The notes beneath the pieces are model-generated. The model worked only from the letters and a program-made list of their open reading frames with translations, was not told the DNA's origin and searched no databases. Source: Patescibacteria group bacterium (GTDB lineage Bacteria; Patescibacteriota; Patescibacteriia; UBA10025; JAHIVO01). Taken from it: a stretch of 64,000 bases of DNA. Positions 1 to 64,000 of the stretch are shown in pieces. The stretch is from contig JAZDEZ010000021.1 of the NCBI GenBank assembly GCA_043808365.1, positions 128,403 through 192,402 of the forward strand. The letters are read 5' to 3'. Position 1 is the stretch's first letter. The number at the start of each line of letters is the position of its first letter. Position numbers and translations under genes: made by a program.

Positions 1-183
1 TGTGTCCAGACCGGCGAGCGGGTCGTCGTGGTTGGCAAGGTAAAGCCATGGACTGACGCATATTTGGAAGCATCGACGTATTACCAGCTCCCTTCTATGC
101 AAGTGTACTTCGGTGATGACAAAAAAATTGATCAGGAATTTTCTAGCAAACTTCGGTGTAAGTTTGAGCTCATTGTCACATAG
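1..183 (+). CDS. 3' end of a CDS truncated by the window edge, product unknown
   Basis: Frame 1 is open from base 1 to TAG at 181-183. An imperfect hairpin plus T-run follows at about 207-236. Confidence 0.4.
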   Translation, partial: CVQTGERVVVVGKVKPWTDAYLEASTYYQLPSMQVYFGDDKKIDQEFSSKLRCKFELIVT

Positions 184-317
184 CATGTTTTTTACCTCAT
201 TTTTTAGGATCCTGCCTGTTGCGGGGTCCTTTTTTAATTCCATGCAAGCATGGTTGCATATCAGATGGGATTATAGTATGCTGAAGCTCGGTTTAAGATA
301 ATTCTTTAGGGTTGATT

Positions 318-1241
318 ATGAAACCATTTTTGGTCATTGGCCCCTTACTTTTGGATGTGACCGTACCGTTGCGTACCCGTCATGGCGTTGCGGCCGTCCT
401 TCCCCGAGTGCATATCGGCGGAAAAGGGTTTAATATTTCCAATGTTCTCGCCATGCTTAATGTGCCCGTGGTACTGTCGACCGCCTACGGCCAAGACCAA
501 ATTGGAAAATTTATTCAGCGCCGTTTAGGACGGATGCGGATCGGTAATCCGAAATCAAATATTGTAAAGTGGCCAACTGGTATTTTTGTAGGAGTAATCA
601 ATGATGTAGGTGATACCATATATGACAAGGCAGATACCTCGATATACCGGCATCAGAATGTGCCGCAACCAGATTGGCGGACAATTAGTACGGTCATAGT
701 ACTTTCCTCTTCCCGCTTAGAGATTTTTCAACGGTTGAGGGCGGTCAAGAAACGTTGGCCGCATCTGATTTTCTGCTTGGAAGTTTCCGGCAGTACATGG
801 CTGGACGGAGCTGTGCCGTTTTTTGGCATGTTTGATTTTTTTATTTGTAATGAAAAAGAAGCCTCCGCGCTCGCGGTACGTCTGCATGCCGGTCAATCCA
901 TCCGGCAGCTAATTCGCCATTTACATCTGCGGGGGGTGCGACAAATTTTTATCACCCAAGGGAAGCGCGGCATGACCTATGGACATACAGACGGGCACGG
1001 GTTAGTCATCCGACATGCATCGATTCATCGCGAGCCAGGCCGGTTTGTTTCCACAATTGGAGCCGGCGATACCACGACTGCTACTCTCTGCGCAGGATTG
1101 TACAGGTACCAGCTTCCGGTTCAGATGGCGGTGGGGGTAGCTATGAAAATGGCTGCATATACCCTGCGCCAGGCTTCCCCGTATGTAGCATCAGTGCCAC
1201 GGCATATCAGAACACAATTATTTAAAGGAGTGGAAAAATGA
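318..1241 (+). CDS. PfkB-family (ribokinase-like) carbohydrate kinase
   Basis: 309-aa ORF with the C-terminal motif GAGDTTTATLCAGL typical of PfkB kinases. ATG at 318 is preferred over TTG at 312. The stop overlaps the next start (ATGA). Confidence 0.75.
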   Translation: MKPFLVIGPLLLDVTVPLRTRHGVAAVLPRVHIGGKGFNISNVLAMLNVPVVLSTAYGQDQIGKFIQRRLGRMRIGNPKSNIVKWPTGIFVGVINDVGDTIYDKADTSIYRHQNVPQPDWRTISTVIVLSSSRLEIFQRLRAVKKRWPHLIFCLEVSGSTWLDGAVPFFGMFDFFICNEKEASALAVRLHAGQSIRQLIRHLHLRGVRQIFITQGKRGMTYGHTDGHGLVIRHASIHREPGRFVSTIGAGDTTTATLCAGLYRYQLPVQMAVGVAMKMAAYTLRQASPYVASVPRHIRTQLFKGVEK

Positions 1242-2197
1242 GATTTTCAGAACATGTAAAATTAACTCCCCGGGCAGTCGCAGAGACCTTTGCCTCGACG
1301 CAAACTTTTTTGGCATTACCTAAATCTTTGCGCAGGATATTTATCATCGCCAGCGGTTCTTCGTATAGCCAGGGTGTCTATCTGGCGCAGTTGTTTTTCG
1401 ATTATTTGCCATGGCAGGTGGTCTGTGAAAATCCATACAGCTTTGTCCGTCATAGCACCTTTAGGTCATCCGATATCTGCATACATATTTCACAGGAGGG
1501 CCGACGTAATGACAACATCTGCCCGCTGAAGTTTGCCAAAGACCGCGGCGGCCATACAATTTTCATGACATCCAAGCCGTCATCTCCGGCAGCTACATAT
1601 GCGGATGAGGTATACTTCTTTACGCCGGAAACCGAAAAGGTGCTGGTAGCTTCGGCCAGCTATGTGGCCGGGTATGCATTAATGCTCAAATACGTAAATG
1701 CGCAATTAGTCCACCGCACAATGAAATCTATTCCCTACTCACTCAGTGAAATTGTGGAAAGTATCTCGGCAAATATAATTAAAAAATATTCACCGGCAGA
1801 TGAGTACGTAGTTTATTTATATGCCGGGTACGCGCGTTCCACTGCGTTGGAGGGCGCCCTAAAGGCAAATGAATGTTTTTTGACTGATTCTGAAGCATAC
1901 GAGCTCAAGCATTATTCTCACGGGAAACATTTTATCAGCTGGAACCGTCCGCGGACCTTTAATGTGTTATATACTGACAAAGACCAGGATTTAGTAGATA
2001 AGTACCGTAGCACGATTTTCGAGCCACATCATCAGGTGAATTTGATGAAGAGTGGTTTGCCGCAGGAGATGGCAGTGTTTGAGTGGGCGGCGTCTATGCT
2101 GGCTTTTACCGTGCAGAGCATGGCAAAAAAAAATATAGAATTGGGAGACATTCAAATACGTGACAAAATTGTTAAGCCTCACCAGTTTACTTATTAG
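1238..2197 (+). CDS. SIS-domain sugar-phosphate isomerase/binding protein
   Basis: 319-aa ORF with IIASGSSYSQG, a SIS-like phosphosugar-binding motif. It is translationally coupled to the PfkB kinase. Confidence 0.65.
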   Translation: MRFSEHVKLTPRAVAETFASTQTFLALPKSLRRIFIIASGSSYSQGVYLAQLFFDYLPWQVVCENPYSFVRHSTFRSSDICIHISQEGRRNDNICPLKFAKDRGGHTIFMTSKPSSPAATYADEVYFFTPETEKVLVASASYVAGYALMLKYVNAQLVHRTMKSIPYSLSEIVESISANIIKKYSPADEYVVYLYAGYARSTALEGALKANECFLTDSEAYELKHYSHGKHFISWNRPRTFNVLYTDKDQDLVDKYRSTIFEPHHQVNLMKSGLPQEMAVFEWAASMLAFTVQSMAKKNIELGDIQIRDKIVKPHQFTY

Positions 2198-2287
2198 ACA
2201 TCTGATTTTTTCCAGGTAGAATGACCGACAAAGGAATTAATAGGCCCATTTATATTGAGGGCTTTTTGGTATTCGGCAGAATGAAAT

Positions 2288-3289
2288 TCATCGCCAGTTG
2301 ATGTTGATGCTGGACACGCCAACATCAAAATCCAAATCAATTTTTTTCTGGGCAGTGGAATAGTTTTCCGTGGCGTAATTGTTTTCGTCTATTTTTTTGA
2401 AGTTCGGGAAATTTTTCGAGGACAGGCCGGCATCGATATGAATTTTGGATCCGGCGCCGTTCGGCAGGCTGATATTGAACGAACTGGCCCCTGCATCGAT
2501 ATCCAGTTTGGCCAGGGCCGGGATGTCCCCGAGCGCCAAATCCATGCTGGAGGCGCCGGTATTGATGGTAATCTCTTCGGCATTTATTTTCTTCAGGTCT
2601 ATGTTCATGCTCATGGCCCCGGTATCCAGTTTCAGCTTGATGGGCAGGGATTCGTTCAGCGCCAGGTTCATATTGTTGGTCCGGTGGCTGAGGCCGCTCC
2701 AAGTGACGGCCTCCTCCTTGATCGTGGCAGTCTGAACAGCATCACTGATAGATGAATTGGTTGAGGCTTTGGTTACGTTTGATTCCAGGGTGCCATTCAC
2801 CAGATCGGTAGCTCCACCTTTTATGCCTAGGGTCCCGGCACCGGCCTTAATTTCCAAGACAGCGCTGGTGGCCGCCGCTTCTTTAATAATGGCAACCGTG
2901 TCAGTGGTGACCGCCGTATTTGAATTGTTTGCCGGGGTAAAGATTAATAAGGCCGCGATGCCCAGAATGGCAATCGTAATGATGATGCCGATCGCGCCGG
3001 ACATCCAGCCTTTGCCCCCGAGCATGGACAGGCCGATGAAGACGATGATGAGCGGCCAGAGACGGCCCCAGTCCAGGTTGACGTTGATGCCCGCCCACCC
3101 GTTGGCCTGGGCCAGGTAGACGACGCCGATAAAGATAATGATTATCCCGACAATTATCCGGCCGAATTGGAACCGGCTTTTGGCCGGATAATGGTGATGG
3201 TGGATTTCCTTGACCGTTTCTGGCGGCGGCGCTTGCGGTTCGGATGCGGTTTTCGGCGCCTCCGGTTGCGATGGCGTTGGCTCTTCCAT
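2288..3289 (-). CDS. membrane protein with Pro-rich N-terminus, TM block and a C-terminal LiaF/DUF4097-like repetitive beta domain
   Basis: 333-aa ORF. It shows repeated (D/N)xGAxSxNI-type segments and lies directly downstream of a PspC-domain gene. Confidence 0.55.
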   Translation of the reverse strand: MEEPTPSQPEAPKTASEPQAPPPETVKEIHHHHYPAKSRFQFGRIIVGIIIIFIGVVYLAQANGWAGINVNLDWGRLWPLIIVFIGLSMLGGKGWMSGAIGIIITIAILGIAALLIFTPANNSNTAVTTDTVAIIKEAAATSAVLEIKAGAGTLGIKGGATDLVNGTLESNVTKASTNSSISDAVQTATIKEEAVTWSGLSHRTNNMNLALNESLPIKLKLDTGAMSMNIDLKKINAEEITINTGASSMDLALGDIPALAKLDIDAGASSFNISLPNGAGSKIHIDAGLSSKNFPNFKKIDENNYATENYSTAQKKIDLDFDVGVSSININWR

Positions 3290-3290
3290 A

Positions 3291-3680
3291 TTATTTTTTA
3301 ATTATTAAGTAAATCCCGAAGATGACCAGGATGGCTGGCCAGAACAGGTGCAGGTTCCACCACGGCCATTGGGCAAATTGGTTCAGCAAGGCGACCAGTC
3401 CGACGATTATTAAAATCACGGCGACCAAATTGCGTTTGTTTGCCAGCCAGGCGTTTGTTTGTGGTGGGACGACGGTCGGGCTTCCCTCAGGTTCGAGCGG
3501 CAGGACGATGGCCAGGATCAGGTAGATGAGGATGCCGATGCCGTCCGCCAGGGCGATTGCCACAAAAATAATGCGGACGATGGTCACGTCGACGTTCAGG
3601 TAGCTGGCCAGACCGGCGCAGACGCCCGCGATCATTTTATTGGTACGGGCTCGGTAGAGTTTTTTGGCGTTTGTTTCCAT
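3291..3680 (-). CDS. PspC-domain membrane protein
   Basis: The N-terminal sequence LYRARTNKMIAGVCAGLASYLNVDVTIVRIIFV matches the PspC domain signature. Two further TM segments follow. Confidence 0.8.
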   Translation of the reverse strand: METNAKKLYRARTNKMIAGVCAGLASYLNVDVTIVRIIFVAIALADGIGILIYLILAIVLPLEPEGSPTVVPPQTNAWLANKRNLVAVILIIVGLVALLNQFAQWPWWNLHLFWPAILVIFGIYLIIKK

Positions 3681-3757
3681 AAGTTGAGAGCGTTGAATAA
3701 TTATGAAACGCTTTTATCCCGGGCGGTAGCGGGGGATCTTTTTGACTGTTATTGGAG

Positions 3758-3805
3758 ATCCCTCATTTCATTCGGGATGAGATTGTTGAATTATTCAACA
3801 ATCTC
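3758..3805. repeat. two adjacent hairpins of the window-wide palindrome family
   Basis: ATCCC-TCATTTCATTC-GGGAT at 3758-3778 is followed by the perfect 13-bp-arm palindrome GAGATTGTTGAAT-T-ATTCAACAATCTC at 3779-3805. It shares TTCGGGATGAGATT with 33345-33358. Confidence 0.8.
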
Positions 3806-3808
3806 AAA

Positions 3809-4126
3809 TTATGCATTTCTGATAATAAGCATGATCCCTATGTAGCAGATGAGTTCCACGGCCAGCCAGCCGATGGTATAGAACATGAAGACGATCCCTT
3901 CCCGGCGCAGGCCGGTCAGGAACAGATAGGCCGGGCGGCCGAGCACCAGCAAGCCGACTATGGCGGCCGAGACGCAGAATAGCAGGAGTATAGCGACCGC
4001 CCCGAAGACATTGTCAGCTTCTCCGAATACCTTCGAGCCATTCATCATAAAGGTGGCCACAGCACTGACGTACGCGACGACGATCAGGGCATGGATAAGG
4101 CTGGCCAGGAGAGGCTTTTTATACAT
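3809..4126 (-). CDS. small integral membrane protein, function unknown
   Basis: 105-aa ORF with three hydrophobic spans. No recognisable motif. Confidence 0.45.
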   Translation of the reverse strand: MYKKPLLASLIHALIVVAYVSAVATFMMNGSKVFGEADNVFGAVAILLLFCVSAAIVGLLVLGRPAYLFLTGLRREGIVFMFYTIGWLAVELICYIGIMLIIRNA

Positions 4127-4192
4127 GGTTTAGTTCTTAAATAATTGAGTTTTTTATTATATCAGAAAGGCTGTTAGTTGGCCATGAGCTTG

Positions 4193-4221
4193 GAAAAAAA
4201 AGAGCAGCCGAGGGGCTGCTC
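4193..4221 (-). terminator. rho-independent terminator after the 4248-4499 gene
   Basis: GAGCAGCC-GAGG-GGCTGCTC is a perfect 8-bp stem. An A9 run on the plus strand gives a U-run on the minus strand. Confidence 0.8.
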
Positions 4222-4247
4222 AATTGTGATTAGGCGAGGAAAGATGG

Positions 4248-4499
4248 TTAGGGTTGGCGGTCGATATAAATACCGTTTTCCCCAACCCGCAACACGGCAA
4301 TCGCGGCGTTTTCATCTAATTTGCCATCATAGTTGCCGTCAGTAACGCATTTGGCATCTAGGCCGAACAAGTGGTCCCCGATTCTCAAACCCGCCTCACG
4401 TTTATGCTTGCTCACAAATCTTTTTGCGGCGCCAGTGTCTGTAAAAATTTTTTTGAACGGAACCCGACCGTCACTTTTTACTAACCGAAAAGGCTTCAT
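4248..4499 (-). CDS. hypothetical small protein
   Basis: ATG (MKPFRLVK...) is preceded by GGAGGA. The TTG start of the track at 4517 is less likely. Confidence 0.4.
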   Translation of the reverse strand: MKPFRLVKSDGRVPFKKIFTDTGAAKRFVSKHKREAGLRIGDHLFGLDAKCVTDGNYDGKLDENAAIAVLRVGENGIYIDRQP

Positions 4500-4571
4500 G
4501 CCATCCTCCGTTGTCAAAAGGTCTATTCTTTATGTTTCCGAATAATTGTAATCTTTTATTATGATCCAGTC

Positions 4572-4679
4572 AACCCCGTTAGAAAATGTACAAAGAATCA
4601 TTTCCTTATAGAAGGACAGTAATTGATATTAACTTTCCCTAATTGTATGAACAATAATTGTACATTTTCTAACGGGGTT
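4572..4679. mobile_element. 108-bp MITE-like element with perfect 22-bp terminal inverted repeats
   Basis: AACCCCGTTAGAAAATGTACAA at 4572-4593 has its exact reverse complement at 4658-4679. The right end overlaps the mgtA stop codon. The termini resemble those flanking the GIY-YIG ORF at 62940/63217. Confidence 0.7.
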
Positions 4680-7221
4680 ATCTCGCTTGGGCCGCCTTTT
4701 TTTCAAGATGCCGATAAAACCAAACTTTAACCCCTTGGACGCAAACCAGGTAAATGACGACCAGGCCGGTAATGGCGGCGAGCATGCCCCAGGAGAGCGG
4801 CTCGAATTTCAGGTATTTATTGAGGAATATGTACGGCAGGATCCACCCCAGGATGACCGAACCAAGCGTGGTTGCCAATAAAATGCGGCTCGGCGAGCTT
4901 TGGATGAACGGTATCTTTCTTGTCCGGATGACGTAAATGACGAATGTCTGGGTGGCCAGTGATTCCATGAACCAGGCGGCCTGGAACTGGTGCACCGCCG
5001 GGTGGAACAGGTAGTATAGGGCGCCGATAGTGGCGAAATCGAAAATCGAACTGATCGGCCCGAAGACAAACATGTATTTGCGGATGAAGGAAATGTCCCA
5101 TTTCAATGGTTTCCGGATGTCCCGCTGGTCGACCTTGTCAGTTGAAATGGTGAATTGGGAAGAATCATACATCAGGTTATTGAGCAGGACCTGCGACGGC
5201 AGCATCGGGAAAAATGGCAGAATGGCTGACAGGCCGGCCATGGAAAACATATTGCCGAAGTTCGAGCTCAAGCCCATCAGGATGTATTTCATGGTGTTTT
5301 GGAATGTCTTGCGGCCTTCGATCACGCCGTCGCGCAGTACGCGCATGCTTTTATGAAGCAAAATGATGTCAGCGGTGTCTTTGGCCACGTCCACCGCGTT
5401 GTTGACCGAGATGCCGACGTCGGCGGCGCGCAGTGCCGGGGCGTCATTGATGCCGTCGCCCAGGTAGCCGACGGAGTGTTTGGCTTTTTTCAGGATCAGG
5501 ATGATGCGCTCTTTTTGCGCCGGCGCAATGCGGGCAAAGATGGTCGTCCGGCTGGCCAGGTGGATGAGTTCGTCGTCATTCATGTGCAGGAGCTCGTTGC
5601 CGGTCGTTACGCCGCGGACCGGCAGGCCGATGTCGCGGCAGACTTTTTCCGTCAGGAGTTCGCTGTCGCCGGTCAGGATTTTTATTTCCACGCCCAAGCT
5701 GGCCAGCTCGCTGATCGCTTCGGTCACGGATTGTTTCGGAGGGTCGTAGAACGCGACGAACCCCAAGAAATTCATGTCCCGTTCGTCTGGATTGGCGTAC
5801 GGCCCGGTTTGAAGCTTGGCCGGCTTGTATGACACACCCAGGACCCGGAAACCGTCGCGGCTTAAGGCGTCGTATTCATGCTGGGCCGCTTCGCGGTTCA
5901 GTCCGTCAAACGGCAGGTCGCGCCCGCCGGAGCGGTAGGTCTTGCAGATCGGCAGGACGAATTCCGGCGCGCCTTTCGTGATCATCGTTCTTTTATTTTC
6001 TTTTTCCACGACGATGGATTCCCGCCGGCGCTGGAAATCAAACGGCAGTTCATCATATTTTTTATAGCCAGTCACGTCAAGATGCGTAAATTCGCGGATG
6101 GCGCCATCAAGCGGGTTTTTGACGCCGGTATGGAAGATGCTGTTCAGGTACGTAAAATAGAGGACTTCATCTGAATCATGGCCGGACCAGTCCACGTGCC
6201 TGACGAGCGTAATCTTGTTTTCAGTCAATGTGCCGGTTTTGTCGGTACAGAGGATGTCCATGCTGCCGAGGTTCTGGATGGAGGACAGGTTCTTCACGAT
6301 CACGTTTTTTTTTGACATCTTCATCGAGCCGTGGCTCAATGCCAGGGCGATGATCATGGGCAGGAGTTCCGGCGTCAGGCCGATGGCGATGGCCAGGGCG
6401 AAGATGAACGATTCGAAAATCCCGCGGTGCACGAATGCGTTGATGCCGAAGACCAGCACCACCAGCACGAACGTCACCTGCATGATCAGGTAGCTGAATT
6501 TTTTTATGCCTTTCTCGAAATCGGTTTCCTCCGGATTGGCCGCCAGACGTTCGGCAATGGCGCCGTATTTCGTGGACGCACCGGTCTTGTCTACTCGGAC
6601 GGTCGCGTATCCGGTGACGACGCTTGAGCCCATGAATACCAGATCCCGCCTTTCCGTATCGGTGAGTGTCGCGTCGATCGCGTTGGTCGCCGGCTCTTTC
6701 TCGACGGGGAACGATTCGCCAGTGAGAGCTGACTGGTTGATGAACAGATCCTTTGCCGTAAGAACCACGCAATCCGCCGGAATGATGTCGCCGGCCGTCA
6801 ATTGCACCATGTCTCCCGGGACGATTTCATTTATTTTTAATTCCTGCTCCCGGCTATCGCGTACAACGGTAGCGGTAACTGCTACTTTGGAAATGAGTGA
6901 TTGGGTGGCTTTTTCTGACCGCCGGGTATTCACGAAATCCAAAATAGCCGACATGGAGACCATGATCAGGATGATGATCGCGTCGGTGTTTTGGCCGAGG
7001 AAGATGGAGACGATCGAGGCGGCGATCAGGAGGAGGATGAGCGGGCTTTGGAATTTTTTCAGGAACGCGACCACCGGCCGCATCCGTTTCTTTTTTGCGA
7101 TCACATTCTCCCCGTATTGCTGGAGGCGACGCGCCGCTTCGGCTGAAGTCAGCCCAACAATTTCCTGGCCAGCGGTCGGATGAATCGAATTATTTTTGGA
7201 CTGAGGTTTTTTGCGGAGCAT
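4678..7221 (-). CDS. mgtA: Mg2+-importing P-type ATPase
   Basis: 847 aa with DKTGTLTENK phosphorylation motif, GDGINDAPAL hinge motif and the TM layout typical of MgtA/MgtB. Confidence 0.9.
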   Translation of the reverse strand: MLRKKPQSKNNSIHPTAGQEIVGLTSAEAARRLQQYGENVIAKKKRMRPVVAFLKKFQSPLILLLIAASIVSIFLGQNTDAIIILIMVSMSAILDFVNTRRSEKATQSLISKVAVTATVVRDSREQELKINEIVPGDMVQLTAGDIIPADCVVLTAKDLFINQSALTGESFPVEKEPATNAIDATLTDTERRDLVFMGSSVVTGYATVRVDKTGASTKYGAIAERLAANPEETDFEKGIKKFSYLIMQVTFVLVVLVFGINAFVHRGIFESFIFALAIAIGLTPELLPMIIALALSHGSMKMSKKNVIVKNLSSIQNLGSMDILCTDKTGTLTENKITLVRHVDWSGHDSDEVLYFTYLNSIFHTGVKNPLDGAIREFTHLDVTGYKKYDELPFDFQRRRESIVVEKENKRTMITKGAPEFVLPICKTYRSGGRDLPFDGLNREAAQHEYDALSRDGFRVLGVSYKPAKLQTGPYANPDERDMNFLGFVAFYDPPKQSVTEAISELASLGVEIKILTGDSELLTEKVCRDIGLPVRGVTTGNELLHMNDDELIHLASRTTIFARIAPAQKERIILILKKAKHSVGYLGDGINDAPALRAADVGISVNNAVDVAKDTADIILLHKSMRVLRDGVIEGRKTFQNTMKYILMGLSSNFGNMFSMAGLSAILPFFPMLPSQVLLNNLMYDSSQFTISTDKVDQRDIRKPLKWDISFIRKYMFVFGPISSIFDFATIGALYYLFHPAVHQFQAAWFMESLATQTFVIYVIRTRKIPFIQSSPSRILLATTLGSVILGWILPYIFLNKYLKFEPLSWGMLAAITGLVVIYLVCVQGVKVWFYRHLEKKAAQAR

Positions 7222-7294
7222 GGGGGTTCGGTACTAAAAAACCTCTTATAGTATACAATACCCGTTATGAAAAAACTATTGCCCGGGGCTTCGT

Positions 7295-7430
7295 GATTCT
7301 CCTCCGCATTAATACTCCGCAGCTTGGCCTGCTCCGCCGACCTTCCTACGCCCGCCGAAGCAGGCTTCGCGAAGGCGGGAGTAGCTTCGGCTACGAAGGC
7401 TGGACTGCGGGGAAACAAATGAGGAGAATC
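7295..7430. repeat. roughly 136-nt long imperfect palindrome upstream of mgtA
   Basis: The outer perfect 10-bp arms are GATTCTCCTC (7295-7304) and GAGGAGAATC (7421-7430). Inner arms include GCCCGCC/GGCGGGA. Further hairpins lie at 7430-7453 and 7521-7540. Confidence 0.7.
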
Positions 7431-7597
7431 CTCCGAAGCGCAAGCGAAGGAGGATAGCTAGCTACTCGCCGTCGCGTAGCCGCTCTGGCGGAGCACGGCG
7501 GAGAATGAACATATCTCTTGGCTGACGATACCTCGTCAGCTTGCCGTGAGGTAGTTCATTGTTCCATTTTACGCAGTGAGATACAATATGGGCATAT

Positions 7598-8317
7598 ATG
7601 CATTTGAAAATTGCGACGTTTAATTTTTGGGGGCTGCCCTGGCCGTTTGCGATTAGGAAAAAGGCGCGGTTGCGGATGCTGGCGGAGATGATCCGGCGGG
7701 AACAAATCGACGTGCTTGGTTGTCAGGAAGTATGGTTCAACCGTGATATTTCCTTTCTTACCCGTCAATTCCCCCAGTACTATGCTCATGCGCCCCGATC
7801 GCGTGTATATAATCGCAGTGGGCTGTTATTGCTATCGCGTTTGCCGCTATGCGATTGCGCGACGGTTCTATTTGACATGCCGATGATTACCTACGAGTTT
7901 CCGTCGCGGAAAGGCTTATTGAGCGCGAGCATCAAATTAGACGGCCAGATGACGCGGATTATCAACACGCATTTACTGTTTACCGCAAAGCCCGGACAAA
8001 GCGATCTCCAGAAGCGGCAATCTGCCCAGTTGATGCAGGTTTTGGATAACCGGCCGACACTGCTGCTCGGCGATTTCAACTGTGACGCTAGCGCCTTGCG
8101 CCTGCCGCCGCAGTGGCGCCTGATTTCCGAAAGTGCCAAGCCGTCAATAAGCATGTCCAACCGGTACGCAAAAATGCGGCTGAATAGAATCGGGATGTCA
8201 GACCGTTTGCCGGATTACATTTTTTCGAATTTTAACGTCCAGGCAGTGAAGACCCGCCTTATCACGGACCCGATCATGTCAGACCATTATCCGGTCGTGA
8301 GCGAGATCGAGGCGTAA
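7598..8317 (+). CDS. endonuclease/exonuclease/phosphatase (EEP) family protein
   Basis: 239 aa with the start IATFNFWGLPWP and the C-terminal SDHYPV motif, both typical of the EEP/sphingomyelinase-like fold. Confidence 0.75.
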   Translation: MHLKIATFNFWGLPWPFAIRKKARLRMLAEMIRREQIDVLGCQEVWFNRDISFLTRQFPQYYAHAPRSRVYNRSGLLLLSRLPLCDCATVLFDMPMITYEFPSRKGLLSASIKLDGQMTRIINTHLLFTAKPGQSDLQKRQSAQLMQVLDNRPTLLLGDFNCDASALRLPPQWRLISESAKPSISMSNRYAKMRLNRIGMSDRLPDYIFSNFNVQAVKTRLITDPIMSDHYPVVSEIEA

Positions 8318-8326
8318 AATTGCCGA

Positions 8327-8845
8327 TTATCTTCCCAAGGAAATAATTATTAAAATACCAGCCATGTTAGCAAGCCATGATATGACGGCGAATTGCCAGG
8401 CTTTGAGCTTAGTCAGGCTCATCAGGCCGGCCGACAATTCATCAGGCAATGGGGAGGCGATGATCAGCAGGCCGATGGTGTTCGCCAGCCAGGCCGGCAA
8501 GCGCACGCGTTGATGGAATGAATCCTTGATTTTAGAAAAAAAACCGCTTGTTGACTGCCGTCGGAACAAGGTAAATAAGCCAAAATCATACAGGGCGCAT
8601 CCTAGGCTGGCGATGATCGCCGCCAGTACCGGATTGTTTTCCTCGGTGAGCTCGAACAGGATGATTGTAGCCGTACTGGATGTAAAAGCCGTGCCATACA
8701 GTATGCCGGCCAAAAAGACGCCGGCATAGCCGGCAGAAGCGATGGTCAGTAATAAATCCCTGACGGACGGGAAAAGCATGCCGATGGCGGCTACTGCCAG
8801 GCCGCAGACAAAAAGGATTAGTGAAGTAGTGGATTTTTTTGCCAT
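8327..8845 (-). CDS. polytopic membrane protein (possibly DedA/VTT-like)
   Basis: I use the internal start MAKKSTTSL because the longer track ORF would overlap the upstream gene. It has 5-6 hydrophobic spans. Confidence 0.45.
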   Translation of the reverse strand: MAKKSTTSLILFVCGLAVAAIGMLFPSVRDLLLTIASAGYAGVFLAGILYGTAFTSSTATIILFELTEENNPVLAAIIASLGCALYDFGLFTLFRRQSTSGFFSKIKDSFHQRVRLPAWLANTIGLLIIASPLPDELSAGLMSLTKLKAWQFAVISWLANMAGILIIISLGR

Positions 8846-8853
8846 ACTGCTGT

Positions 8854-9063
8854 TTAATTTTTGTCCTTGCATTCCTTGAATACGGCCGCGTGCGCACACT
8901 CCGGGCCGCGGCAGGGCACCAGGACGCTCAGGCATTGGTCGGCCTTTTTGCATGCCTGTTCATCCAGATCGGAGCATTTTTTCGGCCGGGTCAGGAGAAA
9001 TAATGCCGCACCGCCCACGACAATGATAACTACGGCTAAAATAATGAGGTAGTTTTTTTTCAT
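8854..9063 (-). CDS. small secreted or membrane-anchored Cys-rich protein
   Basis: 69 aa with an N-terminal signal/anchor and 6 Cys in the last 40 residues. It lies directly downstream of the thioredoxin-CcdA fusion gene. Confidence 0.5.
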   Translation of the reverse strand: MKKNYLIILAVVIIVVGGAALFLLTRPKKCSDLDEQACKKADQCLSVLVPCRGPECAHAAVFKECKDKN

Positions 9064-9075
9064 ATTTTAATTATG

Positions 9076-10248
9076 TTAATTAAGCGTGAGTAATTGCGGC
9101 TTGGCAATGAGGATGATTCCGAGCAATAAGATGATAATCCCGCCGATCAGGGTGGCGTACCGGCTGTATTTCCCGGTGCCGCCGGCCATTTTCATGGTCA
9201 TCATGGCGATGGCAAAAACGATCATGTCGTCGAGCATGAAAATGAAAATGTAGAGCAACAGCAGTCCGTAATACTGCCAGCCCGGCAGATCGTTGAGCGC
9301 CACGATTTGGGTGAAAATCGCCGGCAGGCCGGCCGAGCAGGCTAGCTCGATCAGGTTGACGATGGCCGCCAGAACGATAATGCCGCCGATGGCCAAGGGG
9401 AGGGATTTTTTTCTGACGATATCTTTCATGCGATCCAATATTTTCCGGCGCTGGGCGGGATTGGTCACTTCGCACGCGCCGGGGCGGGATTTCCAGAATC
9501 GCCGCAAGTAGTATATGCCGATGCCCAAGGCGACCAGGCCGATCAGTACCTGAACCCAGCGGACGACGCCGATGAATTTGAATAAATTGAACCAGGCCGC
9601 CAGGAACATGAAATAGACCAGTGCAGAAGAGGCGATGAAAATGGTCCCCAGCAGCCACATCCGGCGACGATCCTGCATGCCGATGAGCATGCTGATCAGC
9701 ATGACCAGCACCCACATGGCGCACGGATTGAACCCGTCGATAGCCGCCAGGACGACCGTGACGAATGGCAATGACACTGCCCGCGGATCCACCAGGCCGA
9801 TGAGCGGGATCCGGATTTTGTCCCCTGACGAGGCAGAATCATTGGTCGTCGGCTTTTGGTCCGCGTGTAGTTCCTTCTCGATCAGCGCCTGGATGTCAGC
9901 GCCGGTCGTGTCTGCCGAGCCGAACCCGACGATCATGTCCGATCCGATAAACGTAGCCGGTACGCCCGAGACTGCCTGTCCCCGTTCATTGGCAAAATCC
10001 TGGAGCAGGGCTTGGTTCCCTTCATTGTAATAGACCTCGTAGTAATTGATCTTGAGCTGCTCGCCGTACGTTTTGGCCAGATCAGCGAGGAATATTTTTT
10101 CTTTGGCGCAGTGTGGGCATCCGTCTCCCCAGAAAAAATCGACAGTCGCGGGAGTTATCGCCGCTTGAGCTGGCAGGGCAAAGGCAAACACCAAAAAGAA
10201 GCAGGCCAACAGGATATTTTTTTTAAAATAGTTCGGCATATGGTTCAT
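9076..10248 (-). CDS. thioredoxin-fold domain fused to a CcdA/DsbD-like thiol-disulfide transporter membrane domain
   Basis: Signal peptide, a WGDGCPHCAKEK CxxC motif, then about 6 TM segments carrying conserved Cys. Confidence 0.7.
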   Translation of the reverse strand: MNHMPNYFKKNILLACFFLVFAFALPAQAAITPATVDFFWGDGCPHCAKEKIFLADLAKTYGEQLKINYYEVYYNEGNQALLQDFANERGQAVSGVPATFIGSDMIVGFGSADTTGADIQALIEKELHADQKPTTNDSASSGDKIRIPLIGLVDPRAVSLPFVTVVLAAIDGFNPCAMWVLVMLISMLIGMQDRRRMWLLGTIFIASSALVYFMFLAAWFNLFKFIGVVRWVQVLIGLVALGIGIYYLRRFWKSRPGACEVTNPAQRRKILDRMKDIVRKKSLPLAIGGIIVLAAIVNLIELACSAGLPAIFTQIVALNDLPGWQYYGLLLLYIFIFMLDDMIVFAIAMMTMKMAGGTGKYSRYATLIGGIIILLLGIILIAKPQLLTLN

Positions 10249-10400
10249 TATAACGTTTTTTACGTTTGCGTGATAGTCGGCGGATGATTATTACGTAGGA
10301 AATAATCGCTAACAGGGTAGCGATGGGCACGGCCAGCACCAATCCGATACTGCCGGTTAAAGTCCGGACAATTTCCGTGGCGACTATTCCATTATCTGAA
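10223..10400 (-). pseudogene. C-terminal remnant of a YibE/F-like membrane protein
   Basis: The minus frame reads ...GIVATEIVRTLTGSIGLVLAVPIATLLAIISYVIIIRRLSRKRKKRY...*. There is no start codon or N-terminal part, and the stop at 10223-10225 lies inside the start region of the next gene. Confidence 0.4.
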
Positions 10401-10557
10401 CCAGATTTTTCTAGCCGTAGCCGCCGGCGCCATGCTTTTTATAGCCAGCCACGAACTAATTCCATTCGTAAAAAATATCGGCCTTGAAAAAAAAGCGTCA
10501 TACCTGGGCTTTACAGCGTCAGTGGCGGTATATCTGTCGCTGATACTCATTTTTTAA
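10390..10557 (+). pseudogene. C-terminal remnant of a ZIP-family metal transporter
   Basis: The plus frame reads ...LNQIFLAVAAGAMLFIASHELIPFVKNIGLEKKASYLGFTASVAVYLSLILIF*. The HELIP motif is typical of ZIP C-termini, and no upstream part is present. Confidence 0.5.
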
Positions 10558-10698
10558 GAATAAATTATTTTTCAATGGCAATCGCCTTGCCCTCGTGTTT
10601 TAGGGTTTCGCCATATAAAAAACCCTTGTCAGTGCCGCGACGCAGAATATCGTGTTAGATGGTGCCGCTGCGGTTTATTGTTTTTTTATCAGATAATC

Positions 10699-12096
10699 CT
10701 ATTGCGGACTGGTGAGATTGTCCAGGAATACTTTAGCCAAAGCATTCCGATCGAGCGTATTGAGTTCGCGGGCGGTGGTGGGACGGTACGCCGTATAAGG
10801 GAGCGGCCCCTTTGAAGCTATAAAAAAACTTTGCTGGTGGTATATGAAAGGGAAAGCCTCGTGGAGCGAATAGTAAATTATGTCGAGATAGTACGGATTA
10901 TTATCCGTGTATCCGCCGTATTCCCACAGAGCGAAAGTGCCATAGTCACTCAAGCGGTCGCGAATAATTTTAAAAGCTTCGACAGTGTACAGGCTGGACG
11001 AGCTGGCTACTGCCGGGTTGTCGATATCCACTAGTACGGAATCATATTGGGCCGTGGTGGCGCGCAAGTAATTGAGGCCATCATTAGTAATGAGGGCAAC
11101 CTTCTTATCGCTGAGGATGCTTGAGAACTGGCGGTTTGCGGTAACAACCGCCGGATTTATCTCTACAACGTCAGCTCTGATGTTCGGGAAACTGACTACT
11201 TCGGACAGCGTGCCGCCGCAGCCCAGCCCGATATTCAGGGTCCGGTGTTCGCCCCCGCCGAGCGGTTCGATGGCGTATTTGGCCATTAAGAATTCGGTAA
11301 TTAATCCGCTTCCCTGCCCGTTGTTATCAAAAGAGCATTGGATGCGGTTATCGATCGAGAGGGTCCCATCTTTCACCGTGACCATGCCGTATGGCGAATT
11401 CCCGTAGAATTCGTAACCGGCCGGTGTCTTTAGGCCGAAGGAAAAAATGGATATCTGGCTGTCGACGGGAGCGGTCAAAAGTATGCTAGCCGCCAGCGCA
11501 ACAGCGGCTAGTACGGCCATCCGTTTCCAGCGGTGCGGCAGGATGACGAGGCTGGACGCCAGGTTGAAGCCGACTGCGCAGAGGACGGCAGCGCGGTTGC
11601 CCCACAGCGGAATAAAGATAAACCCGGCCAGGAGTGAGCCGGCAATCGCTCCGGCAATATCCGAGGCATACGCCAGGCCGGCCACTTCCCCGTCCTTTTT
11701 ATGGAGCATGGCGGTGGCCAACGGAAAAGCGGCGCCGAGTATGGCCGTGGGCACCAGCAGGATAGCCAGGCTGGCGACGGCCACGCCCCATCCGGACATC
11801 TGCGGAGTGATGACCGTAAGATTTGTCAGAACAATGCATCCATAACCGGCAACAAGTAATTGGAATACCCCGAATAGCAATTCTCGTTCGCGGACTTTAT
11901 GTAATATTTGGTGCATCATGGCGGCTCCGAGTCCTAGGCCGAACAGGAAAACTGCGAGGATGGTGGCGACGGAGTAGCTACTTTTCGTGAAATAGAAAAA
12001 CATTATCGTAGTGGCCACCACTTCGTAAATCAGCGATGAGGCGGCGCTGAATGCGAGTGAAGCCTGAACCGTTAAATTGTTCCAGTGTATTTTCAC
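10699..12096 (-). CDS. membrane-anchored spermidine synthase-like (polyamine aminopropyltransferase family) protein
   Basis: 465 aa with an N-terminal multi-TM block followed by LNIGLGCGGT, a SAM-fold glycine motif. GTG start. Confidence 0.65.
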   Translation of the reverse strand: MKIHWNNLTVQASLAFSAASSLIYEVVATTIMFFYFTKSSYSVATILAVFLFGLGLGAAMMHQILHKVRERELLFGVFQLLVAGYGCIVLTNLTVITPQMSGWGVAVASLAILLVPTAILGAAFPLATAMLHKKDGEVAGLAYASDIAGAIAGSLLAGFIFIPLWGNRAAVLCAVGFNLASSLVILPHRWKRMAVLAAVALAASILLTAPVDSQISIFSFGLKTPAGYEFYGNSPYGMVTVKDGTLSIDNRIQCSFDNNGQGSGLITEFLMAKYAIEPLGGGEHRTLNIGLGCGGTLSEVVSFPNIRADVVEINPAVVTANRQFSSILSDKKVALITNDGLNYLRATTAQYDSVLVDIDNPAVASSSSLYTVEAFKIIRDRLSDYGTFALWEYGGYTDNNPYYLDIIYYSLHEAFPFIYHQQSFFIASKGPLPYTAYRPTTARELNTLDRNALAKVFLDNLTSPQ

Positions 12097-12338
12097 GATA
12101 CTATATTCCGTTAATAGGAAGCGTTTAATTATTCTTATGTATGGTGGTAAATTTGGCGCAACGAAATAAATAAAATGCCATTATTTCATAGGAAAAGTAT
12201 ACCACATGGGGTCAAAGGATGATATTTTGCATGGTTGGCTTGAGGGCCGTACGATAACCTGGTTGCATAATGGGCGCAGTCTATGATACGCGTTTTGCCT
12301 GGGTGAGTGGCGAACCACTGAGGGGAAGGAACTCGGGC

Positions 12339-12367
12339 TTGATTGTTTAGTGCTTATGAAGTATACT
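12339..12367 (+). promoter_or_regulatory. sigma70-type promoter of csp
   Basis: TTGATT, a 17-nt spacer, then TATACT. This leaves a 5' UTR of roughly 70 nt. Confidence 0.6.
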
Positions 12368-12440
12368 CAGCGCGTAATAGGTCGAATTTCATCATCATTA
12401 TCCCTATCCATCTAATTAGCATAGAACCAATTCCAACTCT

Positions 12441-12638
12441 ATGAACGGAACTATCAAAAAGTTGACCGACAAGAACTTCGGGTTCATCATCGTCGAGGGA
12501 CAGGCCAAAGACCTGTTTTTCCACGCCAATGAGCTCCAAGGGGTGGCATTCACCGACCTCCACGAAGGTGACGCAGTCACATTCGAGGTTTCAGACACGC
12601 CAAAAGGGCCAGCCGCGGTCAAGGTCAGCAAAGCTTAA
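12441..12638 (+). CDS. csp: cold-shock domain protein (CspA family)
   Basis: 65 aa with NFGFI and FFHANEL, which are RNP1/RNP2-like motifs. Confidence 0.9.
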   Translation: MNGTIKKLTDKNFGFIIVEGQAKDLFFHANELQGVAFTDLHEGDAVTFEVSDTPKGPAAVKVSKA

Positions 12639-12666
12639 TTCAAATCTGAATTATACGAAAAGGCGC
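12540..12666 (+). repeat. 127-bp direct repeat, copy 1 (3' third of csp plus 28 nt downstream)
   Basis: 118/127 identical to 15154-15280 by hand alignment. Confidence 0.9.
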
Positions 12667-12690
12667 AGATCATATTGATCGCGCTTTTTT
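12663..12690 (+). terminator. rho-independent terminator of csp
   Basis: GCGCAGATCA-TAT-TGATCGCGC followed by T6. Confidence 0.7.
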
Positions 12691-12755
12691 GATTTGTAGG
12701 AAAAATAAAAAAACCCCCCAGTTGACAATGCAGCTAGGAGGTTTGGAGTTGTGGA

Positions 12756-15007
12756 CTATTTTCTTTTTTTTCTCTCTTTTTTCACACGTTTGGGTATGCG
12801 TTGGTAGGCCAGAACCTGCTCTCGTCGAAATGCTTTCTTTGGTATACCCGCGAGCCGACAACCTTCATACAAGCTGTCGAATCGATCAGCGATAGTTGCC
12901 CCTGAAGGCATTTTGTATTGGGAACAAAGGTCTGGATGAGAAGGCGCTCGACCATATTTTCGGTAAAAATCGATAAGCTTCTCGAGCAATTCTTTATCGC
13001 TGATTACCTTTTTATGGCCAGTGCCCAATATGCCTGCAAGCTCGCGCGCTTTTTGTAGCGAACCGAATCGTCGCGCAAATACAGATGACGAGGGTAGGCC
13101 ACTTTTTCCGCCGACATCACTGTCTGTTGGCGGCCTGCCTAGTTTCCGGTAAAACTTCTTCAGCTCAGCCAATATAACTTGATTGTCAGTATTTTTTGTT
13201 ATTTTTTTTTCAGGTATACCGGCAAGTTTGCAAGCCTTGCCCATACTACCGAAGTTACGGATAAAGGCTGCTGAAGATGGAAGGTGGTTTCTAGGACCCA
13301 GGTCGTTGGTTTGAGGGGGCCGGCTATATGTTTCGTAAAACCAGCTCAGTACGCTGAGTAGTTCTTCTTTGCTTAGCTTCACATAGGTCTTGAACAGAGC
13401 CCTGTCGGGTATGCCGGCAAACCAACATGCCTGAAATAATCCCCCAAACCGCCTGGTCAAAGAATTATCAGATGGAATATTATCCCGAATGCCGAGCTCC
13501 TCTCTTCGTGGCGCACGTCTGTACCTCGTGTAAAACGCAAACAACCTATCTAAAATAACCTCATCACTGGTTATACGTAGACTAAATGCGTTTTGCGGGA
13601 TGCCAGCTAGCACACACGCATGATAGAGCGAGCCAAACTGCGCTCTAAATGTGCTATGTGCAGGCATGCCATGTTCGGCACAACAGTCAGAATGTACAGG
13701 TGCCTTACCATGAGCCTTATAAAAATTCCACAAATATTGGAGCAGCCGTTCTTTGGTGAGCGGGAATTTTGCCTGCTGAAGGAGTTTGGTAATCTTTTTT
13801 GCTCGTTCAGCAAACTTAATCTCGCCCCAGTCGACCTGGAATTTTTTCCGCCCCTTTCCTATATGGAGTTTGCGGGATTTTGAAATAATCCCAAGTTTGA
13901 CTCGCAATTCATCCAGGAATACCAGGCGTTCGCAATTCGCGACAAAGTCGAGCACAAGCACCCGGCTTTTTCCCGGGACTTTGCGCAGACCGCGGCCAAG
14001 CTGCTGCCGGAAAATTCGCGGCGACTGGGTTGAGCGGAGAAAAACCAATACGTTCGCTTCGGGAATATCGATCCCCTCATTGAACTGGTCTACTGTAACG
14101 GCCGTACGCACCATTCCGCGGCGAACCCATTCCATCCGTTTTTCCCGTTCTGTACGTGGAATGCTTGAATGAACAGATACCGCCCCCGGCATCATAGTGG
14201 CAAATGTGTTTGCGTGTTCGATACTGGCGTCAAATACGATAATGCGTGCATCAAGCATGTTCCGTGTCCGGTCCAAAATTACCTGAACGATTTCCTCGTC
14301 ACGCTTCCGTGAAAAGAAGATACGATTCAATTTTGAAACCGTGATGAGATGCGGCGGGACATTCAGTCTGCCCTTGTTTACGATTTCATCAGCCAGTACT
14401 CTGTAGTCAACGGGCGTGAGTAAGCCTCGGACGAGCGCCTCTTCAAGGTCAAGACTATAGACTTCGGGACCGAAGATTTCCCGGATATCTACCATATCCA
14501 TGCGATCAGGTGTTGCTGTCATGCCGAGCAAGAACGCCGGTTTAAAGTAGTCGATGACTTCCCGGTAGGTCGGCGCTTGGCCATGGTGGGATTCGTCAAC
14601 CACGATATAGTCGAAACGTTTCTTGCCAAAGGGGTTCCGTTTTTTCGCCTTGAAGTTAGGAGCGAAGTCTGAAGACTTTGAAACGTGGCAAACGTGATAT
14701 CGGCGCGCGATTCCTTCTGGTACCCATTGAATGACCCGTAGGTCACCTCGCGCCCAAAAATCCGACGATATGAAATTTTCGCCTGTTCCAGCAGGTCATT
14801 TTGGTGTGCCAAGAACAATAGGCGTGCATCGGGACGCTGTTGTCGAAAACGCTGGAAATCAAACGCAGACGTATATGTCTTTCCAAGGCCCGATGCCATC
14901 ACATACAGTACGGTGGTCAGGCCTTTCCGTCGCATCCGCGCAATCGCGGCCAAACATTCTTTTTGATGTGGCCATGCGACAATTCTCTTCTTCATGGTAT
15001 ACCTCAC
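12756..15007 (-). pseudogene. SF2 (DEAD/DEAH, type III restriction Res-like) helicase, frameshifted, with C-terminal repeat array
   Basis: The N-terminal ORF (14519-15007) carries MASGLGKTY (motif I). The C-terminal ORF (12756-14603), extended upstream in its frame, reads FDYIVVDESHH (motif II) and MTATP (motif III). The frames switch near 14670-14690. Confidence 0.7.
12828..13760 (-). repeat. five tandem ~60-aa coding repeats in the helicase C-terminus
   Basis: Each unit reads ...FY..(Y/H)GR.P...D......P.....(F)..(R)FGS(L)..A...AGIP. This resembles the homing-endonuclease-associated repeat, from memory of that Pfam family. Confidence 0.6.
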
Positions 15008-15153
15008 TGACTATCGTTTATTGTTACTTATTTCATTGTTAAGGATCACTACAAATGATGATTTATGTAGTGCGTCATCATAGTATAATGAACCGCACAA
15101 GTCAATATTAAAAACCATGAACTCTGAGGCTCCGCTTAGGATGATTTTCTGCT

Positions 15154-15280
15154 GGGGTGGCATTCACCGACCTCCACGAAGGTGACGCGGTCACATTCGA
15201 GGTCTCGGACACGCCCAAGGGCCCAGCCGCGGTCAAGGTCAGTAAAGCTTAATTCAAACTTGAATTATACGAAAAGGCGC
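15154..15280 (+). repeat. 127-bp direct repeat, copy 2 (orphan csp 3' fragment plus downstream)
   Basis: It has 9 differences from copy 1. The 7 inside the csp frame are all third-position and synonymous. Its own hairpin plus T5 lies at 15276-15305. Confidence 0.9.
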
Positions 15281-15362
15281 TCGTCATGCTGACAAGTGCC
15301 TTTTTAGTATGACTCTGGCTGCTGTTCGTCCCGCGAAAAGTCTGGATAGGCCAGTCTTAATA

Positions 15363-16514
15363 TTAAGCGAGTTCGATGACGAATTCCGCTCCTTTGCTAT
15401 TCATGGGCTGTTGGGCATGGATTTTCCAGCCGTGCGCTTCGACAATTTCTTTGGTAATAGACAGTCCGAGCCCCATGCCGCCGGTGGAGCGGCTGCGCGA
15501 TTTATCCAGCCGAAAAAACCTCTCAAAAATATTTTGCAGGTGGGCGGGCGGGATGCCGACGCCATTATCCGAGAATATTATTTGTTTATCTGTTGCACTG
15601 ATGGTGATCAGTGACGCCTGGGAATAGCGGATAGCGTTTTCAATCAGGTTGGTAAATATCCTTTCGAGCAATACTGAGTCGGCGTTGATGGCGAGATGGT
15701 CGGGGATGTCCTGCTTGGCGGTGATTTTTTTTTCGGCCAGCCGGCTATCGTATGTTGAGATAATTTTTGATGCAAATGCCCGGACCATCACCGGCGCTTT
15801 TTGTATGGTTATGGATTGGCTGCGGAAATACGCATAGTCCTGCAAGCCTTCAGTCAATTCGTGCAGACGGGCCACCTGCACCTGTAAAAGTTTTATACGC
15901 TCCGGATCCATTTTGAGCACCCCATCCTGGACGCCTTCGAGCTGGGCTTGCAGGCTGGCCAGAGGCGTACGCAGCTCATGTGACGCGTCTGAAATTAAAT
16001 TTTTGCGAAGTTCTTCTATTCGCTGCAATTCAGAGGCCAAGCTGTTGAATTCATGGACGATGGTATTGAATTCTTCCGAATTTTTTTCTTCCGACAGCCG
16101 GAGCTGGTAATGGCTTTGGCGGAGTTTTTTGAGGCCATCGCTCAATTTATCCAACGGCTTGGAGATGGTGCGTGAAATCAAATAGCCGATTCCGATCGCG
16201 CCGGCCAGCGCCGCCAGTCCGATAATAAGCAACGATGACTGGAATCGGACGCGAAAATGCTCCGCCGGCGTCAGCTCGGTTCCCGCGATGGGCCCGCCGA
16301 TGGCAAAACCCTGGCCATACCACGGCGCGATCAGGGGGACGCGGCCTGACGGCGGCGCTTCTTGGTCGATAAAAATATGGTAGACGTCGTTAAAAGCCCG
16401 CTCGCCGCGCTTGACCACCAAAAAATTCAGGGAAACGAGAAGAACTACGATCAATCCGGTGATGATCAGCACGACGCGGAAGCTGATTTTCTTGAAAATT
16501 TTATTCAGATCCAT
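15363..16514 (-). CDS. sensor histidine kinase (TM-HAMP-HisKA-HATPase)
   Basis: SHELRTPL H-box plus N, G1 and G2 boxes (DNGVGIP, GGMGLGLSI). The start at 16514 overlaps the response-regulator stop by 14 nt. 16538 is an alternative start. Confidence 0.85.
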   Translation of the reverse strand: MDLNKIFKKISFRVVLIITGLIVVLLVSLNFLVVKRGERAFNDVYHIFIDQEAPPSGRVPLIAPWYGQGFAIGGPIAGTELTPAEHFRVRFQSSLLIIGLAALAGAIGIGYLISRTISKPLDKLSDGLKKLRQSHYQLRLSEEKNSEEFNTIVHEFNSLASELQRIEELRKNLISDASHELRTPLASLQAQLEGVQDGVLKMDPERIKLLQVQVARLHELTEGLQDYAYFRSQSITIQKAPVMVRAFASKIISTYDSRLAEKKITAKQDIPDHLAINADSVLLERIFTNLIENAIRYSQASLITISATDKQIIFSDNGVGIPPAHLQNIFERFFRLDKSRSRSTGGMGLGLSITKEIVEAHGWKIHAQQPMNSKGAEFVIELA

Positions 16515-17172
16515 TGGAAAATTTATAACCCATGCCAATAATTGTTTTTATGTAGGTTGGATTTTGCGGATCATCGCCGATCAGTTTGCGAATGGTTTTG
16601 ATGTGCGCGTCGATGGTCCGTTCCATGGCCTGGCGAAGGCCTTTGTCGTCTCCAATGGAGGAAAGGAGCTCGCTTCGGGTGAATACCTTGCCGGGTTGAT
16701 GTGCCAAGGTATGGAGAATTTTGAATTGGGTGGTGGTCAGCGGTATGGACCGGCCGTTTTTTTTAACCAGCATTTTTTCCTCGTCAATCTTCAGCCCGTT
16801 TGAGGATATGGCCGGTTCGTCAGCGCGCCGCAAGAGTGTTTGTATTCGAGCGACAAGAATTTTTGGCGAAAACGGCTTTTTGATATAGTCATCCGCGCCG
16901 ATCGACAGTCCCTTGAGTTCGTCCAATTCTTCTGTCCGGGCGGTAACCATAATGATCGGCACCTTGGATTTTTTTCTGATTTCCTTGGCCACTTCGATCC
17001 CGTCGCGGTTTGGGAGGTTCAGGTCCAGGACGACCAGGCTGATTGACGAATTGAATTTCAGCAGGGCCACTTCCCCGCTGGTCGCTTCTTCCACGGCAAA
17101 ACCCTCGCGTTGGAGGTACTGTTTTATTACCTCTCGGATTGATTCTTCATCTTCGACAATGAGGATTTTCAT
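16501..17172 (-). CDS. OmpR-family response regulator
   Basis: Receiver domain (ILIVEDE...VVLDLNLP) plus a winged-helix C-terminus (GMGYKF). Confidence 0.9.
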   Translation of the reverse strand: MKILIVEDEESIREVIKQYLQREGFAVEEATSGEVALLKFNSSISLVVLDLNLPNRDGIEVAKEIRKKSKVPIIMVTARTEELDELKGLSIGADDYIKKPFSPKILVARIQTLLRRADEPAISSNGLKIDEEKMLVKKNGRSIPLTTTQFKILHTLAHQPGKVFTRSELLSSIGDDKGLRQAMERTIDAHIKTIRKLIGDDPQNPTYIKTIIGMGYKFSNGSE

Positions 17173-17244
17173 GGTAACTTTAGCGTTATGGCTGTGAGTA
17201 GTAGGGATTTTTTATACACCACTTATGAAATTTTATCAAGCCGT

Positions 17245-17775
17245 TTATTGTACGGCCGCGTTGGTGCTGTCGGGTATAGCTGGAGGAGTCACCGTTTCAG
17301 CGGGGTTCACCTGAAGGATCTGAGCCGTAATACTGTTGTCGGTATTGGCAGTGCCTGTTGCCCGTACGGTAACGCCGACAGTTAAATCACCGGCGGTGGC
17401 GGTAGCAGACTTGGTGATGGCCGTGGATGAGGAGTAATAGACGACTTTTGTGCTGTTGTCCTGCTGTTTGACGGTGATGCTTTGGCTGTCCATACTGACG
17501 ATTTCGCCGCTTATCATTCCGCCACCGCCGAATTGCCGGCTGCCACTGGTGCCACCCGGGAAATTTCCGTTGGGAGACGTACCCATGCCGTTGACGACAA
17601 GGCCTCCGCCGAAACCGCCTGAGGACAGCCCGAGGCTATTCATTTTAGCGGTCAGCTCTTGCCCGGTGAGGCCAGAAAGTGAGTCGCGGCTTTTTTGGAA
17701 TGTCATGCCGCCGAAGAACGCGCCTGCAGTGACGATGATGGCGATGACCAACGTGACGAGGAGTTGTTTTTTCAT
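17245..17775 (-). CDS. secreted Gly-rich protein with C-terminal beta domain (DUF5666-like?)
   Basis: Signal anchor, a GGFGGG-rich linker, then SGEIVSMDSQSITVK..., an OB-like segment. Confidence 0.45.
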   Translation of the reverse strand: MKKQLLVTLVIAIIVTAGAFFGGMTFQKSRDSLSGLTGQELTAKMNSLGLSSGGFGGGLVVNGMGTSPNGNFPGGTSGSRQFGGGGMISGEIVSMDSQSITVKQQDNSTKVVYYSSSTAITKSATATAGDLTVGVTVRATGTANTDNSITAQILQVNPAETVTPPAIPDSTNAAVQ

Positions 17776-17834
17776 TATGGTTTGTTAGTAAGTAGTTAGT
17801 GATTAGTAAAAAGTAATTAGAAGTTATCGTGGCG

Positions 17835-19055
17835 TTATTCGTATTTTAAGGCATCGATTGGTCGGAGCCTGGCTGCCCGGCGGGCTGGATAGAAGCCAAA
17901 GACTATGCCAACTAGTGCGGCGACACAGAAAGCGAGGATGACGGATGACCAGGTAACTTGGGTGGAATACGTCCCGGTTTTTTGCAATATCATGGCCGCC
18001 CCCCAGCCTAAAAGTACGCCGATAATTCCTCCGATAAGGGTCATGGTGGTCGCTTCGGTCAGGAATTGTATACTGATATCGCGACTTTTTGCGCCAATCG
18101 CCTTACGGAGGCCGATTTCTTTCGTCCGTTCCGTGACGGTGGTCAACATCATGTTCATGATGCCGATGCCGCCGACCAGCAGTGAAATGCCGGCGATTGC
18201 CCCGAGGAGCATCGTCAAGGTGCTCGTGGCGCTGGTCAGGCTGGACACTAGGTCGGCCTGGTTCTGGACCCGGAAGTCGGCTGATGATGAATCAGAAATG
18301 TTATGTTGCTCAAGTAAAATGTTGGTAGCCTCTTGTTGGGCGGCGCTGAGACTGTTTTCGTTGATAGCCTGAATATATATGGAGCTGAGGGACGTCCGGC
18401 CAGCCAAGAAACGCTGGGCAGTGGTCAAGGGAATGAAAATGGAATTATCCGATGTGTTGATTTCTGTCCCGCCCTGAGTAGCAGTGACGCCGATAACTTT
18501 AAACTGGATTTTATTGATTTTCATTGTCAGGCCAACGGGATCCGCACCTTCACCGAAAAGGTCGTCGCGGATGGTGGAGCCTATGACCGCAACTTTTGAA
18601 TAGTTTTGTACCTGTTGGTCGGAAAAAAATGATCCGGTGGCGACGGACACGTTGCGGATAGTAATATAGGCTGGTTCTGTGCCGATAACCTGGGCATTGG
18701 TATTGTTGCCGCTGTACGTGACTTGGTATCGCGAACTGATGACCGGGGCAATGGCCGCCGCAAAGGTCATCTGTTTTTTCAATGTCGTTACGTCTGCAGT
18801 GGTGAGGGTAGTCGCGCTGCCGGCGCCACCTCTGACCGGTCCGGCATTTCGTGAAAATGTCGGGGAGATAGTGAGTAAATTTGTCCCGAGTGAGGTAATA
18901 TTGGATGTTACTTCCGCTGTTGCGCCTTGTCCGACACTGACCAGCGCGATGACCGATCCGATGCCTATGACAATGCCGAGCATGGTCAGGCCGGACCTCA
19001 CTTTATTGCCGAACAGGTTTGAATATGTTTCTGAGAGTAAATCGGCAATGGTCAT
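17835..19055 (-). CDS. ABC transporter permease, MacB/FtsX family
   Basis: 406 aa with MacB-type N-terminal TM, a large periplasmic domain and a C-terminal FtsX 3-TM block. The start overlaps the ATPase stop (ATGA). Confidence 0.85.
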   Translation of the reverse strand: MTIADLLSETYSNLFGNKVRSGLTMLGIVIGIGSVIALVSVGQGATAEVTSNITSLGTNLLTISPTFSRNAGPVRGGAGSATTLTTADVTTLKKQMTFAAAIAPVISSRYQVTYSGNNTNAQVIGTEPAYITIRNVSVATGSFFSDQQVQNYSKVAVIGSTIRDDLFGEGADPVGLTMKINKIQFKVIGVTATQGGTEINTSDNSIFIPLTTAQRFLAGRTSLSSIYIQAINENSLSAAQQEATNILLEQHNISDSSSADFRVQNQADLVSSLTSATSTLTMLLGAIAGISLLVGGIGIMNMMLTTVTERTKEIGLRKAIGAKSRDISIQFLTEATTMTLIGGIIGVLLGWGAAMILQKTGTYSTQVTWSSVILAFCVAALVGIVFGFYPARRAARLRPIDALKYE

Positions 19056-19774
19056 ATGCGTGTTTCCTCGATTTTAGTATGGTTGTTAGTTGGCGTGTCT
19101 TGGACAATTTGTCCATCACGCAGCCTGATAATGCGTGAGGCGTGTTCAGCCACATATTGGTCATGGGTAATCAGGATAATAGTCCGGCCGCTAGTGTTTA
19201 ACTCCTGAAATGATTGCAGTACCACTTGGCCGGTTTTCTGGTCCAGGTTTCCGGTCGGTTCATCGGCCAGGATAATGGCCGGGTCATTGACGAGCGCCCG
19301 GGCAATCGCGACCCGTTGGATTTGCCCGCCGGAAAGCTGGTTTGACCGTTTATGATAGTGAGAAGTATCGTTTATGCCGGCATTGCTCAATGCTTTATTG
19401 GCAATCGCTTCACGCTGATCCCGTTTTACGTTCGCGTACATGAGGGGCATTTCCACATTCCGCAGGACCGATATGCGGGGCAACAGGTTGAAAGCCTGAA
19501 AAACGAAACCGATCCTTTTACTGCGGATGTCGGCCAGCTGGTTATCGGAAAGCCTGGAGACATCTTTGCCTTCCAGGTTGTATTGGCCGCTGGTCGGGAT
19601 ATCGAGTACGCCGAGGATGTGCATGAGCGTTGATTTACCGGAACCGGACGGCCCGATGATGGCCACGAATTCGCCAGGCATGATGCTGAACGAAATGTCC
19701 CGCAGGACGGTAGTCTTTACGTCGCCCGTAACGAACGTCTTGGTGATTTTTTCACATTCAATTATTGGTTTCAT
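19052..19774 (-). CDS. ABC transporter ATP-binding protein (MacB/LolD-like)
   Basis: Walker [10 protein letters not shown], signature [15 protein letters not shown] and Walker [12 protein letters not shown]. Confidence 0.9.
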
Positions 19775-19783
19775 GGGAGTGTG

Positions 19784-21238
19784 TTAAAATCCGCCGGGAG
19801 GGCCACCGGCAGTTCCGGTAGTAAACATTTGGCCGCCGACGACGTCAAAACCTGAGTTATTGCGTGAAGAGTTGGCGTTTGAATTGGTTGAGGACGAACC
19901 CGTGGTAATTGTTTGCGTGATGACTGAGTCGCCCTCTGACAGGCCTGACGTAATTTCCGTCTGCGTGTCGCTGGTTGAGCCAATCTCCACCGTTTGCTGG
20001 ATCGGGGAGCCGTCTTTGAGTATCTGGACGTAATGGGTGGTGCCGCTTGTTTTTATCGCGCTGGAAGAAACCATCAGTACATCCTGTTTAACGTCGGTCG
20101 TAATGGTCGCATTAACGCTCATTTCAGGCTTGACTTTTGAATCAAGTGAATCAAAGCCGATCGTGGCGCTGTATGTCACGACGCCCTGTGTTGACGTGCC
20201 CGCAGTGTCAACTACTTCTACTGAGCCGGTCTGGGTAAGGTCGCTGACAGCGTCAAAGGTCATGCTGGTTTTTTGGCCGACTTTAACAGAGGCGATGTCC
20301 ACTTCATTAATAGAAACGACTGCCTTAAGGCTCGTCAAATCCTGGATTACGATGGCGCTGCTGCCACTGTTGGTTGCAGAAGAACCGTTGCCTGTACTGC
20401 TACTGCTTAGTTCGCCATTATTTTTTACATTGATGGCCGTCACTGTCCCACTGATAGGTGCCGTCACAGTCCGTTCGCTAGCGGTTTTTTGTTGGTTCTC
20501 ATAATCAAGTTTGGCCGACGCTACGTCGTTCTCCGCCGCCTGGACATTGATAGTGGCCGTATCGACTTTGGATTTTGCGCTGGTGATGTTGTCGCTTGTC
20601 CCGGCTTTGGCTTTAGTCAGGTCAGTTTGTGTTGATGTAACATCACTCTCCTTTAATTTAATAGTAGAGTAATCAACCGTAACTTTTTTTTCTGCCAGGC
20701 TTATTTCATAGTCTGAATGTGCGTCTGAATCAGTCTCATATTTATCCAGAGTAGCTTGATCCTGGGACAGCTGGACTTTTGCCTGGGCTAAGGCTTGGAC
20801 GGCCTGGTCGTATGTCAGCTGGGCTTGAGTGACCGCTGTTTTCTTCACTTTTTCATAATCCTGTTTAGACGTCGTCAGGTCTGATTGGGCCTGGGAAAGC
20901 TTTTGTTGCGACTGGAGCAGACTGGTGTATGCCTTGCTGACCGTGACATCCAGGTCATCGTTGATGATCGTGAAAAGCGTCTGGCCGGATTTGACCTGAT
21001 CGCCGACCGCGACTTTCAGGCCTGTGACAGTTCCTGAAATGCTCGGGCTGACATTGGCGCTGGATGAGACGGTGATATTCCCCGTACCCGTGACCGTGGA
21101 GACGAGGGTGCCTTTGGCGGCTTCAGCTGTCTGGTAAGTAACGGTCGCCGATGAGGCTTTTTTGTGTCGGTAATATAAAAATGCCCCCGTGCCTATTAAG
21201 GCAATGATGATGATGGAAATAATAACTTTCTTTTTCAT
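19784..21238 (-). CDS. HlyD/MacA-type membrane fusion (periplasmic adaptor) protein
   Basis: N-terminal anchor, lipoyl-like GTVTGLKVAVGDQVKSGQTLF, a long coiled coil and a beta-barrel domain. Confidence 0.8.
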   Translation of the reverse strand: MKKKVIISIIIIALIGTGAFLYYRHKKASSATVTYQTAEAAKGTLVSTVTGTGNITVSSSANVSPSISGTVTGLKVAVGDQVKSGQTLFTIINDDLDVTVSKAYTSLLQSQQKLSQAQSDLTTSKQDYEKVKKTAVTQAQLTYDQAVQALAQAKVQLSQDQATLDKYETDSDAHSDYEISLAEKKVTVDYSTIKLKESDVTSTQTDLTKAKAGTSDNITSAKSKVDTATINVQAAENDVASAKLDYENQQKTASERTVTAPISGTVTAINVKNNGELSSSSTGNGSSATNSGSSAIVIQDLTSLKAVVSINEVDIASVKVGQKTSMTFDAVSDLTQTGSVEVVDTAGTSTQGVVTYSATIGFDSLDSKVKPEMSVNATITTDVKQDVLMVSSSAIKTSGTTHYVQILKDGSPIQQTVEIGSTSDTQTEITSGLSEGDSVITQTITTGSSSTNSNANSSRNNSGFDVVGGQMFTTGTAGGPPGGF

Positions 21239-21325
21239 AGTATTATTATTCGAATTAATATGTCACAAGTATATAGAGCTCATTTGAATTTACCGTGAAT
21301 GGGCCAGGAATTTATTACTAAAAAA

Positions 21326-21371
21326 CCCTGTCTGCCGTCTGCCTACCGGCAGACAGGGCAGGCAGGCGCCA
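21326..21371. repeat. perfect 12-bp-stem hairpin plus the 25-nt sequence repeated at 25893
   Basis: The hairpin is CCCTGTCTGCCG-9 nt-CGGCAGACAGGG. The sequence CGGCAGACAGGGCAGGCAGGCGCCA (21347-21371) is identical to 25893-25917. Confidence 0.85.
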
Positions 21372-21439
21372 TTATTGGCGATTTTATTGTTTATAGTCGT
21401 GGTATAATGTCGATAGGTTAACAATTATACAATAAACTC

Positions 21440-24397
21440 ATGAAAAGAACTTATAATTTATATATTGCTTTGGCGATCGTTCTGGGAGGGCTTTTTGGCA
21501 TGGTAAAAATAGCGGCGGCTTTGCCTGGCGATACTTCCACTTTTTTGGGCAAAATGTACACCGGTGACGGCGGCCCGGCTGCTGAAGCGTATCTGGATAT
21601 GCCCAAAGGGTTCACTTTTGGACCGGGCGGAGCGCTTTTTATTGCCGATACGGTTAATAATGTCATTCGTAAGATTAATACCTCTTCCGTTATTTCTACA
21701 TATTCCGGAAACGGTGAATACGGAAGCCAGGACGGCGCCCTCGCAAAAGCAACCTGGAGTGAACCAGAGGGCATCACCTATGATGGCGGCAGTAAATTGT
21801 ATGTGGCTGACACGGGTTCGGGCAAAATTCGCAGAATCAGCGGCAATAGCGTGAGCACCCTGCCGATTTCAGGGCTAAAAAGGCCCCATGCGGTGTTCGT
21901 CTCGGGCACTGATTTATATATTTCCGACACTGGCAATAACCGAGTAGTGAAAACTTCAATAAACGGCGGCCCGCTGGCCGTTTTAGCCTCAGGTCTGGCG
22001 ACCCCTTTAAAGATTTTTTTCCACGGCGGAACGCTTTATGTGGCTGAACTTGATAGTGGCAACATTGTAGCTATAGATGTCGCCAGCAAGACAAAACGCA
22101 TTTTAGCCAGCGGCTTTACCGAACCACGTTCCATCACATATTATCAAGGATACCTTTATATAACAGCCGGACCTTCCGGCATGTATAACGAGATTTGGCG
22201 AATCAACCTAAGCGACGGCGAAGCCACCATGCTGGTCAGGCGGGTGGAGACAGAGCTGCTTAATCAAGCCTCCGATATGCTGATCGGCACGTGGTCCGGC
22301 TCCGCCAGGATTCTTCTTTTGCAAAGCGGTGGCTCCAGCATCCAGACAACTGATATTGATGGGCAGGATCTGCAGCTTATGGCCGGCCGGCATCGTTATG
22401 GCGATGAAATGGGAGCGGCCAGTCGCGCTCTATTGGGTCGTCCCCAAGAAATCGTAGCTTCGCCAGACGGGACAAGGCTTTATATTTCGTATGCCCAGGG
22501 CAATAAAATAGCCGAATATAATATTGCAACCGATCAGGTCCGGATGGTGGCCGGGTACTTGATGGATAATTACCGCGAAGGCACGGGCGGTAATGCTCGC
22601 TTTTCCGATGTCGTTTCCATGGCCATGGCACCTAACGGGAAAACGCTATACGTAGCCGACCGCAATGGCCAAAGAATCAGGACTTTGGATATTGAATCAG
22701 GCACTACCCATTATCTGACTGGCGCGGGAATTGTGAATTTGATCAGCCCTCAAAATCCCAGCGGCAACATTGATGTTAATATGAATAATGGCTATCAAGA
22801 AGGCGGCCCTTGTCCTGATACGTATGGCCTGAAGGTTTCTGGTTGTGCCTATTTCAACCGACCAACCGGCTTAGCCTTAACAAAAAATGGCAAAACGCTT
22901 TATGTGGCTGACGGCTCCAATAATCGTATCCGCAAGATTACCGTGGCCACCGGGGAGACCGCTTTGGTAGCAGGTTCAGGAAAACAGGGCTTTGTTGACG
23001 GGGTAGGCATCGCAGCCAGTTTTAATGGACCCTATACGCTAGTCCTGTCCTATGATGAAAAAATATTATACGTGGTCGATAAGTACAACCATGCCATTCG
23101 CGCCATTAATCTCTCGACGAACCGGGTCTCCACTTTGGTTGGCACGGGTAAACAGGGTTATCGCGAAGGGACGTTTACCAAGGCGGTTCTGGCCACCCCA
23201 GAATATATTGAGCTGGGCCCTGACAAGAATCTTTACATTTCCGAAGCGGGCAGCTTGCGGGTGCGCAAACTTGATTTGACCAGAAAAGAAACGTCTTTGG
23301 TTTCGGGTTCCGGGGAACGGGGCCGCCAAGATGGCAAGGGTGAAACAAGTGAGTGGAGCGGGCCAAAGGGCATGGTTTTCCTCGGTGACCAGCTCCTGGC
23401 GGCTGATTTTAAGAATGACCTCATCAGAAAGATTGATCTGGCCGGGCGAGTGCCTGACCCATACACCGCTTCAGTGGCCCGCAGCCAGACTCAATTTTTT
23501 GCCTTTAACGCCACGTGGCGCGGCGGTTTTTCCATAAGCTCTGGAGATATCAGCGGCGATGGTAGCCAAGAAATTATTGTGGGAGCGGCTCCCGGCTACG
23601 CCCCGACGATCAGAATATTCAGCCAAAAAGGCGCGTTGATTAAAGAATTTAATGCCTATGCGGCCACTCTAAAAACCGGTTTGCGTGTGGCCAGCTGTGA
23701 TTTAGATGGAGACGCAAAATCAGAAATTGTGGCCGTACCGGGCAAAGGCGCGGCTCCCCAGATCAATATTTTTAATGCCAGCGGCCAGATGATTAGAAGT
23801 TTTTACGCTTTGGACGGGAAATTCCGCGGTGGAACCGGGCTGGCCTGCGGTGATGTCAATGGCGACGGTCAGGGAGAAATTATTGTTTCGGCGCTGGAGG
23901 GCGGCGGGCCCCATGTGACCATCCATAATTCAAGCGGTAAAGTTTTAGGTAATTTCATGGCGTATGCCAAAAGTTTCCGCGGCGGCATCGAACTTGGCCT
24001 GGCTGACATTGACGCTAACGGCGTCAAGGAAATTTTGACCGTACCGGCTCGCGGGAATACGCATGTCCAAATTTTTTCCGGCCAGGGCAGACGTCTGTCA
24101 CCGGGCTTCACGGCTTTTGAATCAAGCTTCCGGGGCGGCGCTACTGTTGCCGGAGGAGACATTAACGGAGATGGAACCGACGAAATTTTTGTGGCTGCTG
24201 GCCTAGGCAGGGCCAATGAAGTGAGGCTATTCAATAAACGGGGGATAAAAATCAAGGCCATTCGGCCTTTTCCGGCCAGCATCAATAGCGGGTTGAGGGT
24301 TTTTGCCAATGATCTTGATGGTAACGGAAGCGACGAACTGTTAGCCATCCCGGCTTTGGGCGGCGCGCCGCAGGTGAGGGCTATTGATGTTTTGTAG
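21440..24397 (+). CDS. large secreted protein with N-terminal NHL-type beta-propeller repeats and C-terminal FG-GAP/VCBS repeats
   Basis: 985 aa with signal peptide. It has many (L)Y(V/I)AD..NN.IRKI units, then repeated GD(I/V)(N/D)GDG..EI(I/V)V units. Confidence 0.75.
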   Translation: MKRTYNLYIALAIVLGGLFGMVKIAAALPGDTSTFLGKMYTGDGGPAAEAYLDMPKGFTFGPGGALFIADTVNNVIRKINTSSVISTYSGNGEYGSQDGALAKATWSEPEGITYDGGSKLYVADTGSGKIRRISGNSVSTLPISGLKRPHAVFVSGTDLYISDTGNNRVVKTSINGGPLAVLASGLATPLKIFFHGGTLYVAELDSGNIVAIDVASKTKRILASGFTEPRSITYYQGYLYITAGPSGMYNEIWRINLSDGEATMLVRRVETELLNQASDMLIGTWSGSARILLLQSGGSSIQTTDIDGQDLQLMAGRHRYGDEMGAASRALLGRPQEIVASPDGTRLYISYAQGNKIAEYNIATDQVRMVAGYLMDNYREGTGGNARFSDVVSMAMAPNGKTLYVADRNGQRIRTLDIESGTTHYLTGAGIVNLISPQNPSGNIDVNMNNGYQEGGPCPDTYGLKVSGCAYFNRPTGLALTKNGKTLYVADGSNNRIRKITVATGETALVAGSGKQGFVDGVGIAASFNGPYTLVLSYDEKILYVVDKYNHAIRAINLSTNRVSTLVGTGKQGYREGTFTKAVLATPEYIELGPDKNLYISEAGSLRVRKLDLTRKETSLVSGSGERGRQDGKGETSEWSGPKGMVFLGDQLLAADFKNDLIRKIDLAGRVPDPYTASVARSQTQFFAFNATWRGGFSISSGDISGDGSQEIIVGAAPGYAPTIRIFSQKGALIKEFNAYAATLKTGLRVASCDLDGDAKSEIVAVPGKGAAPQINIFNASGQMIRSFYALDGKFRGGTGLACGDVNGDGQGEIIVSALEGGGPHVTIHNSSGKVLGNFMAYAKSFRGGIELGLADIDANGVKEILTVPARGNTHVQIFSGQGRRLSPGFTAFESSFRGGATVAGGDINGDGTDEIFVAAGLGRANEVRLFNKRGIKIKAIRPFPASINSGLRVFANDLDGNGSDELLAIPALGGAPQVRAIDVL

Positions 24398-24600
24398 CGT
24401 TATTCTTAAATCCAATTAACCACGTTCGAACCCCGAGCTATTTAAATTGTTTTAATACCAAACCAAGCCATCAATCTTTTTGATAGCTTGGTTTGGGGTC
24501 CCTACCGTAAGGTTAGTTAAACCAACTTTTTTGGGATTTTATTAGATTTTGGGCATATGGTAGACTTAATTAAGGAGGTTAAACAATTAAGAGTATAAAT

Positions 24601-25203
24601 ATGGAAGAACAAAATCAACAACAACTAATTCAGACAGAAAAACCCAAGAAGAAGATTTATAAGAAGTGGTGGTTTATTATATTAGTGATTATATTTATAG
24701 TCGGGATTAGTGGTGTTTTATTGGCAAATCAAAGTGGATATTTAATGCTATTCCCAAATGATGTGTGTAATCCAAAATTTAATATATATGAAATTAATTC
24801 CGACGTGACACTATGTACGGATGTGCATGATTATAGTGATGTTATTGTACAGAAAATTAGGTCAAATTTAAAAAATTTAAGTTCAAATTCTACTGAATAT
24901 ACAGGCATATTAAATTCATGGGATACTCCCAAGGGTAGGATTTATGCAAGTTATTGCTCGACAATAAAAAGCAATAAAACTAGTTTTAATTTTATCAGAA
25001 AAGTATATGCAATAACTGTAGACCCTAATGAATTTAGCGGCACCCCATTTAAATATCCTTGTTCGCCTATTGATATTGAATATTTTAATGCAAATGGGGA
25101 GTATATTGCATCATGTATGGAAACAAAAGTTGGAATGTGCAGATGGTTATCTGATTATAATTTTTCAAATTATGACTATTCTGATGGCCCAGTTGTAGAG
25201 TAG
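24601..25203 (+). CDS. membrane-anchored protein of unknown function, paralog 1 in the low-GC islet
   Basis: 200 aa with a Q-rich N-terminus, KKIYKKWWFIIL anchor and a Cys-containing ectodomain. AAGGAGG RBS. Confidence 0.55.
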   Translation: MEEQNQQQLIQTEKPKKKIYKKWWFIILVIIFIVGISGVLLANQSGYLMLFPNDVCNPKFNIYEINSDVTLCTDVHDYSDVIVQKIRSNLKNLSSNSTEYTGILNSWDTPKGRIYASYCSTIKSNKTSFNFIRKVYAITVDPNEFSGTPFKYPCSPIDIEYFNANGEYIASCMETKVGMCRWLSDYNFSNYDYSDGPVVE

Positions 25204-25249
25204 AAGAAATAATAATTAAAAACATTTTCCAATAAATAAGAATATAAAT

Positions 25250-25798
25250 ATGGGAGAACAACAAATCCAACAACCATTCCAACCCCAACAAGAACAACCA
25301 CCGCAGGAAAAACCAAAGAAGCGTTTTAATAAGAAATGGTGGATTTGGATTTTATGGTTTGTTCTAGTAATTTTAATGATTATTACTTTTTTTTCGGGTC
25401 TACTAACACTCACTTATCATCAAGTTATAAAAACACCAGTCAAAACTGATTTAATGAAAAAAATAGCTAATGATTACTTAGAAGAAGGAGGATTTACTGA
25501 CGGGTGTTTATCAGCTGAGGTTGAAACTTGGATTACATCGCTTGGCCGTGTTTATACACTTGAGTATCTTGAAGGTGGTGGAAATACTTCTGATGTATGT
25601 CAACAGACTACTGCTTTTCCGCATAAATTTGGAGCATTGGGTACAGGATTATTTGATAACGACGGAAATTTTTATTTCAAATGTATAATAAATGAAGGTT
25701 ACCCTAAAGGAATATTCAGAGATGATATATGTGATGATATAATTAATAAAGATATTACTGAAAGACCCTCGGGACAAACACAAATAATTAATCTCTAA
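25250..25798 (+). CDS. membrane-anchored protein of unknown function, paralog 2 in the low-GC islet
   Basis: 182 aa with the same architecture (QQ-rich, KKRFNKKWWIWIL anchor). The 5' ends of both genes are similar at the nucleotide level. Confidence 0.55.
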   Translation: MGEQQIQQPFQPQQEQPPQEKPKKRFNKKWWIWILWFVLVILMIITFFSGLLTLTYHQVIKTPVKTDLMKKIANDYLEEGGFTDGCLSAEVETWITSLGRVYTLEYLEGGGNTSDVCQQTTAFPHKFGALGTGLFDNDGNFYFKCIINEGYPKGIFRDDICDDIINKDITERPSGQTQIINL

Positions 25799-25892
25799 GC
25801 AAAAAATCACCAAAAAAATATTTATAGGATGCCTTCCTTCGGCAGGTAAAATTTATTGAAGGGGTCGCGATTGCCACGCCCGACATGCCTGA

Positions 25893-25917
25893 CGGCAGAC
25901 AGGGCAGGCAGGCGCCA
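25893..25917. repeat. second copy of the 25-nt repeat
   Basis: Exact match to 21347-21371. Confidence 0.85.
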
Positions 25918-26053
25918 CAGAGTTTAGGATAATTTTTGTATCACAAATGCAGTCAAGGGTCTCATAGTGGAAGACATTAGAACCACGCTACAGCGCAAGG
26001 TTGGGTATCTGTATATCCCGGATTTGAGTTAGGCTATTAAGTGTGTGGTGAGA

Positions 26054-26095
26054 TTTTTTAAAAAAAGACCGACCAGCCTTTTGGCTGAACCGGTC
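26054..26095 (-). terminator. rho-independent terminator after the GNAT-ASCH gene
   Basis: GACCGACCAGCC-TTTT-GGCTGAACCGGTC with an internal loop. The plus-strand A-run gives a minus-strand U-run. Confidence 0.65.
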
Positions 26096-26113
26096 GTGTA
26101 GGTTTGGATGTTC

Positions 26114-27454
26114 CTATTCAAGCACCAATTCGAAGACGTAGATGCCTAGCTTCTGCTTCTGCGGCGGATAGATCCGCTTGAGGAAGTTCAGCGCATCTTT
26201 AGTCGTTATGCCGGGGACGATTTTTTCCAGCGGCTCGTGCCGGGAGAGTTCGTCCAGATTGCGGTAGGTACGTCGACCGACGACCTTGATCACCTGTCTG
26301 TCGGACTGGGAAAGGAGTTCAATCCGTTCGCCGATGGTTATAGTTTTGATGTTGTCGTATCCGACCCGGACCTCCAGGGTTTTTTCGCCGGACTTGATCT
26401 GCTGCAGGAGAGGGTTTTTGACTCTCATTTTCCTCATAAACATATCTCCATATGTGAAACTCCATTGTTGAGTTGTGTGCTCGTCGTGGTAGGCGGCGGG
26501 CAACATGCAGTCGAGGTTCCAACCGAGCCCTTGTAGGAGCATGACCTGCTCGGGAGTCGGTACCTGATGGGTGTACAGTTTGTGCCCCCGTCCTTTCAGG
26601 AGGTTAGGGATGTCCGTGAGCAAGGCCGAAAATGCAGGCAGCGTTCGCGCAACCAGCGGCATGACCTTGATCGGCTCGCCTTTTTTTGGGGTGGCTCCGG
26701 CAATGCCGAGCACTTCCCGTCTTGTATTGACAGCGACAAATACCAGTTTGTACTTTTCATTAACGTCGCCGGAATGACGACGATTGTAGCCGTTATAGAG
26801 CGCGTCGACCCAGGTTTCGGTAACGCCGTTGAAATGCTTAGGGAGCATATCAAGCATGAGTATTCGGGCGGCTGCTTGGTGACAGTTTTCCATTGGGATG
26901 ACTGAAATATTTGTGATCTCGAACTGCGACACGACATTCTCGCTGATCAACGGCTTGTAGAACATGAATTCGCGGACGCCGTGCTTGTAATGGCTGTCCG
27001 ATGAACCGGCGATGAGGTAGCAGTTCCGCTTGAAAAACTGCATGGCTGAGTGGTTCTGATCGGCGACGGTTCCATAGATGTTTCGTGCCGACCGACCGCG
27101 CGTATAGGATTCGGCGTGCTGAAGCATGCTCCGGCCGATGCCGTATAGACCGCGGAATTTCTGGTCGACGATGATAGGACTGATTTTGTATGTGCCTTGT
27201 TTCTTGCCGACCAAGTGCAGTACGCCCGCTCGTTCGCCGTTGACCATGGCGATGAACATGCGCTGTTCGCGGGAAAAATGACCTTTGTGGTCAATCCCGC
27301 CTGCAATGTGCGTTTCGAAAATTCGCCGGGCGTGGGCGCGATGGTCACCGTCATAGTACGGTTCGAGCGCTTCGTTGATCAGTTCGACGATGAAATCGAA
27401 ATCATCCCTGACCGCTTCGCGGATAGCGATATCCGCCGTGGGGGTTGTTTGCAT
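26114..27454 (-). CDS. tandem GNAT acetyltransferase domains fused to a C-terminal ASCH domain
   Basis: Two acetyltransferase-like halves are followed by RVKNPLLQQIKSGEKTLEVRVGYD...IGERIEL, an ASCH-type beta barrel. ATG at 27454 has a GAAGGAG RBS. Confidence 0.6.
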   Translation of the reverse strand: MQTTPTADIAIREAVRDDFDFIVELINEALEPYYDGDHRAHARRIFETHIAGGIDHKGHFSREQRMFIAMVNGERAGVLHLVGKKQGTYKISPIIVDQKFRGLYGIGRSMLQHAESYTRGRSARNIYGTVADQNHSAMQFFKRNCYLIAGSSDSHYKHGVREFMFYKPLISENVVSQFEITNISVIPMENCHQAAARILMLDMLPKHFNGVTETWVDALYNGYNRRHSGDVNEKYKLVFVAVNTRREVLGIAGATPKKGEPIKVMPLVARTLPAFSALLTDIPNLLKGRGHKLYTHQVPTPEQVMLLQGLGWNLDCMLPAAYHDEHTTQQWSFTYGDMFMRKMRVKNPLLQQIKSGEKTLEVRVGYDNIKTITIGERIELLSQSDRQVIKVVGRRTYRNLDELSRHEPLEKIVPGITTKDALNFLKRIYPPQKQKLGIYVFELVLE

Positions 27455-27578
27455 AAGCAACTCCTTCTAATTGTTCCCGTCCGACTGTAAAGGACGTGAG
27501 GAACTGGATTGTGGATGTTAAAGAACTATATAAAAAGGCTTCATGCCAGTGTATCATAGCATTAGCAGGGAAGCAAGG

Positions 27579-27923
27579 TTATGTGGTTTGTATGTGGATG
27601 CCGATAACGCCGTATTGTTTTTCCCGTTCCGTCGTGTAGAAACTGTGCAATATCTCGATCAATTTGTCTTTTGGCGTAGAGCCGGCGCTTCCTGGCGGGA
27701 TGCGGTTAAATAATTCAGAAAACGTCTGAGCTAGGGTGAGGCCGGTAACGACAGCGGGTATTTTTTTATTTCCATCGATGGAATGGGTAAAAATGATGGT
27801 GTCGCCAACGGATATTGTCTGGCGTTTTTTGTCGTATACGCGTAGCTCGACGGTTTTCGTGCCGCTGACGATTTCCTCGAAATACGGTGATTGCACGGTC
27901 ATAGTATGGTTACTGGTAATCAT
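27579..27923 (-). CDS. stand-alone ASCH-domain protein
   Basis: 114 aa with FEEIVSGTKTVELRVYDKKRQTISVGDTIIF, the ASCH signature. Confidence 0.65.
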   Translation of the reverse strand: MITSNHTMTVQSPYFEEIVSGTKTVELRVYDKKRQTISVGDTIIFTHSIDGNKKIPAVVTGLTLAQTFSELFNRIPPGSAGSTPKDKLIEILHSFYTTEREKQYGVIGIHIQTT

Positions 27924-28274
27924 ATAGATTATTGTAGCATTTGATTTTTAGAAAAACAAAGTGTGCTGGTGCTTGGAAGACTGATGCTGCCCGAGATATT
28001 TTTAGGAGCATGTTGCCCGGCGGCGGTTTCATCGTCCCGGGTAGCGCTGGCGTGCCACCGGCACCCCGACGGCGTTTCCCTTCGATCCACTTCGTTCACT
28101 CAGGGTCACTGCTACCGCTCAACTTCCTCTGTCTGGGTACTTCAAAAAAAATTCTACTCCCGTAAAGGGGATGAAAATTTTTCTGGGGTGGCCATCGGCC
28201 CCGCTATTCAGCGGGATTTCACTATTTGTTTTGATATTTGTTTTTAAGAATTGCACCCGAACTAGGAGTGCCAC

Positions 28275-28318
28275 CCCGTACAACGCCCCTTCACTTCGTT
28301 CGGGGTCGTGTACGGGGC
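28275..28318. repeat. nested GC-rich hairpin of the TCACTTCGTTC-loop family
   Basis: CCCCGTACA...TGTACGGGG is a 9-bp stem enclosing CCCC-TTCACTTCGTTC-GGGG. Confidence 0.8.
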
Positions 28319-28359
28319 AGGCAGACCTTAATATTTTTTATTACAAAAATCACCCCAGG

Positions 28360-28432
28360 GGTGGCTAGAGAGATTTGAACTCTCGTCACCGGTGCCACAG
28401 ACCAGTGCACTAACCACTGTGCTATAGCCACC
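28360..28432 (-). tRNA. tRNA-His (GTG)
   Basis: Cloverleaf read by eye with anticodon loop CTGTGGC, an extra 5' G(-1), T-arm GAGAG-TTCAAAT-CTCTC. CCA is not encoded. Confidence 0.9.
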
Positions 28433-28562
28433 ACTGGGGTGACTTGTGATTTAATATAAGTTGGGCGTAGAACCCGTAAATACTCTTGGTGCGGACGACC
28501 CCGGATAAGTCGCTTCGCTCCTGTACGGGGCAAGGAGGATTGCTACTGAGTCGTTGCTAAAA

Positions 28563-28645
28563 TGCCCAGGGCGGGAGTTGAACCCGCACCCTCTTGCGAG
28601 GCTAGCCCCTCAAGCTAGTGTGTATGCCAATTCCACCACCTGGGC
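28563..28645 (-). tRNA. tRNA-Leu (GAG)
   Basis: Anticodon loop TTGAGGG, a long variable arm and T-arm GCGGG-TTCAACT-CCCGC. CCA is not encoded. Confidence 0.9.
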
Positions 28646-28665
28646 TCAATCCGCATAAAATATTG

Positions 28666-29004
28666 TTAAGCTGCCGATTCTTTCAGTTTCTTTTTATAAC
28701 CTTGGAGGTAATACAATTTGGCTCGGCGGACTTTCGCTTTTTTTGTGACTTCGATTTTTGAAATAGTCGGTGAGTGCAGGGGGAATATTTTTTCTACGCC
28801 GATGCCCTCGGAAATCTTGCGGACCGTGATGGTGGCAGTCAGCCCTTGGCCGCCGCGTCGGGAGATGACCAATCCCTCAAATTTCTGCGTGCGCTCTTTT
28901 TCGCCTTCCTTGATTTTTTGGTGGATAATGACCGTGTAACCAGGCTGGACATCTGGCAGGTCTGCCTTTAGTTTTGACTTGTTCAGTTCATTGATGTTTA
29001 CCAT
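28666..29004 (-). CDS. rplS: 50S ribosomal protein L19
   Basis: 112 aa with PDVQPGYTVIIHQKIKEG...RTQKFEGLVISRRGGG-like core. Confidence 0.95.
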   Translation of the reverse strand: MVNINELNKSKLKADLPDVQPGYTVIIHQKIKEGEKERTQKFEGLVISRRGGQGLTATITVRKISEGIGVEKIFPLHSPTISKIEVTKKAKVRRAKLYYLQGYKKKLKESAA

Positions 29005-29038
29005 AAAATTGCCCTACATAATAATAATTAGCCACCCC

Positions 29039-29067
29039 AGCATAGCGGTTCGGGGCTGTATTGTCAA
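29039..29067 (-). promoter_or_regulatory. sigma70-type promoter of rplS
   Basis: Minus strand reads TTGACA, a 17-nt spacer, then TATGCT. Confidence 0.6.
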
Positions 29068-29162
29068 CCCATTTCGGCAAAGCTCTCCTCGAGTCTGAGC
29101 GACTCTCGGAATCGAAGACAGGGTTGACACTGAGATCAGTTTTCGGGGTCGAAGTGCCAATA

Positions 29163-30215
29163 CTATTTCAGTGAACCCAGATACTGGTTCAGTTCAGGAT
29201 CAAGAGGTTCTGAAAATTCCCGCCATTGGCCAGTGAGATCAGTGAATCCGAGTTTGGCAGCCTGGAGGAAAATGCGGCTTGACGGCAGGTGGTTCTTGGC
29301 GCGTATTTTTGTCGGACAATAGACCAGGTCGCCGACAATTGGCAGGCCATAAGCATTGAGGTGGACGCGGATCTGGTGGGTGCGGCCGGTCCGTGGACGA
29401 ACCTTTAGGAGCGTATATTTTACCAGACGTTTTATCACTTCAAATTGCGTTATCGCGTGCCGGCCGCGGTCATCCGAACCGGATGTCGGGACGCCCCGAA
29501 AAGTTCCACGGGGCACGGCCGCCATTTTGAAATCCCTGGTTTCGCTCCGGTCGATATTGAAAGTTATTTCATCCTCTTCTTTGGCCGGGTGGCCGTTGAC
29601 CAGGGCAGTGTATTCTTTTTTTATCGTCCGGTCCCGGAATTGTTTTTTGAGATGGTCGAACATGTCCTGCGTTTTGGCCACGACCATCAGTCCGGACACT
29701 TCCCGGTCTAGGCGGTGGACTATGCCCGGTCGGACCGGGTCTTCGCCGATTTTGGTGATGGCTGGGTATTTTTTTAATAACCAATCAACCAATGTCGGCT
29801 CCTGTTCGCCGGCCTGCCCGCCGAACTGGCAAGGCAGGCGGGCGCCTTCGTGCACCAGCAGTCCGGCGGGTTTGTGCAGGACTATGTAGCCGTCGGTTTC
29901 GGCAATGATGGTAATTGGCAAGTCGGCCAGTCGGCAAGTTGGTTTCTTGTTAATTTGGTTGGTTTTTTCGGATGGTCGCGCAGGCTGGAGAGCCTGCGCT
30001 TGGAGGATTTGAATTTCGTCTTTCTCTTTCAGAAAATGATGAACAGCAACAGCTTCACCGTTTACCAAAACGGCGCCAGACTTGATGAGTTTCTGGATCT
30101 GGGAGCGGGTCTGGTCCGGCCATTTTTCCGTCAGGAACTTGTCCAGGCGCTGGCCGGCTGAGTCTGATGTTACAGTTAAAGTGTTATTGACGCTAGTTGA
30201 TGTTTTTGCTATCAT
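29163..30215 (-). CDS. rluD: RluA-family 23S rRNA pseudouridine synthase (RluD-like, with S4 domain)
   Basis: N-terminal S4 domain (RLDKFL...LIKSGAVLVNG) and catalytic HRLDREVSGLMVVAKT. Confidence 0.8.
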   Translation of the reverse strand: MIAKTSTSVNNTLTVTSDSAGQRLDKFLTEKWPDQTRSQIQKLIKSGAVLVNGEAVAVHHFLKEKDEIQILQAQALQPARPSEKTNQINKKPTCRLADLPITIIAETDGYIVLHKPAGLLVHEGARLPCQFGGQAGEQEPTLVDWLLKKYPAITKIGEDPVRPGIVHRLDREVSGLMVVAKTQDMFDHLKKQFRDRTIKKEYTALVNGHPAKEEDEITFNIDRSETRDFKMAAVPRGTFRGVPTSGSDDRGRHAITQFEVIKRLVKYTLLKVRPRTGRTHQIRVHLNAYGLPIVGDLVYCPTKIRAKNHLPSSRIFLQAAKLGFTDLTGQWREFSEPLDPELNQYLGSLK

Positions 30216-30265
30216 AAATTACTAAATAAACAGAACCTTAAAATGTATGAAAAGGAGGAAGTGCA

Positions 30266-30796
30266 ATGAAGTGCTGGGAATATTATTTCATGCTAAGTGG
30301 AATTGTAACAGGATGTTTTGTGAATAAGTTTCATCAAGAGTATGCAGCTTGGGCGGAGGCATGCTTTGGCCCCCACAGTCAGGATAATAATTTGTTGAGT
30401 GAAGAGCATCTTAAGGAATTTACCATGGAAGTGATCTGGAAAAAGGTACTTCAGAGCGAGTTGGACAATTTAAATAACCCGGCTGCCGAGGCGTTGTGGA
30501 AAGCACTGCTGGAATGTCCGGCTGGGCTTCTTTATATCATTCCGGAAGAAGGGAATGATATCCCCTGGGATGATTATCTGGATGAGATGCGCCAGGCAGT
30601 ACTCGTCAGGCTTGTTGCAAGGATGCGCCAGCAAAAGTTACAAGAGCCGGAAAAGACATGGATTGAAATTTTGCAGGATCAACTGCGGATTATCTTCTTC
30701 AGAGCGTATCACCGGATATTTGATGACATCATCAGTCAGGAGCGCCGGAAGTTTACCAATGACATCATGCTGGGGGGATTTATACGAATCGTTTAG
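30266..30796 (+). CDS. hypothetical protein
   Basis: 176-aa ORF with an AAGGAGG RBS 8 nt upstream. No motif recognised. Confidence 0.4.
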   Translation: MKCWEYYFMLSGIVTGCFVNKFHQEYAAWAEACFGPHSQDNNLLSEEHLKEFTMEVIWKKVLQSELDNLNNPAAEALWKALLECPAGLLYIIPEEGNDIPWDDYLDEMRQAVLVRLVARMRQQKLQEPEKTWIEILQDQLRIIFFRAYHRIFDDIISQERRKFTNDIMLGGFIRIV

Positions 30797-30831
30797 GCTC
30801 TCTCCATACTGATCAGCAGATCGCTAGCTAT

Positions 30832-32307
30832 CTAGCGATCTTTTTTTGCGTTTTTTAAAAAAGCGATTGCTTCAGTCTTATTTTTTAATTTTCCTTTTAG
30901 TTGTTCCTCACGGACCAAATCTTTTAGGTCGCCGACCAGCCGTCCGGGCGCGATTTTCATGAGCCTCATAATATCATGGCCGTCAATCAACGCGGGCGGC
31001 AGGGTGGCCCGAGTCCTGGCGGTTTTTTTTAATGACAGGTATTGTTTTTCCAATGAGTTGTAGTCGGTAAAGTCCGGCTGGCCCGCCAGCGGGATGCTGG
31101 CCATGACGTCGGCGTACATCAGCCGGAGCAGGTCGCGGCCGGGATGCTGTTCATTGAAAAAATATTTTTCCAGGGTAACCCGTTTCATGGGAGAGTGTTT
31201 GGTATGCACGGCTAGCATGTGCCGGCTGATCAGCCAGACGACTTTTTCGATATCCACGCCGGCACTCGAAACTTTCAGCCGCTCCATGATGGCTCGCGCC
31301 TTGGCAGCGCCGACGGAGTCGTGGTTATTGAACCGGAGCCGATCCGCGCGCTTGATGGTGTAGGGCTTGCCCAGGTCATGGAACAACAGGCCGAGGACTA
31401 ATTCCCCGGATAACGGGATGTCGCTGAATTTTTTCCGGAATTTTTTTGTCGCTAGGTTCAAAAGGGCGATCCGCGTGTGTTTCCAGACGTCGCCTTCGCT
31501 GTGGAAGTTCCGAGGCTGGGGGCATTTTTTCATCATTAATAATTCCGGCAATAACCGTTTGGTCAGTCCGGATTGGTCAAACAAATCAAACGCCCTTGCC
31601 GGATCGGCAATAAAGGCTTTTACCAGCTCCCGGCTGATAGTTTCACGCGGCACGATGTATTCGCCGCCCTTTTTATCGTTAATGTGGAGCGCCAGTTTTT
31701 TAAGGGCGGAAAAAGTTTGTTTTTCTATTATGAAACCGAGTTGGCAGGCGAATCGCAGCGCCCGCAGCATGCGGGAATAATCCTCTTTAAACCTTTCGGA
31801 CGGCCTGCCCACAGTCCGGATGATTTTATTCTTAATATCTTTTTCTCCATCAAATTCGTCAATAAGTTTTTTATTGAAAATGTCGTAGGCCATGGCATTG
31901 ATGGTAAAGTCGCGCCTGGCCAGATCTTTTGAAATCCGCAAATATGGGTCTGACTGCACGTCAAAGTCTCGGTACCCGCCGGTCAGGAGCGCGTGTTCTG
32001 TCCGCGGCAAAGCAATGTCGATAGGTTCGATTGACTGTGAACTTTGAACTGTGAACTTTAAACTATGCGGGATGAATTTAAATACACCGAAATTTTTACC
32101 AACCAAATCCACGCGTCCTTCTTTCGCCAGGAAAGCCTGGAGTTTTTTGGTCGGCACGTTGCGGATAACGAAATCATAATCTTTAGTGGCGCGTTTCAGG
32201 ATGGTATCACGTACAATTCCGCCAACCAGAAAAATTTCCGCCTGAGGGAATTTTTTTTGGAGTTTGGCAATGAATGGGAATTTTTTTTGGAGTTGTAGTT
32301 GTTTCAT
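30832..32307 (-). CDS. cca: CCA-adding enzyme / tRNA nucleotidyltransferase with HD domain
   Basis: FLVGGIVRDTIL, DxD and RRDFTINA motifs, plus an HD domain (LLFHDLGKP). Confidence 0.8.
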   Translation of the reverse strand: MKQLQLQKKFPFIAKLQKKFPQAEIFLVGGIVRDTILKRATKDYDFVIRNVPTKKLQAFLAKEGRVDLVGKNFGVFKFIPHSLKFTVQSSQSIEPIDIALPRTEHALLTGGYRDFDVQSDPYLRISKDLARRDFTINAMAYDIFNKKLIDEFDGEKDIKNKIIRTVGRPSERFKEDYSRMLRALRFACQLGFIIEKQTFSALKKLALHINDKKGGEYIVPRETISRELVKAFIADPARAFDLFDQSGLTKRLLPELLMMKKCPQPRNFHSEGDVWKHTRIALLNLATKKFRKKFSDIPLSGELVLGLLFHDLGKPYTIKRADRLRFNNHDSVGAAKARAIMERLKVSSAGVDIEKVVWLISRHMLAVHTKHSPMKRVTLEKYFFNEQHPGRDLLRLMYADVMASIPLAGQPDFTDYNSLEKQYLSLKKTARTRATLPPALIDGHDIMRLMKIAPGRLVGDLKDLVREEQLKGKLKNKTEAIAFLKNAKKDR

Positions 32308-33326
32308 CCGAGAAAAAAATCAATGAATCGTTTGGCGAGCTTCTTGTTTTGCGTAAAATTGAGGGCGAGATAAACCGCGGCGTTGAATAAATTTTTACTG
32401 TGGCGGAGCGCGTTGACCAGCCGTTCCTGCTTGAATTTTTTGTTCAGTATTTTATTAATGGCTGGGCACGTGTACTGCGGGTCAAGGATTCTCCTGGCCA
32501 CTTCCTGGCCGGTAATTATGGCATTGCAGATGCCTTCCCCGGTAAAGCTTGGCGTGAAGCCGCCGGCATCCCCGACCAAGAAGATGTTGCCGAACAGCCA
32601 GCCCCGATAATCACAGTTTATGATCCAAGCTTCGGGCCGGCCCGCAGAAAGGTCTATACTGAAGTCACGGCACCAAGTATCCACTGTCTGTTTTAGGGGA
32701 TGGCCATGGAGTTCATCCGCGAGCTGGCCGGCGCCAATCAGGGTGTAATCACGATGCGGCATTATCCATCCGTAGCCGGAGCCGAAACGATGCGCATCGA
32801 AATACAGTTCTAGGTCGTGAGAGAGTCGGGGTACGCGGTATTGGAATGTTGAGCCGAACTTTTTCGTTGGAACTCTGAGATATTTTCTTACGAGGGAGAG
32901 CGAGCCGTCAGCGCCGATGAGATGGTGGAATTTTATTTTCCGGCCATCAATCGTAATGCGATCAGAGTCGACGTGGCTGACGAGGCGGCCAGTCACCACT
33001 TCCACCGTAGAAGACATGAGTCTCGCTAATTGCATGCGGCCAAGTTTGCCGCGATCTATAGTCGCCACGCACGGCTCCGAGCTCGTGACCCAATGCGCCT
33101 TGTGTTTGAAGAAAGTTTTGATTTTTGAGAATTGCCCGTCGGCAATGCTCAGCGGTATGCCGACGTCCGCGATTTTCGCGCTCAATCCGCCGCCGCATAC
33201 TTTGGGGCCGATCACCGAATTTTTTTCAATCAGCAAGACGTCCTGGCGGTGCCGTGATAATACTTCAGCCGCTGCCAGTCCGCCAGGGCCACCTCCGATA
33301 ATAATGACGTCGTATTCATTTTTCAT
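32304..33326 (-). CDS. FAD-dependent oxidoreductase, geranylgeranyl reductase family
   Basis: DVIIIGGGPGGLAAA dinucleotide fold followed by KVCGGGLS. Confidence 0.7.
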   Translation of the reverse strand: MKNEYDVIIIGGGPGGLAAAEVLSRHRQDVLLIEKNSVIGPKVCGGGLSAKIADVGIPLSIADGQFSKIKTFFKHKAHWVTSSEPCVATIDRGKLGRMQLARLMSSTVEVVTGRLVSHVDSDRITIDGRKIKFHHLIGADGSLSLVRKYLRVPTKKFGSTFQYRVPRLSHDLELYFDAHRFGSGYGWIMPHRDYTLIGAGQLADELHGHPLKQTVDTWCRDFSIDLSAGRPEAWIINCDYRGWLFGNIFLVGDAGGFTPSFTGEGICNAIITGQEVARRILDPQYTCPAINKILNKKFKQERLVNALRHSKNLFNAAVYLALNFTQNKKLAKRFIDFFLG

Positions 33327-33333
33327 AGAGGTC

Positions 33334-33380
33334 CTTCAATTCTTTCGGGATGAGATTATGAGCTGGGCCCATAATCTCAT
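33334..33380. repeat. palindrome-family element in the 5' UTR of the reductase gene
   Basis: TCC-TTCAATTCTTTC-GGA is followed by ATGAGATTATG-9 nt-CATAATCTCAT, an 11-bp stem. It shares TTCGGGATGAGATT with 3771-3784. Confidence 0.75.
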
Positions 33381-33518
33381 TTAACCATAGCGAAAAAGCG
33401 GCTTTATTACAAGCTATTGTATAAAAAATGTTGAATTTAGTTGGTAATGTTCCAAGACCCCAACGGATCGCATTTTTAAAAATGTGTTATACTGTCAGTA
33501 AAGCAAGGATTTAATCAT

Positions 33519-33731
33519 ATGAGACAGAACATGGCTCCCTGGGATCGAGGCGTACGGCTCATAATCGCCGCGGTGTTTTTTTTCCTGGTTTTTGGCGCGT
33601 ATGCGCATGGGATATTGGGCTGGGTGCTTGGAATTATTGGATTAATATTCATGTTTACCGGATTACTTGGCTTTTGTCCTCTGTATGCCATTTTCAAGTA
33701 TTCCACTATCCGAGATTCTTCAGAAGGATAG
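33519..33731 (+). CDS. DUF2892 (YgaP-like) small membrane protein
   Basis: 70 aa with WDRGVRLIIA...GFCPLY, characteristic of DUF2892. Confidence 0.7.
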   Translation: MRQNMAPWDRGVRLIIAAVFFFLVFGAYAHGILGWVLGIIGLIFMFTGLLGFCPLYAIFKYSTIRDSSEG

Positions 33732-33869
33732 TATTGTAATGAAAATAAAACCGCCCAGTCAGTCGACTGAGTGTTTTTGTAATATAAAAAGCCCCGTGTA
33801 AACTTTTCGTTAGAAGCGAGTTTACAGGGGGCCATGTGCTATTTGCAGGTGCAAACTTTATTAAGCTGG

Positions 33870-34322
33870 TTACCAGGGTTTACTTTTACGGCGTATGGCT
33901 ATGCTGATAATAATCATCAGAGGGCTGAGGATGAGGCCGATTCCAGCGCCACCAAAAAGGCGCGTATTTTCATCTCTAAATATCATGTCAGGTGAAAATC
34001 CCCACATAGTGGTTGTAACTGCATATCCTTGTAGCATACCGATCAAGGCGCCAGCGACCATGGGCAGGAAAATGACCGCCCCACTGGAACGAAAAATACC
34101 CCCGATGAATTTAGCGGTCTCGACTGATAGGCCCAGGATAAATCCAGTGATGACGAGCGCGATGAACGGTTGCCAGCCGATTATTGCCTCAGCTGTTTTT
34201 GCGCCCATGATTTCCCAGTCGGGACAGGCCATGTAAGCATGGACAAAGCCGCCACTGAAAGTCCATAAAGCGCAACCCGCGAAAGCCGTAACGACAAATG
34301 GACGATATTTTTCTTCACGCAT
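33870..34322 (-). CDS. integral membrane protein, unknown function
   Basis: Start MREEKYRPF with an AAGGAG RBS. About 4 TM segments. Confidence 0.5.
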   Translation of the reverse strand: MREEKYRPFVVTAFAGCALWTFSGGFVHAYMACPDWEIMGAKTAEAIIGWQPFIALVITGFILGLSVETAKFIGGIFRSSGAVIFLPMVAGALIGMLQGYAVTTTMWGFSPDMIFRDENTRLFGGAGIGLILSPLMIIISIAIRRKSKPW

Positions 34323-34341
34323 TAGATGACTCCTTTTAATT

Positions 34342-34418
34342 ATGTTAAAGATCCAACTCTTTTGTCGTACATTACTACTTACGAGGAGAAAATGCAAGGA
34401 AAATACAAAAACGCCCAG
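34342..34418 (-). repeat. 77-bp promoter/leader repeat, copy 1
   Basis: 76/77 identical to 35160-35236. The minus strand contains TTGCAT, an 18-nt spacer, then TAATGT. Confidence 0.85.
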
Positions 34419-34516
34419 CCATGCGGCTGAGTATTTTTTGTGTTAAATAAAAAAGCCCTCCTGAATCAGACACTGCAAAAGATTCAGAGAGGGCGTGGGC
34501 AATGTAGACGTTTTGT

Positions 34517-34843
34517 TTACTTCATGGGAGCAAAGATCAGACCGAAGGTACCTGAGACAATAAGAATCACTAAAAGAATTTTTGCAATGCGTTGAGCTTG
34601 GCGTTCATGGTAATCCGTCCATGTTGAACCGATCTCGGTCATGCCGATAATCATCCCAGCCGTTCTCAGAACGAGTTGGATGAGTATTTGAGACAGGAAA
34701 AACAGGCCAAGCAGTGCACAAATCACTAATGCAACCCAAGATCCTCCGAAAATCTGGCCACCCAGGAATACGCCGTAGATGGTACCGGCCAAAATTCCGA
34801 GACCGTCGATTGCCATCGATCCGCTCGCAGATGTATACGACAT
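34517..34843 (-). CDS. small integral membrane protein
   Basis: Start MSYTSASG with an AAGGAGG RBS. 3 TM segments. Confidence 0.5.
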   Translation of the reverse strand: MSYTSASGSMAIDGLGILAGTIYGVFLGGQIFGGSWVALVICALLGLFFLSQILIQLVLRTAGMIIGMTEIGSTWTDYHERQAQRIAKILLVILIVSGTFGLIFAPMK

Positions 34844-34862
34844 GTAAATCCTCCTTTTTTGT

Positions 34863-35138
34863 TCACGATAGAAGATGTTGCCCGGTGCCAATAATGGCTA
34901 GGATGAACGCGACGACAATAAGTGCCCCACCGCTCGCAGTAAGCGTTAGGGGTAATGAAATGTCGGGGTAACGGAAAAATAACTCCATTTGTTGCGCAAA
35001 ATCTAAGTTCAGCTGACGGTTTAGGCCGAGCCTGTTTGCTTTCCGCGTTGTGTCACAGGCTTTCCAAATCCACATCCCGATCAATAAGACCAGTATCCCC
35101 ACCACCCCGAATACAAGTGCTAATGGTAGTAAGTCCAT
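34863..35138 (-). CDS. small integral membrane protein
   Basis: 91 aa with 2 TM segments. Confidence 0.5.
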   Translation of the reverse strand: MDLLPLALVFGVVGILVLLIGMWIWKACDTTRKANRLGLNRQLNLDFAQQMELFFRYPDISLPLTLTASGGALIVVAFILAIIGTGQHLLS

Positions 35139-35159
35139 GATTTTTTACTCCGACCTGTA

Positions 35160-35236
35160 ATGTTAAAGATCCAACTCTTTTGTCGTACATTACTACTTAT
35201 GAGGAGAAAATGCAAGGAAAATACAAAAACGCCCAG
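35160..35236 (-). repeat. 77-bp promoter/leader repeat, copy 2
   Basis: See copy 1. It lies directly upstream of the 34863-35138 gene. Confidence 0.85.
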
Positions 35237-35257
35237 TCGTTCGACTGAGGGTCTTTG

Positions 35258-35333
35258 TGGTGCGCGCAGAAGGAATCGAACCTTCAACCTTAGGCTTAAG
35301 AGGCCTCTGCTCTGCCAATTGAGCTATGCGCGC
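35258..35333 (-). tRNA. tRNA-Lys (CTT)
   Basis: Anticodon loop CTCTTAA and T-arm GAAGG-TTCGATT-CCTTC. CCA is encoded. Confidence 0.9.
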
Positions 35334-35341
35334 ACGAGTTA

Positions 35342-35593
35342 TTAGCTAGTTATAGCGTCTCGATATTGTCGTTTCAATAATCGCCTGCCTTCCGTTGTTT
35401 TAAGAAATCGTTCTCTGCGCTCGGCATCACTTTTTAATTGATACGCTTCATATCCGATTAATGTTAGTGGACGGTATGACCGAGTTGAAGTGACGTGGCC
35501 GCGTTGGTGTTCGCCATATCTTTCCTTCAGTCTCTGAGTTAGCCCTTTATAAATATTATTATTTGATAACCTTAAGAAATAGACGAAGTACAT
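35342..35593 (-). CDS. GIY-YIG nuclease-domain protein (UPF0213-like)
   Basis: 83 aa with YFVYFLRLSNNNIYKGLT...R..EH motifs. It ends 8 nt upstream of tRNA-Lys. Confidence 0.75.
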   Translation of the reverse strand: MYFVYFLRLSNNNIYKGLTQRLKERYGEHQRGHVTSTRSYRPLTLIGYEAYQLKSDAERRERFLKTTEGRRLLKRQYRDAITS

Positions 35594-35703
35594 ATTTTTC
35601 TGTTAAGGGAATCGCCCGGCCATGCGACCGGGCAGCTATAGGCGCATGAATGCTGGTAGTGTAGCAAAAATGAAAGTTTTTTTCTAGGACCTGTACTGAT
35701 TTA

Positions 35704-36240
35704 TTATAACAGTTTTAAATAATCCAGCCCCAAATACCCTACTTCAATATCAGTCAGTTTTCCGCTCCTCAGCAGATCACGGAATTCACCCAAAGGCATT
35801 AATACAACATCGGCGAATTCCGTTTCATCCAATGTTTGTTTTGCGGCTTTTTCACATTCGGTGGCCACTAAACAATATCTGTTCATGGTTGAATAGGCGC
35901 AATCCAGAGCGGTCGTTACTAATGTAACTTTTCCGCGATATCCGGTTTCTTCCAATAATTCTCTGGTAGCGGTCTGTATGGGAGTTTCGCCAGGTTCGAG
36001 AAAACCGCCGGGAATTTCATTAAGGATTTTTTTGGGACCCGGCCGAAATTGTTTGACAAGAATTACTTCTTTATTTGTGGTTAGGGCCAGGATACCGACA
36101 GCGGGTCCTTCTTTCTTGATATAAAAATCACTTTCTTTATTATCAGGCAGTCGGAAGACGACTTTCTCGATTTTTCGGCTGTATTTTTGCCAGATTACTT
36201 CTCGGGATAATTCTTCCCATTTTTGTATTTTTTTATTCAT
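35704..36240 (-). CDS. NUDIX hydrolase (ADP-ribose pyrophosphatase-like)
   Basis: Nudix box GGFLEPGETPIQTATRELLEETG. I use the ATG at 36240. Confidence 0.8.
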   Translation of the reverse strand: MNKKIQKWEELSREVIWQKYSRKIEKVVFRLPDNKESDFYIKKEGPAVGILALTTNKEVILVKQFRPGPKKILNEIPGGFLEPGETPIQTATRELLEETGYRGKVTLVTTALDCAYSTMNRYCLVATECEKAAKQTLDETEFADVVLMPLGEFRDLLRSGKLTDIEVGYLGLDYLKLL

Positions 36241-36295
36241 GATTATTTTAATAAATATGCTGGTATCCCCACTTGTCCCGCCATTCGCTGCGCTC

Positions 36296-36463
36296 GGCGG
36301 GATTTTCACTTCGTTTTGAGAATCTCCGCCTCATGCCAGGGGCAGATGAGCCTCAGGCTCAAGAGGCGGACCCCGCCCTACTTTATTTATTTAATATTTG
36401 TGGCGGGGGAACCAAGATGTCTAGCTTCCGCCTTCGCCCTCATGCAGTTCGGGCTTCGGCGGA
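36296..36463. repeat. cluster of three or four GC-rich palindromic elements with TCCGCC...GGCGGA ends
   Basis: 36296-36330: GGCGGGATT...AATCTCCGCC. 36325-36370: TCCGCC...GGCGGA. 36427-36463: TCCGCCTTC-GCCC TCATGCAGTTC GGGC-TTCGGCGGA. Confidence 0.75.
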
Positions 36464-36503
36464 CGCGGTAGAAGGCTAGCGCTCCCCGCCCGCCTGACTC
36501 GTC

Positions 36504-36578
36504 TGGTGCCCTCAGTAGGAGTCGGACCTACATTCTCAGCTTAGAAGGCTGATGCTCTATCCGTTGAGCTATGAGGGC
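36504..36578 (-). tRNA. tRNA-Arg (TCT)
   Basis: Anticodon loop CTTCTAA. The T-arm GTAGG-TCCGACT-CCTAC has C at position 55. CCA is encoded. Confidence 0.85.
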
Positions 36579-36604
36579 TCGTCAGGCGAGTCGGGCGGGT
36601 ATCC

Positions 36605-36655
36605 GCTCCGACGCTTTGGTCGGAGCCCCGACTATTACGTCGGGGTTGAACTATA
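36605..36655 (-). promoter_or_regulatory. tandem CCGAC hairpin leader module upstream of tRNA-Arg
   Basis: Plus strand reads GCTCCGAC-GCTTTG-GTCGGAGC, then CCCGAC-TATTAC-GTCGGG, then TTGAACTATA. The same layout occurs at 62874-62939. Confidence 0.6.
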
Positions 36656-36666
36656 GGGACTTATTT

Positions 36667-37164
36667 TTATTGGGACAATGCACGCTTGATGATCGTGATA
36701 TTGTCCTTTTTTAATGAATTGTAGAATTTTATTTTGCTAACACGGCGGATATCTATCCATTCCGGTTTTTGCGCATATTCATGCTCTTGGCCAACAAGAT
36801 TTTTATCCGTAATTGTGCCGCTAGTTCTTTTGCAGAGGAAGTAGATGCAAATAGCGTGGACTGACTGCTTATGGTTGCGAAATGTAAAGAAAGAGGATGA
36901 GCACCAGAGGGGCGGGCCGACGCTAACTTTTAAACCGGTTTCTTCCCAGAATTCACGCTTCAATGTCTGTTCGACCGTTTCGTGTTTGTATCCGCCTCCG
37001 CCAGGGAAATCGTATCCATCCCATTGCCTCGAAAGTAAGACTTTGCCTTTTTCAATTAGCACTCCATAAATTGATGGCCGATACGTTAATTTTTTAACTG
37101 GTACACGTTTCAGGTTCCAGAACACGTCATGGCAGATAATAGTTTTTGGCGAAGTGTTTGGCAT
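36667..37164 (-). CDS. NUDIX hydrolase
   Basis: Nudix box GGGGYKHETVEQTLKREFWEETG. ATG at 37164 is preferred to the TTG at 37206. Confidence 0.75.
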   Translation of the reverse strand: MPNTSPKTIICHDVFWNLKRVPVKKLTYRPSIYGVLIEKGKVLLSRQWDGYDFPGGGGYKHETVEQTLKREFWEETGLKVSVGPPLWCSSSFFTFRNHKQSVHAICIYFLCKRTSGTITDKNLVGQEHEYAQKPEWIDIRRVSKIKFYNSLKKDNITIIKRALSQ

Positions 37165-37257
37165 AATGATCCCGCTGAATGTATCAGTAAAATATGTCCC
37201 CGTCAACTAGTATATATTGTACTTCGCGATGCCAAACAAAGCAAAGTCACCCACTTC

Positions 37258-37285
37258 TTGACAATGCGCCAATTTTCCCTATAAT
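37258..37285 (+). promoter_or_regulatory. sigma70-type promoter of rpsO
   Basis: TTGACA, a 16-nt spacer, then TATAAT. The resulting 5' UTR of about 80 nt contains GGGGC-8 nt-GCCCC. Confidence 0.7.
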
Positions 37286-37370
37286 AACGGTTACTAATAA
37301 ACTGTACGGGTATCTCGGTTTGGGGCCGGTTAACGCCCCTGTACTGGGTTCCCGCGAAAGGACTAACGGA

Positions 37371-37658
37371 ATGTTAACCAAACCGGAAAAAGATAGGATT
37401 ATCAACAAGTACAAAACGCACGCCCAGGACACCGGATCGCCGGAGGTCCAGATTGCGATACTCTCAGAAGAGATCGCCCGTCTGACTGAGCACCTGCAGG
37501 GGCATAAGAAAGACTTCTCGTCGCGGCGCGGCTTGCTGCGCAAGGTCGGCATGCGCCGCCGGCTTTTGAAGTACTTGGAGAAAGACAACCCAAAAAGCTA
37601 CGAAGTCCTGGCCAAGAAGCTAAAATTAAAAATAAAACAGGCGAATGATCAAGCATAA
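37371..37658 (+). CDS. rpsO: 30S ribosomal protein S15
   Basis: [38 protein letters not shown] is the S15 signature. Confidence 0.95.
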
Positions 37659-38172
37659 GGACCAGCGTGTCGGCGTTTTCGTCGACGTGCAAAACATGTA
37701 TTATTCAGCCAAGAACCTCCACGGCCAGAAGGTTAATTTCGGGGAAATTTTGAAAACTGCCGTGGCTGACAGGAAGCTGATCCGGGCCATGGCGTACGTG
37801 ATCAAGGCGCAAAACTCCGATGAGCAGAAATTTTTTGACGCCCTGTCAAACCAGGGCTTTGAGGTGAAGATGAAAGATTTGCAGGTGTTTTGGGGCGGCC
37901 ATAAAAAAGGAGATTGGGACATCGGCCTGGCCATGGATGTAATTAGATTGTCAAATAAGCTTGATGTCGTTGTCTTGGTGACCGGCGACGGCGATTTCGT
38001 CCCGCTTATTGAGTATCTGAAAAACCACGGGCAATTCGTTGAAGTAGTGGCGTTTGACGAGTCCGCATCCAGCCAGCTGACCGCCGCCGCGGATTCATTC
38101 ACCAACCTGAGCGAAAACAAAAAGAAATATTTATTGCCAGATATCCATAGCCGGCGGCGTTTCGTCCGGTAA
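37645..38172 (+). CDS. NYN-domain (LabA/DUF88-like) predicted RNase
   Basis: [14 protein letters not shown]...[15 protein letters not shown], the NYN acidic motifs. The start overlaps the rpsO end by 14 nt. Confidence 0.7.
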
Positions 38173-38289
38173 TGCTCTTTGGAATTATTAATTATTATTA
38201 AGCCGTTCATCGATTTGGATGAAGCCGTGAATGTCGCGAACTACTTTTCGTAGACTTCAGTCCATAACGCAGCAGTAAATGATGGGAGA

Positions 38290-38351
38290 TCCCTCACTCG
38301 CCTCGCAAGCCTCGTGGCTATGCAGGCAGGCGAAGCGGGCTGCGTTCGGGA
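38290..38351. repeat. nested palindromic element in the pnp 5' region
   Basis: TCCC-TCACT[44-nt GC-rich insert]CGTTC-GGGA. The family loop TCACTTCGTTC appears split by another element. Confidence 0.6.
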
Positions 38352-38421
38352 CAAGGGTTTATGAAGTAGTGATGCACATTCCGGGTTTATGCATTGATGT
38401 CCAGGCACAAAGGAACAAAGT

Positions 38422-40716
38422 ATGTCTAAGATCGAAAAATTCTCCACAGAAATCGCCGGCCGCGAGCTGACTTTTGAAGTCGGACGTTTTGCCGGCCAGG
38501 CCAATGCCGCTTGCGTCGTGCAGTATGGCGATACGGTCGTGCTGGCTACCGCGGTCATGAGCAAGAACATGCGCGAAGGCATTGATTACTTTCCCTTGCT
38601 CGTCGATTATGAAGAGCGGCTGTATGCCGCCGGCAAGATCAAGGGCTCTCGTTTCATCAAGCGCGAAGGCCGGCCGACTGACGAGGCTATCCTGACCTCG
38701 CGGCTGGTTGACCGCTCGGTCCGTCCGCTGTTCAACCAGGACAGCCGGCAGGATGTGCAGGTTGTTTTGACCGTATTATCAGTTGACCAGGAAAACGATC
38801 CTGATATCGTTTCACTTCTAGCCGCGTCATGCGCCCTGTCAATTTCCAATATCCCATGGACCGGTCCGGTTGCCGGTGTCCGCATTGGGCAGATAAATGG
38901 TGAGTGGGTCCTGAATCCGACGTATGCCGCCCGTGAAAAAAGCGTCTTGGATTTAGCGGTGATCGGCAAGGCTGACAAGATCACCATGATTGAGGCAGGC
39001 GCATTGCAGATTTCTGAAGATACGATGTATGCGGGCATGGAATTCGCGCAAAAGCATATTGCCAAACTCATTTCCTTCATCAATGAAATCCAGGCGAAAA
39101 TCGGCAAGCCAAAGGAATCCATTACATTCAACGAGCCAACAGAAGAAGAAAAGGCCAAAGCGGCCAAGCTGGAAGAAAAGGTGAAAAATTTCTGCCAGGA
39201 TAAGATCCGATCAGTCTTTGAGCACAAAGATCTCCATGCCCAAGGTGAAGCGCTGGATACATTGCGGAATGAGCTGGAAGAGATGTTGAAAGCAGACAAT
39301 GGCGTGTCTAAAGAAGAACGGGTAAAAGGCCTCAAGTTAGTCGATGGAATATATGAAGCGGAATCCCGACGGCTGGTGCTGGAAGAGGGCCGGCGCGTTG
39401 ACGGGCGCGCAGTGAATGAGGTTCGCGCCTTGTCGGCTGAAGTCGCATTGTTACCGAGAACTCATGGGTCTGGGCTGTTTAATCGCGGTGAAACGCAGGT
39501 GTTGTCAGTGGTGACGCTTGGCTCCCCGGGAGACGAACAGTCATTGGATTCAATGGAAGAGTCCGGCAAAAAGCGCTTCATGCACCATTATAATTTTCCT
39601 GGCTTCTCGACCGGAGAAGTGGCGCCAGTACGCTCGCCAGGACGCCGGGAAATCGGCCACGGCGCTCTGGTGGAAAAAGCGCTGTTGCAGGTGTTGCCGC
39701 CGAAAGATCAGTTCCCGTATACCATCCGGGTTGTTTCAGAAGTATTGTCGTCAAACGGTTCGAGCTCGCAGGCATCCTGTTGCGGTTCGACCTTAGCCCT
39801 GATGGACGCCGGCGTGCCGATTGCCGAGCCGGTCGCTGGCATTGCCATGGGGCTGATTACTGATGAAAAAGATCCGAAGCGTTTCAAAGTACTGACTGAT
39901 ATCCAGGGCATCGAGGATCATAACGGTGATATGGATTTTAAAGTGGCTGGCACTAAAAAAGGCATTACCGCTATCCAGATGGACGTGAAGCTGGACGGCA
40001 TTTCCATGGATGTGGTCAGGGAAGCGCTTGACGGCGCCAAGGCAGCCCGTTTGCAGATACTCGACGTGATCACAAAAGTTATCCCAGCGCCTCGGGCCGA
40101 GCTGTCAAAATACGCGCCGCGCATCACGACGCTGAAGATAAACCCGGAACTCATCCGTGAAGTGATCGGCAAGGGCGGAGAGACGATCAATAAGATCATC
40201 GACGAATGCGGCGGAGCGGACGTGATCAAAATTGACATAGAGGATGACGGCCAGATATTCATCACTTCGGCAAACGCTGAAATGGCCACTAAGGCCGAGG
40301 AATGGGTGAAAAATATCACCAGAGAAATATTGCCCGGAGAAATATTCGAAGGCACCGTGACGCAGATCCTCAAGGACCGCAACAGCGGCGGCGAGATCGG
40401 CGCGGTTGTCGAGCTTGTCCCAGGCAAGGACGGCATGGTTCATATTTCGGAATTTTCCTTTGGACGCATCAGGAATGTTTCTGACGTCGTGTCAGTCGGC
40501 CAAAAACTCAAGGTGAAGGTAGTTGACGTCGATAAGGAACGCGGCCGCACGAGCTTGTCGGTCAAGGCACTTGGCTCAGACAGCAATTTGGTGATTCCGC
40601 CATCGGCCCTCGACACGTCAGGCGGGTTTGACCGTGGAGGATTCCGTGGCCGGCCAAGCGGCGGCCCTGCCTCGCGGCAAGGCGGGCGTCCGCCATTCCG
40701 GCGCGGTCCAAGATAA
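38422..40716 (+). CDS. pnp: polyribonucleotide nucleotidyltransferase (PNPase)
   Basis: 764 aa with two RNase PH domains, then KH, S1 and a Gly/Arg-rich tail. Confidence 0.95.
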   Translation: MSKIEKFSTEIAGRELTFEVGRFAGQANAACVVQYGDTVVLATAVMSKNMREGIDYFPLLVDYEERLYAAGKIKGSRFIKREGRPTDEAILTSRLVDRSVRPLFNQDSRQDVQVVLTVLSVDQENDPDIVSLLAASCALSISNIPWTGPVAGVRIGQINGEWVLNPTYAAREKSVLDLAVIGKADKITMIEAGALQISEDTMYAGMEFAQKHIAKLISFINEIQAKIGKPKESITFNEPTEEEKAKAAKLEEKVKNFCQDKIRSVFEHKDLHAQGEALDTLRNELEEMLKADNGVSKEERVKGLKLVDGIYEAESRRLVLEEGRRVDGRAVNEVRALSAEVALLPRTHGSGLFNRGETQVLSVVTLGSPGDEQSLDSMEESGKKRFMHHYNFPGFSTGEVAPVRSPGRREIGHGALVEKALLQVLPPKDQFPYTIRVVSEVLSSNGSSSQASCCGSTLALMDAGVPIAEPVAGIAMGLITDEKDPKRFKVLTDIQGIEDHNGDMDFKVAGTKKGITAIQMDVKLDGISMDVVREALDGAKAARLQILDVITKVIPAPRAELSKYAPRITTLKINPELIREVIGKGGETINKIIDECGGADVIKIDIEDDGQIFITSANAEMATKAEEWVKNITREILPGEIFEGTVTQILKDRNSGGEIGAVVELVPGKDGMVHISEFSFGRIRNVSDVVSVGQKLKVKVVDVDKERGRTSLSVKALGSDSNLVIPPSALDTSGGFDRGGFRGRPSGGPASRQGGRPPFRRGPR

Positions 40717-40730
40717 TTTTTTCACGCGTT

Positions 40731-41294
40731 ATGATTATTACCATCAGCGGCAAGCCAGGTTCCGGCAAGAGTACCGTCGCCGCCCGGCTGGCCGCTGATT
40801 TGGGGTACAAGCGGTATTATATTGGAGGCATGCGGCGCCAGGCGGCCAAAGAGCGAGGCATGACGTTGGAAGAGTTTAATAAGCTTGGCGAAACGGATCC
40901 GGCGACCGATCATGGCTTTGATGCTATGGTGGAAAAATTAGGAGCAACAGAGGATGATTTTATCATAGAAGGTCGTTTAGCCTGGCATTTCATACCGCAG
41001 TCGTTGAAGATTTTTATCGATGTCAGTGCAGAAGAAGGCGCCCGCCGCATCTGGGGCGCGCTTGAAAAAAATTCCCAAGCGGACCGGAATGAGGGCCGTG
41101 CCTTAAAAAGCTATGAAGATGTCCTCGCTTCCATTCGTAAGCGGGTTGAGAGTGATACGCGCCGGTATGAGAAGTATTATGGGTTGGAGATTTTTGATCC
41201 GAGCCATTATGATCTGTTTCTCGACGCTACCCCGTTAAACCCCGAACATGAGTACCGGGCAGTATTTTCGTTTGTTAAGAAACGCCTGAAATAA
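40731..41294 (+). CDS. cytidylate kinase-like P-loop NMP kinase
   Basis: MIITISGKPGSGKSTVA P-loop with overall length and layout of (d)CMP kinase family 2. Confidence 0.65.
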   Translation: MIITISGKPGSGKSTVAARLAADLGYKRYYIGGMRRQAAKERGMTLEEFNKLGETDPATDHGFDAMVEKLGATEDDFIIEGRLAWHFIPQSLKIFIDVSAEEGARRIWGALEKNSQADRNEGRALKSYEDVLASIRKRVESDTRRYEKYYGLEIFDPSHYDLFLDATPLNPEHEYRAVFSFVKKRLK

Positions 41295-41411
41295 ATCTAA
41301 TAACAGCCAAAAAAGGTGATTAGACCAGATGTGGATAATTATTTTTTTTTACATTTTTTTAATTATTAGAAAGAATAAATAAATTACAGTAATATTAGCC
41401 ATAAGTATCTA

Positions 41412-41440
41412 TTGACAATGGTCATTTTATGTGATATACT
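41412..41440 (+). promoter_or_regulatory. near-consensus extended -10 sigma70 promoter with no annotated gene behind it
   Basis: TTGACA, a 17-nt spacer ending in TGA, then TATACT. The next credible CDS (rnhB) starts 610 nt downstream and has its own TATAAT. Confidence 0.65.
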
Positions 41441-42052
41441 GATTTTGTTAAGTTTTTAACAAGTTATCAACAGGGACGCCAGCAGATGTCGGATTGTTTC
41501 GGAAGATTCCTTCCAAACCAAACCGTTATCTACTGCACGAGGACTAAAAAGTTGGCAGTCCGATTGTGCTGCGACGCGCGGCACAATGACCAAAAATCAA
41601 ACAAAACAAAAAGGTATTATCCTTAGTCATAAAAGACTAGAGATACAACCACGAGGTGGTAGATAATAAAATTCGCTTTTTAAAAGCCAACACGAAAAGC
41701 ACAAAAATATTTGTAGCCATTAATCGTGGTGCCTGCACTTATGTACGCCAGTCATGGGACGGACGTAAGTATGTGCGGACACCATGTCCGCTGCAAATAT
41801 TCGGGGCGTATGACGTTCATAAAGTTATTTACATTATGGAACGACTCACTCGCCCCATTTTTTTTCTTCGAAAACCATACCGCCCCCCTAACACTTTTAA
41901 CTGTCATTGCGAGTATAGCGAAGCAATCTCTGCTGTTTACTATAGGATCCTCACGTCGTTCCACTTCACTTCGTTCAGTGTCACTCCTCAGGATGACACG
42001 AGGGGGCGGCGCAGGATTCGGGATGATTCGGAATTTGATATATAATGTATTT

Positions 42053-42676
42053 ATGACTAAACCGACATGGCGGGAGGAAAAGAAGCTTTGGAAACTTGGC
42101 TACCAGTCTGTCGCCGGCGTTGATGAAGCCGGACGCGGGGCGTGGGCCGGGCCGTTGGTAGCCGCTGCGGTCATCTTGCCGAAAAACTTCAGGGTATCCG
42201 GGCTGAATGATTCAAAAAAACTTTCAGCATCTCAGCGGGAAAGGTTGTTTGAGATAATCAAAAGGCAGGCACTGGCATGGCGAGTGTCAGTTATTTCTGT
42301 GGAAGAAATTGACCGATACGGAGTGGGTCGGGCTAATATCAAAGCGTTGCAGCAATGCGCGCAGAATTTAAAAAATAAACCAGATTTCGTGCTGGTGGAT
42401 GGTTTTACAATTGATTTCGGTACGATTCAATCAAAAAGTATTGTTCATGGCGACGCGAAGGTGATGAGCATCGCCGCCGCTTCTATAGTCGCGAAAGTTA
42501 CGCGCGACCGGATGATGGTTGCCTTACATAAGAAATATCCTCTGTACTATTTCCATAAGCATAAGGGGTATGGAACGGCATTGCATCATCAGGCGATTAG
42601 GCGGCACGGACTTACGCCATTGCATCGAGTATCATATAAGCCGATTAAAAAGTATGTCAAAAACATACATACGTAG
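42053..42676 (+). CDS. rnhB: ribonuclease HII
   Basis: GVDEAGRGAWAGPLVAAAV and DSKKLS motifs. ATG at 42053 follows TATAAT at 42041. Confidence 0.9.
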   Translation: MTKPTWREEKKLWKLGYQSVAGVDEAGRGAWAGPLVAAAVILPKNFRVSGLNDSKKLSASQRERLFEIIKRQALAWRVSVISVEEIDRYGVGRANIKALQQCAQNLKNKPDFVLVDGFTIDFGTIQSKSIVHGDAKVMSIAAASIVAKVTRDRMMVALHKKYPLYYFHKHKGYGTALHHQAIRRHGLTPLHRVSYKPIKKYVKNIHT

Positions 42677-42696
42677 TTGTGCTATAATACTGTTAT

Positions 42697-43251
42697 ATGG
42701 CAGAAATAAAAGAACCGACAATATTCCTGAATGCCAAGGACATCCTGAAGAAGCTTGGCGTTTCTCATGGACAGGCGGTCATGGATTTAGGCTGCGGATC
42801 TGGGTATTTCGTTATTGAGGCCAGCAGGCTCGTGGGAGACAGCGGTAAGGTCTATGCAGTGGACGTCCAGAAACCTGCCTTGTCGACTGTGGCCAGCAAA
42901 GCAGCCACGTACGGATTGACCAATATCAAGACCGTCTGGTCGGATGCGGAAGTGTATGGCGCCGCCCGTCAGATTAAAAACGCGTCCGTTGATGTTATGC
43001 TGCTGATCCAGCTGTTCACACAGACACATAAACACAATGAAGTATTCCGTGAAGCCGCGCGAATGACCAAGCCTGAGGGTCAGATTGTGGTCATTGACTG
43101 GCGGCCGGACCGGCTGACGTACGGCCCGCCGAAAAATAAACGATTGAGCGTTGAGCAGATCAAAGCTTTGGCCGCACATGAAGGATGGAATAAAGCAAGA
43201 GAAATTGCCGTCGGCGTTTACCATTTCGGACTGGTATCCTCCAAAACATAA
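42697..43251 (+). CDS. class I SAM-dependent methyltransferase
   Basis: VMDLGCGSGYF motif I. Confidence 0.75.
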   Translation: MAEIKEPTIFLNAKDILKKLGVSHGQAVMDLGCGSGYFVIEASRLVGDSGKVYAVDVQKPALSTVASKAATYGLTNIKTVWSDAEVYGAARQIKNASVDVMLLIQLFTQTHKHNEVFREAARMTKPEGQIVVIDWRPDRLTYGPPKNKRLSVEQIKALAAHEGWNKAREIAVGVYHFGLVSSKT

Positions 43252-43327
43252 TTGACATAAAGGCTTTTTTACAGTACAGTGCAGGTACCGAAACTTTCCC
43301 ACCTATTTTATACGTTGGGGATTTTTT

Positions 43328-43690
43328 ATGTCACGTTATAGACAAGAACTAGGACAACGAGGCGAAGCGTTAGCGGAGGAATATTTGACATCGCGGCGCT
43401 ATTGCGTCATTGACCGGCATTGGCATGGCCGGTACGGAGAAATTGACCTGGTAGCAAGCGATCCGGAAGCCAAGACCCTTGTTTTCGTTGAAGTGAAAAC
43501 ACGCACCTCCGAGACATTCGGCCGAATAGACGAAACCATTGACCGGCGCAAGCTGGAAAAATTAAACATGGCCATTGATCGGTACGTTAGCGAGCACCGG
43601 TACCGCGGGCCGTACCGTTTAGATGCGATATTGATTAAGTTTGGCCGACGTCCTACGATCCAGCATATAAAAAATATTTCGATCGATTGA
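43328..43690 (+). CDS. YraN-family (UPF0102) endonuclease-like protein
   Basis: GEIDLVA...VFVEVKTR motifs. Confidence 0.8.
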   Translation: MSRYRQELGQRGEALAEEYLTSRRYCVIDRHWHGRYGEIDLVASDPEAKTLVFVEVKTRTSETFGRIDETIDRRKLEKLNMAIDRYVSEHRYRGPYRLDAILIKFGRRPTIQHIKNISID

Positions 43691-43696
43691 CCGAGC

Positions 43697-43725
43697 TTGC
43701 ATTTATTTGCCTTATCCCCTATACT
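43697..43725 (+). promoter_or_regulatory. sigma70-type promoter upstream of nusA
   Basis: TTGCAT, a 17-nt spacer, then TATACT. Confidence 0.6.
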
Positions 43726-43735
43726 TTATTCATAG

Positions 43736-43764
43736 AGACTAGTTTGAATAAACTGGTCTTTTTT
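43736..43764 (+). terminator. intrinsic terminator-like hairpin between the promoter and the nusA start
   Basis: AGACTAGTTT-GAAT-AAACTGGTCT is a 10-bp stem with one GU pair, followed by T5. Confidence 0.65.
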
Positions 43765-43795
43765 AGCAGGCATTACAATTATCATACATAATATT

Positions 43796-45166
43796 ATGGG
43801 ACAAGAAAATGAAATCATGCAGGCCGTGAAGCAGATCTGCGAAGAGAAGAACATCTCGTTAGAGTCGGTCATTGAAACGATTGAAGCGGCATTAGCCGTC
43901 GCCTATCGCAAGGATTTCGGGGAGAAAAACCAGAACATCAAAGTCGAGTTCGATTTGGCCAAAGCCAAGTCGCGGGTTTTTGACGTGAAAACCGTAGTCA
44001 CCGATGAAAAATTCGAGCTGACGGAAAAACTGAAAGAAGAAAAAAAAGCGCAGGAAGAAGCGGCTATCGCCGAAGGCAAACCGCTGGAATTTGATGCGTC
44101 GGCACGGGATACCGCTGCGGGTGAAAATGAAGAGGATAAGTTTGAACGTTTCAACCCAAAAACTGAAATTACGCTGACTGAAGCCAAGAAAATCAAAAAG
44201 AGCGTAAAACTGGAAGACGTGATCAAGACGGAATTGTTCCCGCCGGCCGCCTACGGCCGCATGGCCGCGCAAACTGCCAAGCAGGTCATTATCCAGCGGT
44301 TGCGCGAGGCAGAACGGGAAAATATCTACAAAGAATACAAGGGCAAGGAAGGCGACGTGATCAATGGCACGATCCAGCGGATCGAAGGGCGGATGGTGCT
44401 GGTTGACTTGGGCCAGACGATCGCGTTATTGCCGCCGTCAGAACAGGTGCCGCGCGAACGGTATGCGGCCAACCAGCGTTTGCGGTTTTTCGTGGCCAGC
44501 GTGAATACTACTTCAAAAGGCCCGGAAATTATTCTGTCACGGGCGCATCCAGACATGGTCCGCAAGCTTTTTATGCTGGAAGTCCCTGAAGTGGCCAGCG
44601 GTTCCGTCGAGATAAAGGCCCTTGCCCGTGAAGCCGGCTCGCGCACCAAAGTCGCCGTGGCGACAACCCAGCGCAATATCGATCCGGTCGGGTCATGCGT
44701 CGGCCAGCGCGGTTCACGCGTCCAGACCATCATTTCTGAAATCGGCGGCGAGAAAATTGATATCATCGAATGGGACGCCAACCCGGCCCGGTTCATCACC
44801 AATGCCTTGTCTCCGGCAAAAGTCTTGAGCGTAAAAACCAACGAAGAGGAAAAAACCGCATTGGCTGAGGTGAAAGAAGACCAGTTGTCTTTGGCCATCG
44901 GCAAGGCCGGGCAAAATGTCCGGTTGTCCGCCAAGCTGACCGGCTGGAAGATTGACATCATTTCAGACACTGGCGAAAAGGTTTCGGAAAAGTCCCCGGA
45001 TAATGCCGGCCTAAAGAAAGAGGAAGTGATTAAACAGGCAGCCGCCGCTGAGGCGGCACCGGCAGAGAAAACCGAGCCAGTCGTTGAGGCCGCTCCGGCA
45101 GAGGAGCCCCCAACTGAAGCACCAACACTGGAAGAACCTGCCAAGCCAGTTGAAACTAAAGAGTAA
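43796..45166 (+). CDS. nusA: transcription termination/antitermination factor NusA
   Basis: NTD, S1 (GDVINGTIQRIEGRMVLVDLG) and two KH domains. It has a charged insertion in the NTD and an Ala/Glu/Pro-rich tail. Confidence 0.9.
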   Translation: MGQENEIMQAVKQICEEKNISLESVIETIEAALAVAYRKDFGEKNQNIKVEFDLAKAKSRVFDVKTVVTDEKFELTEKLKEEKKAQEEAAIAEGKPLEFDASARDTAAGENEEDKFERFNPKTEITLTEAKKIKKSVKLEDVIKTELFPPAAYGRMAAQTAKQVIIQRLREAERENIYKEYKGKEGDVINGTIQRIEGRMVLVDLGQTIALLPPSEQVPRERYAANQRLRFFVASVNTTSKGPEIILSRAHPDMVRKLFMLEVPEVASGSVEIKALAREAGSRTKVAVATTQRNIDPVGSCVGQRGSRVQTIISEIGGEKIDIIEWDANPARFITNALSPAKVLSVKTNEEEKTALAEVKEDQLSLAIGKAGQNVRLSAKLTGWKIDIISDTGEKVSEKSPDNAGLKKEEVIKQAAAAEAAPAEKTEPVVEAAPAEEPPTEAPTLEEPAKPVETKE

Positions 45167-45190
45167 TTAATAAATAATCATTAGAAGATT

Positions 45191-47188
45191 ATGTCATTGC
45201 CTCTCATCCTCGCACTCGGGGCGGCGGCCCTCGCCATCGCGTATGGCGTCTTATTGATCAGGTGGATCATTCGTCTGCCAAAAGGTGACGACAAAATGCA
45301 GTCAATCGCCAAGGCGATTCAAGAAGGCGCCAGCGCATACCTGAACCGTCAATACCGCACGGTCGGTCTGATCGCGGTGGTGGTGTTCATTATTTTATGG
45401 CTCGCAGTGGATTTGAAAACCGCCATCGGTTTTTTGGTTGGCGCGGTTTTATCCGCGCTGGCCGGATATATCGGCATGAACGTATCAGTCCGCGCTAATG
45501 TGCGCACTGCCGAGGCGGCCAAGCATGGGTTAGCCCAGGCGCTGTCCGTATCCTCGAAAGGCGGCGCGGTTACCGGCTTATTAGTTGTCGGGCTGGGTTT
45601 GCTCGGCGTGGCCGGATATTATGCCATTACGAAGGATGTCACGGCATTAATTGGCCTGGGTTTTGGCGGCAGCTTGATTTCAATATTCGCGCGGTTAGGC
45701 GGGGGCATCTATACCAAAGCAGCCGACGTGGGGGCTGACCTGGTCGGTAAGGTTGAGGCCGGTATCCCAGAGGATGATCCCCGCAATCCTGCGGTTATTG
45801 CCGATAATGTGGGAGATAACGTCGGCGATTGCGCTGGCATGGCGGCTGACCTTTTTGAAACGTATGCCGTGACAGCCGTAGCCTCGATGCTGCTCGGGTC
45901 GCTGTTATTCGTTGGTTTTGAGAATGCGCTTCTCTATCCGCTGGTTATCGGCGGCTTATCGATTGTCACCTCGATTATCGGGATATTTTTTATCCGCTCG
46001 GGCAAGTCAAAAAATATCATGGGTGCGCTGTATAAGGGGATGGTCGCGGCCGGCCTTTTATCCGCCATCGCGTTTTATCCGCTGACCCGCTGGCTGATGC
46101 AGGACAATGGCCGGTATACGGTCAATAATATTTATTTCGCTTCACTGGTCGGATTGATCGTCACGGCACTGTTAGTCGTTATCACGGAATATTACACGTC
46201 GACAAAATACGGTCCGGTGCGCGGTATCGCGGCAGCGTCTGAAACCGGCCACGCGACGAATATTATCAATGGACTGGCCGTGTCCATGAAATCAACCGCC
46301 CTGCCGGTCTTAGTTATCGGCGGCGGGGTGCTGGCCGCGTACGCATTAGCCGATATTTATGGCATCGCGATCGCGGTCATGAGCATGCTGTCATTGACCG
46401 GGATTATCGTGGCCATTGACGCGTATGGCCCGATCACTGACAATGCCGGCGGCATCGCAGAAATGGCCAAACTTCCAAAAGAAGTGCGTGACATCACCGA
46501 TCCGCTGGATGCTGTGGGTAATACGACAAAAGCGGTTACCAAAGGCTATGCCATCGGCTCGGCCGGGCTCGCGGCCTTAGTGCTGTTTGCGGCATACACC
46601 CAGGAGCTGGCTGATCGCGGCCAGAATCTCCTTTTCAATTTAAATGATCCGAAAGTCGTAGTCGGCCTGTTCATCGGCGGCCTCATGCCATACTTGTTCG
46701 GGGCGCAAGCCATGCAGGCAGTCGGCAAAGTAGCCGGGTATGTCGTCGAAGAGGTGCGCCGCCAATTCCGTGAGAACAAAGGGATTATGGCTGGGACGTC
46801 CAAGCCGGATTATGCCAAGACGGTGGATATCGTCACTAAAGGAGCTATCAAGCAAATGATCGTGCCGGCATTGATGCCGGTTGTGGTCCCGGTTGCCGTC
46901 GGATGGCTCATGGGGCCAGTCGCTCTCGGCGGATTATTGGTCGGCAGCATCGTAACCGGCATTTTTGTAGCAATATCCATGACGACCGGCGGTGCGGCTT
47001 GGGATAATGCCAAGAAATATATAGAAACAGGGGCGCATGGCGGCAAAGGTTCAGCCGCGCACCAGGCCGCAGTGACTGGCGATACGGTCGGTGACCCGTA
47101 TAAAGACACGGCCGGCCCGGCAATAAATCCGATGATAAAGATCCTGAATATCGTTGCCTTGTTGATTATCGGACTGATAATTAAGTAA
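45191..47188 (+). CDS. hppA: membrane-bound proton/sodium-translocating pyrophosphatase
   Basis: [20 protein letters not shown] and DNVGDNVGD signatures. 665 aa and polytopic. Confidence 0.95.
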
Positions 47189-47200
47189 ATAGCCTACTAA

Positions 47201-47842
47201 ATGGTCTACGCAGGATTCCGTAAAATATTCGGGCCATTAGCCGTAAAAAAAATAAGGAGGGTAGAAGGTGAATGGAATCTGCCCCCCCAACCCCCGTTTA
47301 TCCTGGCGGCCAACCATGTTGGTTTTTTGGATGCGCCTGCCTTGGTCATGCATATCCTTGGTAAGTTCGGTCAGCCGATGCATACGCCGACAACTCCATT
47401 CATGTGGAAAATATGGGGCGAGCGGATTGCCAGGAAATGCCTGGCCATGATTCCGCTCTATCCCGGGCGCGAGGGCGAGGCGTTGATTGAGATGGAAAAA
47501 ATCATAAAGCAGGGGGGGATTGTCGGGATATTTCCGGAGGGAGGCAGAAATCCCCATCCCGACAGCTTGCTCCGGGGCAAAACCGGCGCGGTGCGGCTGG
47601 CGCTGGCGACCGGTGCGCCGTTAATTCCCATTGGCCTCATCAATACAACGGGCTTCGGCCTGTATAAATTGCTTCTTATCAACTTGTGGCGGCCGAGCAA
47701 ATACATTGATATCAAGTTCGGCCAGCCGGTCGACCTTGCTGAATTTCGGGGCCAGCCGGTCACCAAGCCATTGTTAATCGCGGCCACGCGGAAGTTGATG
47801 CGGGCCATCGGCGTGCTGTGCGGCAAGGCGTATAATTATTAA
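47201..47842 (+). CDS. plsC: 1-acyl-sn-glycerol-3-phosphate acyltransferase
   Basis: NHVGFLD (HX4D) and FPEGGRN motifs. Confidence 0.8.
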   Translation: MVYAGFRKIFGPLAVKKIRRVEGEWNLPPQPPFILAANHVGFLDAPALVMHILGKFGQPMHTPTTPFMWKIWGERIARKCLAMIPLYPGREGEALIEMEKIIKQGGIVGIFPEGGRNPHPDSLLRGKTGAVRLALATGAPLIPIGLINTTGFGLYKLLLINLWRPSKYIDIKFGQPVDLAEFRGQPVTKPLLIAATRKLMRAIGVLCGKAYNY

Positions 47843-48520
47843 ATGCAAACAATGAACAAGGTCTATCCGATTTCCCGTTATGTTATATTTCCGATCTTTC
47901 GTTTTTTTGTGAAAAAAACAGTTGGACTGGAAAACTAGCCGCCACAGGGGCCATACATCATCGCCTGCAAGCATATGGCGCCGCTGGACGGTTTTTTTAT
48001 TGCCGCGGTCATTGTCCCGTATCTAAACAAAAAAATATCTTTTTTTGCAAATGTCGCCAGGTGGGGATGGTGGTGGGAGAAGATCGTTTCCAAGCGTTGG
48101 GCCGGGTCCATCCCATTTAATCGGGATAACCCAAACGCGTGCCTGGCAATCGCCGACGGATATCTAAAACAAGGGAAAATAGTCGGTATTTTCCCGGAGG
48201 GGATAATCCAGGATTACGAACAGCGCGGACGGGCGAAGACCGGCGCAGCCCGGCTGGCCATCTGGAACCGCGTGCCGATCGTGCCGATCGGCCTGGTCCA
48301 TGATATCAGTGTTCGGACTGACCTGCCGCGGTTGCAGCGCCGCCGCCAGACCATAAAGAATATTTTATTAAACCCGCATTCACTGGAAATCCATATCGGC
48401 CAGCCATTTAAGTTGACTGAATATTATGGCCAGCCGATGACCCGCGCCATGCTCATTGAGGCGACTGATGCCATTATGGTGAAGATTAAAACCTTAACAA
48501 AAATTAATATTGTGCCATAA
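47843..48520 (+). pseudogene. PlsC-family acyltransferase paralog interrupted by in-frame TAG
   Basis: From the ATG at 47843 the frame reads ...VGLEN*PPQGPYIIACKHMAPLD... with TAG at 47936-47938. That codon aligns with Leu of the paralog (EWNLPPQPPF). The track ORF 47975-48520 starts inside the HX4D motif. Confidence 0.65.
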
Positions 48521-48564
48521 TTGCGGAGGAGGAGCCGGCCTGGTTAATAAGTAATATTACACAT

Positions 48565-50016
48565 ATGGACTGGAAAACACTTTCCCATTTGCCCGCGAGC
48601 GACATCCGCGCCTTGCAAAATGACTTATTGCGCCGGTTTATGAGGCACCAGCTCCCGTACTCGCCATTTTATCGTGAATTGTTTGAAAAAAACAGCATCA
48701 GTTTTAAGGAGATCAAAACAATTGACGACCTCCAGAGGCTGCCTTTTACCGATAAATCAGATGTGGCGCCGACCGCGGATGATCCGGGCAAATCCAGAAA
48801 ATTCATCCTCCAGCCTGACGAGCACTTGTTGAAAAAGTACGCATCGAAAAAAATGCTCGCCCAGCTGGTCTGGGGCAAGCTGACCAAGCAGGACGTCAAG
48901 CGGAAGCTGGAATGGGTGTACAAGCCGATTCACGTGCATTTTACCACTGGCCGGACCGCTCTGCCGACATCTTTTGTCTATTCGAGCCGAGACGTGGAGA
49001 TGCTGAAAGAGGCCGGCGAACGCATGCTGGACGTGGCCGGTGTTTCGCGCGACCTGGTGGCGATCAATGCCTTCCCCTACGCGCCGCATTTGGCGTTTTG
49101 GCAGGCCTATAACGCCCTGACCAAGCTCGGCATGACGTCCATCCAGACCGGCGGCGGCAAGATCATGGGCACGCAAAAAATACTTGACGCGACCGAAAAG
49201 CTGAAAGCCGGGCTCATTACCTTTATCCCCGGGTACGGCTACCACCTCTTGCGTGAAGCGGTAAAGCAGGGCCGGAATTTTTCCAGCCTGAAATTCATTA
49301 TCAGCGGCGGGGAGCGCGCCAGTGCCGGGCAAAAAGAGAAAGTCCATGAGTATCTGGAAAAACTTGGCGCCAAGGACGCGCAGTACCTGTCCACCTACGC
49401 CATGACCGAAGGCAAGACCGCATGGATCCAATGCCACGAACGGTCCGGCTACCATACGTATCCAGATTTGGAAATATGGGAAGTCATAGATAAGAATGGC
49501 AAAGTCGTCAAGCCGGGCGAACCCGGTGAATTGGTAGTCACGACGATCGGCTGGCGCGGTTCAGTCGTGGTTCGCTACCGCACCGGTGACATGACCGAAG
49601 GCATGGATTATGAGCCCTGTCCGCATTGCGGCAAAACAGTCCCCCGCATCCGGATGGATATTCAGCGCAGTTCGGAAATAAAGGAGTTCCACTTGACCAA
49701 AGTAAAAGGCGAATTGATCAATTTGAATGACTTTTACCCGGTCATGTCCAGCGTCGCGGGCATCGATGAATGGCAGGTGGAGATCCGCAAGAAAAACAAT
49801 GACCCGTACGATACCGATGAACTGGTGGCATATATTGCCGTCAAGCCGGGAGACTCCTTCAGCCAAGTCAAGGCAGAAGTCGACAAAAAGGTCCGCGGTG
49901 AGATGTTTATCACCGTCCTGATAGAAGAAAAGAAATTGGCAGAACTGGAACTGATGCTGGGCATGGAAACTGAATTGAAGGAAAAGCGGATAATAGACAA
50001 ACGGCCCAAAGTTTAA
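48565..50016 (+). CDS. adenylate-forming enzyme, phenylacetate-CoA ligase / coenzyme F390 synthetase-like
   Basis: 483 aa with a YRTGD motif and PaaK-like layout. Confidence 0.65.
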   Translation: MDWKTLSHLPASDIRALQNDLLRRFMRHQLPYSPFYRELFEKNSISFKEIKTIDDLQRLPFTDKSDVAPTADDPGKSRKFILQPDEHLLKKYASKKMLAQLVWGKLTKQDVKRKLEWVYKPIHVHFTTGRTALPTSFVYSSRDVEMLKEAGERMLDVAGVSRDLVAINAFPYAPHLAFWQAYNALTKLGMTSIQTGGGKIMGTQKILDATEKLKAGLITFIPGYGYHLLREAVKQGRNFSSLKFIISGGERASAGQKEKVHEYLEKLGAKDAQYLSTYAMTEGKTAWIQCHERSGYHTYPDLEIWEVIDKNGKVVKPGEPGELVVTTIGWRGSVVVRYRTGDMTEGMDYEPCPHCGKTVPRIRMDIQRSSEIKEFHLTKVKGELINLNDFYPVMSSVAGIDEWQVEIRKKNNDPYDTDELVAYIAVKPGDSFSQVKAEVDKKVRGEMFITVLIEEKKLAELELMLGMETELKEKRIIDKRPKV

Positions 50017-50021
50017 ATGCC

Positions 50022-50849
50022 ATGTCACATTCCCGCGCTTTAATTGTCGGACCAGGCGGCTTACATGGAGCCTATGGTGCCGGAGTATTGTCGGTGCTGG
50101 GGCGCAAACTGGAGCCGGACTATTTTCATACTGTTTACGCCTGCTCAGTCGGCGTTTTAACGGCGACTTTTTTTGTAGCCAAACAGCCGGATACGATTGA
50201 AAATACATGGCGGCACTTGGTAAGTGATCGCCAGTTGGTGAATTTTCTCAACCCATTATTCGGGAAGGAGATAATGGATTTGGAGTACCTGATAGGAATT
50301 TTTAGCGATGACCGCTCTCGCTTAGATACGCATACGGCTTTTAATTCCCCGACGAAATTAGTGTATAACCTGACAAATTACAGGAACGGGAAAGCAGTTT
50401 ATATATCGCCACATGAAAATAATTGGCAGGTGTTGATGAAGGCCTCGTGCGCCTTGCCGGTTATCAATCAGCCAATCGTGGTGGGCTTGGAGCGCTATAT
50501 CGACGGCGGGGCCGCTGATCCATTGCCGCTTGATAAGGCATTATTTGACGGTCACGATGAACTGGTGATAATCATTAATCGGGATAAGTATGCATATGCC
50601 GGTAACCGTTTCAACCTTTCTTGGTTGGCGTCCTGGGTAACGCCCGCCCCAATTTCCCGATTGTTAAAAAATGACATCCAGAGAAAAAGGCATATCATCG
50701 AGAGGGCAACTTCCGATATAAGATGTCGGATCATCAGGCCAAGTAAAAAATCGCCGTTAAAATCATTGTTTGATACGGATAAACGTCATTTAAACGGGAT
50801 AATTGACTTGGGGAAGCAGGATGCGGAAGCTTTTTTAAGGATATTATAA
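50022..50849 (+). CDS. patatin-like phospholipase
   Basis: Oxyanion GPGGLHGAYGAG, nucleophile elbow ACSVG and catalytic DGG. Confidence 0.75.
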   Translation: MSHSRALIVGPGGLHGAYGAGVLSVLGRKLEPDYFHTVYACSVGVLTATFFVAKQPDTIENTWRHLVSDRQLVNFLNPLFGKEIMDLEYLIGIFSDDRSRLDTHTAFNSPTKLVYNLTNYRNGKAVYISPHENNWQVLMKASCALPVINQPIVVGLERYIDGGAADPLPLDKALFDGHDELVIIINRDKYAYAGNRFNLSWLASWVTPAPISRLLKNDIQRKRHIIERATSDIRCRIIRPSKKSPLKSLFDTDKRHLNGIIDLGKQDAEAFLRIL

Positions 50850-50862
50850 AAGATCGTTTAGC

Positions 50863-50891
50863 TTGAAAAAACCCTGGAAACAGTCTAAAAT
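50863..50891 (+). promoter_or_regulatory. sigma70-type promoter of tig
   Basis: TTGAAA, a 17-nt spacer, then TAAAAT. Confidence 0.6.
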
Positions 50892-50930
50892 TAAGTATCC
50901 AAGGCTGATTTTTTATCCGTAAACAATACC

Positions 50931-52214
50931 ATGAAAACAAGCGTCAAATATTTGCCAAAAAGCCGGGTTGAGTTGATTGTTGAATTGAGTCCGGATGAGA
51001 TGAAGCCGTATCAGGAACAGGCGGCCAAGTCTTTGTCATACGGCACCAAAATTGCCGGGTTCAGGCCGGGCAAGGCGCCCTACGATCTCGTTGAACGCGA
51101 GGTCGGTGCCATGAAGATCCTTCAGGAAGCAGCCGAAAAAGCTATTGAGAGATCTTTTACCGAAGCAATAGTTGAGCATAAGCTGGTGACTGTCGGTCCG
51201 CCCCAGGTAGCATTAGAAAAACTTGCGCCAGGAAATCTATTTTCATATAAAGCCACCGTCTCAGTGCTGCCACAGGTGGAACTGACAGATTACCGCAAGG
51301 TTAAGGCAAATAAACGTGAGGTGAAAGTTGAGACGAAAGAAATTGATGAGACTGTCACAAATTTACGTAAGATGTATGGCAAGGAAAAACTGGTCACCCG
51401 GCCGGCGCGGCAGGGGGACAAGATTGAGATAGACCTGGATACGTATATGGATAAAGTGCCGATCGACGGCGGGACGAGCAAAAATCATCCGGTGGTGATA
51501 GGCGAAGGCCATTTTATCCCAGGGTTTGAGGAGAGCGTCATTGATATGGCTACGGGCCAGACAAAGGAATTCCAGCTGAAATTTCCAAAAACCTACCATC
51601 GCAAGGATTTGGCCGGTCAGCCCGTTGATTTTAAGGTAAAGGTGAATAGCGTTTTTGAAATTGAATTGCCGGCCGTTGACGATTCATTTGCCAAGATGCT
51701 TGGGCAGTTTGAAAAATTGGATGATATGCGCGCGCAGATTGAGCAGAGCATCCACCGTGACAAATCCGCTAAGGAGCAGCAACGCTGGGAGCTGGAGATT
51801 ATCAATTATGTTATCACCAAGTCTTCGTTTGGCGAGTTGCCGGCCATTCTCATGGAAACGGAATTGCATAAGATGATGCATGAATTGGAACACGAGGTGA
51901 CCGGCGAGGGCATGAAATTCGAGGACTACCTGCAGAGTATCAAAAAATCCAAGGAGGAATTGCAGGCAGAATTCCGGCCACAGGCGGAAAAACGAATCAA
52001 GACCGCCTTGGTTCTCCGGGAAATCGCGACAAAAGAACATATCCAGGTCAGTGATGATGAATTGGAAAAGGAAATCAATATCCACCAGAAGCAGTACGAA
52101 AATAAGCCTGAGATAGCGGAGCAGCTCAAGAAGCCGGAATACCGAGATTACTTGAGGAACATCCTCCGCAGTCAGAAAGTCTTCGAATTCTTGGATAAGA
52201 AAGGTAAAGGATAA
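50931..52214 (+). CDS. tig: trigger factor
   Basis: N-terminal ribosome-binding GFRPGKAP motif, an FKBP-like middle and a helical C-terminal arm. Confidence 0.9.
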   Translation: MKTSVKYLPKSRVELIVELSPDEMKPYQEQAAKSLSYGTKIAGFRPGKAPYDLVEREVGAMKILQEAAEKAIERSFTEAIVEHKLVTVGPPQVALEKLAPGNLFSYKATVSVLPQVELTDYRKVKANKREVKVETKEIDETVTNLRKMYGKEKLVTRPARQGDKIEIDLDTYMDKVPIDGGTSKNHPVVIGEGHFIPGFEESVIDMATGQTKEFQLKFPKTYHRKDLAGQPVDFKVKVNSVFEIELPAVDDSFAKMLGQFEKLDDMRAQIEQSIHRDKSAKEQQRWELEIINYVITKSSFGELPAILMETELHKMMHELEHEVTGEGMKFEDYLQSIKKSKEELQAEFRPQAEKRIKTALVLREIATKEHIQVSDDELEKEINIHQKQYENKPEIAEQLKKPEYRDYLRNILRSQKVFEFLDKKGKG

Positions 52215-52367
52215 TTTAAATCAGAAGCGAAAAACTATATTAATAATTCCTAATGAAGAATTTCTAATTTCTAATCAATGTCTGATTCCCAAATGTTTAA
52301 TTGGTCATTAATGCATTGGGATTTGATTAGAAATTAGGAATTAAAAATTAGTAATTCTTCAGAATAT

Positions 52368-53198
52368 ATGAATATTGGCGCTCATGTTTCCATTGCCGGC
52401 GGTGTGTACAATGCGCCAATAAACGCAAGCCGAGCTGGCTGTGAGTGTTTTCAGATGTTCACGCGCTCTCCGCAGGGCGGGCCGGCGCCTGTCTTGGATC
52501 CGGATACGGTCAGTGCATTTCATGCCAACATGAAGAAGTATAAACAGGCCGCCGTTTATATTCATACACCATACTACATCAACTTAGCTTCAGCCAATAA
52601 CCGCATTCGGTTCGGTTCGATAAATGTCATTCGGGATGAGCTGGAGCGCGGGTCAATACTGGGGGCTAAAGCTTTAATGACGCATCTAGGCTCGTCTGCT
52701 GATCTTGGCCAAAAAGAAGCGTTAAAAAAAGTGGTTGAGGGGGTAGGTAAAATATCAGCCGGCTACAAAGGCGCCACTCAATTTTTAATTGAAATTTCCG
52801 CTGGCACCGGCAATATCATCGGCGATACGTTTGAGGAGATCGGCCAGATCATCAAAGCCGTGCCGGAATATTCTTTAGGCGTTTGTTTCGATACGTGCCA
52901 TGCGTTTGTCTCTGGCTACGATTTGAGGACTAAAAAAGCCATTGATAAAACTTTGAAAGCATTTGATGATATCATTGGAATAGAGAAACTTGCCGTCATC
53001 CATGCCAATGATGCAATGTTTGGCATTGATTCCCATAAGGATCGGCATGAGCATATCGGGCATGGCTATATCGGCGCCGAAGGCTTTCGCGCGCTGCTCC
53101 ATCACCCGCAGCTGAAGGATGTCGATTTCATCCTGGAAACGCCGCCCGGGGGGAAAGGGATAAATGATATTAATATGTTAAATGAGTTAAGAAAGTGA
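52368..53198 (+). CDS. nfo: deoxyribonuclease IV (endonuclease IV)
   Basis: MNIGAHVSIAGG start with His/Asp/Glu metal ligands of the TIM-barrel AP endonuclease. Confidence 0.85.
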   Translation: MNIGAHVSIAGGVYNAPINASRAGCECFQMFTRSPQGGPAPVLDPDTVSAFHANMKKYKQAAVYIHTPYYINLASANNRIRFGSINVIRDELERGSILGAKALMTHLGSSADLGQKEALKKVVEGVGKISAGYKGATQFLIEISAGTGNIIGDTFEEIGQIIKAVPEYSLGVCFDTCHAFVSGYDLRTKKAIDKTLKAFDDIIGIEKLAVIHANDAMFGIDSHKDRHEHIGHGYIGAEGFRALLHHPQLKDVDFILETPPGGKGINDINMLNELRK

Positions 53199-53360
53199 TA
53201 GGCAGATAATAAGCACCGGTATCGGAACTCTAATGTGTTAATGACTTGATTAATACGTTTTGAATATTGGATAATTGGTTATTGAATCATTGATTGGAAA
53301 TTGTGGTTTGGTTATTGTAATTTATTAAAAGACATTTGTTGAGGCATAAAGAATCAAGAT

Positions 53361-53999
53361 ATGGCTAAAGTGACTCAAAAAATATCGACAATAGTTCTGT
53401 GGCTGATGTTTGCCGCGGCCATCGTTTTATTGGTCGCTACATTCACTAATATTAATTCCTTACTCATAAAACCATTAGTCCGTAATGACCAGCCTTTGCC
53501 ATCGGATGTTGTGATAATTTTAGGCGGCGGCATACTGCGCGATACCCATTCTTTGCCATGGGGCGTCGAGGAGCGGGTGGCAAAAGGCGTTGAATTATTC
53601 AAAGCGGGCTATGCCACGAAAATAATCGTGGCGGGCGGTATTGCGCATTATCAGGGCGAGGCGGAAAGCGAAGTGATGGCTCCTTATGCTGAGATGTTAG
53701 GCGTACCGGCCGAGGACATTATCCAGGAGAATAAGTCTAAAAACACTCATACCAACGCTCTCAATAGCACAAAGATCATGCAGGACCATGGTTGGCAGAG
53801 GGCTATCGTAGTAACATCCGACTTCCATACTGGCCGGGCGTGCCGGATATTCAAAAAAGTTACGCAGAACATACTTTGCGTCGCCGCGCCGCGCCATCCG
53901 TCATTTGACGGCAATTATTTTCGCAACCTGATGGATTTCCGAGCCACTGTCCGCGAATACGGCGCTTGGGTGTATAATTGGTTACGGGGCAATGTATAA
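53361..53999 (+). CDS. YdcF/ElyC-family (DUF218) protein
   Basis: N-terminal anchor followed by VIILGGG and VVTSDFH motifs. Confidence 0.7.
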   Translation: MAKVTQKISTIVLWLMFAAAIVLLVATFTNINSLLIKPLVRNDQPLPSDVVIILGGGILRDTHSLPWGVEERVAKGVELFKAGYATKIIVAGGIAHYQGEAESEVMAPYAEMLGVPAEDIIQENKSKNTHTNALNSTKIMQDHGWQRAIVVTSDFHTGRACRIFKKVTQNILCVAAPRHPSFDGNYFRNLMDFRATVREYGAWVYNWLRGNV

Positions 54000-54024
54000 T
54001 GAATAATGTACAATTAATAATTCT

Positions 54025-54786
54025 ATGAAGCTGACGGTATTAGGGTCGGGGACGACCGTGCCATCAATTAAACGATCAGCACCGGCATATTGGCTGGAAG
54101 CTGGAGGCAAGCGGGTGTTATTGGATAGTGGGGAGGGCGCGAAACGCCGTATGTCCGAAGCCGGCAAGAACCTCGCTGATATTGATTATATTTTTTATAC
54201 ACACACCCATGTTGACCATGTGGCCGAATTGCCCGCTATCTTATGGGCCAGTAAATGGAAAGAAAATTGCCGGACGCGCGACCTGGAAATTTTCGGACCG
54301 AAAGGCTTCAAGAAATTTTTTAAAAAAATGCTGGCTGCGTTTTGGCCGTCTTTCTACGAGCAGGGCGGTTTTACCGTTAACATCACCGAGCTGAAAAAAG
54401 ACCGGCAGGAAACCGAAGGCCTGACCATCAGGACCAGGAAACTCGATGAGCAGGGCAGTACGTTGGTCAAGAACTCTGTTGGCTATCGGATCGAATACGG
54501 CGGACGGTCATTCGTCTATACCGGCGACGTGGGATATAATGCGAATGTAATCAAGCTGGCCAAGAAAGCCGACGTCCTGCTTATTGATTCGGGTGCGGTA
54601 CAGCCTATGGACGGTCATCTGACCCCGGCCCAGGCCGGCGAGCTGGCCGCCAAAGCCAAGGCAAAAAAACTGGTCCTGACCCATTTTTATCCGGCGGTGG
54701 AGCGGATTGACATTCTCGGCGAGGCCAGAAAAAACTTTAGCGGTGAAATAGTTTTGGCCGAGGATTTAATGGAAATTGAGATATGA
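54025..54786 (+). CDS. MBL-fold metallo-hydrolase (RNase Z/BN-like)
   Basis: YTHTHVDH motif. Confidence 0.7.
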   Translation: MKLTVLGSGTTVPSIKRSAPAYWLEAGGKRVLLDSGEGAKRRMSEAGKNLADIDYIFYTHTHVDHVAELPAILWASKWKENCRTRDLEIFGPKGFKKFFKKMLAAFWPSFYEQGGFTVNITELKKDRQETEGLTIRTRKLDEQGSTLVKNSVGYRIEYGGRSFVYTGDVGYNANVIKLAKKADVLLIDSGAVQPMDGHLTPAQAGELAAKAKAKKLVLTHFYPAVERIDILGEARKNFSGEIVLAEDLMEIEI

Positions 54787-55286
54787 AAATTGGCATAATG
54801 TCAGACTCCCACGATAACCAGCCGAATATTGAAAAGGCGCTAGCTTATTTGAATGAACAAAAGATCGATACGCTGATCCATTGCGGCGATGTGTGCGCCC
54901 CCGCGACATTAGCTTTTATAGCTGAACATTATAATGGGCAGATCCATATGTGTTTCGGCAACGTGGACGGCGACCGGTTTAACATGACGCGGATGTCTTT
55001 TGAGGATTTTAAAAACGTAAGAATCCACGGCGAAGTCGGGGAGCTGGCCATTGGCGGGAAAAGGATCGCGTTTGTCCATTATCCGTACATGGCCAAAGGC
55101 CTGGCTGCGGAAGGAAAATATGACCTGGTTTTTTACGGCCATGACCACAAGCCATGGGAAGAGACGATCGGCACGACGCGGATAGCGAATCCGGGGAACC
55201 TGGCGAATATATTTTACGCGCCGACTTTCGCGATTCTTGATACTGAGACGGGAAATCTGGAATTAAAAATATTATCCAAAATATGA
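54783..55286 (+). CDS. YfcE/MJ0936-family metallophosphoesterase
   Basis: MSDSHDN, GDV and GHDH motifs. Confidence 0.8.
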   Translation: MKIGIMSDSHDNQPNIEKALAYLNEQKIDTLIHCGDVCAPATLAFIAEHYNGQIHMCFGNVDGDRFNMTRMSFEDFKNVRIHGEVGELAIGGKRIAFVHYPYMAKGLAAEGKYDLVFYGHDHKPWEETIGTTRIANPGNLANIFYAPTFAILDTETGNLELKILSKI

Positions 55287-56053
55287 CGTTTAAAAAAACG
55301 CTGGTCGCAGCCGCCCATGCGGCCGGACGGTTCCAGCTTAAGCATTTCGGCAAGCTGGGACATGTAACCCGCCATTTCAAGGCCCACCATGAGATGGTCA
55401 CATATGTCGATAAGCAGTCTGAACATAAGATAATCGGAATTATTAAGAAGCAATTCCCGGGGCACGCAATAATTTCAGAAGAGTCTCCAATGCAAAAACA
55501 TATTCGGGGCGAATTCACGTGGGTCATCGATCCGCTCGACGGGACGACAAATTTTGCCATTGGCAACCCCCTCTTTGGAGTTTCGATAGGAATTATAGAT
55601 GTGCGTGGGGCGTATGAAGGTGTGCTGTATTTCCCGGTCATGCGGAGATTGCTGTATTGTCGGCGCGGTCACGGTGCATATGAAAACGGCAGACTCGTCC
55701 ATGTATCGCGGAGCGGTTTGGCGGATTCCATCCTGTCAGTAAATTTTTCCCATAATATTCAAGCGTCCCGTCAGGCTATGGGCATCATGAAACAACTAAG
55801 GCCCTGCGTAAACAATATCCGTATCTTTGGATCAAGCGCTTTTGCATTCAGTTTGGTGGCAAATGGGGCAGTTGATGGGCTCATAATGGTCGGCACACAA
55901 CACCACTGGGATGTGCATCCAGGCATATTAATGGCTACGGAAGCCGGCGGTAAGGTGACGAATTTTTCAGGGAAAACCTGGGACATTAATGGGCGCGGTA
56001 TCATTATTTCAAACGGGAAAATCCATTCCAATCTCGTCAGGGAATTAAGGTAA
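55283..56053 (+). CDS. inositol monophosphatase family protein (SuhB-like)
   Basis: WVIDPLDGTTNF and WD motifs. Confidence 0.8.
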   Translation: MTFKKTLVAAAHAAGRFQLKHFGKLGHVTRHFKAHHEMVTYVDKQSEHKIIGIIKKQFPGHAIISEESPMQKHIRGEFTWVIDPLDGTTNFAIGNPLFGVSIGIIDVRGAYEGVLYFPVMRRLLYCRRGHGAYENGRLVHVSRSGLADSILSVNFSHNIQASRQAMGIMKQLRPCVNNIRIFGSSAFAFSLVANGAVDGLIMVGTQHHWDVHPGILMATEAGGKVTNFSGKTWDINGRGIIISNGKIHSNLVRELR

Positions 56054-56161
56054 GCACAATAAAAAAACAGGGTTCGAGTAAACCTTGCTTTTTTGGTGCC
56101 GTCCCTCACTTCATTCGGGACCACTGAAATTTGATTTTATTTAAATGCTGGAGGCCGGACT

Positions 56162-56197
56162 TCCGCCTTCCCTGAAGCAAGTTCAGGGTTCGGCGGA
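56162..56197. repeat. TCCGCCTTC...TTCGGCGGA palindromic element
   Basis: TCCGCCTTC-CCTGAAGCAAGTTCAGGG-TTCGGCGGA. It has the same ends as 36427-36463 but a different inner hairpin. Confidence 0.75.
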
Positions 56198-56210
56198 CAG
56201 GCGAACCGAC

Positions 56211-56296
56211 TGGTGCCGGGGGAGGGACTCCAACCCTCACAGCCTTGCGGCTACAGGATTTTAAGTCCTGCGTGTCTAGCATTCCACCACCCCGGC
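56211..56296 (-). tRNA. tRNA-Leu (TAA)
   Basis: Anticodon loop CTTAAAA, long variable arm, CCA encoded. The D-loop reads GAATGCTAGA and the T-loop TTGGAGT, giving C19 and G56. Confidence 0.85.
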
Positions 56297-56755
56297 CTAC
56301 GGCTTTATTATATCAAATAATACGATTCCTAGCGCTATAGCCACGTTTAGGGATTCTTTCTGGCCGTGCATGGGGATGTCAATGACTTTATCGCATTTTT
56401 TCAGGAGGCTGGCTGGCAGTCCCTTCACTTCGGCCCCAACCACGAGGGCGAGCGGGAATTTTTTCTTTAATCTGAAATATGGAATGCTTTTTTTGGACTG
56501 TTCCAAAGCTATAAGCCGTAATCCATAAGCTTTAAGTTTTTTTAGTAAGGCTGAAGTGCTCCTGATTTTTTCAAAAGGGACTGTTTTTTCGGCGCCCAGG
56601 GCAATCTTGTCGATTTTTGGATGAGGCGGTGACGGGGTAATGCCGCAAAGGAATATTTTTTTCACGCCAGCCGCGTCTGCCGTGCGGAAAATAGCACCCA
56701 CGTTAAACCGACTCCTGACGTTATGGAGGATGAGGACGACGTTTCTATTATGCAT
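56297..56755 (-). CDS. SpoU/TrmH-family RNA 2'-O-methyltransferase
   Basis: NVGAIFRTADAAG and SLNVAIALGIVL motifs. The stop abuts tRNA-Leu. Confidence 0.8.
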   Translation of the reverse strand: MHNRNVVLILHNVRSRFNVGAIFRTADAAGVKKIFLCGITPSPPHPKIDKIALGAEKTVPFEKIRSTSALLKKLKAYGLRLIALEQSKKSIPYFRLKKKFPLALVVGAEVKGLPASLLKKCDKVIDIPMHGQKESLNVAIALGIVLFDIIKP

Positions 56756-56790
56756 AAAGTTTGGTGAAGCGGGCCGTCTACGGCGAGCCT

Positions 56791-56816
56791 CGCTCCAGCG
56801 CTATAGCGCTGGAGCG
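56791..56816. repeat. perfect 11-bp-arm palindrome
   Basis: CGCTCCAGCGC-TATA-GCGCTGGAGCG. Confidence 0.85.
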
Positions 56817-56924
56817 GGTGAGTCCTTCGACTTCGCTCAGGATAAACTCCTTCGAACCGCCGACCTCTTCCCCCGCCTGCCAGAGCCTAGATTAATCCCG
56901 GTAAAGCTATTGTTGATTTGGAAA

Positions 56925-56996
<72 letters not shown>

Positions 56997-57015
56997 ATTT
57001 TTTCATTGGTTTTTA

Positions 57016-57079
57016 CTCTTGCCTTGGGGCGGCGGGCAGGTTGGCAAGGAAGCGTTCTACCGCTGAACTACTACTCTCC
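57016..57079 (-). pseudogene. diverged 5' fragment of a tRNA-Gly(GCC)-like gene
   Basis: Minus strand reads GGAGAGTAGTAGTTCAGCGGTAGAACGCTTCCTTGCCAA, then CCTGCCCGCCGCCCC, then AAGGCAAGAG. There is no T-arm or 3' acceptor strand. Confidence 0.7.
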
Positions 57080-57225
57080 AGATTTAGTAGAATATGTCAT
57101 TCCGTCATTATGCTCTTTAACCCTTTTCTTTAAGTCAGCAGTGAATCCTATATCTAGTGTTGTTTTTAAGACTAAGTATTACATATACGTAATACATATA
57201 CCATACTAATTTAAAAAATTCAATA

Positions 57226-57300
57226 TGGAGGCCACGGGCGGATTCGAACCGCCGCATAAGGGTTTTGCAGACCCTTGCCTTACCACTTGGCTACGTGGCC
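57226..57300 (-). tRNA. tRNA-Cys (GCA)
   Basis: Anticodon loop CTGCAAA and T-arm GGCGG-TTCGAAT-CCGCC. CCA is encoded. Confidence 0.9.
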
Positions 57301-57381
57301 TTATAAAAATTAGATTGTCAAAAGGTCTCTTGCTACTTGCCTGCCCCGCCGAATGGCGGGGGCTATCACGCCGTTTAAATT

Positions 57382-57572
57382 GGGTTTTGTCCCGCGCTCT
57401 AATATTATTTTACTGTTGCGCGGGATCCCGCCGGAATTTATCCCGTCGAATGACGGGATGGCGGGACAGACCCTTGCCTTACCACTTGGCTACGTGGCCT
57501 TACTAAAATTGGATTGTTAAAAAGGTTTCTTACTACTTGCTTGCCCCGCCGAATGGCGGGGGCTATCACGCC
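57382..57572 (-). pseudogene. truncated, insert-bearing upstream copy of tRNA-Cys with duplicated 73-nt upstream region
   Basis: Positions 1-34 (57467-57499, identical to the real gene) are followed by the 77-nt inserts, then CAAAACCC (57382-57389), after which similarity is lost. Confidence 0.8.
57390..57466. repeat. two tandem hairpin inserts with TCCCGC...GCGGGA ends
   Basis: 57390-57425: TCCCGCGC-20 nt-GCGCGGGA. 57426-57466: TCCCGCC-27 nt (containing the inner hairpin ATCCCGTC-GAAT-GACGGGAT)-GGCGGGA. Confidence 0.8.
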
Positions 57573-57642
57573 AATTGGCTATCGGGCTACATGTGCGTAT
57601 AGATATGGTATCAATCCAGGGGCACTTTATCAAGGGTTGGCT

Positions 57643-57671
57643 AAAAATAAACCCCGCTCTAGAAAGCGGGA
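57643..57671 (-). terminator. rho-independent terminator of the 3D-domain gene
   Basis: CCCGCT-CTAGAA-AGCGGG. The minus strand is followed by a T-rich run. Confidence 0.65.
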
Positions 57672-57685
57672 TTTGTTGGTATTTA

Positions 57686-58183
57686 TTAGAGTATTTCCAT
57701 CTTGATATGTCTGACCCCCCACTGTATTGCCAGTTCTCGGGAAGGCATCCAGATGTCCGCTCGTTTATTGAATCGGGCAGCCATCCGGTCTTCTACGATG
57801 AAAATTTTATCGCCAAACTGGTCAGGGAACCGGACTTTCGTACCGATCGGTAGGAAGTTAGCGGCAATAATACCATCACGCACTTGCGTACCCGATGCGG
57901 TGGTGAATGGCGTGCTTCCGCATTGGTCTGCTGTTGAGGAGTAGGCAGTAACGGTAAGATTGACCGTTTTTTTAGCAATTGGTTGTGGACGATCAGGGGT
58001 TTCTGGCAACCGGGCAACAACAGCCGGGGCGATTTGGACGGCGTCTTCTTGCTGGATGATTTTCATAGGCTCGATTGCTGCTTGCGCCAGCGCCAAATGC
58101 GGAAATGCAAATTCAAAAGTAAAGATAGATAGGACGATTATTGTTATGTATTTGATTTTTCTGAGAATAATTTGATTGATCAT
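57686..58183 (-). CDS. 3D-domain (MltA/RlpA-like DPBB) secreted protein
   Basis: Signal anchor, then VTAYSS....CG..P.TASG...R.G.IAAN.LP.GT... Confidence 0.75.
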   Translation of the reverse strand: MINQIILRKIKYITIIVLSIFTFEFAFPHLALAQAAIEPMKIIQQEDAVQIAPAVVARLPETPDRPQPIAKKTVNLTVTAYSSTADQCGSTPFTTASGTQVRDGIIAANFLPIGTKVRFPDQFGDKIFIVEDRMAARFNKRADIWMPSRELAIQWGVRHIKMEIL

Positions 58184-58283
58184 ACGCTTCGGTTTAGTAG
58201 TCTTATGTTATATTGGCTAATATTAGTAATTATTTGCAATTAATTTGGTAATTTTAGCTAATATTAGTTACAAAATAGGTATC

Positions 58284-58313
58284 AAAAAACACCCTATCAC
58301 AAGGGTGCTTTTG
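58284..58313 (-). terminator. bidirectional hairpin terminator after ddl
   Basis: A6-CACCCT-ATCACA-AGGGTG-CTTTT. Confidence 0.65.
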
Positions 58314-58412
58314 AAGGCGTATCTTAGCAGAACCTGGGATTATGTCAACCCCTCGACTTGAACCCCCTCGATTTTTTACTAGGGGGCTACGCTCGGGGCG
58401 ATGGGGCAAAGA

Positions 58413-59438
58413 TTAGTGTTTTTTTCGCTGCAGGGCAAGCTCGATGAGTTTTGTTATTAAATTTTTATATGACAGTCCGCTGGCCTGCCACATTTTCGGG
58501 TACATAGAAATGGCCGTGAAACCAGGGATAGTATTAATCTCGTTCAGGTATATTTTTCCGTTTTTTTTCACCAGGAAATCCACCCGAGCCATGCCTTCAC
58601 AATTGGCTATGCGATAGGCTTCCAGCGCTAGTCTTTTGATTTCCTTGATGGTTTTTTGGGGTAAATTGGCCGGGATTTCCGGATAGCTTTTCCCGTCAAT
58701 GTATTTGTCGTTGTAATCATAGAACTCGTTTGACGGCACGATGCGGCCTGGCTTGGCGATTTTGAAGTTATCAATTGAGTTTCCAGACACTGCCACCTCG
58801 ATTTCCAGGCAGTTTTCAACTGACTCTTCAATGATCACTTTCACGTCGTATTTACGGGCGAATTTGATGGCAGAACCCAGATCATTCCGTTCCTTTACTT
58901 TAGTAATGCCGACCGATGAGCCAGTACAGGCCGGTTTGACGAAGACGGGGTATTTCAATCGTAAGGCTTGAGTATGGTTTTTTTTAATTTCTTTCGTAGC
59001 CTGTCTTTGATAATCAATAATAACAAACTTTGGTTTTGGCAGGCCGTGGTATTGCATCAGCTCGTTGAATACCCCTTTGTCCAGACAAAGGGAGGATGAT
59101 AATACATCGGCTCCGACGAATGGAATATTCAACATGCGGAACATGCCCTGGATTGTGCCGTCTTCGCCGCCCTGGCCATGCAGGACGGGAAAGGCCACGT
59201 CGATCTGGCGGTTGAGCGTGTTCAGGTCGGCCGATTTCAGGTTTTTAAATTCTTTCTTTTCAACATTTACCAGAATTTTTATTCCTGTCCAGAACCGTCC
59301 TTTTTTATCAATCCAAAATTCCCGCACCTTGAATCGTTTACGGTCAATGGCGGCAATGACATTTTTTGCGGACATGAGTGAAACCTCGTGCTCCGGCGAC
59401 TGCCCTCCGAAGAAAATGCCAATAGTGAGTTTTTTCAT
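58413..59438 (-). CDS. ddl: D-alanine--D-alanine ligase
   Basis: GGQSPEHEVSL and ATP-grasp motifs (ARVDF, LNEINTIPG). Confidence 0.9.
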   Translation of the reverse strand: MKKLTIGIFFGGQSPEHEVSLMSAKNVIAAIDRKRFKVREFWIDKKGRFWTGIKILVNVEKKEFKNLKSADLNTLNRQIDVAFPVLHGQGGEDGTIQGMFRMLNIPFVGADVLSSSLCLDKGVFNELMQYHGLPKPKFVIIDYQRQATKEIKKNHTQALRLKYPVFVKPACTGSSVGITKVKERNDLGSAIKFARKYDVKVIIEESVENCLEIEVAVSGNSIDNFKIAKPGRIVPSNEFYDYNDKYIDGKSYPEIPANLPQKTIKEIKRLALEAYRIANCEGMARVDFLVKKNGKIYLNEINTIPGFTAISMYPKMWQASGLSYKNLITKLIELALQRKKH

Positions 59439-59455
59439 AGTTTTATGCCTGATAC

Positions 59456-59911
59456 TTATAGTTCTTCCTCGGAAATCACGCGGATCCCATTTCTTTTCAG
59501 TAATGCGGTAGTAACGCCGTCACCATTTATTAGTGTTCCCTGGAATGTCCCGTCATATATCTTGCCCGTACCGCAGGAAGGACTTCTTTGTTTCAAAATG
59601 GCCTCAGTGCAATTATACATCTTTGCCAGTTTAAGTGTTTCATTTGCGCCAGCCACAAAACTATCCGTAATATCAGTATTATCCGGTTCGATTACTTTTG
59701 CCTTTTTATCTAGCACGTCATTTCCATTACCTCCGGCTATTTCCGCATTCCGTCTAGGGGTTGGTTGTCCACCGAGCTGCTCAGGACACACGGGGATCAA
59801 CACTTCCTTATTTGCTAGCGTAATAACTTTTTCGTTTTTTTTCACCCCCCCGTCGTATCGGCAATTGACCCCTAATAGACATGCACTGCAAAGTTTCATA
59901 TTTTTATACAA
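59456..59911 (-). CDS. DUF523 (TudS/YbbK-like) protein
   Basis: SACLLGVNCRYDGG motif. Confidence 0.75.
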   Translation of the reverse strand: MYKNMKLCSACLLGVNCRYDGGVKKNEKVITLANKEVLIPVCPEQLGGQPTPRRNAEIAGGNGNDVLDKKAKVIEPDNTDITDSFVAGANETLKLAKMYNCTEAILKQRSPSCGTGKIYDGTFQGTLINGDGVTTALLKRNGIRVISEEEL

Positions 59912-59945
59912 AGCGGGTAGGTTTGTAGTAGTTTAATCCTTATTG

Positions 59946-60016
59946 AGCGGGTAGGGAGAATCGAACTCCCGGCAACAGGTTGGAAACCTGTGGTATTACC
60001 ACTATACGATACCCGC
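59946..60016 (-). tRNA. tRNA-Gly (TCC)
   Basis: Anticodon loop TTTCCAA and T-arm GGGAG-TTCGATT-CTCCC. CCA is not encoded. It is flanked by perfect 9-bp complementary leader and trailer (59938-59946 and 60017-60025). Confidence 0.9.
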
Positions 60017-60109
60017 TCAATAAGGATTAATTGTTGTAATGTATTTATGTAAAGGGAATCCCCGCCAAAGGCGGGTCCGCCCCCATTTGATTTGATATCG
60101 GTGGGCGGA

Positions 60110-60289
60110 GAACTCCCGGCAACAGGTTGTCCCGCAACGATGAGACGAACGAAGTGAGTCCATCCTGTTGCGAGGATCCACGCCCCGCCATTCGGCGGTG
60201 CGGGAGAAACCTGTGGTATTACCACTATACGATACCCGCTCAATAAGGATTAATTGTTGTAATGTATTTATGTAAAGGGAATCCCCGCC
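60110..60289 (-). pseudogene. upstream pseudo-copy of tRNA-Gly(TCC) with a 76-nt insert in the anticodon and a lost 3' end
   Basis: An exact 84-bp repeat (60206-60289 equals 59983-60066) covers the leader plus tRNA positions 1-35. A 76-nt insert at 60130-60205 (TCCCGCA...TGCGGGA) follows, then positions 36-55 (60110-60129), then the unrelated hairpin 60076-60109. Confidence 0.85.
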
Positions 60290-60363
60290 TACCTACCTTA
60301 CAGCAGTAAGGTGGGCGTGGCACCTTGGGAGGAAAGTCGTTTAGAAAATCTTGGAGGGTAATG

Positions 60364-60705
60364 TTACGGACGCCAAAGGTATTGTGTAAGGTCAATATAG
60401 TAATTTCCTTGCCTCATTGTAACCTCAACCCCCTCTTTTTTCAAGAGTTCGGCCTGGAGATTTTTAGAGTGTTCTTGGCAGGTGGTGCTGATTCGACCCT
60501 CCCGGTTTATGATGCGCTGCCAGGGGATTTCCTGAAGTTTTTCGTCTGGCAAGACGTGCAAAGCCCAGCCGACCATGCGAGCGGCGCGCGGGGAGCCGAG
60601 TAGCGCGGCAATTTGGCCATAAGTAGCGACTTTTCCTCTTGGTACGCGCCTGACTAACGCGTAGACGTCGGTGAAAAAATTTTTCCTATTTTTTCGTAAT
60701 GGCAT
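60364..60705 (-). CDS. MGMT-family DNA-binding protein, probably alkyltransferase-like (ATL) without the active Cys
   Basis: VPRGKVATYGQIAALLG helix-turn-helix region. IPWQRIIN stands in place of the PCHRV active site. Confidence 0.7.
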   Translation of the reverse strand: MPLRKNRKNFFTDVYALVRRVPRGKVATYGQIAALLGSPRAARMVGWALHVLPDEKLQEIPWQRIINREGRISTTCQEHSKNLQAELLKKEGVEVTMRQGNYYIDLTQYLWRP

Positions 60706-61477
60706 GGATGAGTTTGATGGTATATGTGTCTGACCACGGCTTCAGGCCGTCCAAGAACGTCTTGCGCCCATTTTGGGATTGGCGGACAATCTTCCTGCCC
60801 ACGGATACGAACGCCTGAAATGTTTTTTTATCTTTCGGCGCTGATGCCGCTAGTAGTTTATAAAATTGGATTTTATCGAGGTTCACCATAGGTTTACCTG
60901 ACCGGATGGGATAGCCGACGTATGCCTTGATGGTTTTTTTACCAGCGATAGCGGCCAGTGTGGTGCGGCGCATGCCGTCGAAAAGGCGTAGCGAATGTTC
61001 GTGCCTGTCGAAAAAGACGAACACCGGGTGGTGGTCGCGTTCCGGTCGCGGCTGCAGATTGGGCATGTATTTTTTAAAAAATGCACGGTGGCCATGAAAG
61101 TATTCAGCGAATTCGTAAAAATTCCGGTGGCAGGCTTGGATAACTTTATCTACTTGTTGCGGGTTAAAACCGGTCATGGTCAGGTCAGAGATATTCCTGA
61201 CTTCCAGGCGCCATTCGTAGGTTGGGTCGGTTAATAATCGATAGACCCACTTTACCCGCCAACCCTCGGCAATGGCCGAAACTAGCAGCCAGTAGTGATG
61301 CAGGCCGTCGCGTTTGATGAAATTATTGACTGACCGTTTCATGAGACGGCGGAAGTCGGCCCGCCGGATGTCGCGGAAGATTTTCAGGAATTCGTGGTAT
61401 AAAAACTGGTTCGCCATGGCCGTGGGCGGTACGTGGCGACGTAGTGTTTTAATCGGCGGGGCAATAAGTTTTTGCAT
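60686..61477 (-). CDS. hypothetical protein with a possible ParB/Srx-like DGxxR motif
   Basis: 263 aa. RLFDGMRRTTLAAIAG resembles the ParB-like nuclease DGHHR segment, which is weak evidence. It overlaps the downstream ATL gene by 20 nt. Confidence 0.35.
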   Translation of the reverse strand: MQKLIAPPIKTLRRHVPPTAMANQFLYHEFLKIFRDIRRADFRRLMKRSVNNFIKRDGLHHYWLLVSAIAEGWRVKWVYRLLTDPTYEWRLEVRNISDLTMTGFNPQQVDKVIQACHRNFYEFAEYFHGHRAFFKKYMPNLQPRPERDHHPVFVFFDRHEHSLRLFDGMRRTTLAAIAGKKTIKAYVGYPIRSGKPMVNLDKIQFYKLLAASAPKDKKTFQAFVSVGRKIVRQSQNGRKTFLDGLKPWSDTYTIKLIHAITKK

Positions 61478-61515
61478 GTCGATGGTTTATTGTTCTCCTC
61501 CATCATCTGCTACAT

Positions 61516-62700
61516 CTAATCTGACCAGGGGGTGGCCGTCGGTGAGTCTTCGTGTTTTTTTGGAGATTTGGCCGTTTTTAATTTTTTGTCTATTTGTTCG
61601 AGGACGGAGGCCATCTGTCCAACCTCATTATTAGGGAGTGTTTCGGTAGTTGGTTCATAATGACCAGCTTCAATATGTTGGGCCATCAGTAGGAGTTCTT
61701 TCATCGTGCGTGTTATTCGGCTACTCATCCAGAACGCAAATCCAGTCACGGCCCCCATGACGCCAAGCCCGGTAAAGACATATACCCAACCCAGATCATC
61801 GACTGGCTTCGTTACTTCATCCTCCATCATTTCCACCAGAAAACACCATTGTTGCGACTCTACATATCCGTACCCGCCGATAATAATGTTATTATTGGAA
61901 TTTTTAAAACGCGTCAGTTTTTCGTCGTGCGATTCGACATCGTTCGTGCCCGTACTATATTTTTTTAAATCCGCTGAGCAGTTTGTGGTATTGGGATTGC
62001 TCACTCGTTCAAATAATGCCTGGTTAGTAAACCGTCCAGTCGTCAAACGCTGGCCTTCCTTGTTGATCAGGTAAGATTCCCCGGTTTCTCCAAGGGCGCG
62101 AGAATCAGTGACAATATCGGAAATTTTATTGAGGCGGAAACGACTGACAGCGACTCCGATAACTTTTGTATTATTTGTGATAGGGACGGCAACATTTATA
62201 TCTACTTCACTGGCGTTGGTGGAGTTGAGATATGCGCCTGGAATATAAGGCAGGGATCGGCCGTTGAGGAATTCTTCGGATTTTGACAGGTCTCCGCCGA
62301 GCGAAGTATTGAGGAATGATGAGGCTATGAGGGTTCCATTTGAGTCTAGAATATAAATTTCTATCAAATTATCGATAAGCGAGAATTTATTTTTAAGCAG
62401 GTAAATGGACAGTTCATTATTGCTGCAGGGGTTGGCAGCATGACCGTTTTCGGAAAGGCAACCTGAAATATATTCGTCACTTGCGGTTAGTTTTGTAAAG
62501 TTTTTAATTTCGCTAAGGTACGTTTCGATGTGTTCGGATCGTTCATTAATAATGACGCCCAACTGCTTAGACTGAGAGATTTTAATATCAGCTCGTAGCG
62601 CTCCCATGCTGATATATATTGCCGCACTAGTCACAATGGCAGCAAAAATACAAATTGGCAGAACAATACGAAATGTTAGGTGTCCTGTGCGAATTTTCAT
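61516..62700 (-). CDS. membrane sensor-like protein: Cache-type extracytoplasmic domain plus HAMP, no output domain
   Basis: TM1, an ectodomain of about 270 aa, TM2, then a HAMP-like helix and a short charged tail. Confidence 0.55.
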   Translation of the reverse strand: MKIRTGHLTFRIVLPICIFAAIVTSAAIYISMGALRADIKISQSKQLGVIINERSEHIETYLSEIKNFTKLTASDEYISGCLSENGHAANPCSNNELSIYLLKNKFSLIDNLIEIYILDSNGTLIASSFLNTSLGGDLSKSEEFLNGRSLPYIPGAYLNSTNASEVDINVAVPITNNTKVIGVAVSRFRLNKISDIVTDSRALGETGESYLINKEGQRLTTGRFTNQALFERVSNPNTTNCSADLKKYSTGTNDVESHDEKLTRFKNSNNNIIIGGYGYVESQQWCFLVEMMEDEVTKPVDDLGWVYVFTGLGVMGAVTGFAFWMSSRITRTMKELLLMAQHIEAGHYEPTTETLPNNEVGQMASVLEQIDKKLKTAKSPKKHEDSPTATPWSD

Positions 62701-62775
62701 AATTATTGAGATTATTTGTCGGGGTGCCTGGCCCCGGATCTAGTCCGGGGGAACCGGGAACCTCTCTGCCCTATA

Positions 62776-62849
62776 TCGGGGATGCGAGACTCGAACTCGC
62801 GACCTCCTGCTCCCAAAGCAGGCGCGCTAGCCAACTGCGCTAATCCCCG
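62776..62849 (-). tRNA. tRNA-Pro (TGG)
   Basis: C1:G72 pair, anticodon loop TTTGGGA and T-arm GCGAG-TTCGAGT-CTCGC. CCA is not encoded. It is flanked by GCCCTATAT and ATATAGGGC. Confidence 0.9.
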
Positions 62850-62873
62850 ATATAGGGCGGGACGCTCTAGCTA

Positions 62874-62939
62874 ATCCCGACGTCCGAAATAAAAATAATT
62901 GAGTCGGGATCCCGACCATAGCGTCGGGACTGAACTACA
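62874..62939 (-). promoter_or_regulatory. tandem CCGAC hairpin leader module upstream of tRNA-Pro
   Basis: Plus strand reads ATCCCGAC-21 nt-GTCGGGAT, then TCCCGAC-CATAGC-GTCGGGA, then CTGAACTACA. Confidence 0.6.
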
Positions 62940-63201
62940 CCCCGTTAGAAATTTTAGAATAATTCTTAAGCCTGTTTTTTAAAAAGCGTTTGCCCATTCC
63001 AGATTTTCAATACTTTTCTCGAGCCCGTGCGTCAGTTTCATTCCCGCAAGCCTCATAGTATGCCAGGATCATGGGTAAACGCAACCTAGTTGAGTAAACT
63101 TTGCCAGAATTATGTTCTTTCACTCTATTTTGTAAATTATTTGAATAACCAGTATAGAGTCCTTTATCCTTTTTACTTAACAATACGTATGTATAATACA
63201 T
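62935..63201 (-). pseudogene. GIY-YIG nuclease-domain gene with in-frame TGA
   Basis: MYYTYVLLSKKDKGLYTGYSNNL..R..EHN...REKY-TGA-KSGMGKRFLKNRLKNYSKISNGV*. The TGA at 63007-63009 is where the paralog at 35342 has Leu. Confidence 0.7.
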
Positions 63202-63217
63202 AAATTTCTAACGGGGA
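62940..63217. mobile_element. 278-bp unit made of the GIY-YIG ORF bounded by 15-bp inverted repeats
   Basis: CCCCGTTAGAAATTT at 62940-62954 has its reverse complement AAATTTCTAACGGGG at 63203-63217. The core CCCCGTTAGAAA matches the 4572-4679 element. Confidence 0.55.
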
Positions 63218-63224
63218 CACCCCG

Positions 63225-63596
63225 TTATTTTTTATATATTTTTTCATTTGTCCGGTAGCCATCATCTTCTGCCCAGACCAGGTACAGACGTTTGGCGAAG
63301 CCGCCCTTACGTTTCATATTCTTTTTTAGTTCGTACCGGATGCAAGAGGGCTTGATCTTTTTGTATCGACGGATCGCTTTCAGCACTTCGTAGATGTCGG
63401 CAAGTTCGGAAGTTAGTTCCTGCCTGTTTTTGGTGGCGAGCAAGCCGGATGCTTCCTCACCTACCTTTTTATACAGCTCTGTCTCAAATTGCCTCAAGGA
63501 CAGTTTTTTTACAAAGAACTGCGCTCCCTTTGTACTAATTATGTGAGGAATCCGGTCGCGCACTAGCTTGTGGTAGTAGATCTTTTTCATTGGCAA
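63225..63596 (-). CDS. MazG-superfamily NTP pyrophosphohydrolase-like protein (phosphoribosyl-ATP PPase-like)
   Basis: YHKLVRDRIPHII N-terminal motif and an EE..E acidic helix. Confidence 0.6.
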   Translation of the reverse strand: MPMKKIYYHKLVRDRIPHIISTKGAQFFVKKLSLRQFETELYKKVGEEASGLLATKNRQELTSELADIYEVLKAIRRYKKIKPSCIRYELKKNMKRKGGFAKRLYLVWAEDDGYRTNEKIYKK

Positions 63597-63656
63597 AATA
63601 AGCGGTTAATGTCCACTATATAATAACATGGCTCTTTTGTTCTTGGAATGGGAAGG

Positions 63657-63728
63657 TGCCGAGGGCCAGAATCGGACTGGCGACGCAAGGATTTTCAGTC
63701 CTTCGCTCTACCACTGAGCTACCTCGGC
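63657..63728 (-). tRNA. tRNA-Phe (GAA)
   Basis: Anticodon loop CTGAAAA. The T-arm GCCAG-TCCGATT-CTGGC has C at position 55. CCA is not encoded. Confidence 0.85.
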
Positions 63729-63764
63729 ATAAAAAACCTCGGCACGTGAAGAAAAATATTTAAT

Positions 63765-63860
63765 GATTTTCAGTCCGGAGACCTGCCCCGCACACGAGCG
63801 CAGTGAGTGTTGCGGGGGTCTACCACTGAGCCTGCCTGCCGGCAGGCAGGCTACCTCGGC
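63765..63860 (-). pseudogene. insert-riddled 5' fragment of tRNA-Phe
   Basis: GCCGAGGTAGC, then [CTGCCTGCCGGCAGGCAGG], then CTCAGTGGTAGA, then [a roughly 39-nt insert with CCCCGCA...TGCGGGG arms], then CCGGACTGAAAATC. Similarity then ends. Confidence 0.7.
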
Positions 63861-63897
63861 GGGATCACCGGCATAAGCGAGTATTATTTTTACCAAC

Positions 63898-63974
63898 TGG
63901 TGGGGACGAGAGGAGTTGAACCTCTGACCTTCACAATGTCAATGTGACGCTCTAACCAACTGAGCTACGTCCCC
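63898..63974 (-). tRNA. tRNA-Val (GAC)
   Basis: Anticodon loop TTGACAT and T-arm AGAGG-TTCAACT-CCTCT. CCA is encoded. Confidence 0.9.
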
Positions 63975-63980
63975 GTGAGC

Positions 63981-64000
63981 TGGTGGGCGACCCAGGAGTT
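63981..64000 (-). tRNA. 3' end of another tRNA, cut by the window edge
   Basis: Minus strand ends ...CTCCTGGGTCGCCCACCA, which is a T-stem, acceptor strand and CCA. Confidence 0.6.

Follow-up and report, generated by a model that had tools for sequence, protein, structure and literature searches.

A cold-shock gene of a Patescibacteria group bacterium followed by a frameshifted helicase gene and a diverged second copy of its own 3' half

Our data showed that an intact cold-shock gene, csp, is separated by a frameshifted helicase gene from a second, diverged copy of its own 3' half, that the two copies carry a signature of selection, and that no recombinase gene accompanies them. The locus is part of a 64,000-nucleotide stretch of contig JAZDEZ010000021.1 (here, the window), in a spot between a histidine kinase gene and a membrane protein gene that varies between lineages. 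We lean, tentatively, toward reading it as a scar left by one isolated event, in which csp recombined with a related allele without the help of an integrase. The locus is no evidence for a new kind of mobile element, nor by itself for a new mobility mechanism.

The csp gene (positions 12441 to 12638, forward strand) encodes a 65-amino-acid protein identical to NCBI MFH1207767.1, with a full-length cold-shock domain of the CspA family (Pfam CSD, PF00313; E value of 1.7e-19; residues 1 to 64); the NCBIfam Csp models also match, with scores under their equivalog cutoffs. Its promoter (TTGATT, 17-nt spacer, TATACT; 12339 to 12367, forward strand), recognized by promoter scan and by alignment with loci L006, L011, and L008, is conserved in orthologs, homology to L011 and L006 beginning at position 12338.

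The 127-nt repeat reported in a preliminary description of this DNA was recovered at the same coordinates and with the same count on remeasuring: positions 12540 to 12666 and 15154 to 15280 (both forward strand) are identical at 118 of 127 nt, with nine mismatches (blastn within the window; E value of 2.5e-49). Copy 1 consists of csp codons 34 to 65, the stop codon, and 28 nt of the 3' untranslated region. Copy 2 comprises the same codons and stop (15154 to 15252), likewise followed by 28 nt of 3' untranslated region, and as a displaced fragment has no promoter, no start codon, and no codons 1 to 33. The duplicated coding part, first described as the last third of csp, is actually its last half. 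All seven in-frame mismatches are third-position and synonymous (GCA/GCG, GTT/GTC, TCA/TCG, CCA/CCC, AAA/AAG, GGG/GGC, and AGC/AGT), exactly the codon pairs listed previously, and our recount gave no nonsynonymous difference; copy 2 accordingly matches Csp residues 34 to 65 with 100% amino acid identity (tblastn). Between the copies, dN is 0 and dS is approximately 0.37, and the probability that seven of seven random substitutions would be synonymous is about 6e-5 to 1e-4. The two noncoding mismatches (12645 and 12646) are loop positions of a small hairpin that spans the csp stop codon. Beyond the 127 nt, weak homology runs to approximately 12690/15304, so that the repeat length is 127 to 150 nt. 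Its longest identical run, 35 nt at 12540 to 12574, is of sufficient length for a homologous crossover.

The intact gene is followed by terminator T1 (12656 to 12691, forward strand; fold of -22.8 kcal/mol, z of -5.4), which is orthologous to the terminators of L006, L009, and L011, and the fragment by terminator T2 (15266 to 15311, forward strand; -23.7 kcal/mol, z of -5.8), which faces the 3' end of the kinase gene. Each copy had been said to precede a different hairpin; their sequences indeed differ, but both are diverged versions of one orthologous terminator. The small hairpin over the stop codon is conserved in orthologs and kept in both copies, and the changes in its loop and in the terminators preserve structure. 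The silent-only differences, the preserved stop-codon hairpin, and the retention of both terminators together argue, in line with the original proposal, that two functional csp alleles met here. Judging by this pattern, each copy must derive from a different allele, and purifying selection must have acted on both alleles. A copy made by the insertion itself, as a target duplication, was rejected, since such copies would begin identical and seven silent-only changes are improbable in a dead fragment. Furthermore, identity is 92.9% between the copies but does not exceed 86% with any relative, and both copies encode an AFTDL signature present in none of the other Csp proteins compared (by alignment and among 90% cluster members), which suggests that both alleles came from one narrow clade. 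The states of the seven variable sites and the identity to relatives favored neither copy as the native one, because the silent sites are saturated against all relatives.

The 2.46-kb insert between the copies holds a single cargo gene, an SF2 helicase with ResIII and Helicase_C domains and four to five HNH_repeat units (12756 to 15007, reverse strand; Pfam), preceded by its own promoter (TTGACT, 17-nt spacer, TATGAT; 15077 to 15105, reverse strand; promoter scan, 10 of 12 matches). The statement that the insert contains only a helicase and its upstream region thus stands as far as cargo is concerned, with the correction that the gene is split by a frameshift. It is read as two open reading frames (14519 to 15007 and 12756 to 14603), one base being missing from a T6 run at 14640 to 14645; adding one T restores a 750-amino-acid frame that is colinear with the intact homolog P0002 at 55% identity. 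With its frame broken, the helicase may be a pseudogene. An architecture of ResIII, Helicase_C, and PF18780 is common to thousands of Patescibacteria homologs. In GC content, GC3, and codon usage the gene is no outlier against its host, so that a foreign composition could be dismissed and a related donor is suggested. Pfam and NCBIfam searches detected no nuclease domain, HNH or other, in the helicase, only DNA-binding-type repeats. We therefore rejected a free-standing homing endonuclease gene, for which the duplication of the flank is also contrary to expectation. A functional cold-shock pair of Csp and a DEAD-box RNA helicase was rejected as well, since the helicase gene belongs to the ResIII/RadD/restriction type, runs toward csp, and is frameshifted.

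On the left, the block is bordered by mem465, a gene for a fused MFS/spermidine-synthase-like membrane protein (10699 to 12096, reverse strand; Pfam Spermine_synth, NCBI name via P0121). The native left flank ends in a conserved motif (12177 to 12210) that matches the upstream regions of mem465 in L086 and L091; the 127 nt that follow (12211 to 12337), the left edge of the block missing from relatives, are of unmatched origin: searches of the window, the fetched loci, and Rfam gave no match. On the right lie the histidine kinase gene (15363 to 16538, reverse strand; Pfam), with orthologs in L006 (77%), L086 (80%), and L091 (58%), and a response regulator gene (16501 to 17172). In the NCBI record of the 192.5-kb contig, where the proteins of the locus are MFH1207767.1 to MFH1207770.1 and the locus tags start with V1668_, the csp fragment appears to be unannotated: only two protein accessions lie between csp and the response regulator, and we assigned these to the helicase and the kinase. 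Rfam matched no structured RNA in the block.

In L086/L093 and L091, mem465 orthologs (73 to 74% identity) directly adjoin the histidine kinase gene across a gap without csp, of approximately 80 nt in L086/L093 and 930 nt in L091; csp lies about 2 to 7 kb off, across the kinase operon. Since the flanks are adjacent in these relatives, the whole block of approximately 3.1 kb (csp, helicase, and csp fragment) is derived, and since they have no csp between kinase and mem465, csp itself would be a newcomer at the site. The region downstream of the conserved two-component operon is a hotspot, with a different content in every one of the five lineages that we compared. Exact-sequence and 90% cluster look-ups for strain-level relatives returned one contig, of 30.6 kb, from JGI metagenome 3300075153; it encodes a MacB permease with 92% identity and has a 67-amino-acid open reading frame directed toward the kinase gene. 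Alignment to relatives had been proposed as a way to find the empty site, in which the kinase flank from 15281 onward would come straight after csp; no relative that we reached has it, and those sharing the flanks have the kinase beside mem465 without csp.

Considering these data, we tentatively propose that donor DNA from a closely related Patescibacteria lineage, in which a helicase gene converged on a csp 3' half with its terminator, recombined with the resident csp. The donor DNA may have been a circularized fragment that entered through a single crossover of the Campbell type. Alternatively, a homologous crossover in csp may have been combined with an illegitimate join at codon 34, as in homology-facilitated illegitimate recombination. 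The outcome would be an intact, possibly hybrid, csp with T1, then the helicase, and beyond it the other allele's displaced 3' half with T2, the helicase being passive cargo that is now frameshifted. We infer that the helicase arrived at a site already occupied by csp, that a related lineage in which csp was followed by a helicase served as the donor, and that the joining was carried out by host recombination and not by a dedicated integrase. What follows csp changes from relative to relative (a radical SAM gene, a P-type ATPase gene, membrane protein genes, or a 213-amino-acid open reading frame), so a donor with a helicase in this position is plausible. Among the genomes compared, we found none with csp followed by the helicase, as in the donor, or by the kinase, as in the recipient, and no microhomology is visible at the junction at 15153/15154. 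Since csp is missing at this site in the relatives that share the flanks, this account also requires that csp had moved at least once before, a step that it does not explain.

An identical left core followed by scattered differences, which fits the scar reading, would fit a site-specific integrase equally well, and e14 shows the same pattern. A decayed or nonautonomous site-specific integrative element, of the e14/icd type or a cis-mobilizable ICE remnant, may thus have hit the csp 3' half while carrying a replacement 3' end, its integrase having been deleted or acting in trans. We consider this doubtful. The preliminary description had likewise proposed an element with a replacement 3' end; its layout (intact gene, insert, displaced 3' fragment) and the match to e14 speak for this, whereas the rest of our results do not. 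The relatives that we reached show no empty site, and a Pfam scan of all genes in the insert and within approximately 10 kb revealed no integrase or other recombinase, as already noted for an element without a visible integrase; the 2.46-kb insert leaves no room for a remnant. Within 8 kb of csp, 0 of 80 related csp loci contain a helicase or another csp fragment, so the csp 3' end is not used repeatedly as a target, and the event looks like a one-off. In six loci with helicase homologs, neither csp nor a csp fragment lies nearby, although in one (L095) the homolog is bracketed by a 26-nt direct repeat, and in L105 it lies beside a tRNA-Asn gene with extra partial 3' copies, both of which favor a site-specific element. 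So do the nearly quantitative match to e14/icd in length, identity, silent differences, left identical core, and diverged terminators and the precedent of ICESt1/3 at the 3' end of the protein-coding gene fda (PMC5812530).

Other kinds of element were rejected. Viral contigs contain no relative of the helicase and one distant relative of csp (53% identity), plasmid records have no match to the block, and in phage records the matches are confined to the generic SF2 helicase core, over less than half of the protein and at 28 to 36% identity, which argues against a phage or plasmid origin and also against a site-specific element. An insertion sequence or transposon is discounted by the lack of a transposase and of terminal inverted repeats in or near the insert and by the repeat, which at 127 to 150 nt and diverged is unfit as a target-site duplication. 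A concatemer or rolling-circle unit does not account for the unmatched sequences to the left of the copies (the csp 5' half at copy 1 and the helicase promoter at copy 2) or for their nonidentity.

It is also conceivable, though unlikely, that two tandem resident csp paralogs diverged while functional and that the second lost its promoter and first 33 codons through the helicase insertion or a deletion. This would explain the silent-only divergence without a foreign donor, and it agrees with the lineage-specific AFTDL signature in both copies and with the derived state of the whole block. Nevertheless, a pair of csp genes within 8 kb was found in no relative, and the 80 best csp matches include no two loci from one genome. 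More events would be required (duplication, long coexistence without gene conversion, insertion, and deletion), and gene conversion would be expected at 93% identity.

An assembly artifact, in which a chimeric contig was joined from co-occurring strains across shared csp sequence, is highly improbable in our view. The source is a metagenome-assembled genome, and the contig of the closest relative (L006) ends 142 nt after csp, which shows that the surroundings of csp are hard to assemble. However, at the 15153/15154 junction, csp codon 34 abuts unique sequence from upstream of the helicase, and no k-mer is shared on the left; the junction must therefore come from genuine DNA or from a chimeric read. 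The 7% divergence lets assemblers traverse both copies, and the helicase is the only split open reading frame in the 64 kb, which speaks for good sequence quality. Least probable of all, we think, is that a minimal Patescibacteria mobile cassette without an integrase has the helicase as its active core, being directed by the homing-endonuclease-type DNA-binding repeats of that protein to sites beside highly expressed genes and carrying a replacement 3' end (of csp here; short brackets elsewhere, as in L095).

The locus provides a clean natural case, in the little-studied Patescibacteria, of a gene whose 3' end was replaced as foreign DNA was inserted, and its value lies mainly in what it says about genome plasticity in reduced, episymbiotic bacteria. 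It also offers a lead on the possible mobility of very widespread helicases with homing-endonuclease-type repeats and flags, for the public record, an apparently unannotated csp pseudogene fragment and a frameshifted helicase gene.

Among known systems, islands that target tRNA and tmRNA genes resemble the locus in that a direct repeat of the target 3' end brackets the insert and the target gene is reconstituted; here, in contrast, the target is protein coding, the repeat is longer and 7% diverged, and no integrase lies by the target. Homology-facilitated illegitimate recombination was reportedly demonstrated experimentally by de Vries and Wackernagel in 2002 in naturally transformable bacteria. 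In this process, a homologous anchor combined with an illegitimate join inserts foreign DNA, the donor and recipient anchors may end up side by side, and no dedicated recombinase is required. With this and with Campbell-type insertion, our locus shares a homologous anchor, csp; it differs in that neither the donor nor the recipient configuration was seen. Integrase-less, cis-mobilizable derivatives of ICESt1 and ICESt3 flanked by att sites exist as well. Their att sites recur in a cognate ICE of related strains, whereas we found no cognate element or recurrent csp att site. The likeness lies in the target, as ICESt1 and ICESt3 of Streptococcus thermophilus integrate in the 3' end of the protein-coding gene fda, with att repeats (PMC5812530); given fda and icd, a protein-coding target is not unusual, contrary to what was first stated.

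The closest likeness is to prophage e14 in Escherichia coli K-12 (icd/icdC). While e14 spans 15.2 kb with intE, xisE, and phage genes, the insert described here has 2.46 kb, a frameshifted helicase gene, and no recombinase, and its target gene lies away from its ancestral position. In both cases, however, a protein-coding housekeeping gene is entered within its 3' end, the insert provides a new end to replace it, and the native end that it displaces persists as a pseudogene on the far side. On remeasuring, the e14 repeat in icd begins at its left end with an 11-nt identical core, each copy is followed by its own diverged terminator, and 10 of 12 differences are synonymous. The numbers are similar, with repeats of 127 to 150 nt here and 165 nt in icd, identities of 92.9% and 92.7%, and differences that are all silent in csp and mostly silent in icd.

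The duplication at the csp locus of this Patescibacteria MAG, on a contig of 192.5 kb, is real. The intact cold shock gene (12441 to 12638; 65 aa; Pfam CSD, E value of 1.7e-19; NCBI protein MFH1207767.1) shares a direct repeat at 12540 to 12666 with a start-less csp fragment at 15154 to 15280, the two copies being identical at 118 of 127 positions (blastn E value of 2.5e-49 inside the window), and blastn detected no third copy in the 64-kb window. Because its first base is that of codon 34, the repeat covers the last half of csp, not the last third as the preliminary description had it with otherwise correct coordinates, along with the stop codon and 28 nt of 3' UTR. Each of the seven coding differences falls at a third codon position and is synonymous, and our recount recovered the list reported earlier. 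Given that 25 to 27% of possible single changes are synonymous, this outcome has a chance probability of about 6e-5 to 1e-4; the corresponding estimates are a pS of 0.29, a dS of about 0.37, and a dN of 0. The two copies share 92.9% identity, whereas neither exceeds 86% identity to any relative, with silent sites saturated.

Both UTR differences (12645 to 12646) are loop positions of a small hairpin over the csp stop codon (12636 to 12653 and 15252 to 15265; UAAUUCA, a 4-nt loop, UGAAUUA). This hairpin, which is kept in four orthologs (L006, L007, L009, and L011) with only the loop varying, may be a regulatory or stability element in the 3' UTR of Patescibacteria csp mRNAs. Past 12666, homology of the two copies is still recognizable, and the terminators behind them (12656 to 12691 and 15266 to 15311) are strong folds (-22.8 and -23.7 kcal/mol; z scores of -5.4 and -5.8). 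The differences between their stems preserve the structure, and both terminators align to those of orthologous csp genes. Because the coding changes are exclusively synonymous, the hairpin is conserved, and both terminators are preserved, each copy is a complete and constrained csp 3' end, and the view that two functional csp alleles met at this locus is sound. The 5' UTR of the intact gene (12368 to 12440) carries a box, TAATAGGTCGAATTTCATC, about 45 to 60 nt 5' of the start codon, which is conserved among orthologs and matches no Rfam family.

The sole gene between the copies is a minus-strand SF2 helicase with its own promoter (15105 to 15077, minus strand) and, by Pfam, ResIII, Helicase_C, and four to five PF18780 "homing endonuclease associated" repeats. 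It consists of two ORFs split at a T6 run (14640 to 14645; A6 on the coding strand) from which one base is missing; adding one T restores a 750-aa ORF colinear with an intact 753-aa homolog (P0002; 55% identity). Since no other ORF in the 64 kb is split, the frameshift is more likely to be a real mutation than a sequencing error. The NCBI annotation covers just the C-terminal 671 aa (P0001). The insert contains no nuclease, recombinase, or transposase domains and no inverted repeats at its ends, and the helicase is no outlier in GC, GC3, or codon usage. Its family has thousands of members in Patescibacteria, the best intact match being 52% identical.

Gene order in relatives indicates that csp itself is new to this site. 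Where both flanks are present, the histidine kinase gene (15363 to 16538, minus strand; followed by the response regulator, MFH1207770.1) adjoins mem465, the fused MFS/spermidine synthase-like gene (10699 to 12096, minus strand), without csp, across a spacer of about 80 nt in L086/L093 or of 930 nt with a 140-aa ORF in L091. The spot thus varies, and relative to the ancestral kinase-mem465 adjacency, everything between about 12211 and 15311 is derived. This block consists of 127 nt that match nothing in the window, the loci compared, or Rfam; an entire csp transcription unit (promoter homology with orthologs begins at 12338); the helicase; and the csp fragment with its terminator. At the same spot, L006 has 154-aa and 205-aa ORFs and no mem465, and the closest relative on record, a 30.6-kb JGI 3300075153 contig (MacB permease 92% identical), has a 67-aa ORF in convergent orientation that matches no Pfam family and is absent from the close csp homologs found, then a 130-aa ORF and ClpB. 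In all five lineages compared, the content directly 3' of the kinase (15305 to 15362) differs: nothing, the 140-aa ORF, the 154-aa plus 205-aa ORFs, the 67-aa ORF and then ClpB, or the csp-helicase block. The spot looks like a local recombination hotspot. A few kilobases past the kinase in the JGI contig, at about 14.9 to 16.0 kb of the locus, lie a T4SS pilin-like gene and a phage Mu Gam-like gene, suggesting mobile DNA near the region in that lineage.

In the closest relatives, csp lies on the opposite side of the kinase/regulator/ABC operon: L006 (csp 94%, kinase 77%, and regulator 86% identical), L008/L091, and L011/L086/L093 (kinase 80% and mem465 73%). It is divergent from the FtsX permease gene or a few genes past it, and the gene 3' of csp is different in each. 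At this ancestral position, which in the window is the interval from the ABC operon to rplS (28666 to 29004), there is no csp. Next to the response regulator, the window (17245 to 21238) and the JGI contig encode HlyD, an ABC ATPase, and a 406-aa MacB permease, whereas an ABC ATPase and a 547-aa FtsX permease occupy this place in L006, L008, and L011. The change of transporter and the loss of csp from the ancestral position coincide. The contig of L006, the closest species-level relative, stops 142 nt past the csp stop codon (8195 to 8337), and a break at this point is a hint that what follows csp varies among strains in that relative as well. The anticipated empty site, in which the flank from 15281 onward would come right after csp, was not found among the relatives examined. 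A csp protein scan of 185,579 species-representative genomes gave the best 80 csp loci, none of which has a second csp fragment or a helicase within 8 kb or csp followed by a kinase ortholog; a distant locus, L074, has a kinase-like gene (29% identical) downstream of csp.

The topology of the locus requires recombination between two csp-bearing DNAs. Tentatively, and at less than an even chance, we rank first the capture of helicase-bearing DNA at csp by host recombination, either in a single crossover of the Campbell type or in a homologous crossover combined with an illegitimate join. As donor, we envisage a fragment of a sister lineage with the helicase downstream of csp. We favor this capture because a recombinase is lacking in the insert, the event does not recur, the helicase occurs elsewhere without csp, the gene 3' of csp is variable in the clade, and a 35-nt identical run was available for crossover. 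Six loci with helicase homologs (L001, with near-identical contigs L002 to L004, L005, L094, L095, L104, and L105) each represent a different chromosomal context, and none has csp nearby.

A decayed or trans-mobilized site-specific element of the e14 kind, which we rank second and consider unlikely, fits the topology equally well and gains slightly from two of these six loci. Of the six, L095 alone is bracketed by a direct repeat (26 nt, 88%; pairwise E value of 2e-5). Its copies, at 4688 to 4713 and 7521 to 7546 with the core GTGGAGGATGTTAGAAAC, flank the helicase homolog (5001 to 7421), each immediately 3' of a terminator, and the motif occurs nowhere else among the 96 loci searched for it. 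In L105, the helicase homolog (4001 to 6427) lies near a tRNA-Asn gene (7660 to 7734, minus strand), after which the 3' end of the tRNA gene and its flank recur twice more in part (7461 to 7488 and 7368 to 7401; tRNA gene and copies together, 7368 to 7734). These partial copies, about 0.9 kb from the helicase homolog and a 194-aa ORF, resemble scars of integration or excision. The collections searched contained neither viral nor plasmid relatives of the block. The integrating element proposed in the preliminary description is unproven, and the proposal is incomplete because csp itself is new at this site. Tandem resident csp paralogs with later truncation, third in our ranking and rather doubtful, would need more steps, and no relative among the best 80 csp loci has two csp genes. 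An assembly artifact is very unlikely, as the sequence to the left of the 15153/15154 junction is not shared.

The earlier notion of a replacement 3' end describes the topology correctly, but a protein-coding target was wrongly called unusual, because e14 uses icd and ICESt1/3 use the 3' end of fda (PMC5812530). The real difference is that e14 encodes intE/xisE, whereas the csp insert has no recombinase. In our remeasurement of e14 in Escherichia coli K-12, the icdC pseudogene matches the last 165 nt of icd at 92.7% identity, with 10 of the 12 differing positions synonymous, an 11-nt identical core at the left end of the repeat, and a diverged terminator of its own after each copy, which is the same picture as at the csp locus.

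Follow-up and report, generated by a model that had tools for sequence, protein, structure and literature searches.

A truncated tRNA-Cys copy in a Patescibacteria genome shares the architecture of split tRNA genes associated with small GIY-YIG reading frames

On the minus strand of the 64-kb stretch of Patescibacteria DNA analyzed here (the window), an intact tRNA-Cys gene is preceded by a truncated copy of itself, and the tRNA part of the two copies is identical while the sequence ahead of it differs. The question raised by this locus is what the truncated copy is and why its tRNA part is identical to the gene, which an earlier note had put down to either gene conversion or selection on the orphan 5' half. 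We propose, with a probability of about 0.58, that the copy is the outer 5' half of a tRNA-Cys gene that a cassette split and, by means of the intact tRNA-Cys which it carried, also replaced in function.

Structure of the tRNA-Cys locus

The locus contains two direct repeats of a 106-nt unit, 199 to 200 nt apart, at 57467-57572 (unit A) and 57268-57372 (unit B) on the minus strand, and all of its 347 nt are accounted for (Table 1). These are the repeats described in the earlier note, and the further anatomy given there is also correct: right after G34 of the upstream copy (copy A) there is a 77-nt insert (57390-57466) of two perfect-stem hairpins of 41 and 36 nt, placed between positions 34 and 35, after which the copy resumes with CAAAACCC and its similarity to the tRNA ends. 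When both copies were searched for tRNAs, the downstream copy alone was called, and neither copy A nor the insert matched any Rfam family (intron, ribozyme, or leader) at the gathering threshold or at an E value of ≤10. The genes on either side, which code for D-Ala-D-Ala ligase, a methylase of the SpoU type, and a 3D-domain protein, assign the window to Patescibacteria.

The 73 nt ahead of the tRNA part, which had been taken for upstream sequence, are not ordinary flank, as they begin like a second allele of tRNA-Cys and represent an older tRNA-Cys 5' fragment (F1). Two tRNA-Cys alleles are in use among the relatives, namely, T1 (GGCCACG..AAGTGGTA), which is the type of the window, and T2 (GGCGTGA..AAGTAGTA), which is found in L020, L021, and L049. 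F1 is composed of GGCGTGATAGCC (T2 positions 1 to 12), the hairpin CCCGCCATTCGGCGGGG, CAAGC, AAGTAGTAAG (the T2 D loop), and a decayed tail. Its odd feature, a hairpin and CAAG after position 11, is also present in L050, L027, L030, L037, and L051, and the whole succession of head, hairpin, and CAAGCAAGT seen in F1A is repeated in the same five loci.

A single promoter-like site was found at the tRNA-Cys locus, ahead of the array, and no second promoter was found inside the fragment array; both units therefore lie in one pre-tRNA leader. In the relatives L020, L048, and L049, which have a clean locus, TTGAAA-17-TACCAT stands directly before tRNA-Cys.

Table 1. Features of the tRNA-Cys locus and of related loci in the window
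Feature	Position	Strand	Remarks
Intrinsic terminator of the upstream 3D-domain gene (57686-58183)	57649..57674	-	11-bp stem and T run; kept in L050
Promoter-like site, TTGATA-17-TACCAT	57605..57633	-	Sigma-70-like; TG before the -10 box; upstream of all fragments
Degenerate mini-fragment GTAGCCCGATAGCCAATT, 18 nt	57573..57590	-	Resembles tRNA-Cys positions 7-14; absent from L050
F1A, old 5' fragment of second tRNA-Cys allele	57500..57572	-	GGCGTGATAGCC, hairpin CCCGCCATTCGGCGGGG, CAAGCAAGTAGTAAG, decayed tail
F2, orphan tRNA-Cys 5' half, positions 1-34	57467..57499	-	33/33 identical to the real gene
Hairpin 1, between positions 34 and 35 (anticodon loop)	57426..57466	-	TCCCGCC..GGCGGGA, 41 nt; nested hairpin CCCGTCATTCGACGGG
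Hairpin 2, TCCCGCGC..GCGCGGGA	57390..57425	-	36 nt; AT-rich loop; 33/36 identical to L050
CAAAACCC, tRNA positions 35-42	57382..57389	-	End of the orphan; similarity to tRNA stops after it
Junction AATTTAAAC of orphan copy and second unit, 9 nt	57373..57381	-	CC/AATT microhomology with the sequence before F1A
F1B, second copy of old fragment	57301..57372	-	Immediate leader of the real tRNA
Intact tRNA-Cys(GCA), CCA encoded	57226..57300	-	ARAGORN; Rfam RF00005, 70.5 bits
tRNA-Gly(GCC) nested in split tRNA-Gly(GCC)	56810..57079	-	
Outer tRNA-Gly(GCC) 5' piece, positions 1-38	57041-57079	-	Followed by insert terminus CCTGCCCGCCGCCCC
Intact inner tRNA-Gly(GCC)	56925-56996	-	
Insert terminus GGCAGGCGGG, tRNA-Gly(GCC) locus	56872-56881	-	
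Outer tRNA-Gly(GCC) 3' piece, positions 39-76	56851-56871 + 56810-56821	-	
GIY-YIG ORF before tRNA-Lys	35342-35593		Preceded by GCGCCTATAGCT and a hairpin
GIY-YIG pseudogene at tRNA-Pro	62935-63201		In-frame TGA; ends in TAG of a tRNA-Pro fragment

Distribution of differences between the two units

Alignment with MAFFT gave the counts of the earlier note, that is, 7 substitutions and 1 indel between unit A and unit B and no difference in the 33-nt tRNA part (standard positions 1 to 34, with position 17 absent). All eight differences are confined to a 43-nt middle stretch from the hairpin to tRNA position 1, a clustering (8/43 versus 0/63) with a P value of 4.8e-4 in a Fisher test. The first 30 nt, which belong to the older tRNA-Cys fragment, are equally invariant, a point that had been missed. 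In the tRNA part alone about three differences would be expected, because the orphan copy alone could vary there, and the probability of finding none is about 0.05; taken alone, the invariance of the tRNA part is weak evidence.

The same locus in related genomes

At four-fold degenerate sites of the 3D-domain gene, the window, L020, L021, L048, L049, and L050 are 31 to 49% identical, so neutral DNA is near saturation even among the nearest relatives; the corresponding value for the neighboring gene between the window and L050 is 36%. The upstream copy is polymorphic in presence among these genomes, with clean loci in L048, L049, and L020 (the promoter and then tRNA-Cys directly, one of type T1 and two of type T2) and occupied loci in the window, L050, and L021. 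The F1-F2-hairpin array of L050 is as in the window, with an extra D-loop hairpin and extra bases in F2, and its F1 tail is not alignable with that of the window. The start of hairpin 1, TCCCGCCAT, is common to both, and the hairpin nested in hairpin 1 of the window is found in the D loop of the L050 fragment. The L050 contig ends at CAA, after the hairpin pair. In L021 the orphan 5' half has 2 substitutions and a single hairpin at 34/35, and in L008 it has 3 substitutions, 1 deletion, and a single hairpin; L008 and L017, from other lineages, both have decayed orphans.

The exact 33-mer of the orphan and the tRNA-Cys 5' part occurs in 19 species of several phyla, and two copies derived from functional genes would for this reason be identical anyway. 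The orphan is decayed in relatives and pristine in the window, and therefore points to a recent overwrite or a recent derivation from a functional gene. The asymmetry noted earlier is real, and of the two causes offered for it, gene conversion or another form of recombination is to be preferred: the tRNA part is probably identical because it was recently derived from a functional gene or underwent gene conversion, and selection on the orphan, which is decayed in L050, L021, and L008, is probably not the cause. A pristine 33/33 orphan does not fit long-term selection on the orphan.

GIY-YIG/tRNA-Cys composites in other Patescibacteria

A module of tRNA-Cys positions 1 to 34, a TC..GA hairpin pair, and positions 35 to 42 or 47 was found at five distant Patescibacteria loci (L051, L053, L055, L056, and L058), amid different neighboring genes. 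L050 also has the 5' half to G34 with the hairpin pair, and L021 and L008 have it with the single hairpin. CAAAAC(C) follows the hairpin pair in the five module loci and the single hairpin in L021. In four of the five (L053, L055, L056, and L058), a GIY-YIG ORF (PF01541) of about 80 amino acids lies between the module and an intact tRNA-Cys; it starts at the ATG of the tRNA variable loop and ends inside the intact replacement tRNA-Cys in three of these four (L053, L055, and L056), its stop in L058 lying about 20 nt before the inner tRNA. The orphan of the window, its hairpin pair, and the following CAAAACCC have the architecture of the outer 5' half of this widespread GIY-YIG/tRNA-Cys composite.

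L022 and L053 form an empty and occupied pair. They are about 93% identical upstream and through tRNA-Cys position 34, and this identity is lost exactly after G34, to resume only at tRNA-Gly. Beyond G34, L022 has an intact T2 gene, and L053 has two 15-nt hairpins (TCTGGCTACGCCAGA and TCTCGCGCAGCGAGA), CAAAAC, an 82-amino-acid GIY-YIG ORF, and an intact T1 tRNA-Cys, with the stop codon of the ORF being the TAG at tRNA positions 8 to 10. The 71 homologues retrieved for it are without exception small PF01541 proteins of Patescibacteria from metagenomes; about 24 end in ..VAK[WRQ] (GTA GCC AAG TGG TAA, which is tRNA-Cys positions 7 to 21 in frame) and about 14 in xA[T/R/..] (GCC ACG TAG, in the other reading frame), and hence at least half of the clade reads into a tRNA-Cys gene.

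The order in L055, L056, and L058 is outer positions 1 to 34, hairpin pair, positions 35 to 47 (with the ATG that starts the ORF), GIY-YIG, inner tRNA-Cys, and outer 3' piece, and the inner tRNA-Cys is intact and has another acceptor stem than the outer copy. The acceptor strand of the outer 3' piece fits the outer 5' half in L056, less clearly in L058, and not in L055. Hairpins also occur in the T loop of the outer 3' piece of L058, and a block of GGTCTG, hairpins, and CAAAAC is found on both sides of the ORF-plus-tRNA unit of L055. The shared synteny of these three loci, infB-(rbfA)-element-tRNA-Leu, looks like long residence rather than frequent movement.

All five GIY-YIG ORFs of the window, L027, L016, and L053 (two in the window and one in each of the three loci) lie immediately 5' of a co-oriented tRNA gene, and a short 5' copy of that tRNA clearly precedes four of them, L016 having only a 9/10 match. 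The ORFs of L016 and L053 are both at tRNA-Cys, and those at the tRNA-Pro genes of the window and L027 are preceded by an 8-nt copy of the 5' end of the tRNA. The GIY-YIG proteins have 64 to 107 amino acids, with PF01541 as the sole domain detected. At the tRNA-Cys locus of the window, neither a GIY-YIG ORF or remnant nor a displaced 3' piece downstream of the gene was found. By Pfam, the 27 window ORFs scanned around the Cys, Gly, Pro, Phe, Lys, Arg, and His loci include no integrase, transposase, or RAYT, but only GIY-YIG.

Fragments and hairpins at other tRNA genes

Most tRNA genes of the window have such an arrangement, a recurrence that the earlier note had missed along with the match to the GIY-YIG-associated composite elsewhere. 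Fragments of the same identity, studded with GC-rich hairpins, are present at no fewer than 8 of the 11 tRNA genes. Among the 25 clear partial copies near tRNA genes of the window and of the other loci compared, those upstream are without exception 5' pieces and those downstream 3' pieces. The tRNA-Gly(UCC) gene of the window is preceded by its leader, positions 1 to 35, a 76-nt insert, positions 36 to 55, and two further hairpins; two palindromes interrupt the copy ahead of tRNA-Phe, tRNA-Arg is accompanied by broken pieces of both its 5' and 3' parts, and tRNA-His by a 3' piece.

Similar fractured-and-replaced arrangements thus exist for several tRNA identities in this genome, and in one of them an intact tRNA-Gly(GCC) is nested in a split tRNA-Gly(GCC) (Table 1). 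The 3' end of the outer gene matches the normal gene of L048 and of L020 exactly and, as in those two, directly adjoins SpoU. The tRNA-Gly of L051 has an insert with the termini and site (38/39) of the window, and its outer gene is perfect. With the inserts removed in silico, a flawless tRNA-Gly(GCC) is obtained in L051, a cloverleaf tRNA-Cys in L056, and a tRNA-Pro in L024. L051 follows the same logic as the window, with a fragment, an AT-rich spacer, a second fragment, and the gene.

Because the stems follow the pattern TCYSGC..GCSRGA, two neighboring hairpins join at GATC. The same mini-hairpins recur in the D, anticodon, and T loops, with their own loop in either orientation, and some are placed inside others. 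CCCGCCATTCGGCGGG has three copies in the 64-kb window, one of them inverted, and CTGCCTRCCGGCAGGCAGG is shared by the tRNA-Phe fragment of the window and the tRNA-Pro fragment of L024. In a BLAST search against the window and all loci, the 77-nt insert matched its L050 orthologue only and is therefore not a high-copy repeat.

Several further ideas were rejected: a CRISPR-like homing spacer, as the flanking repeats are not alike; IS200/IS605-type insertion after a fixed tetranucleotide, as the targets differ (GTAGC, AAGT, TCTG, TTTC, and GTTC); a target-site duplication around the D-stem hairpin, as CAAG is part of the insert and is also present in the tRNA-Gly fragment of L020; and fold-back repair copying the flank, as the hairpin arms do not come from flanking sequence.

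Proposed splitting and replacement of a tRNA-Cys gene

Our preferred reading of the truncated copy of the window is that of a remnant of such a cassette which lacks the ORF and is situated in the pre-tRNA leader. In a complete element, the resident promoter and resident tRNA-Cys positions 1 to 34 are followed by the TC..GA hairpin pair in the anticodon loop, positions 35 to 47, the GIY-YIG ORF of about 80 amino acids starting at the variable-loop ATG, an intact tRNA-Cys with a different acceptor stem, and often the displaced old 3' piece. The ORF stop falls within the first 10 to 21 nt of the replacement tRNA in at least half of the clade. As tRNA genes in these reduced genomes are single copy and essential, any element disrupting such a gene has to supply a substitute as well. 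The copy in the window would have lost its GIY-YIG ORF, so that position 42 is followed by 9 nt, F1B, and the working gene. Since the whole array lies between a single promoter and the mature tRNA, it would be transcribed as a pre-tRNA leader and removed by RNase P, and the orphan would have no function for the cell.

Unit A would be resident DNA up to G34, and everything after G34 would have arrived with the element. The eight differences, falling in the unconstrained tail of the older fragment, would then represent donor-recipient divergence at unconstrained sites, which would explain the asymmetry without a function of the orphan. The cassette would be mobile and the GIY-YIG protein an active nuclease, which would cut unoccupied tRNA genes and drive its own spread by break repair, with the outer tRNA pieces presumably used as homology.

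Several points stand against the cassette. The link of the window's tRNA-Cys locus with it rests on shared architecture, and a plain tandem duplication also gives a duplication of the leader plus the 5' half. The GIY-YIG proteins of about 80 amino acids are predicted nucleases and have no recognizable DNA-binding domain. The conserved blocks (hairpin 2, the F1 head, and the tRNA-Gly(UCC) T-loop hairpin) could have a function.

Alternative explanations

For the tRNA-Cys locus of the window, the serious alternative is a purely local history, which we consider unlikely: a microhomology-mediated tandem duplication of the old fragment plus tRNA positions 1 to 42, followed by insertion of unrelated GC-rich palindromes into the dead copy, with no cassette. 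The duplicated leader and 5' half do follow one another head to tail, and the junction shows CC/AATT microhomology. When one end of a partial tandem duplication falls within an essential gene, the intact copy is always left with a 5' piece ahead of it or a 3' piece behind it, and this alone explains the directional bias of the fragments. The density of GC-rich perfect hairpins is, moreover, about 9 times higher at distances of up to 300 nt from tRNA genes than in the rest of these loci, and the same palindromes occur in varied contexts. However, a local history does not account for the recurrence of the two-hairpin insert at 34/35 and CAAAAC across saturated divergence and differing synteny, for the GIY-YIG ORF in the same slot in four genomes, or for outer and inner genes being different alleles.

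Less probable again is a selected structured leader RNA, which would serve as a processing or stability element of the pre-tRNA and, in complete elements, as a tRNA-like scaffold and 5' UTR of the nuclease. Conservation of the array is mosaic against a saturated background: hairpin 2 is kept between the window and L050 with its AT-rich loop included, there is no difference in the F1 head or in CAAGCAAGTAGTA, and 35 of 37 positions agree with L020 in the T-loop hairpin of the tRNA-Gly(UCC) fragment; blocks adjacent to the conserved ones are not alignable. The 77-nt insert has a fold z-score of -7.2, with none of 200 shuffles equally stable, and together with the anticodon stem of copy A it is predicted to form a closed three-way junction (z = -6 to -7). 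In an alignment of the two stems at 34/35 from six loci, with long loops trimmed in three rows, 95.8% of the cells are paired and 4 of 12 pairs are changed on both sides, which was matched by none of 500 shuffles. This covariation is not decisive and is no proof of RNA function, because the palindromes are self-complementary by origin, and loop orientation is not kept, ATTC and GAAT versions both occurring on the same stem. Against a leader RNA, close relatives (L048, L049, L020, L052, and L054) are entirely without the array, and the tRNA-like parts are decayed in L050, L021, and L008. In the minimum-energy fold of the leader, the orphan acceptor strand competes with the real one for the tRNA 3' end, which would be harmful rather than useful. 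It is possible that parts of the array are under selection.

An intron-containing or split tRNA-Cys from which the insert is removed at the RNA level is very improbable. The insert in the anticodon loop does lie near the 35/36 group I site reported in Patescibacteria (PMC13011429), the anticodon stem and insert close into the three-way junction mentioned above, and the outer tRNA-Gly of L051 is perfect around its insert. But copy A ends at position 42, lacks positions 43 to 76, and hence has no second exon, and an intact tRNA-Cys gene adjoins it. There was no match to RF00028 or another Rfam intron even at an E value of ≤10, 77 nt are too small for a group I core, the predicted three-way junction has no 3-nt bulges and thus no bulge-helix-bulge, and ARAGORN in intron mode found nothing. 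Equally improbable is an assembly artefact in which the versions of one locus from two strains were joined one after the other: the eight differing positions would suit strain alleles and the contig is from a metagenome assembly, but the independent assembly L050 has the F1-F2-hairpin part, L051 shows the same logic, and analogous arrays are found in more than a dozen assemblies from different projects.

Relation to known systems

A free-standing GIY-YIG homing endonuclease gene, segB, lies in the tRNA gene cluster of phage T4 (PMC2330249; PMC13096335). The composite resembles it in having a small GIY-YIG gene among tRNA genes, a patchy presence, and neighboring tRNA alleles that are replaced alongside. 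In contrast to segB, the Patescibacteria ORF lies inside a split tRNA gene, its start overlapping the old gene and its stop, in most members, the replacement; the protein has about 80 amino acids instead of the more than 200 of SegB, the host is a bacterial chromosome, and cleavage is presumed. I-TevI and the Seg proteins combine a catalytic with a DNA-binding domain; in the proteins described here, PF01541 alone was detected.

Mobile mitochondrial endonuclease ORFs bring a replacement for the gene end that they displace, the old piece staying on as a pseudogene, and Allomyces atp6 is reportedly such a case. In fungal mitochondria, mobile endonuclease ORFs create gene hybrids and are bordered by small inverted repeats or double-hairpin elements (PMC3787672, and Paquin et al. 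2000 as cited there). As in the composites, an essential gene is broken but replaced, the old piece is left behind, and hairpin repeats lie at the edges of the ORF; the Patescibacteria elements differ in having a tRNA as target instead of a protein gene, in replacing the gene as a whole, and in the position of the hairpins in loops of the old tRNA.

Integrating elements leave tRNA gene fragments (PMC9897764), and a tRNA-Thr 5' fragment accompanies a recombinase element in Caldiarchaeum (PMC3293823). These share with our locus a partial tRNA copy in direct orientation beside an intact gene, and the Caldiarchaeum 5' fragment is upstream, as here. Classical att fragments, however, are 3' pieces and come with an integrase and kilobases of element, whereas the piece found here is a 5' part about 200 nt from the gene, with no recombinase among the scanned window genes near tRNA loci. 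Group I introns reported from Patescibacteria tRNAs interrupt the anticodon loop at site 35/36 (PMC13011429), in the same phylum and loop and at a neighboring site (34/35 and 35/36 here). They differ from the present inserts, which have 19 to 77 nt and no ribozyme core, lie in an incomplete copy, and leave function to a second gene rather than to splicing.

The hairpins are like REP/REPIN and MITE-like repeats in being short GC-rich palindromes reused in noncoding DNA in both orientations, some of them nested. They differ in that the stems share only the pattern TCYSGC..GCSRGA or CCCC..GGGG and in being concentrated in tRNA-derived sequence; a large family of near-identical palindromes was not found in the 64 kb, nor was a transposase for them identified in the scanned window ORFs. 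No account of GIY-YIG genes lying within split tRNA genes was encountered in the literature searched.

Implications

Tentatively, and at somewhat less than even odds, these loci may represent a class of selfish elements of Patescibacteria: a miniature GIY-YIG gene inside a fractured tRNA gene, expressed from the tRNA promoter, with the orphan and hairpin pair as its 5' UTR and an intact, differently stemmed replacement tRNA. Repeated invasions would then lead to turnover of alleles and to layered shells of fragments of the same identity around most tRNA genes (Cys, Gly, Pro, Lys, Phe, Arg, and His in the window). In a bolder version, pairing of the outer halves would persist and give a tRNA scaffold by which the nuclease mRNA is protected.

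If correct, the split-and-replaced origin would explain why close relatives have different tRNA-Cys and tRNA-Gly alleles and why tRNA loci carry a litter of fragments that confuses annotation, and the orphan tRNA-Cys half of the window would be a relic and not a second gene. It would provide a concrete nuclease-target pair in bacteria beyond cultivation, a bacterial parallel to the splitting of archaeal tRNA genes, and a natural example of an mRNA set within a tRNA frame. Fragments in this pattern surround many tRNA genes in these ultra-small bacteria.

Copies and inserts at tRNA genes

The tRNA-Lys locus of the window is laid out like the tRNA-Cys composites, with, in order, a 5' piece of tRNA-Lys (GCGCCTATAGCT) and a GC hairpin, an ORF of the GIY-YIG nuclease family, and an intact tRNA-Lys(CUU). 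tRNA-Pro likewise has an abutting GIY-YIG ORF, both in the window and in L027, a locus from another genome; at each site the ORF comes after an 8-nt, hairpin-forming copy of the 5' end of tRNA-Pro (CGGGGYGT). The window's tRNA-Pro ORF is interrupted by an in-frame TGA, and its terminal TAG belongs to a broken tRNA-Pro fragment. This fragment contains two hairpins and is followed by an intact tRNA-Pro of a different allele.

A split tRNA-Gly(GCC) encloses an intact tRNA-Gly(GCC) in the window and in L051, with the insert at position 38/39 in both. The insert begins with CCTGCCCGCC and finishes with GGCAGGCGGG, conserved termini that can pair with each other, and it contains no ORF. The outer gene is flawless in L051 and decayed in the window. 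The leader and positions 1-55 of tRNA-Gly(UCC) are present twice in the window, L020, and L021. At site 35/36 of the duplicate, the inserts of the window and L020 are unrelated, whereas their T-loop hairpins are nearly identical (35/37); the L021 duplicate has no anticodon insert.

Downstream of tRNA-His and tRNA-Arg are 3' pieces with a CCA end and, in front of each, a GC hairpin. tRNA-Arg also has a broken 5' piece upstream, and two NUDIX paralogues flank this gene. A 19-nt palindrome, CTGCCTRCCGGCAGGCAGG, is common to a tRNA-Phe fragment of the window and a tRNA-Pro fragment of L024, inserted in both after GTAGC at tRNA position 11; the two genomes are distant, with about 54% identity between their 3D-domain proteins. 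Two tandem repeats of about 95 nt precede tRNA-Cys in L018, each opening with GGCCACGTA and a TCCCCTAAAGGGGA hairpin and closing with GTGGCT, which can pair with the start of the same repeat.

Positions of features in the window or, where an L number is given, in loci from other genomes
Feature	Positions	Strand	Length
tRNA-Lys locus	35258-35645	-	
GIY-YIG ORF at tRNA-Lys	35342-35593	-	83 aa
tRNA-Pro loci with GIY-YIG ORF	62775-63224	-	
	L027 7080-7440		
Nested tRNA-Gly(GCC)	56810-57079	-	
	L051 3610-3860		
tRNA-Gly(UCC) duplication	59913-60285	-	
	L020 200-500; L021 3110-3335		
tRNA-His/tRNA-Arg pieces	28185-28262; 36265-36420; 36579-36655	-	
NUDIX paralogues	35704-36309; 36667-37206		
Palindrome	63830-63851; L024 321-342		19 nt
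Tandem repeats	L018 4400-4600		~95 nt each
Leader/trailer pairs	59925-59944 with 60017-60030; 28346-28357 with 28432-28442; 62767-62774 with 62851-62858		
Element before tRNA genes	L024 110-214, 1490-1592, 2600-2701; L054 3215-3325		~100 nt
Serine recombinase gene	L056 1875-3324; L058 1936-3243		

Leaders, trailers, and a neighboring recombinase

Many tRNAs of the window, L021, L024, and L030 have a leader complementary to the trailer, lengthening the acceptor stem by 8 to 20 bp. This helix shows compensatory changes across genomes (TTAATCCTTATTG/CAATAAGGATTAA in the window versus AAGTCACATTG/CAATGTGACTT in L021), and its appearance is that of a conserved helix for pre-tRNA processing. In some relatives, several different tRNA genes are immediately preceded by a conserved element (containing GAGGAGAAATAGTG, a stem, and CTATTTCGACGC), which may be an undescribed structured leader.

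On the strand opposite the tRNA-Cys/tRNA-Leu pair that bears the GIY-YIG composite, L056 and L058 encode a large serine recombinase with Resolvase, Recombinase, and Zn_ribbon domains, whose gene either overlaps the pair or lies just past it. This tRNA locus may be an integration site as well.

Follow-up and report, generated by a model that had tools for sequence, protein, structure and literature searches.

The DNA analysed here, referred to as the window, is a stretch of 64,000 nt from a Patescibacteria contig, and the locus under study lies at positions 59912-60289, where it is read on the minus strand. Its gene neighbours in the window comprise MGMT-like, 2-thiouracil desulfurase, Ddl and dCache/HAMP genes, together with a number of unknowns; exact-sequence look-ups with the adjoining Ddl and desulfurase proteins returned no match. 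Loci from three relatives at the same Gly(UCC) site (L001, L002 and L003) were used for comparison, and the loci retrieved amounted to 1.5 Mb in total. ARAGORN and Rfam agree on a single intact tRNA-Gly(tcc) at the locus (59945-60016, minus strand), and Rfam at gathering scores returned tRNAs only. Around this live gene lie the pieces of a second, outer copy, interspersed with hairpins. In the 5' to 3' order of the minus strand, the features are the following:

60240..60289, minus strand: leader copy (50 nt) ahead of the outer tRNA copy, 100% identical to 60017-60066
60206..60239, minus strand: outer tRNA positions 1-35, part of the exact 84-nt repeat
60130..60205, minus strand: insert I, 76 nt, TCCCGCA...TGCGGGA, at 35/36 of the outer anticodon (sequence and fold)
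60110..60129, minus strand: outer tRNA positions 36-56, exact 20-nt repeat of 59963-59982
60076..60109, minus strand: H1 hairpin, TCCGCCC...GGGCGGA, after the TTC of the outer T-loop (fold z -3.14)
60061..60075, minus strand: H2, small GC hairpin, CCCGCC TTT GGCGGG (read in the sequence)
60056..60060, minus strand: GATTC, remainder of the T-loop (positions 57-61) of the outer tRNA (read in the sequence)
60031..60055, minus strand: putative GIY-YIG ORF vestige with leader, start codons and stop, CCTTTACATAAATACATTACAACAA (alignment)
60017..60030, minus strand: leader arm of a 14-bp inverted repeat, TTAATCCTTATTGA (repeat search)
59945..60016, minus strand: live tRNA-Gly(UCC), inner copy (ARAGORN; Rfam tRNA 63.3 bits)
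59933..59946, minus strand: trailer arm of the 14-bp inverted repeat, extending the acceptor stem, TCAATAAGGATTAA (repeat search)
59912..59921, minus strand: outer tRNA 3' relic, end of the T-stem and acceptor 3' strand, CCTACCCGCT (read in the sequence)

What lies upstream is the original resident gene for tRNA-Gly(UCC), now dead and broken up. Its pieces and the inserts follow one another in the order nt 1-35, insert I, nt 36-56, H1 and H2, GATTC, the live-tRNA cassette and, last, the former 3' end. An earlier note on this DNA had reported a tRNA-Gly(TCC) with an exact 84-nt direct repeat (59983-60066 and 60206-60289), composed of a 50-nt leader and tRNA positions 1-35 (35, in standard numbering, being the second base of the anticodon), and had placed a 76-nt element with the ends TCCCGCA...TGCGGGA within the anticodon of the upstream copy, between nucleotides 35 and 36. 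The repeat search confirmed the former, and the latter holds as well, the boundaries of the insert falling unambiguously and exactly between the two positions. The remainder of the upstream copy differs from that first description. The 20-nt piece which follows the insert (60110-60129, repeated exactly from 59963-59982) was thought to end at position 55; its last letters are the TTC of the T-loop, and it reaches standard position 56. The hairpin at 60076-60109 had been taken as a replacement of the T-loop and the 3' strand, but it is inserted, as is the second hairpin at 60061-60075. Nor were the T-loop and the 3' strand lost: GATTC (60056-60060) follows the hairpins, and CCTACCCGCT (59912-59921) survives past the live gene. 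The outer T-arm is therefore broken at two points 5 nt apart, by the hairpins after TTC and by the cassette after GATTC. Once the inserts are left out, the pieces of the window also rebuild a tRNA-Gly in silico, and GATTC is required for the rebuilding. The notion of a decayed upstream copy with a loop-aimed insert is supported by the comparative data, both here and at tRNA-Cys, for which the same architecture had been claimed; however, the Gly copy is not merely truncated. Three interruptions divide the outer gene, whose 3' end is found past the live one, an arrangement which is nested and not tandem.

The conserved Gly site is polymorphic among the relatives, empty in L003 and filled in the window, L001 and L002, the only three genomes that carry the nested locus. 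In L003 a single plain tRNA-Gly(tcc) is flanked by the MGMT-like gene and ddl. The same place in L002 is occupied by outer positions 1-56, two hairpins, GATTC, the cassette with the live tRNA and then TCCCTACCCGCT (9842-9853), an exact 12-nt match. This 3' relic completes the outer gene, and the insertion is clean, with no nucleotide lost or duplicated; without its inserts, the L002 copy is called by ARAGORN as a full tRNA-Gly with 1 mismatch to the live gene. The L002 hairpins differ from those of the window. The gene neighbours of the L002 locus are GT2 and peptidase C39 genes, and a 79-nt relic of the 3' end of the ancestral MGMT-like gene is found beside a foreign copy and the GT2 gene. 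In L001 the 3' counterpart, CTATCCGCTCCA, lies directly ahead of ddl, at the place that corresponds to the end of the intact tRNA of L003, and the outer acceptor 5' strand has been lost. Homology-facilitated illegitimate recombination after DNA uptake was considered as an origin of the locus and rejected, as it leaves a clean two-sided insertion within a tRNA unexplained; it may contribute to relic formation in general.

The 50-nt leader copy before the outer tRNA is found in the window only, and in L001 and L002 the inner leader bears no relation to the sequence that precedes the outer copy. Exact identity over 84 nt is likewise restricted to the window among the compared genomes, and it ends exactly where insert I breaks homology. 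The most likely source of this identity is a gene conversion, of recent date, by which the live gene overwrote part of the relic. Moreover, since the tRNA-derived parts of the relic are at least 95% identical to the live gene in all three lineages, gene conversion would need to have occurred repeatedly.

The live tRNA-Gly(UCC) has the same sequence in the window, L001 and L002, and its CCA is not encoded. The arms of its 14-bp inverted repeat lie within a perfect inverted repeat of 21 nt (59933-59953 with 60010-60030), and the leader arm (60017-60030) overlaps the vestigial TAA stop codon. The leader-trailer duplex of the live gene folds with a z of -5.97. Pairing is kept in L002 through four compensated changes (TTAAGTCACATTGA / TCAATGTGACTTAA), and leader-trailer pairing which abuts the tRNA is also present at His, Arg and Pro. 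A sigma-70 scan of the duplicated leader yielded no convincing promoter, and the folding of the whole locus region reaches a z of -7.9.

Intact arrangements with comparable parts were found elsewhere. The window contains two intact GIY-YIG ORFs (35342-35593 and 63007-63201), and homologues of the first of these, which encodes 83 aa, were recovered at 9 distinct loci in which a complete tRNA adjoins the ORF stop, its start falling from 22 nt before to 10 nt after that stop; the 155 nt which separate ORF and tRNA in L091 are a scaffolding run of N. In most of the loci read (L089, L092, L094, L096, L097, L099 and L100) a partial copy of the same tRNA, broken in a loop by a hairpin or hairpin pair, lies 5' of the ORF, and L095 features the hairpin pair with a relic that is short and only possible. 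The interrupted loop is the T-loop in L089, L092, L094 and L099, the anticodon at 35/36 in L100 and the D-loop in L096. The GIY-YIG proteins are UPF0213-like, about 64-103 aa in length, and consist of the catalytic domain only, without the DNA-binding domains of characterised homing endonucleases; cleavage by them is putative. The hairpin pair shows clear covariation, with 97.8% of cells paired, 6 double-sided changes and 0/500 shuffles as high. When a covariance model of the pair (R1), built from other genomes only, was applied to the window, its nine best matches, the first hairpin of insert I among them, all fell in tRNA relics or in the GIY-YIG leader. The nested unit of GIY-YIG ORF, hairpin pair and tRNA is a grouping defined here and not a published family. 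The COG2827 RNA motif, which gave a 14-bit match in a permissive Rfam search of the locus whose matches were all at chance level, was discarded as an identity for the hairpins, as the hairpin pairs that precede real GIY-YIG ORFs miss the COG2827 family.

The Gly(UCC) locus shares with these units a loop-broken cognate tRNA upstream and a complete tRNA of the same anticodon downstream, as well as the geometry of hairpins followed by GATTC. The hairpin-pair model matches the H1 and H2 region of L001 with 23.4 bits (E 0.0015), and in the window it matches weakly both H1/H2 (E 2) and the first hairpin of insert I (13.9 bits, E 0.17). The L001 orthologue of H2, CCCCGTCGGATGACGGGG, agrees at 17/18 positions with the second hairpin of the GIY-YIG element of L100. 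None of the three genomes with the nested arrangement (the window, L001 and L002) has a GIY-YIG ORF at Gly(UCC). The stretch formed by H2, GATTC and the vestige aligns to the pre-ORF stretch and first codons of the tRNA-Lys GIY-YIG ORF of the window (score 29, 0/200 shuffles as good), and the L001 cassette aligns to the same tRNA-Lys element (score 32, 0/200 shuffles as good). The spacing from GATTC to the tRNA at Gly(UCC) is only 37 nt. The body of a GIY-YIG ORF appears to have been deleted here, down to the start and stop codons, a reading based on about 35 aligned nt. The 3' arm of H2 forms the beginning of the 84-nt repeat, and H2 scores as a terminator-like site. H1 is identical between the window and L001 at 32/34 positions (94%), as opposed to 50% at the four-fold degenerate sites of ddl, which suggests either a present function or a recent exchange.

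Insert I is composed of two tandem hairpins, 60177-60205 (TCCCGCA..GCGTGGA) and 60130-60176 (TCCTCGCAAC..GTTGCGGGA), and its fold of -38.2 kcal/mol (z -3.96) was equalled by 0/200 shuffles. Its ends pair together and would lengthen the anticodon stem. The earlier note had raised the matter of further copies: the insert occurs once in the window (0 matches in 100 shuffles), and the 1.5 Mb of loci hold no second copy, apart from a 16-nt sub-hairpin common to the tRNA-Cys relic, present in 3 copies against 0.06 expected. L001 has a diverged insert of 60 nt at the same 35/36 site and L002 has none, which suggests a later arrival. The interior of the insert is not conserved and evolves about as fast as neutral sites. 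Taken alone, insert I is a neutral scar in a dead gene, and we infer that it is a solo hairpin pair of the GIY-linked family, without present function.

Nested relics are not limited to this locus. The genes for tRNA-Pro, Gly(GCC), Cys and Phe, in the window and the related genomes, are likewise bordered by nested relics that stem from another allele. For Pro, Cys and Gly(GCC) this divergence between inner and outer allele is strong, which implies that the inner genes are not local copies. The GIY-YIG ORF before tRNA-Pro is present in the window and missing in L001 and L003. Across the Patescibacteria loci, 17/53 tRNAs have a same-strand partial copy within 350 nt (effectively 16/52, as L091, one of the 17, is a scaffolding duplicate), in comparison with 0/7 in other loci. 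Furthermore, TCC..GGA hairpins of the strict form, TCC(C)G(C/A)C, occur 10 times in the window against 0.7 expected, all of them at most 300 nt from tRNA genes, and the loose form (one mismatch, any stem) showed no enrichment over shuffles. At the tRNA-Cys of L002, a 17-nt duplicated 3' end surrounds a 91-nt insert in an attL/attR-like manner. Two further repeats of the window proved unrelated to the Gly locus: a 97-nt repeat 3' of tRNA-Lys (34342, 35160), which is a duplicated terminator/promoter region of small membrane-protein genes, and a repeat at 21340 and 25886 made of terminator-like hairpins.

The Gly(UCC) locus is probably a layered fossil of tRNA-gene replacement, left in a Patescibacteria chromosome as the remnant of an element combining a GIY-YIG ORF, hairpins and a tRNA. 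Its hairpins and cassette would be the remains of the element type that is intact elsewhere in Patescibacteria. Such an element would combine, in order, a conserved, covarying hairpin pair placed in a loop of the targeted tRNA, a further 5-10 nt of that tRNA, a short leader, an ORF and a tRNA, where the ORF would encode a GIY-YIG nuclease of about 85-100 aa and the tRNA would be complete and share the anticodon of the target. By this means the resident tRNA, of which there is a single copy, would be put out of action and a substitute provided; the cell would then be unable to lose the element, and the dead pieces would decay or be overwritten. Points that speak against this reading are the missing GIY-YIG ORF at Gly(UCC), the weak matches of the window's H1/H2 and insert I to the hairpin model, the near-identity of H1 between the window and L001, the repeated gene conversion that it would require, the missing DNA-binding domains of the GIY-YIG proteins, and the number of genomes with the nested Gly locus, which is three. 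More tentatively, the unit may be a selfish element, made of a minimal GIY-YIG gene, a hairpin pair and a tRNA, which lands precisely in a loop-coding part (D-, anticodon- or T-loop) of the resident tRNA gene of the same anticodon; where a genome has one copy of each tRNA, its host could not shed it. Repeated rounds of this kind would leave tRNA relics in layers like those of an onion, together with solo hairpin pairs of the insert I kind. The mechanism of mobility is presumed.

Other explanations of the locus can be weighed against the same observations. A plain tandem duplication followed by decay, with unrelated terminator- or REP-like GC hairpins gathered by chance and no tie to GIY-YIG, is in keeping with the exact 84-nt repeat, which resembles a recent event, with the terminator-like H2, with the weak matches of the window's H1/H2 and insert I to the hairpin model, and with the missing nuclease ORF. 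It is unlikely, and already disfavoured by the nested reconstruction, since duplication does not produce an outer 3' end that lies past the inner gene and completes the outer copy exactly; moreover, the outer and inner leaders are unrelated in L001 and L002, the excess of strict hairpins is found entirely near tRNA genes, and the cassette aligns significantly to GIY-YIG pre-ORF regions. It is also quite unlikely that the relic and its hairpins constitute a selected functional leader with a role in transcription, processing (RNase III or RNase P entry) or precursor stability. The near-identity of H1 beside far more diverged neutral sites, the 14-bp leader-trailer helix whose pairing is kept through four double changes, the similar pairing at His, Arg and Pro, and the strong folding of the region would all fit such a leader. 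However, conservation does not extend to H2, the outer 5' end or the interior of insert I; the 5' strand of the outer acceptor is gone from L001, insert I is absent and the hairpins differ in L002, and plain flanks surround the same tRNA 5' half in six other contigs. A functional role could hold for H1 and the inverted repeat, which would leave the nature of insert I unchanged.

The locus could also descend from a tyrosine-integrase element of the 'tRNA-dependent lysogeny' type, which split the host tRNA, did not rebuild it and carried its own tRNA-Gly; the carried tRNA, now essential, would have been spared by the genome reduction that deleted the rest. The T-loop and the anticodon loop are classic integrase sublocations, and the duplicated 3' end around the insert at the L002 tRNA-Cys fits such an origin, but it is very unlikely at Gly(UCC): no integrase or phage genes were found at or near the nested loci read, a megablast of 55500-64000 against phage records gave no match, a scan of viral contigs did not find the tRNA, the L002 insertion has no duplicated crossover core, and the intact relatives of the cassette bear a GIY-YIG ORF and no integrase. 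That insert I is an intron, or the locus a split tRNA gene, so that the upstream copy is expressed and the insert removed, is highly improbable, and the earlier suggestion of splicing finds no support. Position 35/36 is indeed a reported group I site in Patescibacteria tRNA-Asn and tRNA-Asp (PMC13011429), and the paired ends of the insert extend the anticodon stem. Against this, the insert measures 76 nt and a permissive Rfam search of 59850-60400 (E up to 10) yielded no group I or ribozyme match; the 5' exon ends in C (...TTTC) and the insert in A (...GCGGGA), and not in U and G; and by inspection and folding a 4x3 internal loop separates the two junctions, between the anticodon stem and the terminal stem of the insert, in place of a bulge-helix-bulge with its two 3-nt bulges around a 4-bp helix. 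The host copy is further broken in its T-arm by H1/H2 and the cassette, so removal of insert I would yield no complete tRNA. An intact gene lies 190 nt downstream, and the insert-bearing copy is the sole gene in 0/6 of the other contigs with this tRNA 5' half. The chance that mis-assembly created the repeat, an artefact contemplated in the earlier note, is close to negligible. The exact 84-nt identity in the window only would agree with it, but unique sequence (I, H1 and H2) separates the repeats, the same order of parts recurs in two independently assembled genomes (L001 and L002), and one of these two contigs is also present, with both copies, in the JGI metagenome collection (L088).

The remnant of a GIY-YIG, hairpin and tRNA element has partial likenesses to several known systems, and nothing relevant on nested tRNA relics, or on GIY-YIG with tRNA in Patescibacteria, was present in the papers searchable. 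Phage T4 SegB is a free-standing GIY-YIG homing endonuclease gene located in a tRNA gene cluster (PMC2330249). In both cases a small GIY-YIG gene lies among or against tRNA genes, with presence/absence polymorphism and apparent co-replacement of neighbouring tRNA alleles; the polymorphism expected of a homing element is observed at the Gly locus and at the tRNA-Pro ORF. Unlike SegB, the ORF described here is catalytic-domain-only, abuts or overlaps the tRNA 5' end and is preceded by a conserved hairpin pair, and the unit sits inside the cognate resident tRNA with pieces on both sides, in a cellular chromosome and with a nuclease that is putative; Gly(UCC) itself no longer has the ORF. The tRNA-dependent lysogeny of actinobacteriophages involves a tyrosine integrase, an attP/attB core and a whole prophage (PMC10865867), whereas the inserted DNA here amounts to ~130-450 bp and features no integrase, phage genes or duplicated core. 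Islands and prophages in tRNA genes restore the 3' part of the gene and shift the 3' fragment to their far end (Islander, PMC4383910). They share with the present loci the tRNA gene targets, the break points in the anticodon loop and T-loop, and the partial tRNA copy beside an intact one, but here a complete new gene lies between the old 5' and 3' pieces and the large relic is the 5' part.

The tRNA group I introns of Patescibacteria, inserted at 35/36 with U and G as end nucleotides (PMC13011429), occur in the same phylum and at the same unusual position as insert I; the latter, in contrast, measures 76 nt, is without the core (~200 nt or more) and resides in a dead, multiply interrupted copy. 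In CPR rRNA genes, short non-intron inserts have been reported, as well as GIY-YIG ORFs in non-intron inserts (PMC11270868). By their description these resemble the inserts seen here, being shorter than 200 bp, ORF-less, non-intron, and positioned in structural RNA genes at stem-loops, either at the tip or at the base. They are found in functional rRNA genes, whereas the present ones lie in tRNA genes that have been replaced and are linked to a substitute tRNA that is brought along. Palindromic repeat elements include mitochondrial GC clusters and double-hairpin elements. REP/BIME palindromic repeats, associated with RAYT transposases, are another such class (PMC3733652). Both groups, like the present hairpins, are small and GC-rich, recur in nested and tandem arrangements, and keep their stems by compensatory change. 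Unlike REP/BIME, the copies here are few and diverged, no GTAG/CGTC tag is seen, and a GIY-YIG ORF and no RAYT is associated with them; in the window the hairpins are confined to tRNA genes and relics, and insert I is unique.

The arrangement appears to be a compact tRNA-targeting mobile unit which brings its own replacement, with a minimal GIY-YIG gene and a hairpin pair in place of an integrase. The logic of targeting a tRNA gene and carrying its replacement is already known from integrating islands and from tRNA-dependent lysogeny. For annotation, it follows that partial tRNA matches beside real tRNAs in these genomes may be structured relics, and a possible parallel exists with the unexplained short inserts in the rRNA genes of the same bacteria. 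The nuclease, the hairpin and tRNA gene DNA together offer a testable system. If true, the proposed replacement would explain why very different alleles of the same tRNA are found in close relatives, and would give the UPF0213-type GIY-YIG proteins, which abound in Patescibacteria, a candidate role for the first time. It would moreover account for the fast turnover of tRNA alleles and for the tRNA pseudogene debris in these reduced genomes.

A single intact tRNA-Gly(tcc) is present in the window, at 59945-60016 on the minus strand (ARAGORN; Rfam 63.3 bits), and a repeat search of the window returned two exact direct repeats, one of 84 nt (59983-60066 and 60206-60289) and one of 20 nt (59963-59982 and 60110-60129). 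The neighbours are ordinary chromosomal genes, encoding trigger factor, Ddl, SpoU, an MGMT-like protein, a 2-thiouracil desulfurase and a dCache/HAMP protein. The anatomy of the locus is nested, the live gene lying within a broken outer copy.

Parts of the tRNA-Gly(UCC) locus, in order along the minus strand
leader, 50 nt, and tRNA positions 1-35
60205..60130, minus strand: insert I, 76 nt (TCCCGCA...TGCGGGA)
minus strand: tRNA positions 36-56, the last bases being TTC of the T-loop
60109..60076, minus strand: hairpin H1 (TCCGCCC...GGGCGGA)
60075..60061, minus strand: hairpin H2 (CCCGCC TTT GGCGGG)
minus strand: GATTC
minus strand: 25 nt, between GATTC and TTAATCCTTATTGA
minus strand: TTAATCCTTATTGA, directly before the live tRNA
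59945-60016, minus strand: live tRNA-Gly
minus strand: TCAATAAGGATTAA, directly after the live tRNA
minus strand: 11 nt, between TCAATAAGGATTAA and CCTACCCGCT
minus strand: CCTACCCGCT, the last piece

Insert I occurs once in the window (shuffles gave no matches) and folds into two tandem hairpins (-38.2 kcal/mol, z -3.96). The repeat search, the reading of the minus strand, this uniqueness and this fold bear out the repeat and 76-nt insert described in the earlier note, whose basic reading of the locus was correct and whose finding is real. Its 20-nt piece ends at tRNA position 56 rather than 55, and the hairpins, taken there to replace the 3' part of the gene, are instead inserted into the T-loop. 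The check it proposed for other genomic copies of the insert yielded none beyond the one in the window, nor any in 1.5 Mb of fetched loci.

Relatives were located by a Ddl search of contigs with one genome per species, which gave three syntenic Patescibacteria genomes, L001, L002 and L003 (Ddl amino acid identity 80%, 78% and 75%), all with the same tRNA order as the window. Four-fold degenerate sites of ddl are 50%, 42% and 34% identical to the window, respectively, so that unconstrained DNA is expected to be near unrecognisable between these genomes. L003 has one plain tRNA-Gly(tcc), directly after the MGMT-like gene and directly before ddl. At the same position L002 has tRNA positions 1-56 without an anticodon insert, followed by two hairpins that differ in sequence from those of the window, GATTC, a 32-nt leader and the live tRNA, which is flanked by TTAAGTCACATTGA and TCAATGTGACTTAA; six nucleotides further on comes TCCCTACCCGCT. 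Joining the three outer pieces of L002 restores a complete tRNA-Gly called by ARAGORN, with one mismatch against the live gene and no nucleotide lost or duplicated: the insertion was precise and loss-free. The outer pieces of the window also join into a tRNA-Gly, with two changes in the 3' strand of the T-stem. L001 shares the window architecture, with a 60-nt insert at 35/36 that resembles I only at its ends and in a central GGATCC; H1 is identical between the two at 32 of 34 positions (94%). The outer 5' acceptor strand has been lost in L001, where the remaining 3' piece, CTATCCGCTCCA, lies at the point at which the L003 tRNA ends. The locus is thus polymorphic for presence and absence, and the upstream copy is the ancestral gene, inside which the live gene is nested.

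Comparison of the four genomes therefore gives a three-step order of events. The hairpin pair and the cassette holding the live tRNA entered the T-arm in a step common to the window, L001 and L002; insert I would then have entered the anticodon loop of the dead copy in the window and L001; lastly, and in the window only, the outer copy came to match the live gene with its leader exactly over 84 nt. In the outer copy this stretch has one end exactly at I and starts mid-H2, H2 being complete only at the inner copy, and the identity points to recent gene conversion from the live gene to the relic. The L002 interval 8474-9600 contains an MGMT-like gene of foreign origin, a GT2 glycosyltransferase gene in reverse orientation and, beside them, a 79-nt relic of the 3' end of the ancestral MGMT-like gene, which shares 71% identity with the newcomer; in this lineage, relics of part of a gene adjoining its replacement are thus not confined to tRNAs.

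The position of I is one at which group I introns occur in Patescibacteria, but those introns have U before them, G as their last nucleotide and cores of full length (PMC13011429), whereas the 76-nt insert has C before it and A at its end. A permissive Rfam scan of 59850-60400 matched no intron or ribozyme, only the tRNA; the junctions of I are opposed across an internal loop without a bulge-helix-bulge; the copy hosting it has a second break in the T-arm; and all six further contigs found in a metagenome scan for the tRNA-Gly 5' half carry plain single genes. On these grounds an intron was rejected, and I is a scar. It most likely has no function at present. Divergence in its interior is close to that of neutral sites, and its L001 counterpart folds no better than shuffles (z -0.8). 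H1, conserved as it is, and a 14-bp helix between the leader and trailer of the live gene, whose pairing is kept through four double changes, stand apart from I and may serve expression or processing of the live tRNA. Leader-trailer pairing of 7-14 bp directly against the acceptor stem (duplex z -2.7 to -6.0) is found at four tRNAs of the window and is absent at its seven others; it would embed the tRNA in a long precursor helix or, in DNA, form terminal inverted repeats.

tRNAs of the window with leader-trailer pairing
28358-28431: tRNA-His
36504-36578: tRNA-Arg
59945-60016: tRNA-Gly
62775-62850: tRNA-Pro

Two small GIY-YIG ORFs (Pfam PF01541) lie in the window, the second of which is missing from the corresponding interval of L001 and L003.

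GIY-YIG ORFs of the window
35342-35593, minus strand: ends 8 nt before tRNA-Lys
63007-63201, minus strand: ends about 60 nt before a tRNA-Pro relic

The GIY-YIG protein is closest to the uncharacterised UPF0213 proteins. Searching for homologues gave 125 Patescibacteria proteins of comparable size, and genomic contexts were fetched for nine distinct loci. All nine have a complete tRNA, for Arg, Lys, Ser-GGA, Ser-CGA or Gln, whose first nucleotide lies -22 to +10 nt relative to the ORF stop. The ORFs, of 64-103 aa and comprising the catalytic domain only, sit just upstream of the tRNA, share its strand and abut or overlap it; this arrangement was seen for the window ORFs and in L089, L092, L094-L097, L099 and L100. 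The anatomy of the Gly locus recurs at different tRNAs and in different genomes: most loci read have, upstream of the ORF, a partial copy of the same tRNA with a conserved hairpin or hairpin pair in one loop, and in L095 the pair stands beside what may be a short relic. Consensus sequences are (C/T)CCGGTCATYCGACCGG for the first hairpin and GCCCnGnC-GRAT-GnCnGGGC for the second; 5-10 nt more of tRNA follow, then a short leader and ATG.

Sites of the hairpins in the partial tRNA copies
T-loop: L089, L092, L094, L099
anticodon 35/36, the site of I: L100
D-loop: L096

The hairpin pair covaries, with 97.8% of cells paired and six pairs altered on both sides (0 of 500 shuffles equally high). A covariance model was built from six pairs, none from the window. 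All of its nine best window matches fall at the tRNA-Lys GIY-YIG leader (E 6e-4), at relics of tRNA-Cys (E 0.003-0.06) or at insert I, in its first hairpin (13.9 bits, E 0.17), and in L001 the model scores highest on H1+H2 at the Gly locus (E 0.0015). The region from H2 through GATTCCCTTTACATAAATACATTAC aligns with the window's tRNA-Lys element (GATTCCCTTAACAGAAAAATATGTAC) over its hairpin, its leader and its initial codons, with a score of 29, and its L001 counterpart with 32, each unequalled in 200 shuffles; L001 H2 matches the second hairpin of L100 at 17 of 18 positions. What is left in the cassette, ATA CAT TAC ... AAC AAT TAA, looks like start and stop codons from which the ORF body is gone. 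On the basis of about 35 aligned nucleotides, the cassette is plausibly an ORF-deleted member of the GIY-YIG group.

Similar relics occur at other tRNAs. As the earlier note had proposed, tRNA-Cys shares the architecture: in its upstream relic, position 34 is followed by a tandem of two hairpins (57390-57466, z -7.2). Relics of a second Cys allele, with a hairpin in the D-loop, are also present, and the combinations of the two alleles differ among the four genomes. These very different alleles interchange among close relatives, each beside relics of the other (window 57226-57572; L001 14525-14599; L002 11800-12060; L003 6828-6902); the allele GGCGTGATAGCC... has an unusual T-loop, TGCAATT instead of TTCGAAT, and in L002 the final 17 nt of tRNA-Cys are duplicated around a 91-nt insert. 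At tRNA-Pro (62775-62945 and about 62690-62775), the allele intact in L002 and L003 survives as a relic on either side of a different live allele. The D-loop of the relic holds two tandem TCC..GGA hairpins (62875-62929), and the T-loop of the relic a further one; the live allele, flanked by CCCTATAT/ATATAGGG, is unlike those of L001-L003. tRNA-Gly(GCC) and tRNA-Phe follow the same pattern. The Gly(GCC) relic, an allele intact in L001 and L003, flanks a different live gene in two pieces (56810-56880 and 57041-57085), its 5' part reaching the anticodon loop and its 3' part carrying a 30-nt T-loop insert. The Phe relics lie in several shells between tRNA-Val and tRNA-Phe (63729-63897; L001 5733-5943 and 6017-6190, with a tRNA-Val relic too; L002 150-440), with D-arm hairpins at the same site whose sequence differs between genomes.

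The window has 10 hairpins of the strict form TCC(C)G(C/A)C...GGA, where shuffles give 0.7; every one of them lies within 300 nt of a tRNA gene, although that distance takes in just 9% of the window. A crude test with k-mers found a same-strand partial copy no more than 350 nt away for 17 of 53 Patescibacteria tRNAs in the loci (effectively 16 of 52, L091 being a scaffolding duplicate) and for 0 of 7 tRNAs from other bacteria. GC-rich TCC..GGA hairpins also stand beside tRNAs without an obvious relic: three consecutively downstream of tRNA-Arg and one upstream (36276-36463, 36607-36624), and one after tRNA-Leu-TAA (56162-56197). A 97-nt repeat (34342-34438 and 35160-35256, 92% identical; a third, weaker copy near 33750-33780), comprising a terminator hairpin and a promoter-like stretch, sits ahead of successive small membrane-protein ORFs downstream of tRNA-Lys and appears unrelated to the tRNA relics. 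The window ends within a tRNA-Ile that in L001 comes after the 16S rRNA gene (window 63975-64000; L001 3691-5570), which places the relic-rich tRNA cluster just downstream of the rRNA operon.

As a mechanism, the GIY-YIG protein may cleave tRNA genes at, or close to, positions that code for loops; repair would then use an element-bearing donor, with the hairpin pair marking or shielding the cut site 5-10 nt from the position of the ORF-tRNA cassette. The cassette could then not be lost, because the sole working tRNA of that kind comes from it, whereas the ORF would be free to decay; a solo insert such as I would result where the hairpin pair was copied and the cassette was not. The known systems nearest in function are T4 SegB, a homing endonuclease of the GIY-YIG type within a tRNA gene cluster (PMC2330249), and tRNA-dependent lysogeny, where the host tRNA is disrupted by an integrating phage that supplies its own (PMC10865867). 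The break points resemble the sublocations that integrases use within tRNA genes, but the layout is reversed and has neither an integrase nor a duplicated core. As a possible parallel, rRNA genes of CPR bacteria harbour short inserts at the tips of stem-loops that contain no ORF and are not introns, and likewise non-intron inserts that encode GIY-YIG proteins (PMC11270868). Searches of open-access papers did not turn up nested tRNA relics, or a unit of GIY-YIG ORF and tRNA, described from Patescibacteria, a scope that is no proof of novelty. The Gly locus is probably a fossil of such an element; that the full selfish nuclease-plus-tRNA model is both correct and new is a tentative proposition, somewhat short of even. 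The value of insert I is that it exposes a recurrent and apparently undescribed route of tRNA-gene invasion and replacement in these bacteria.
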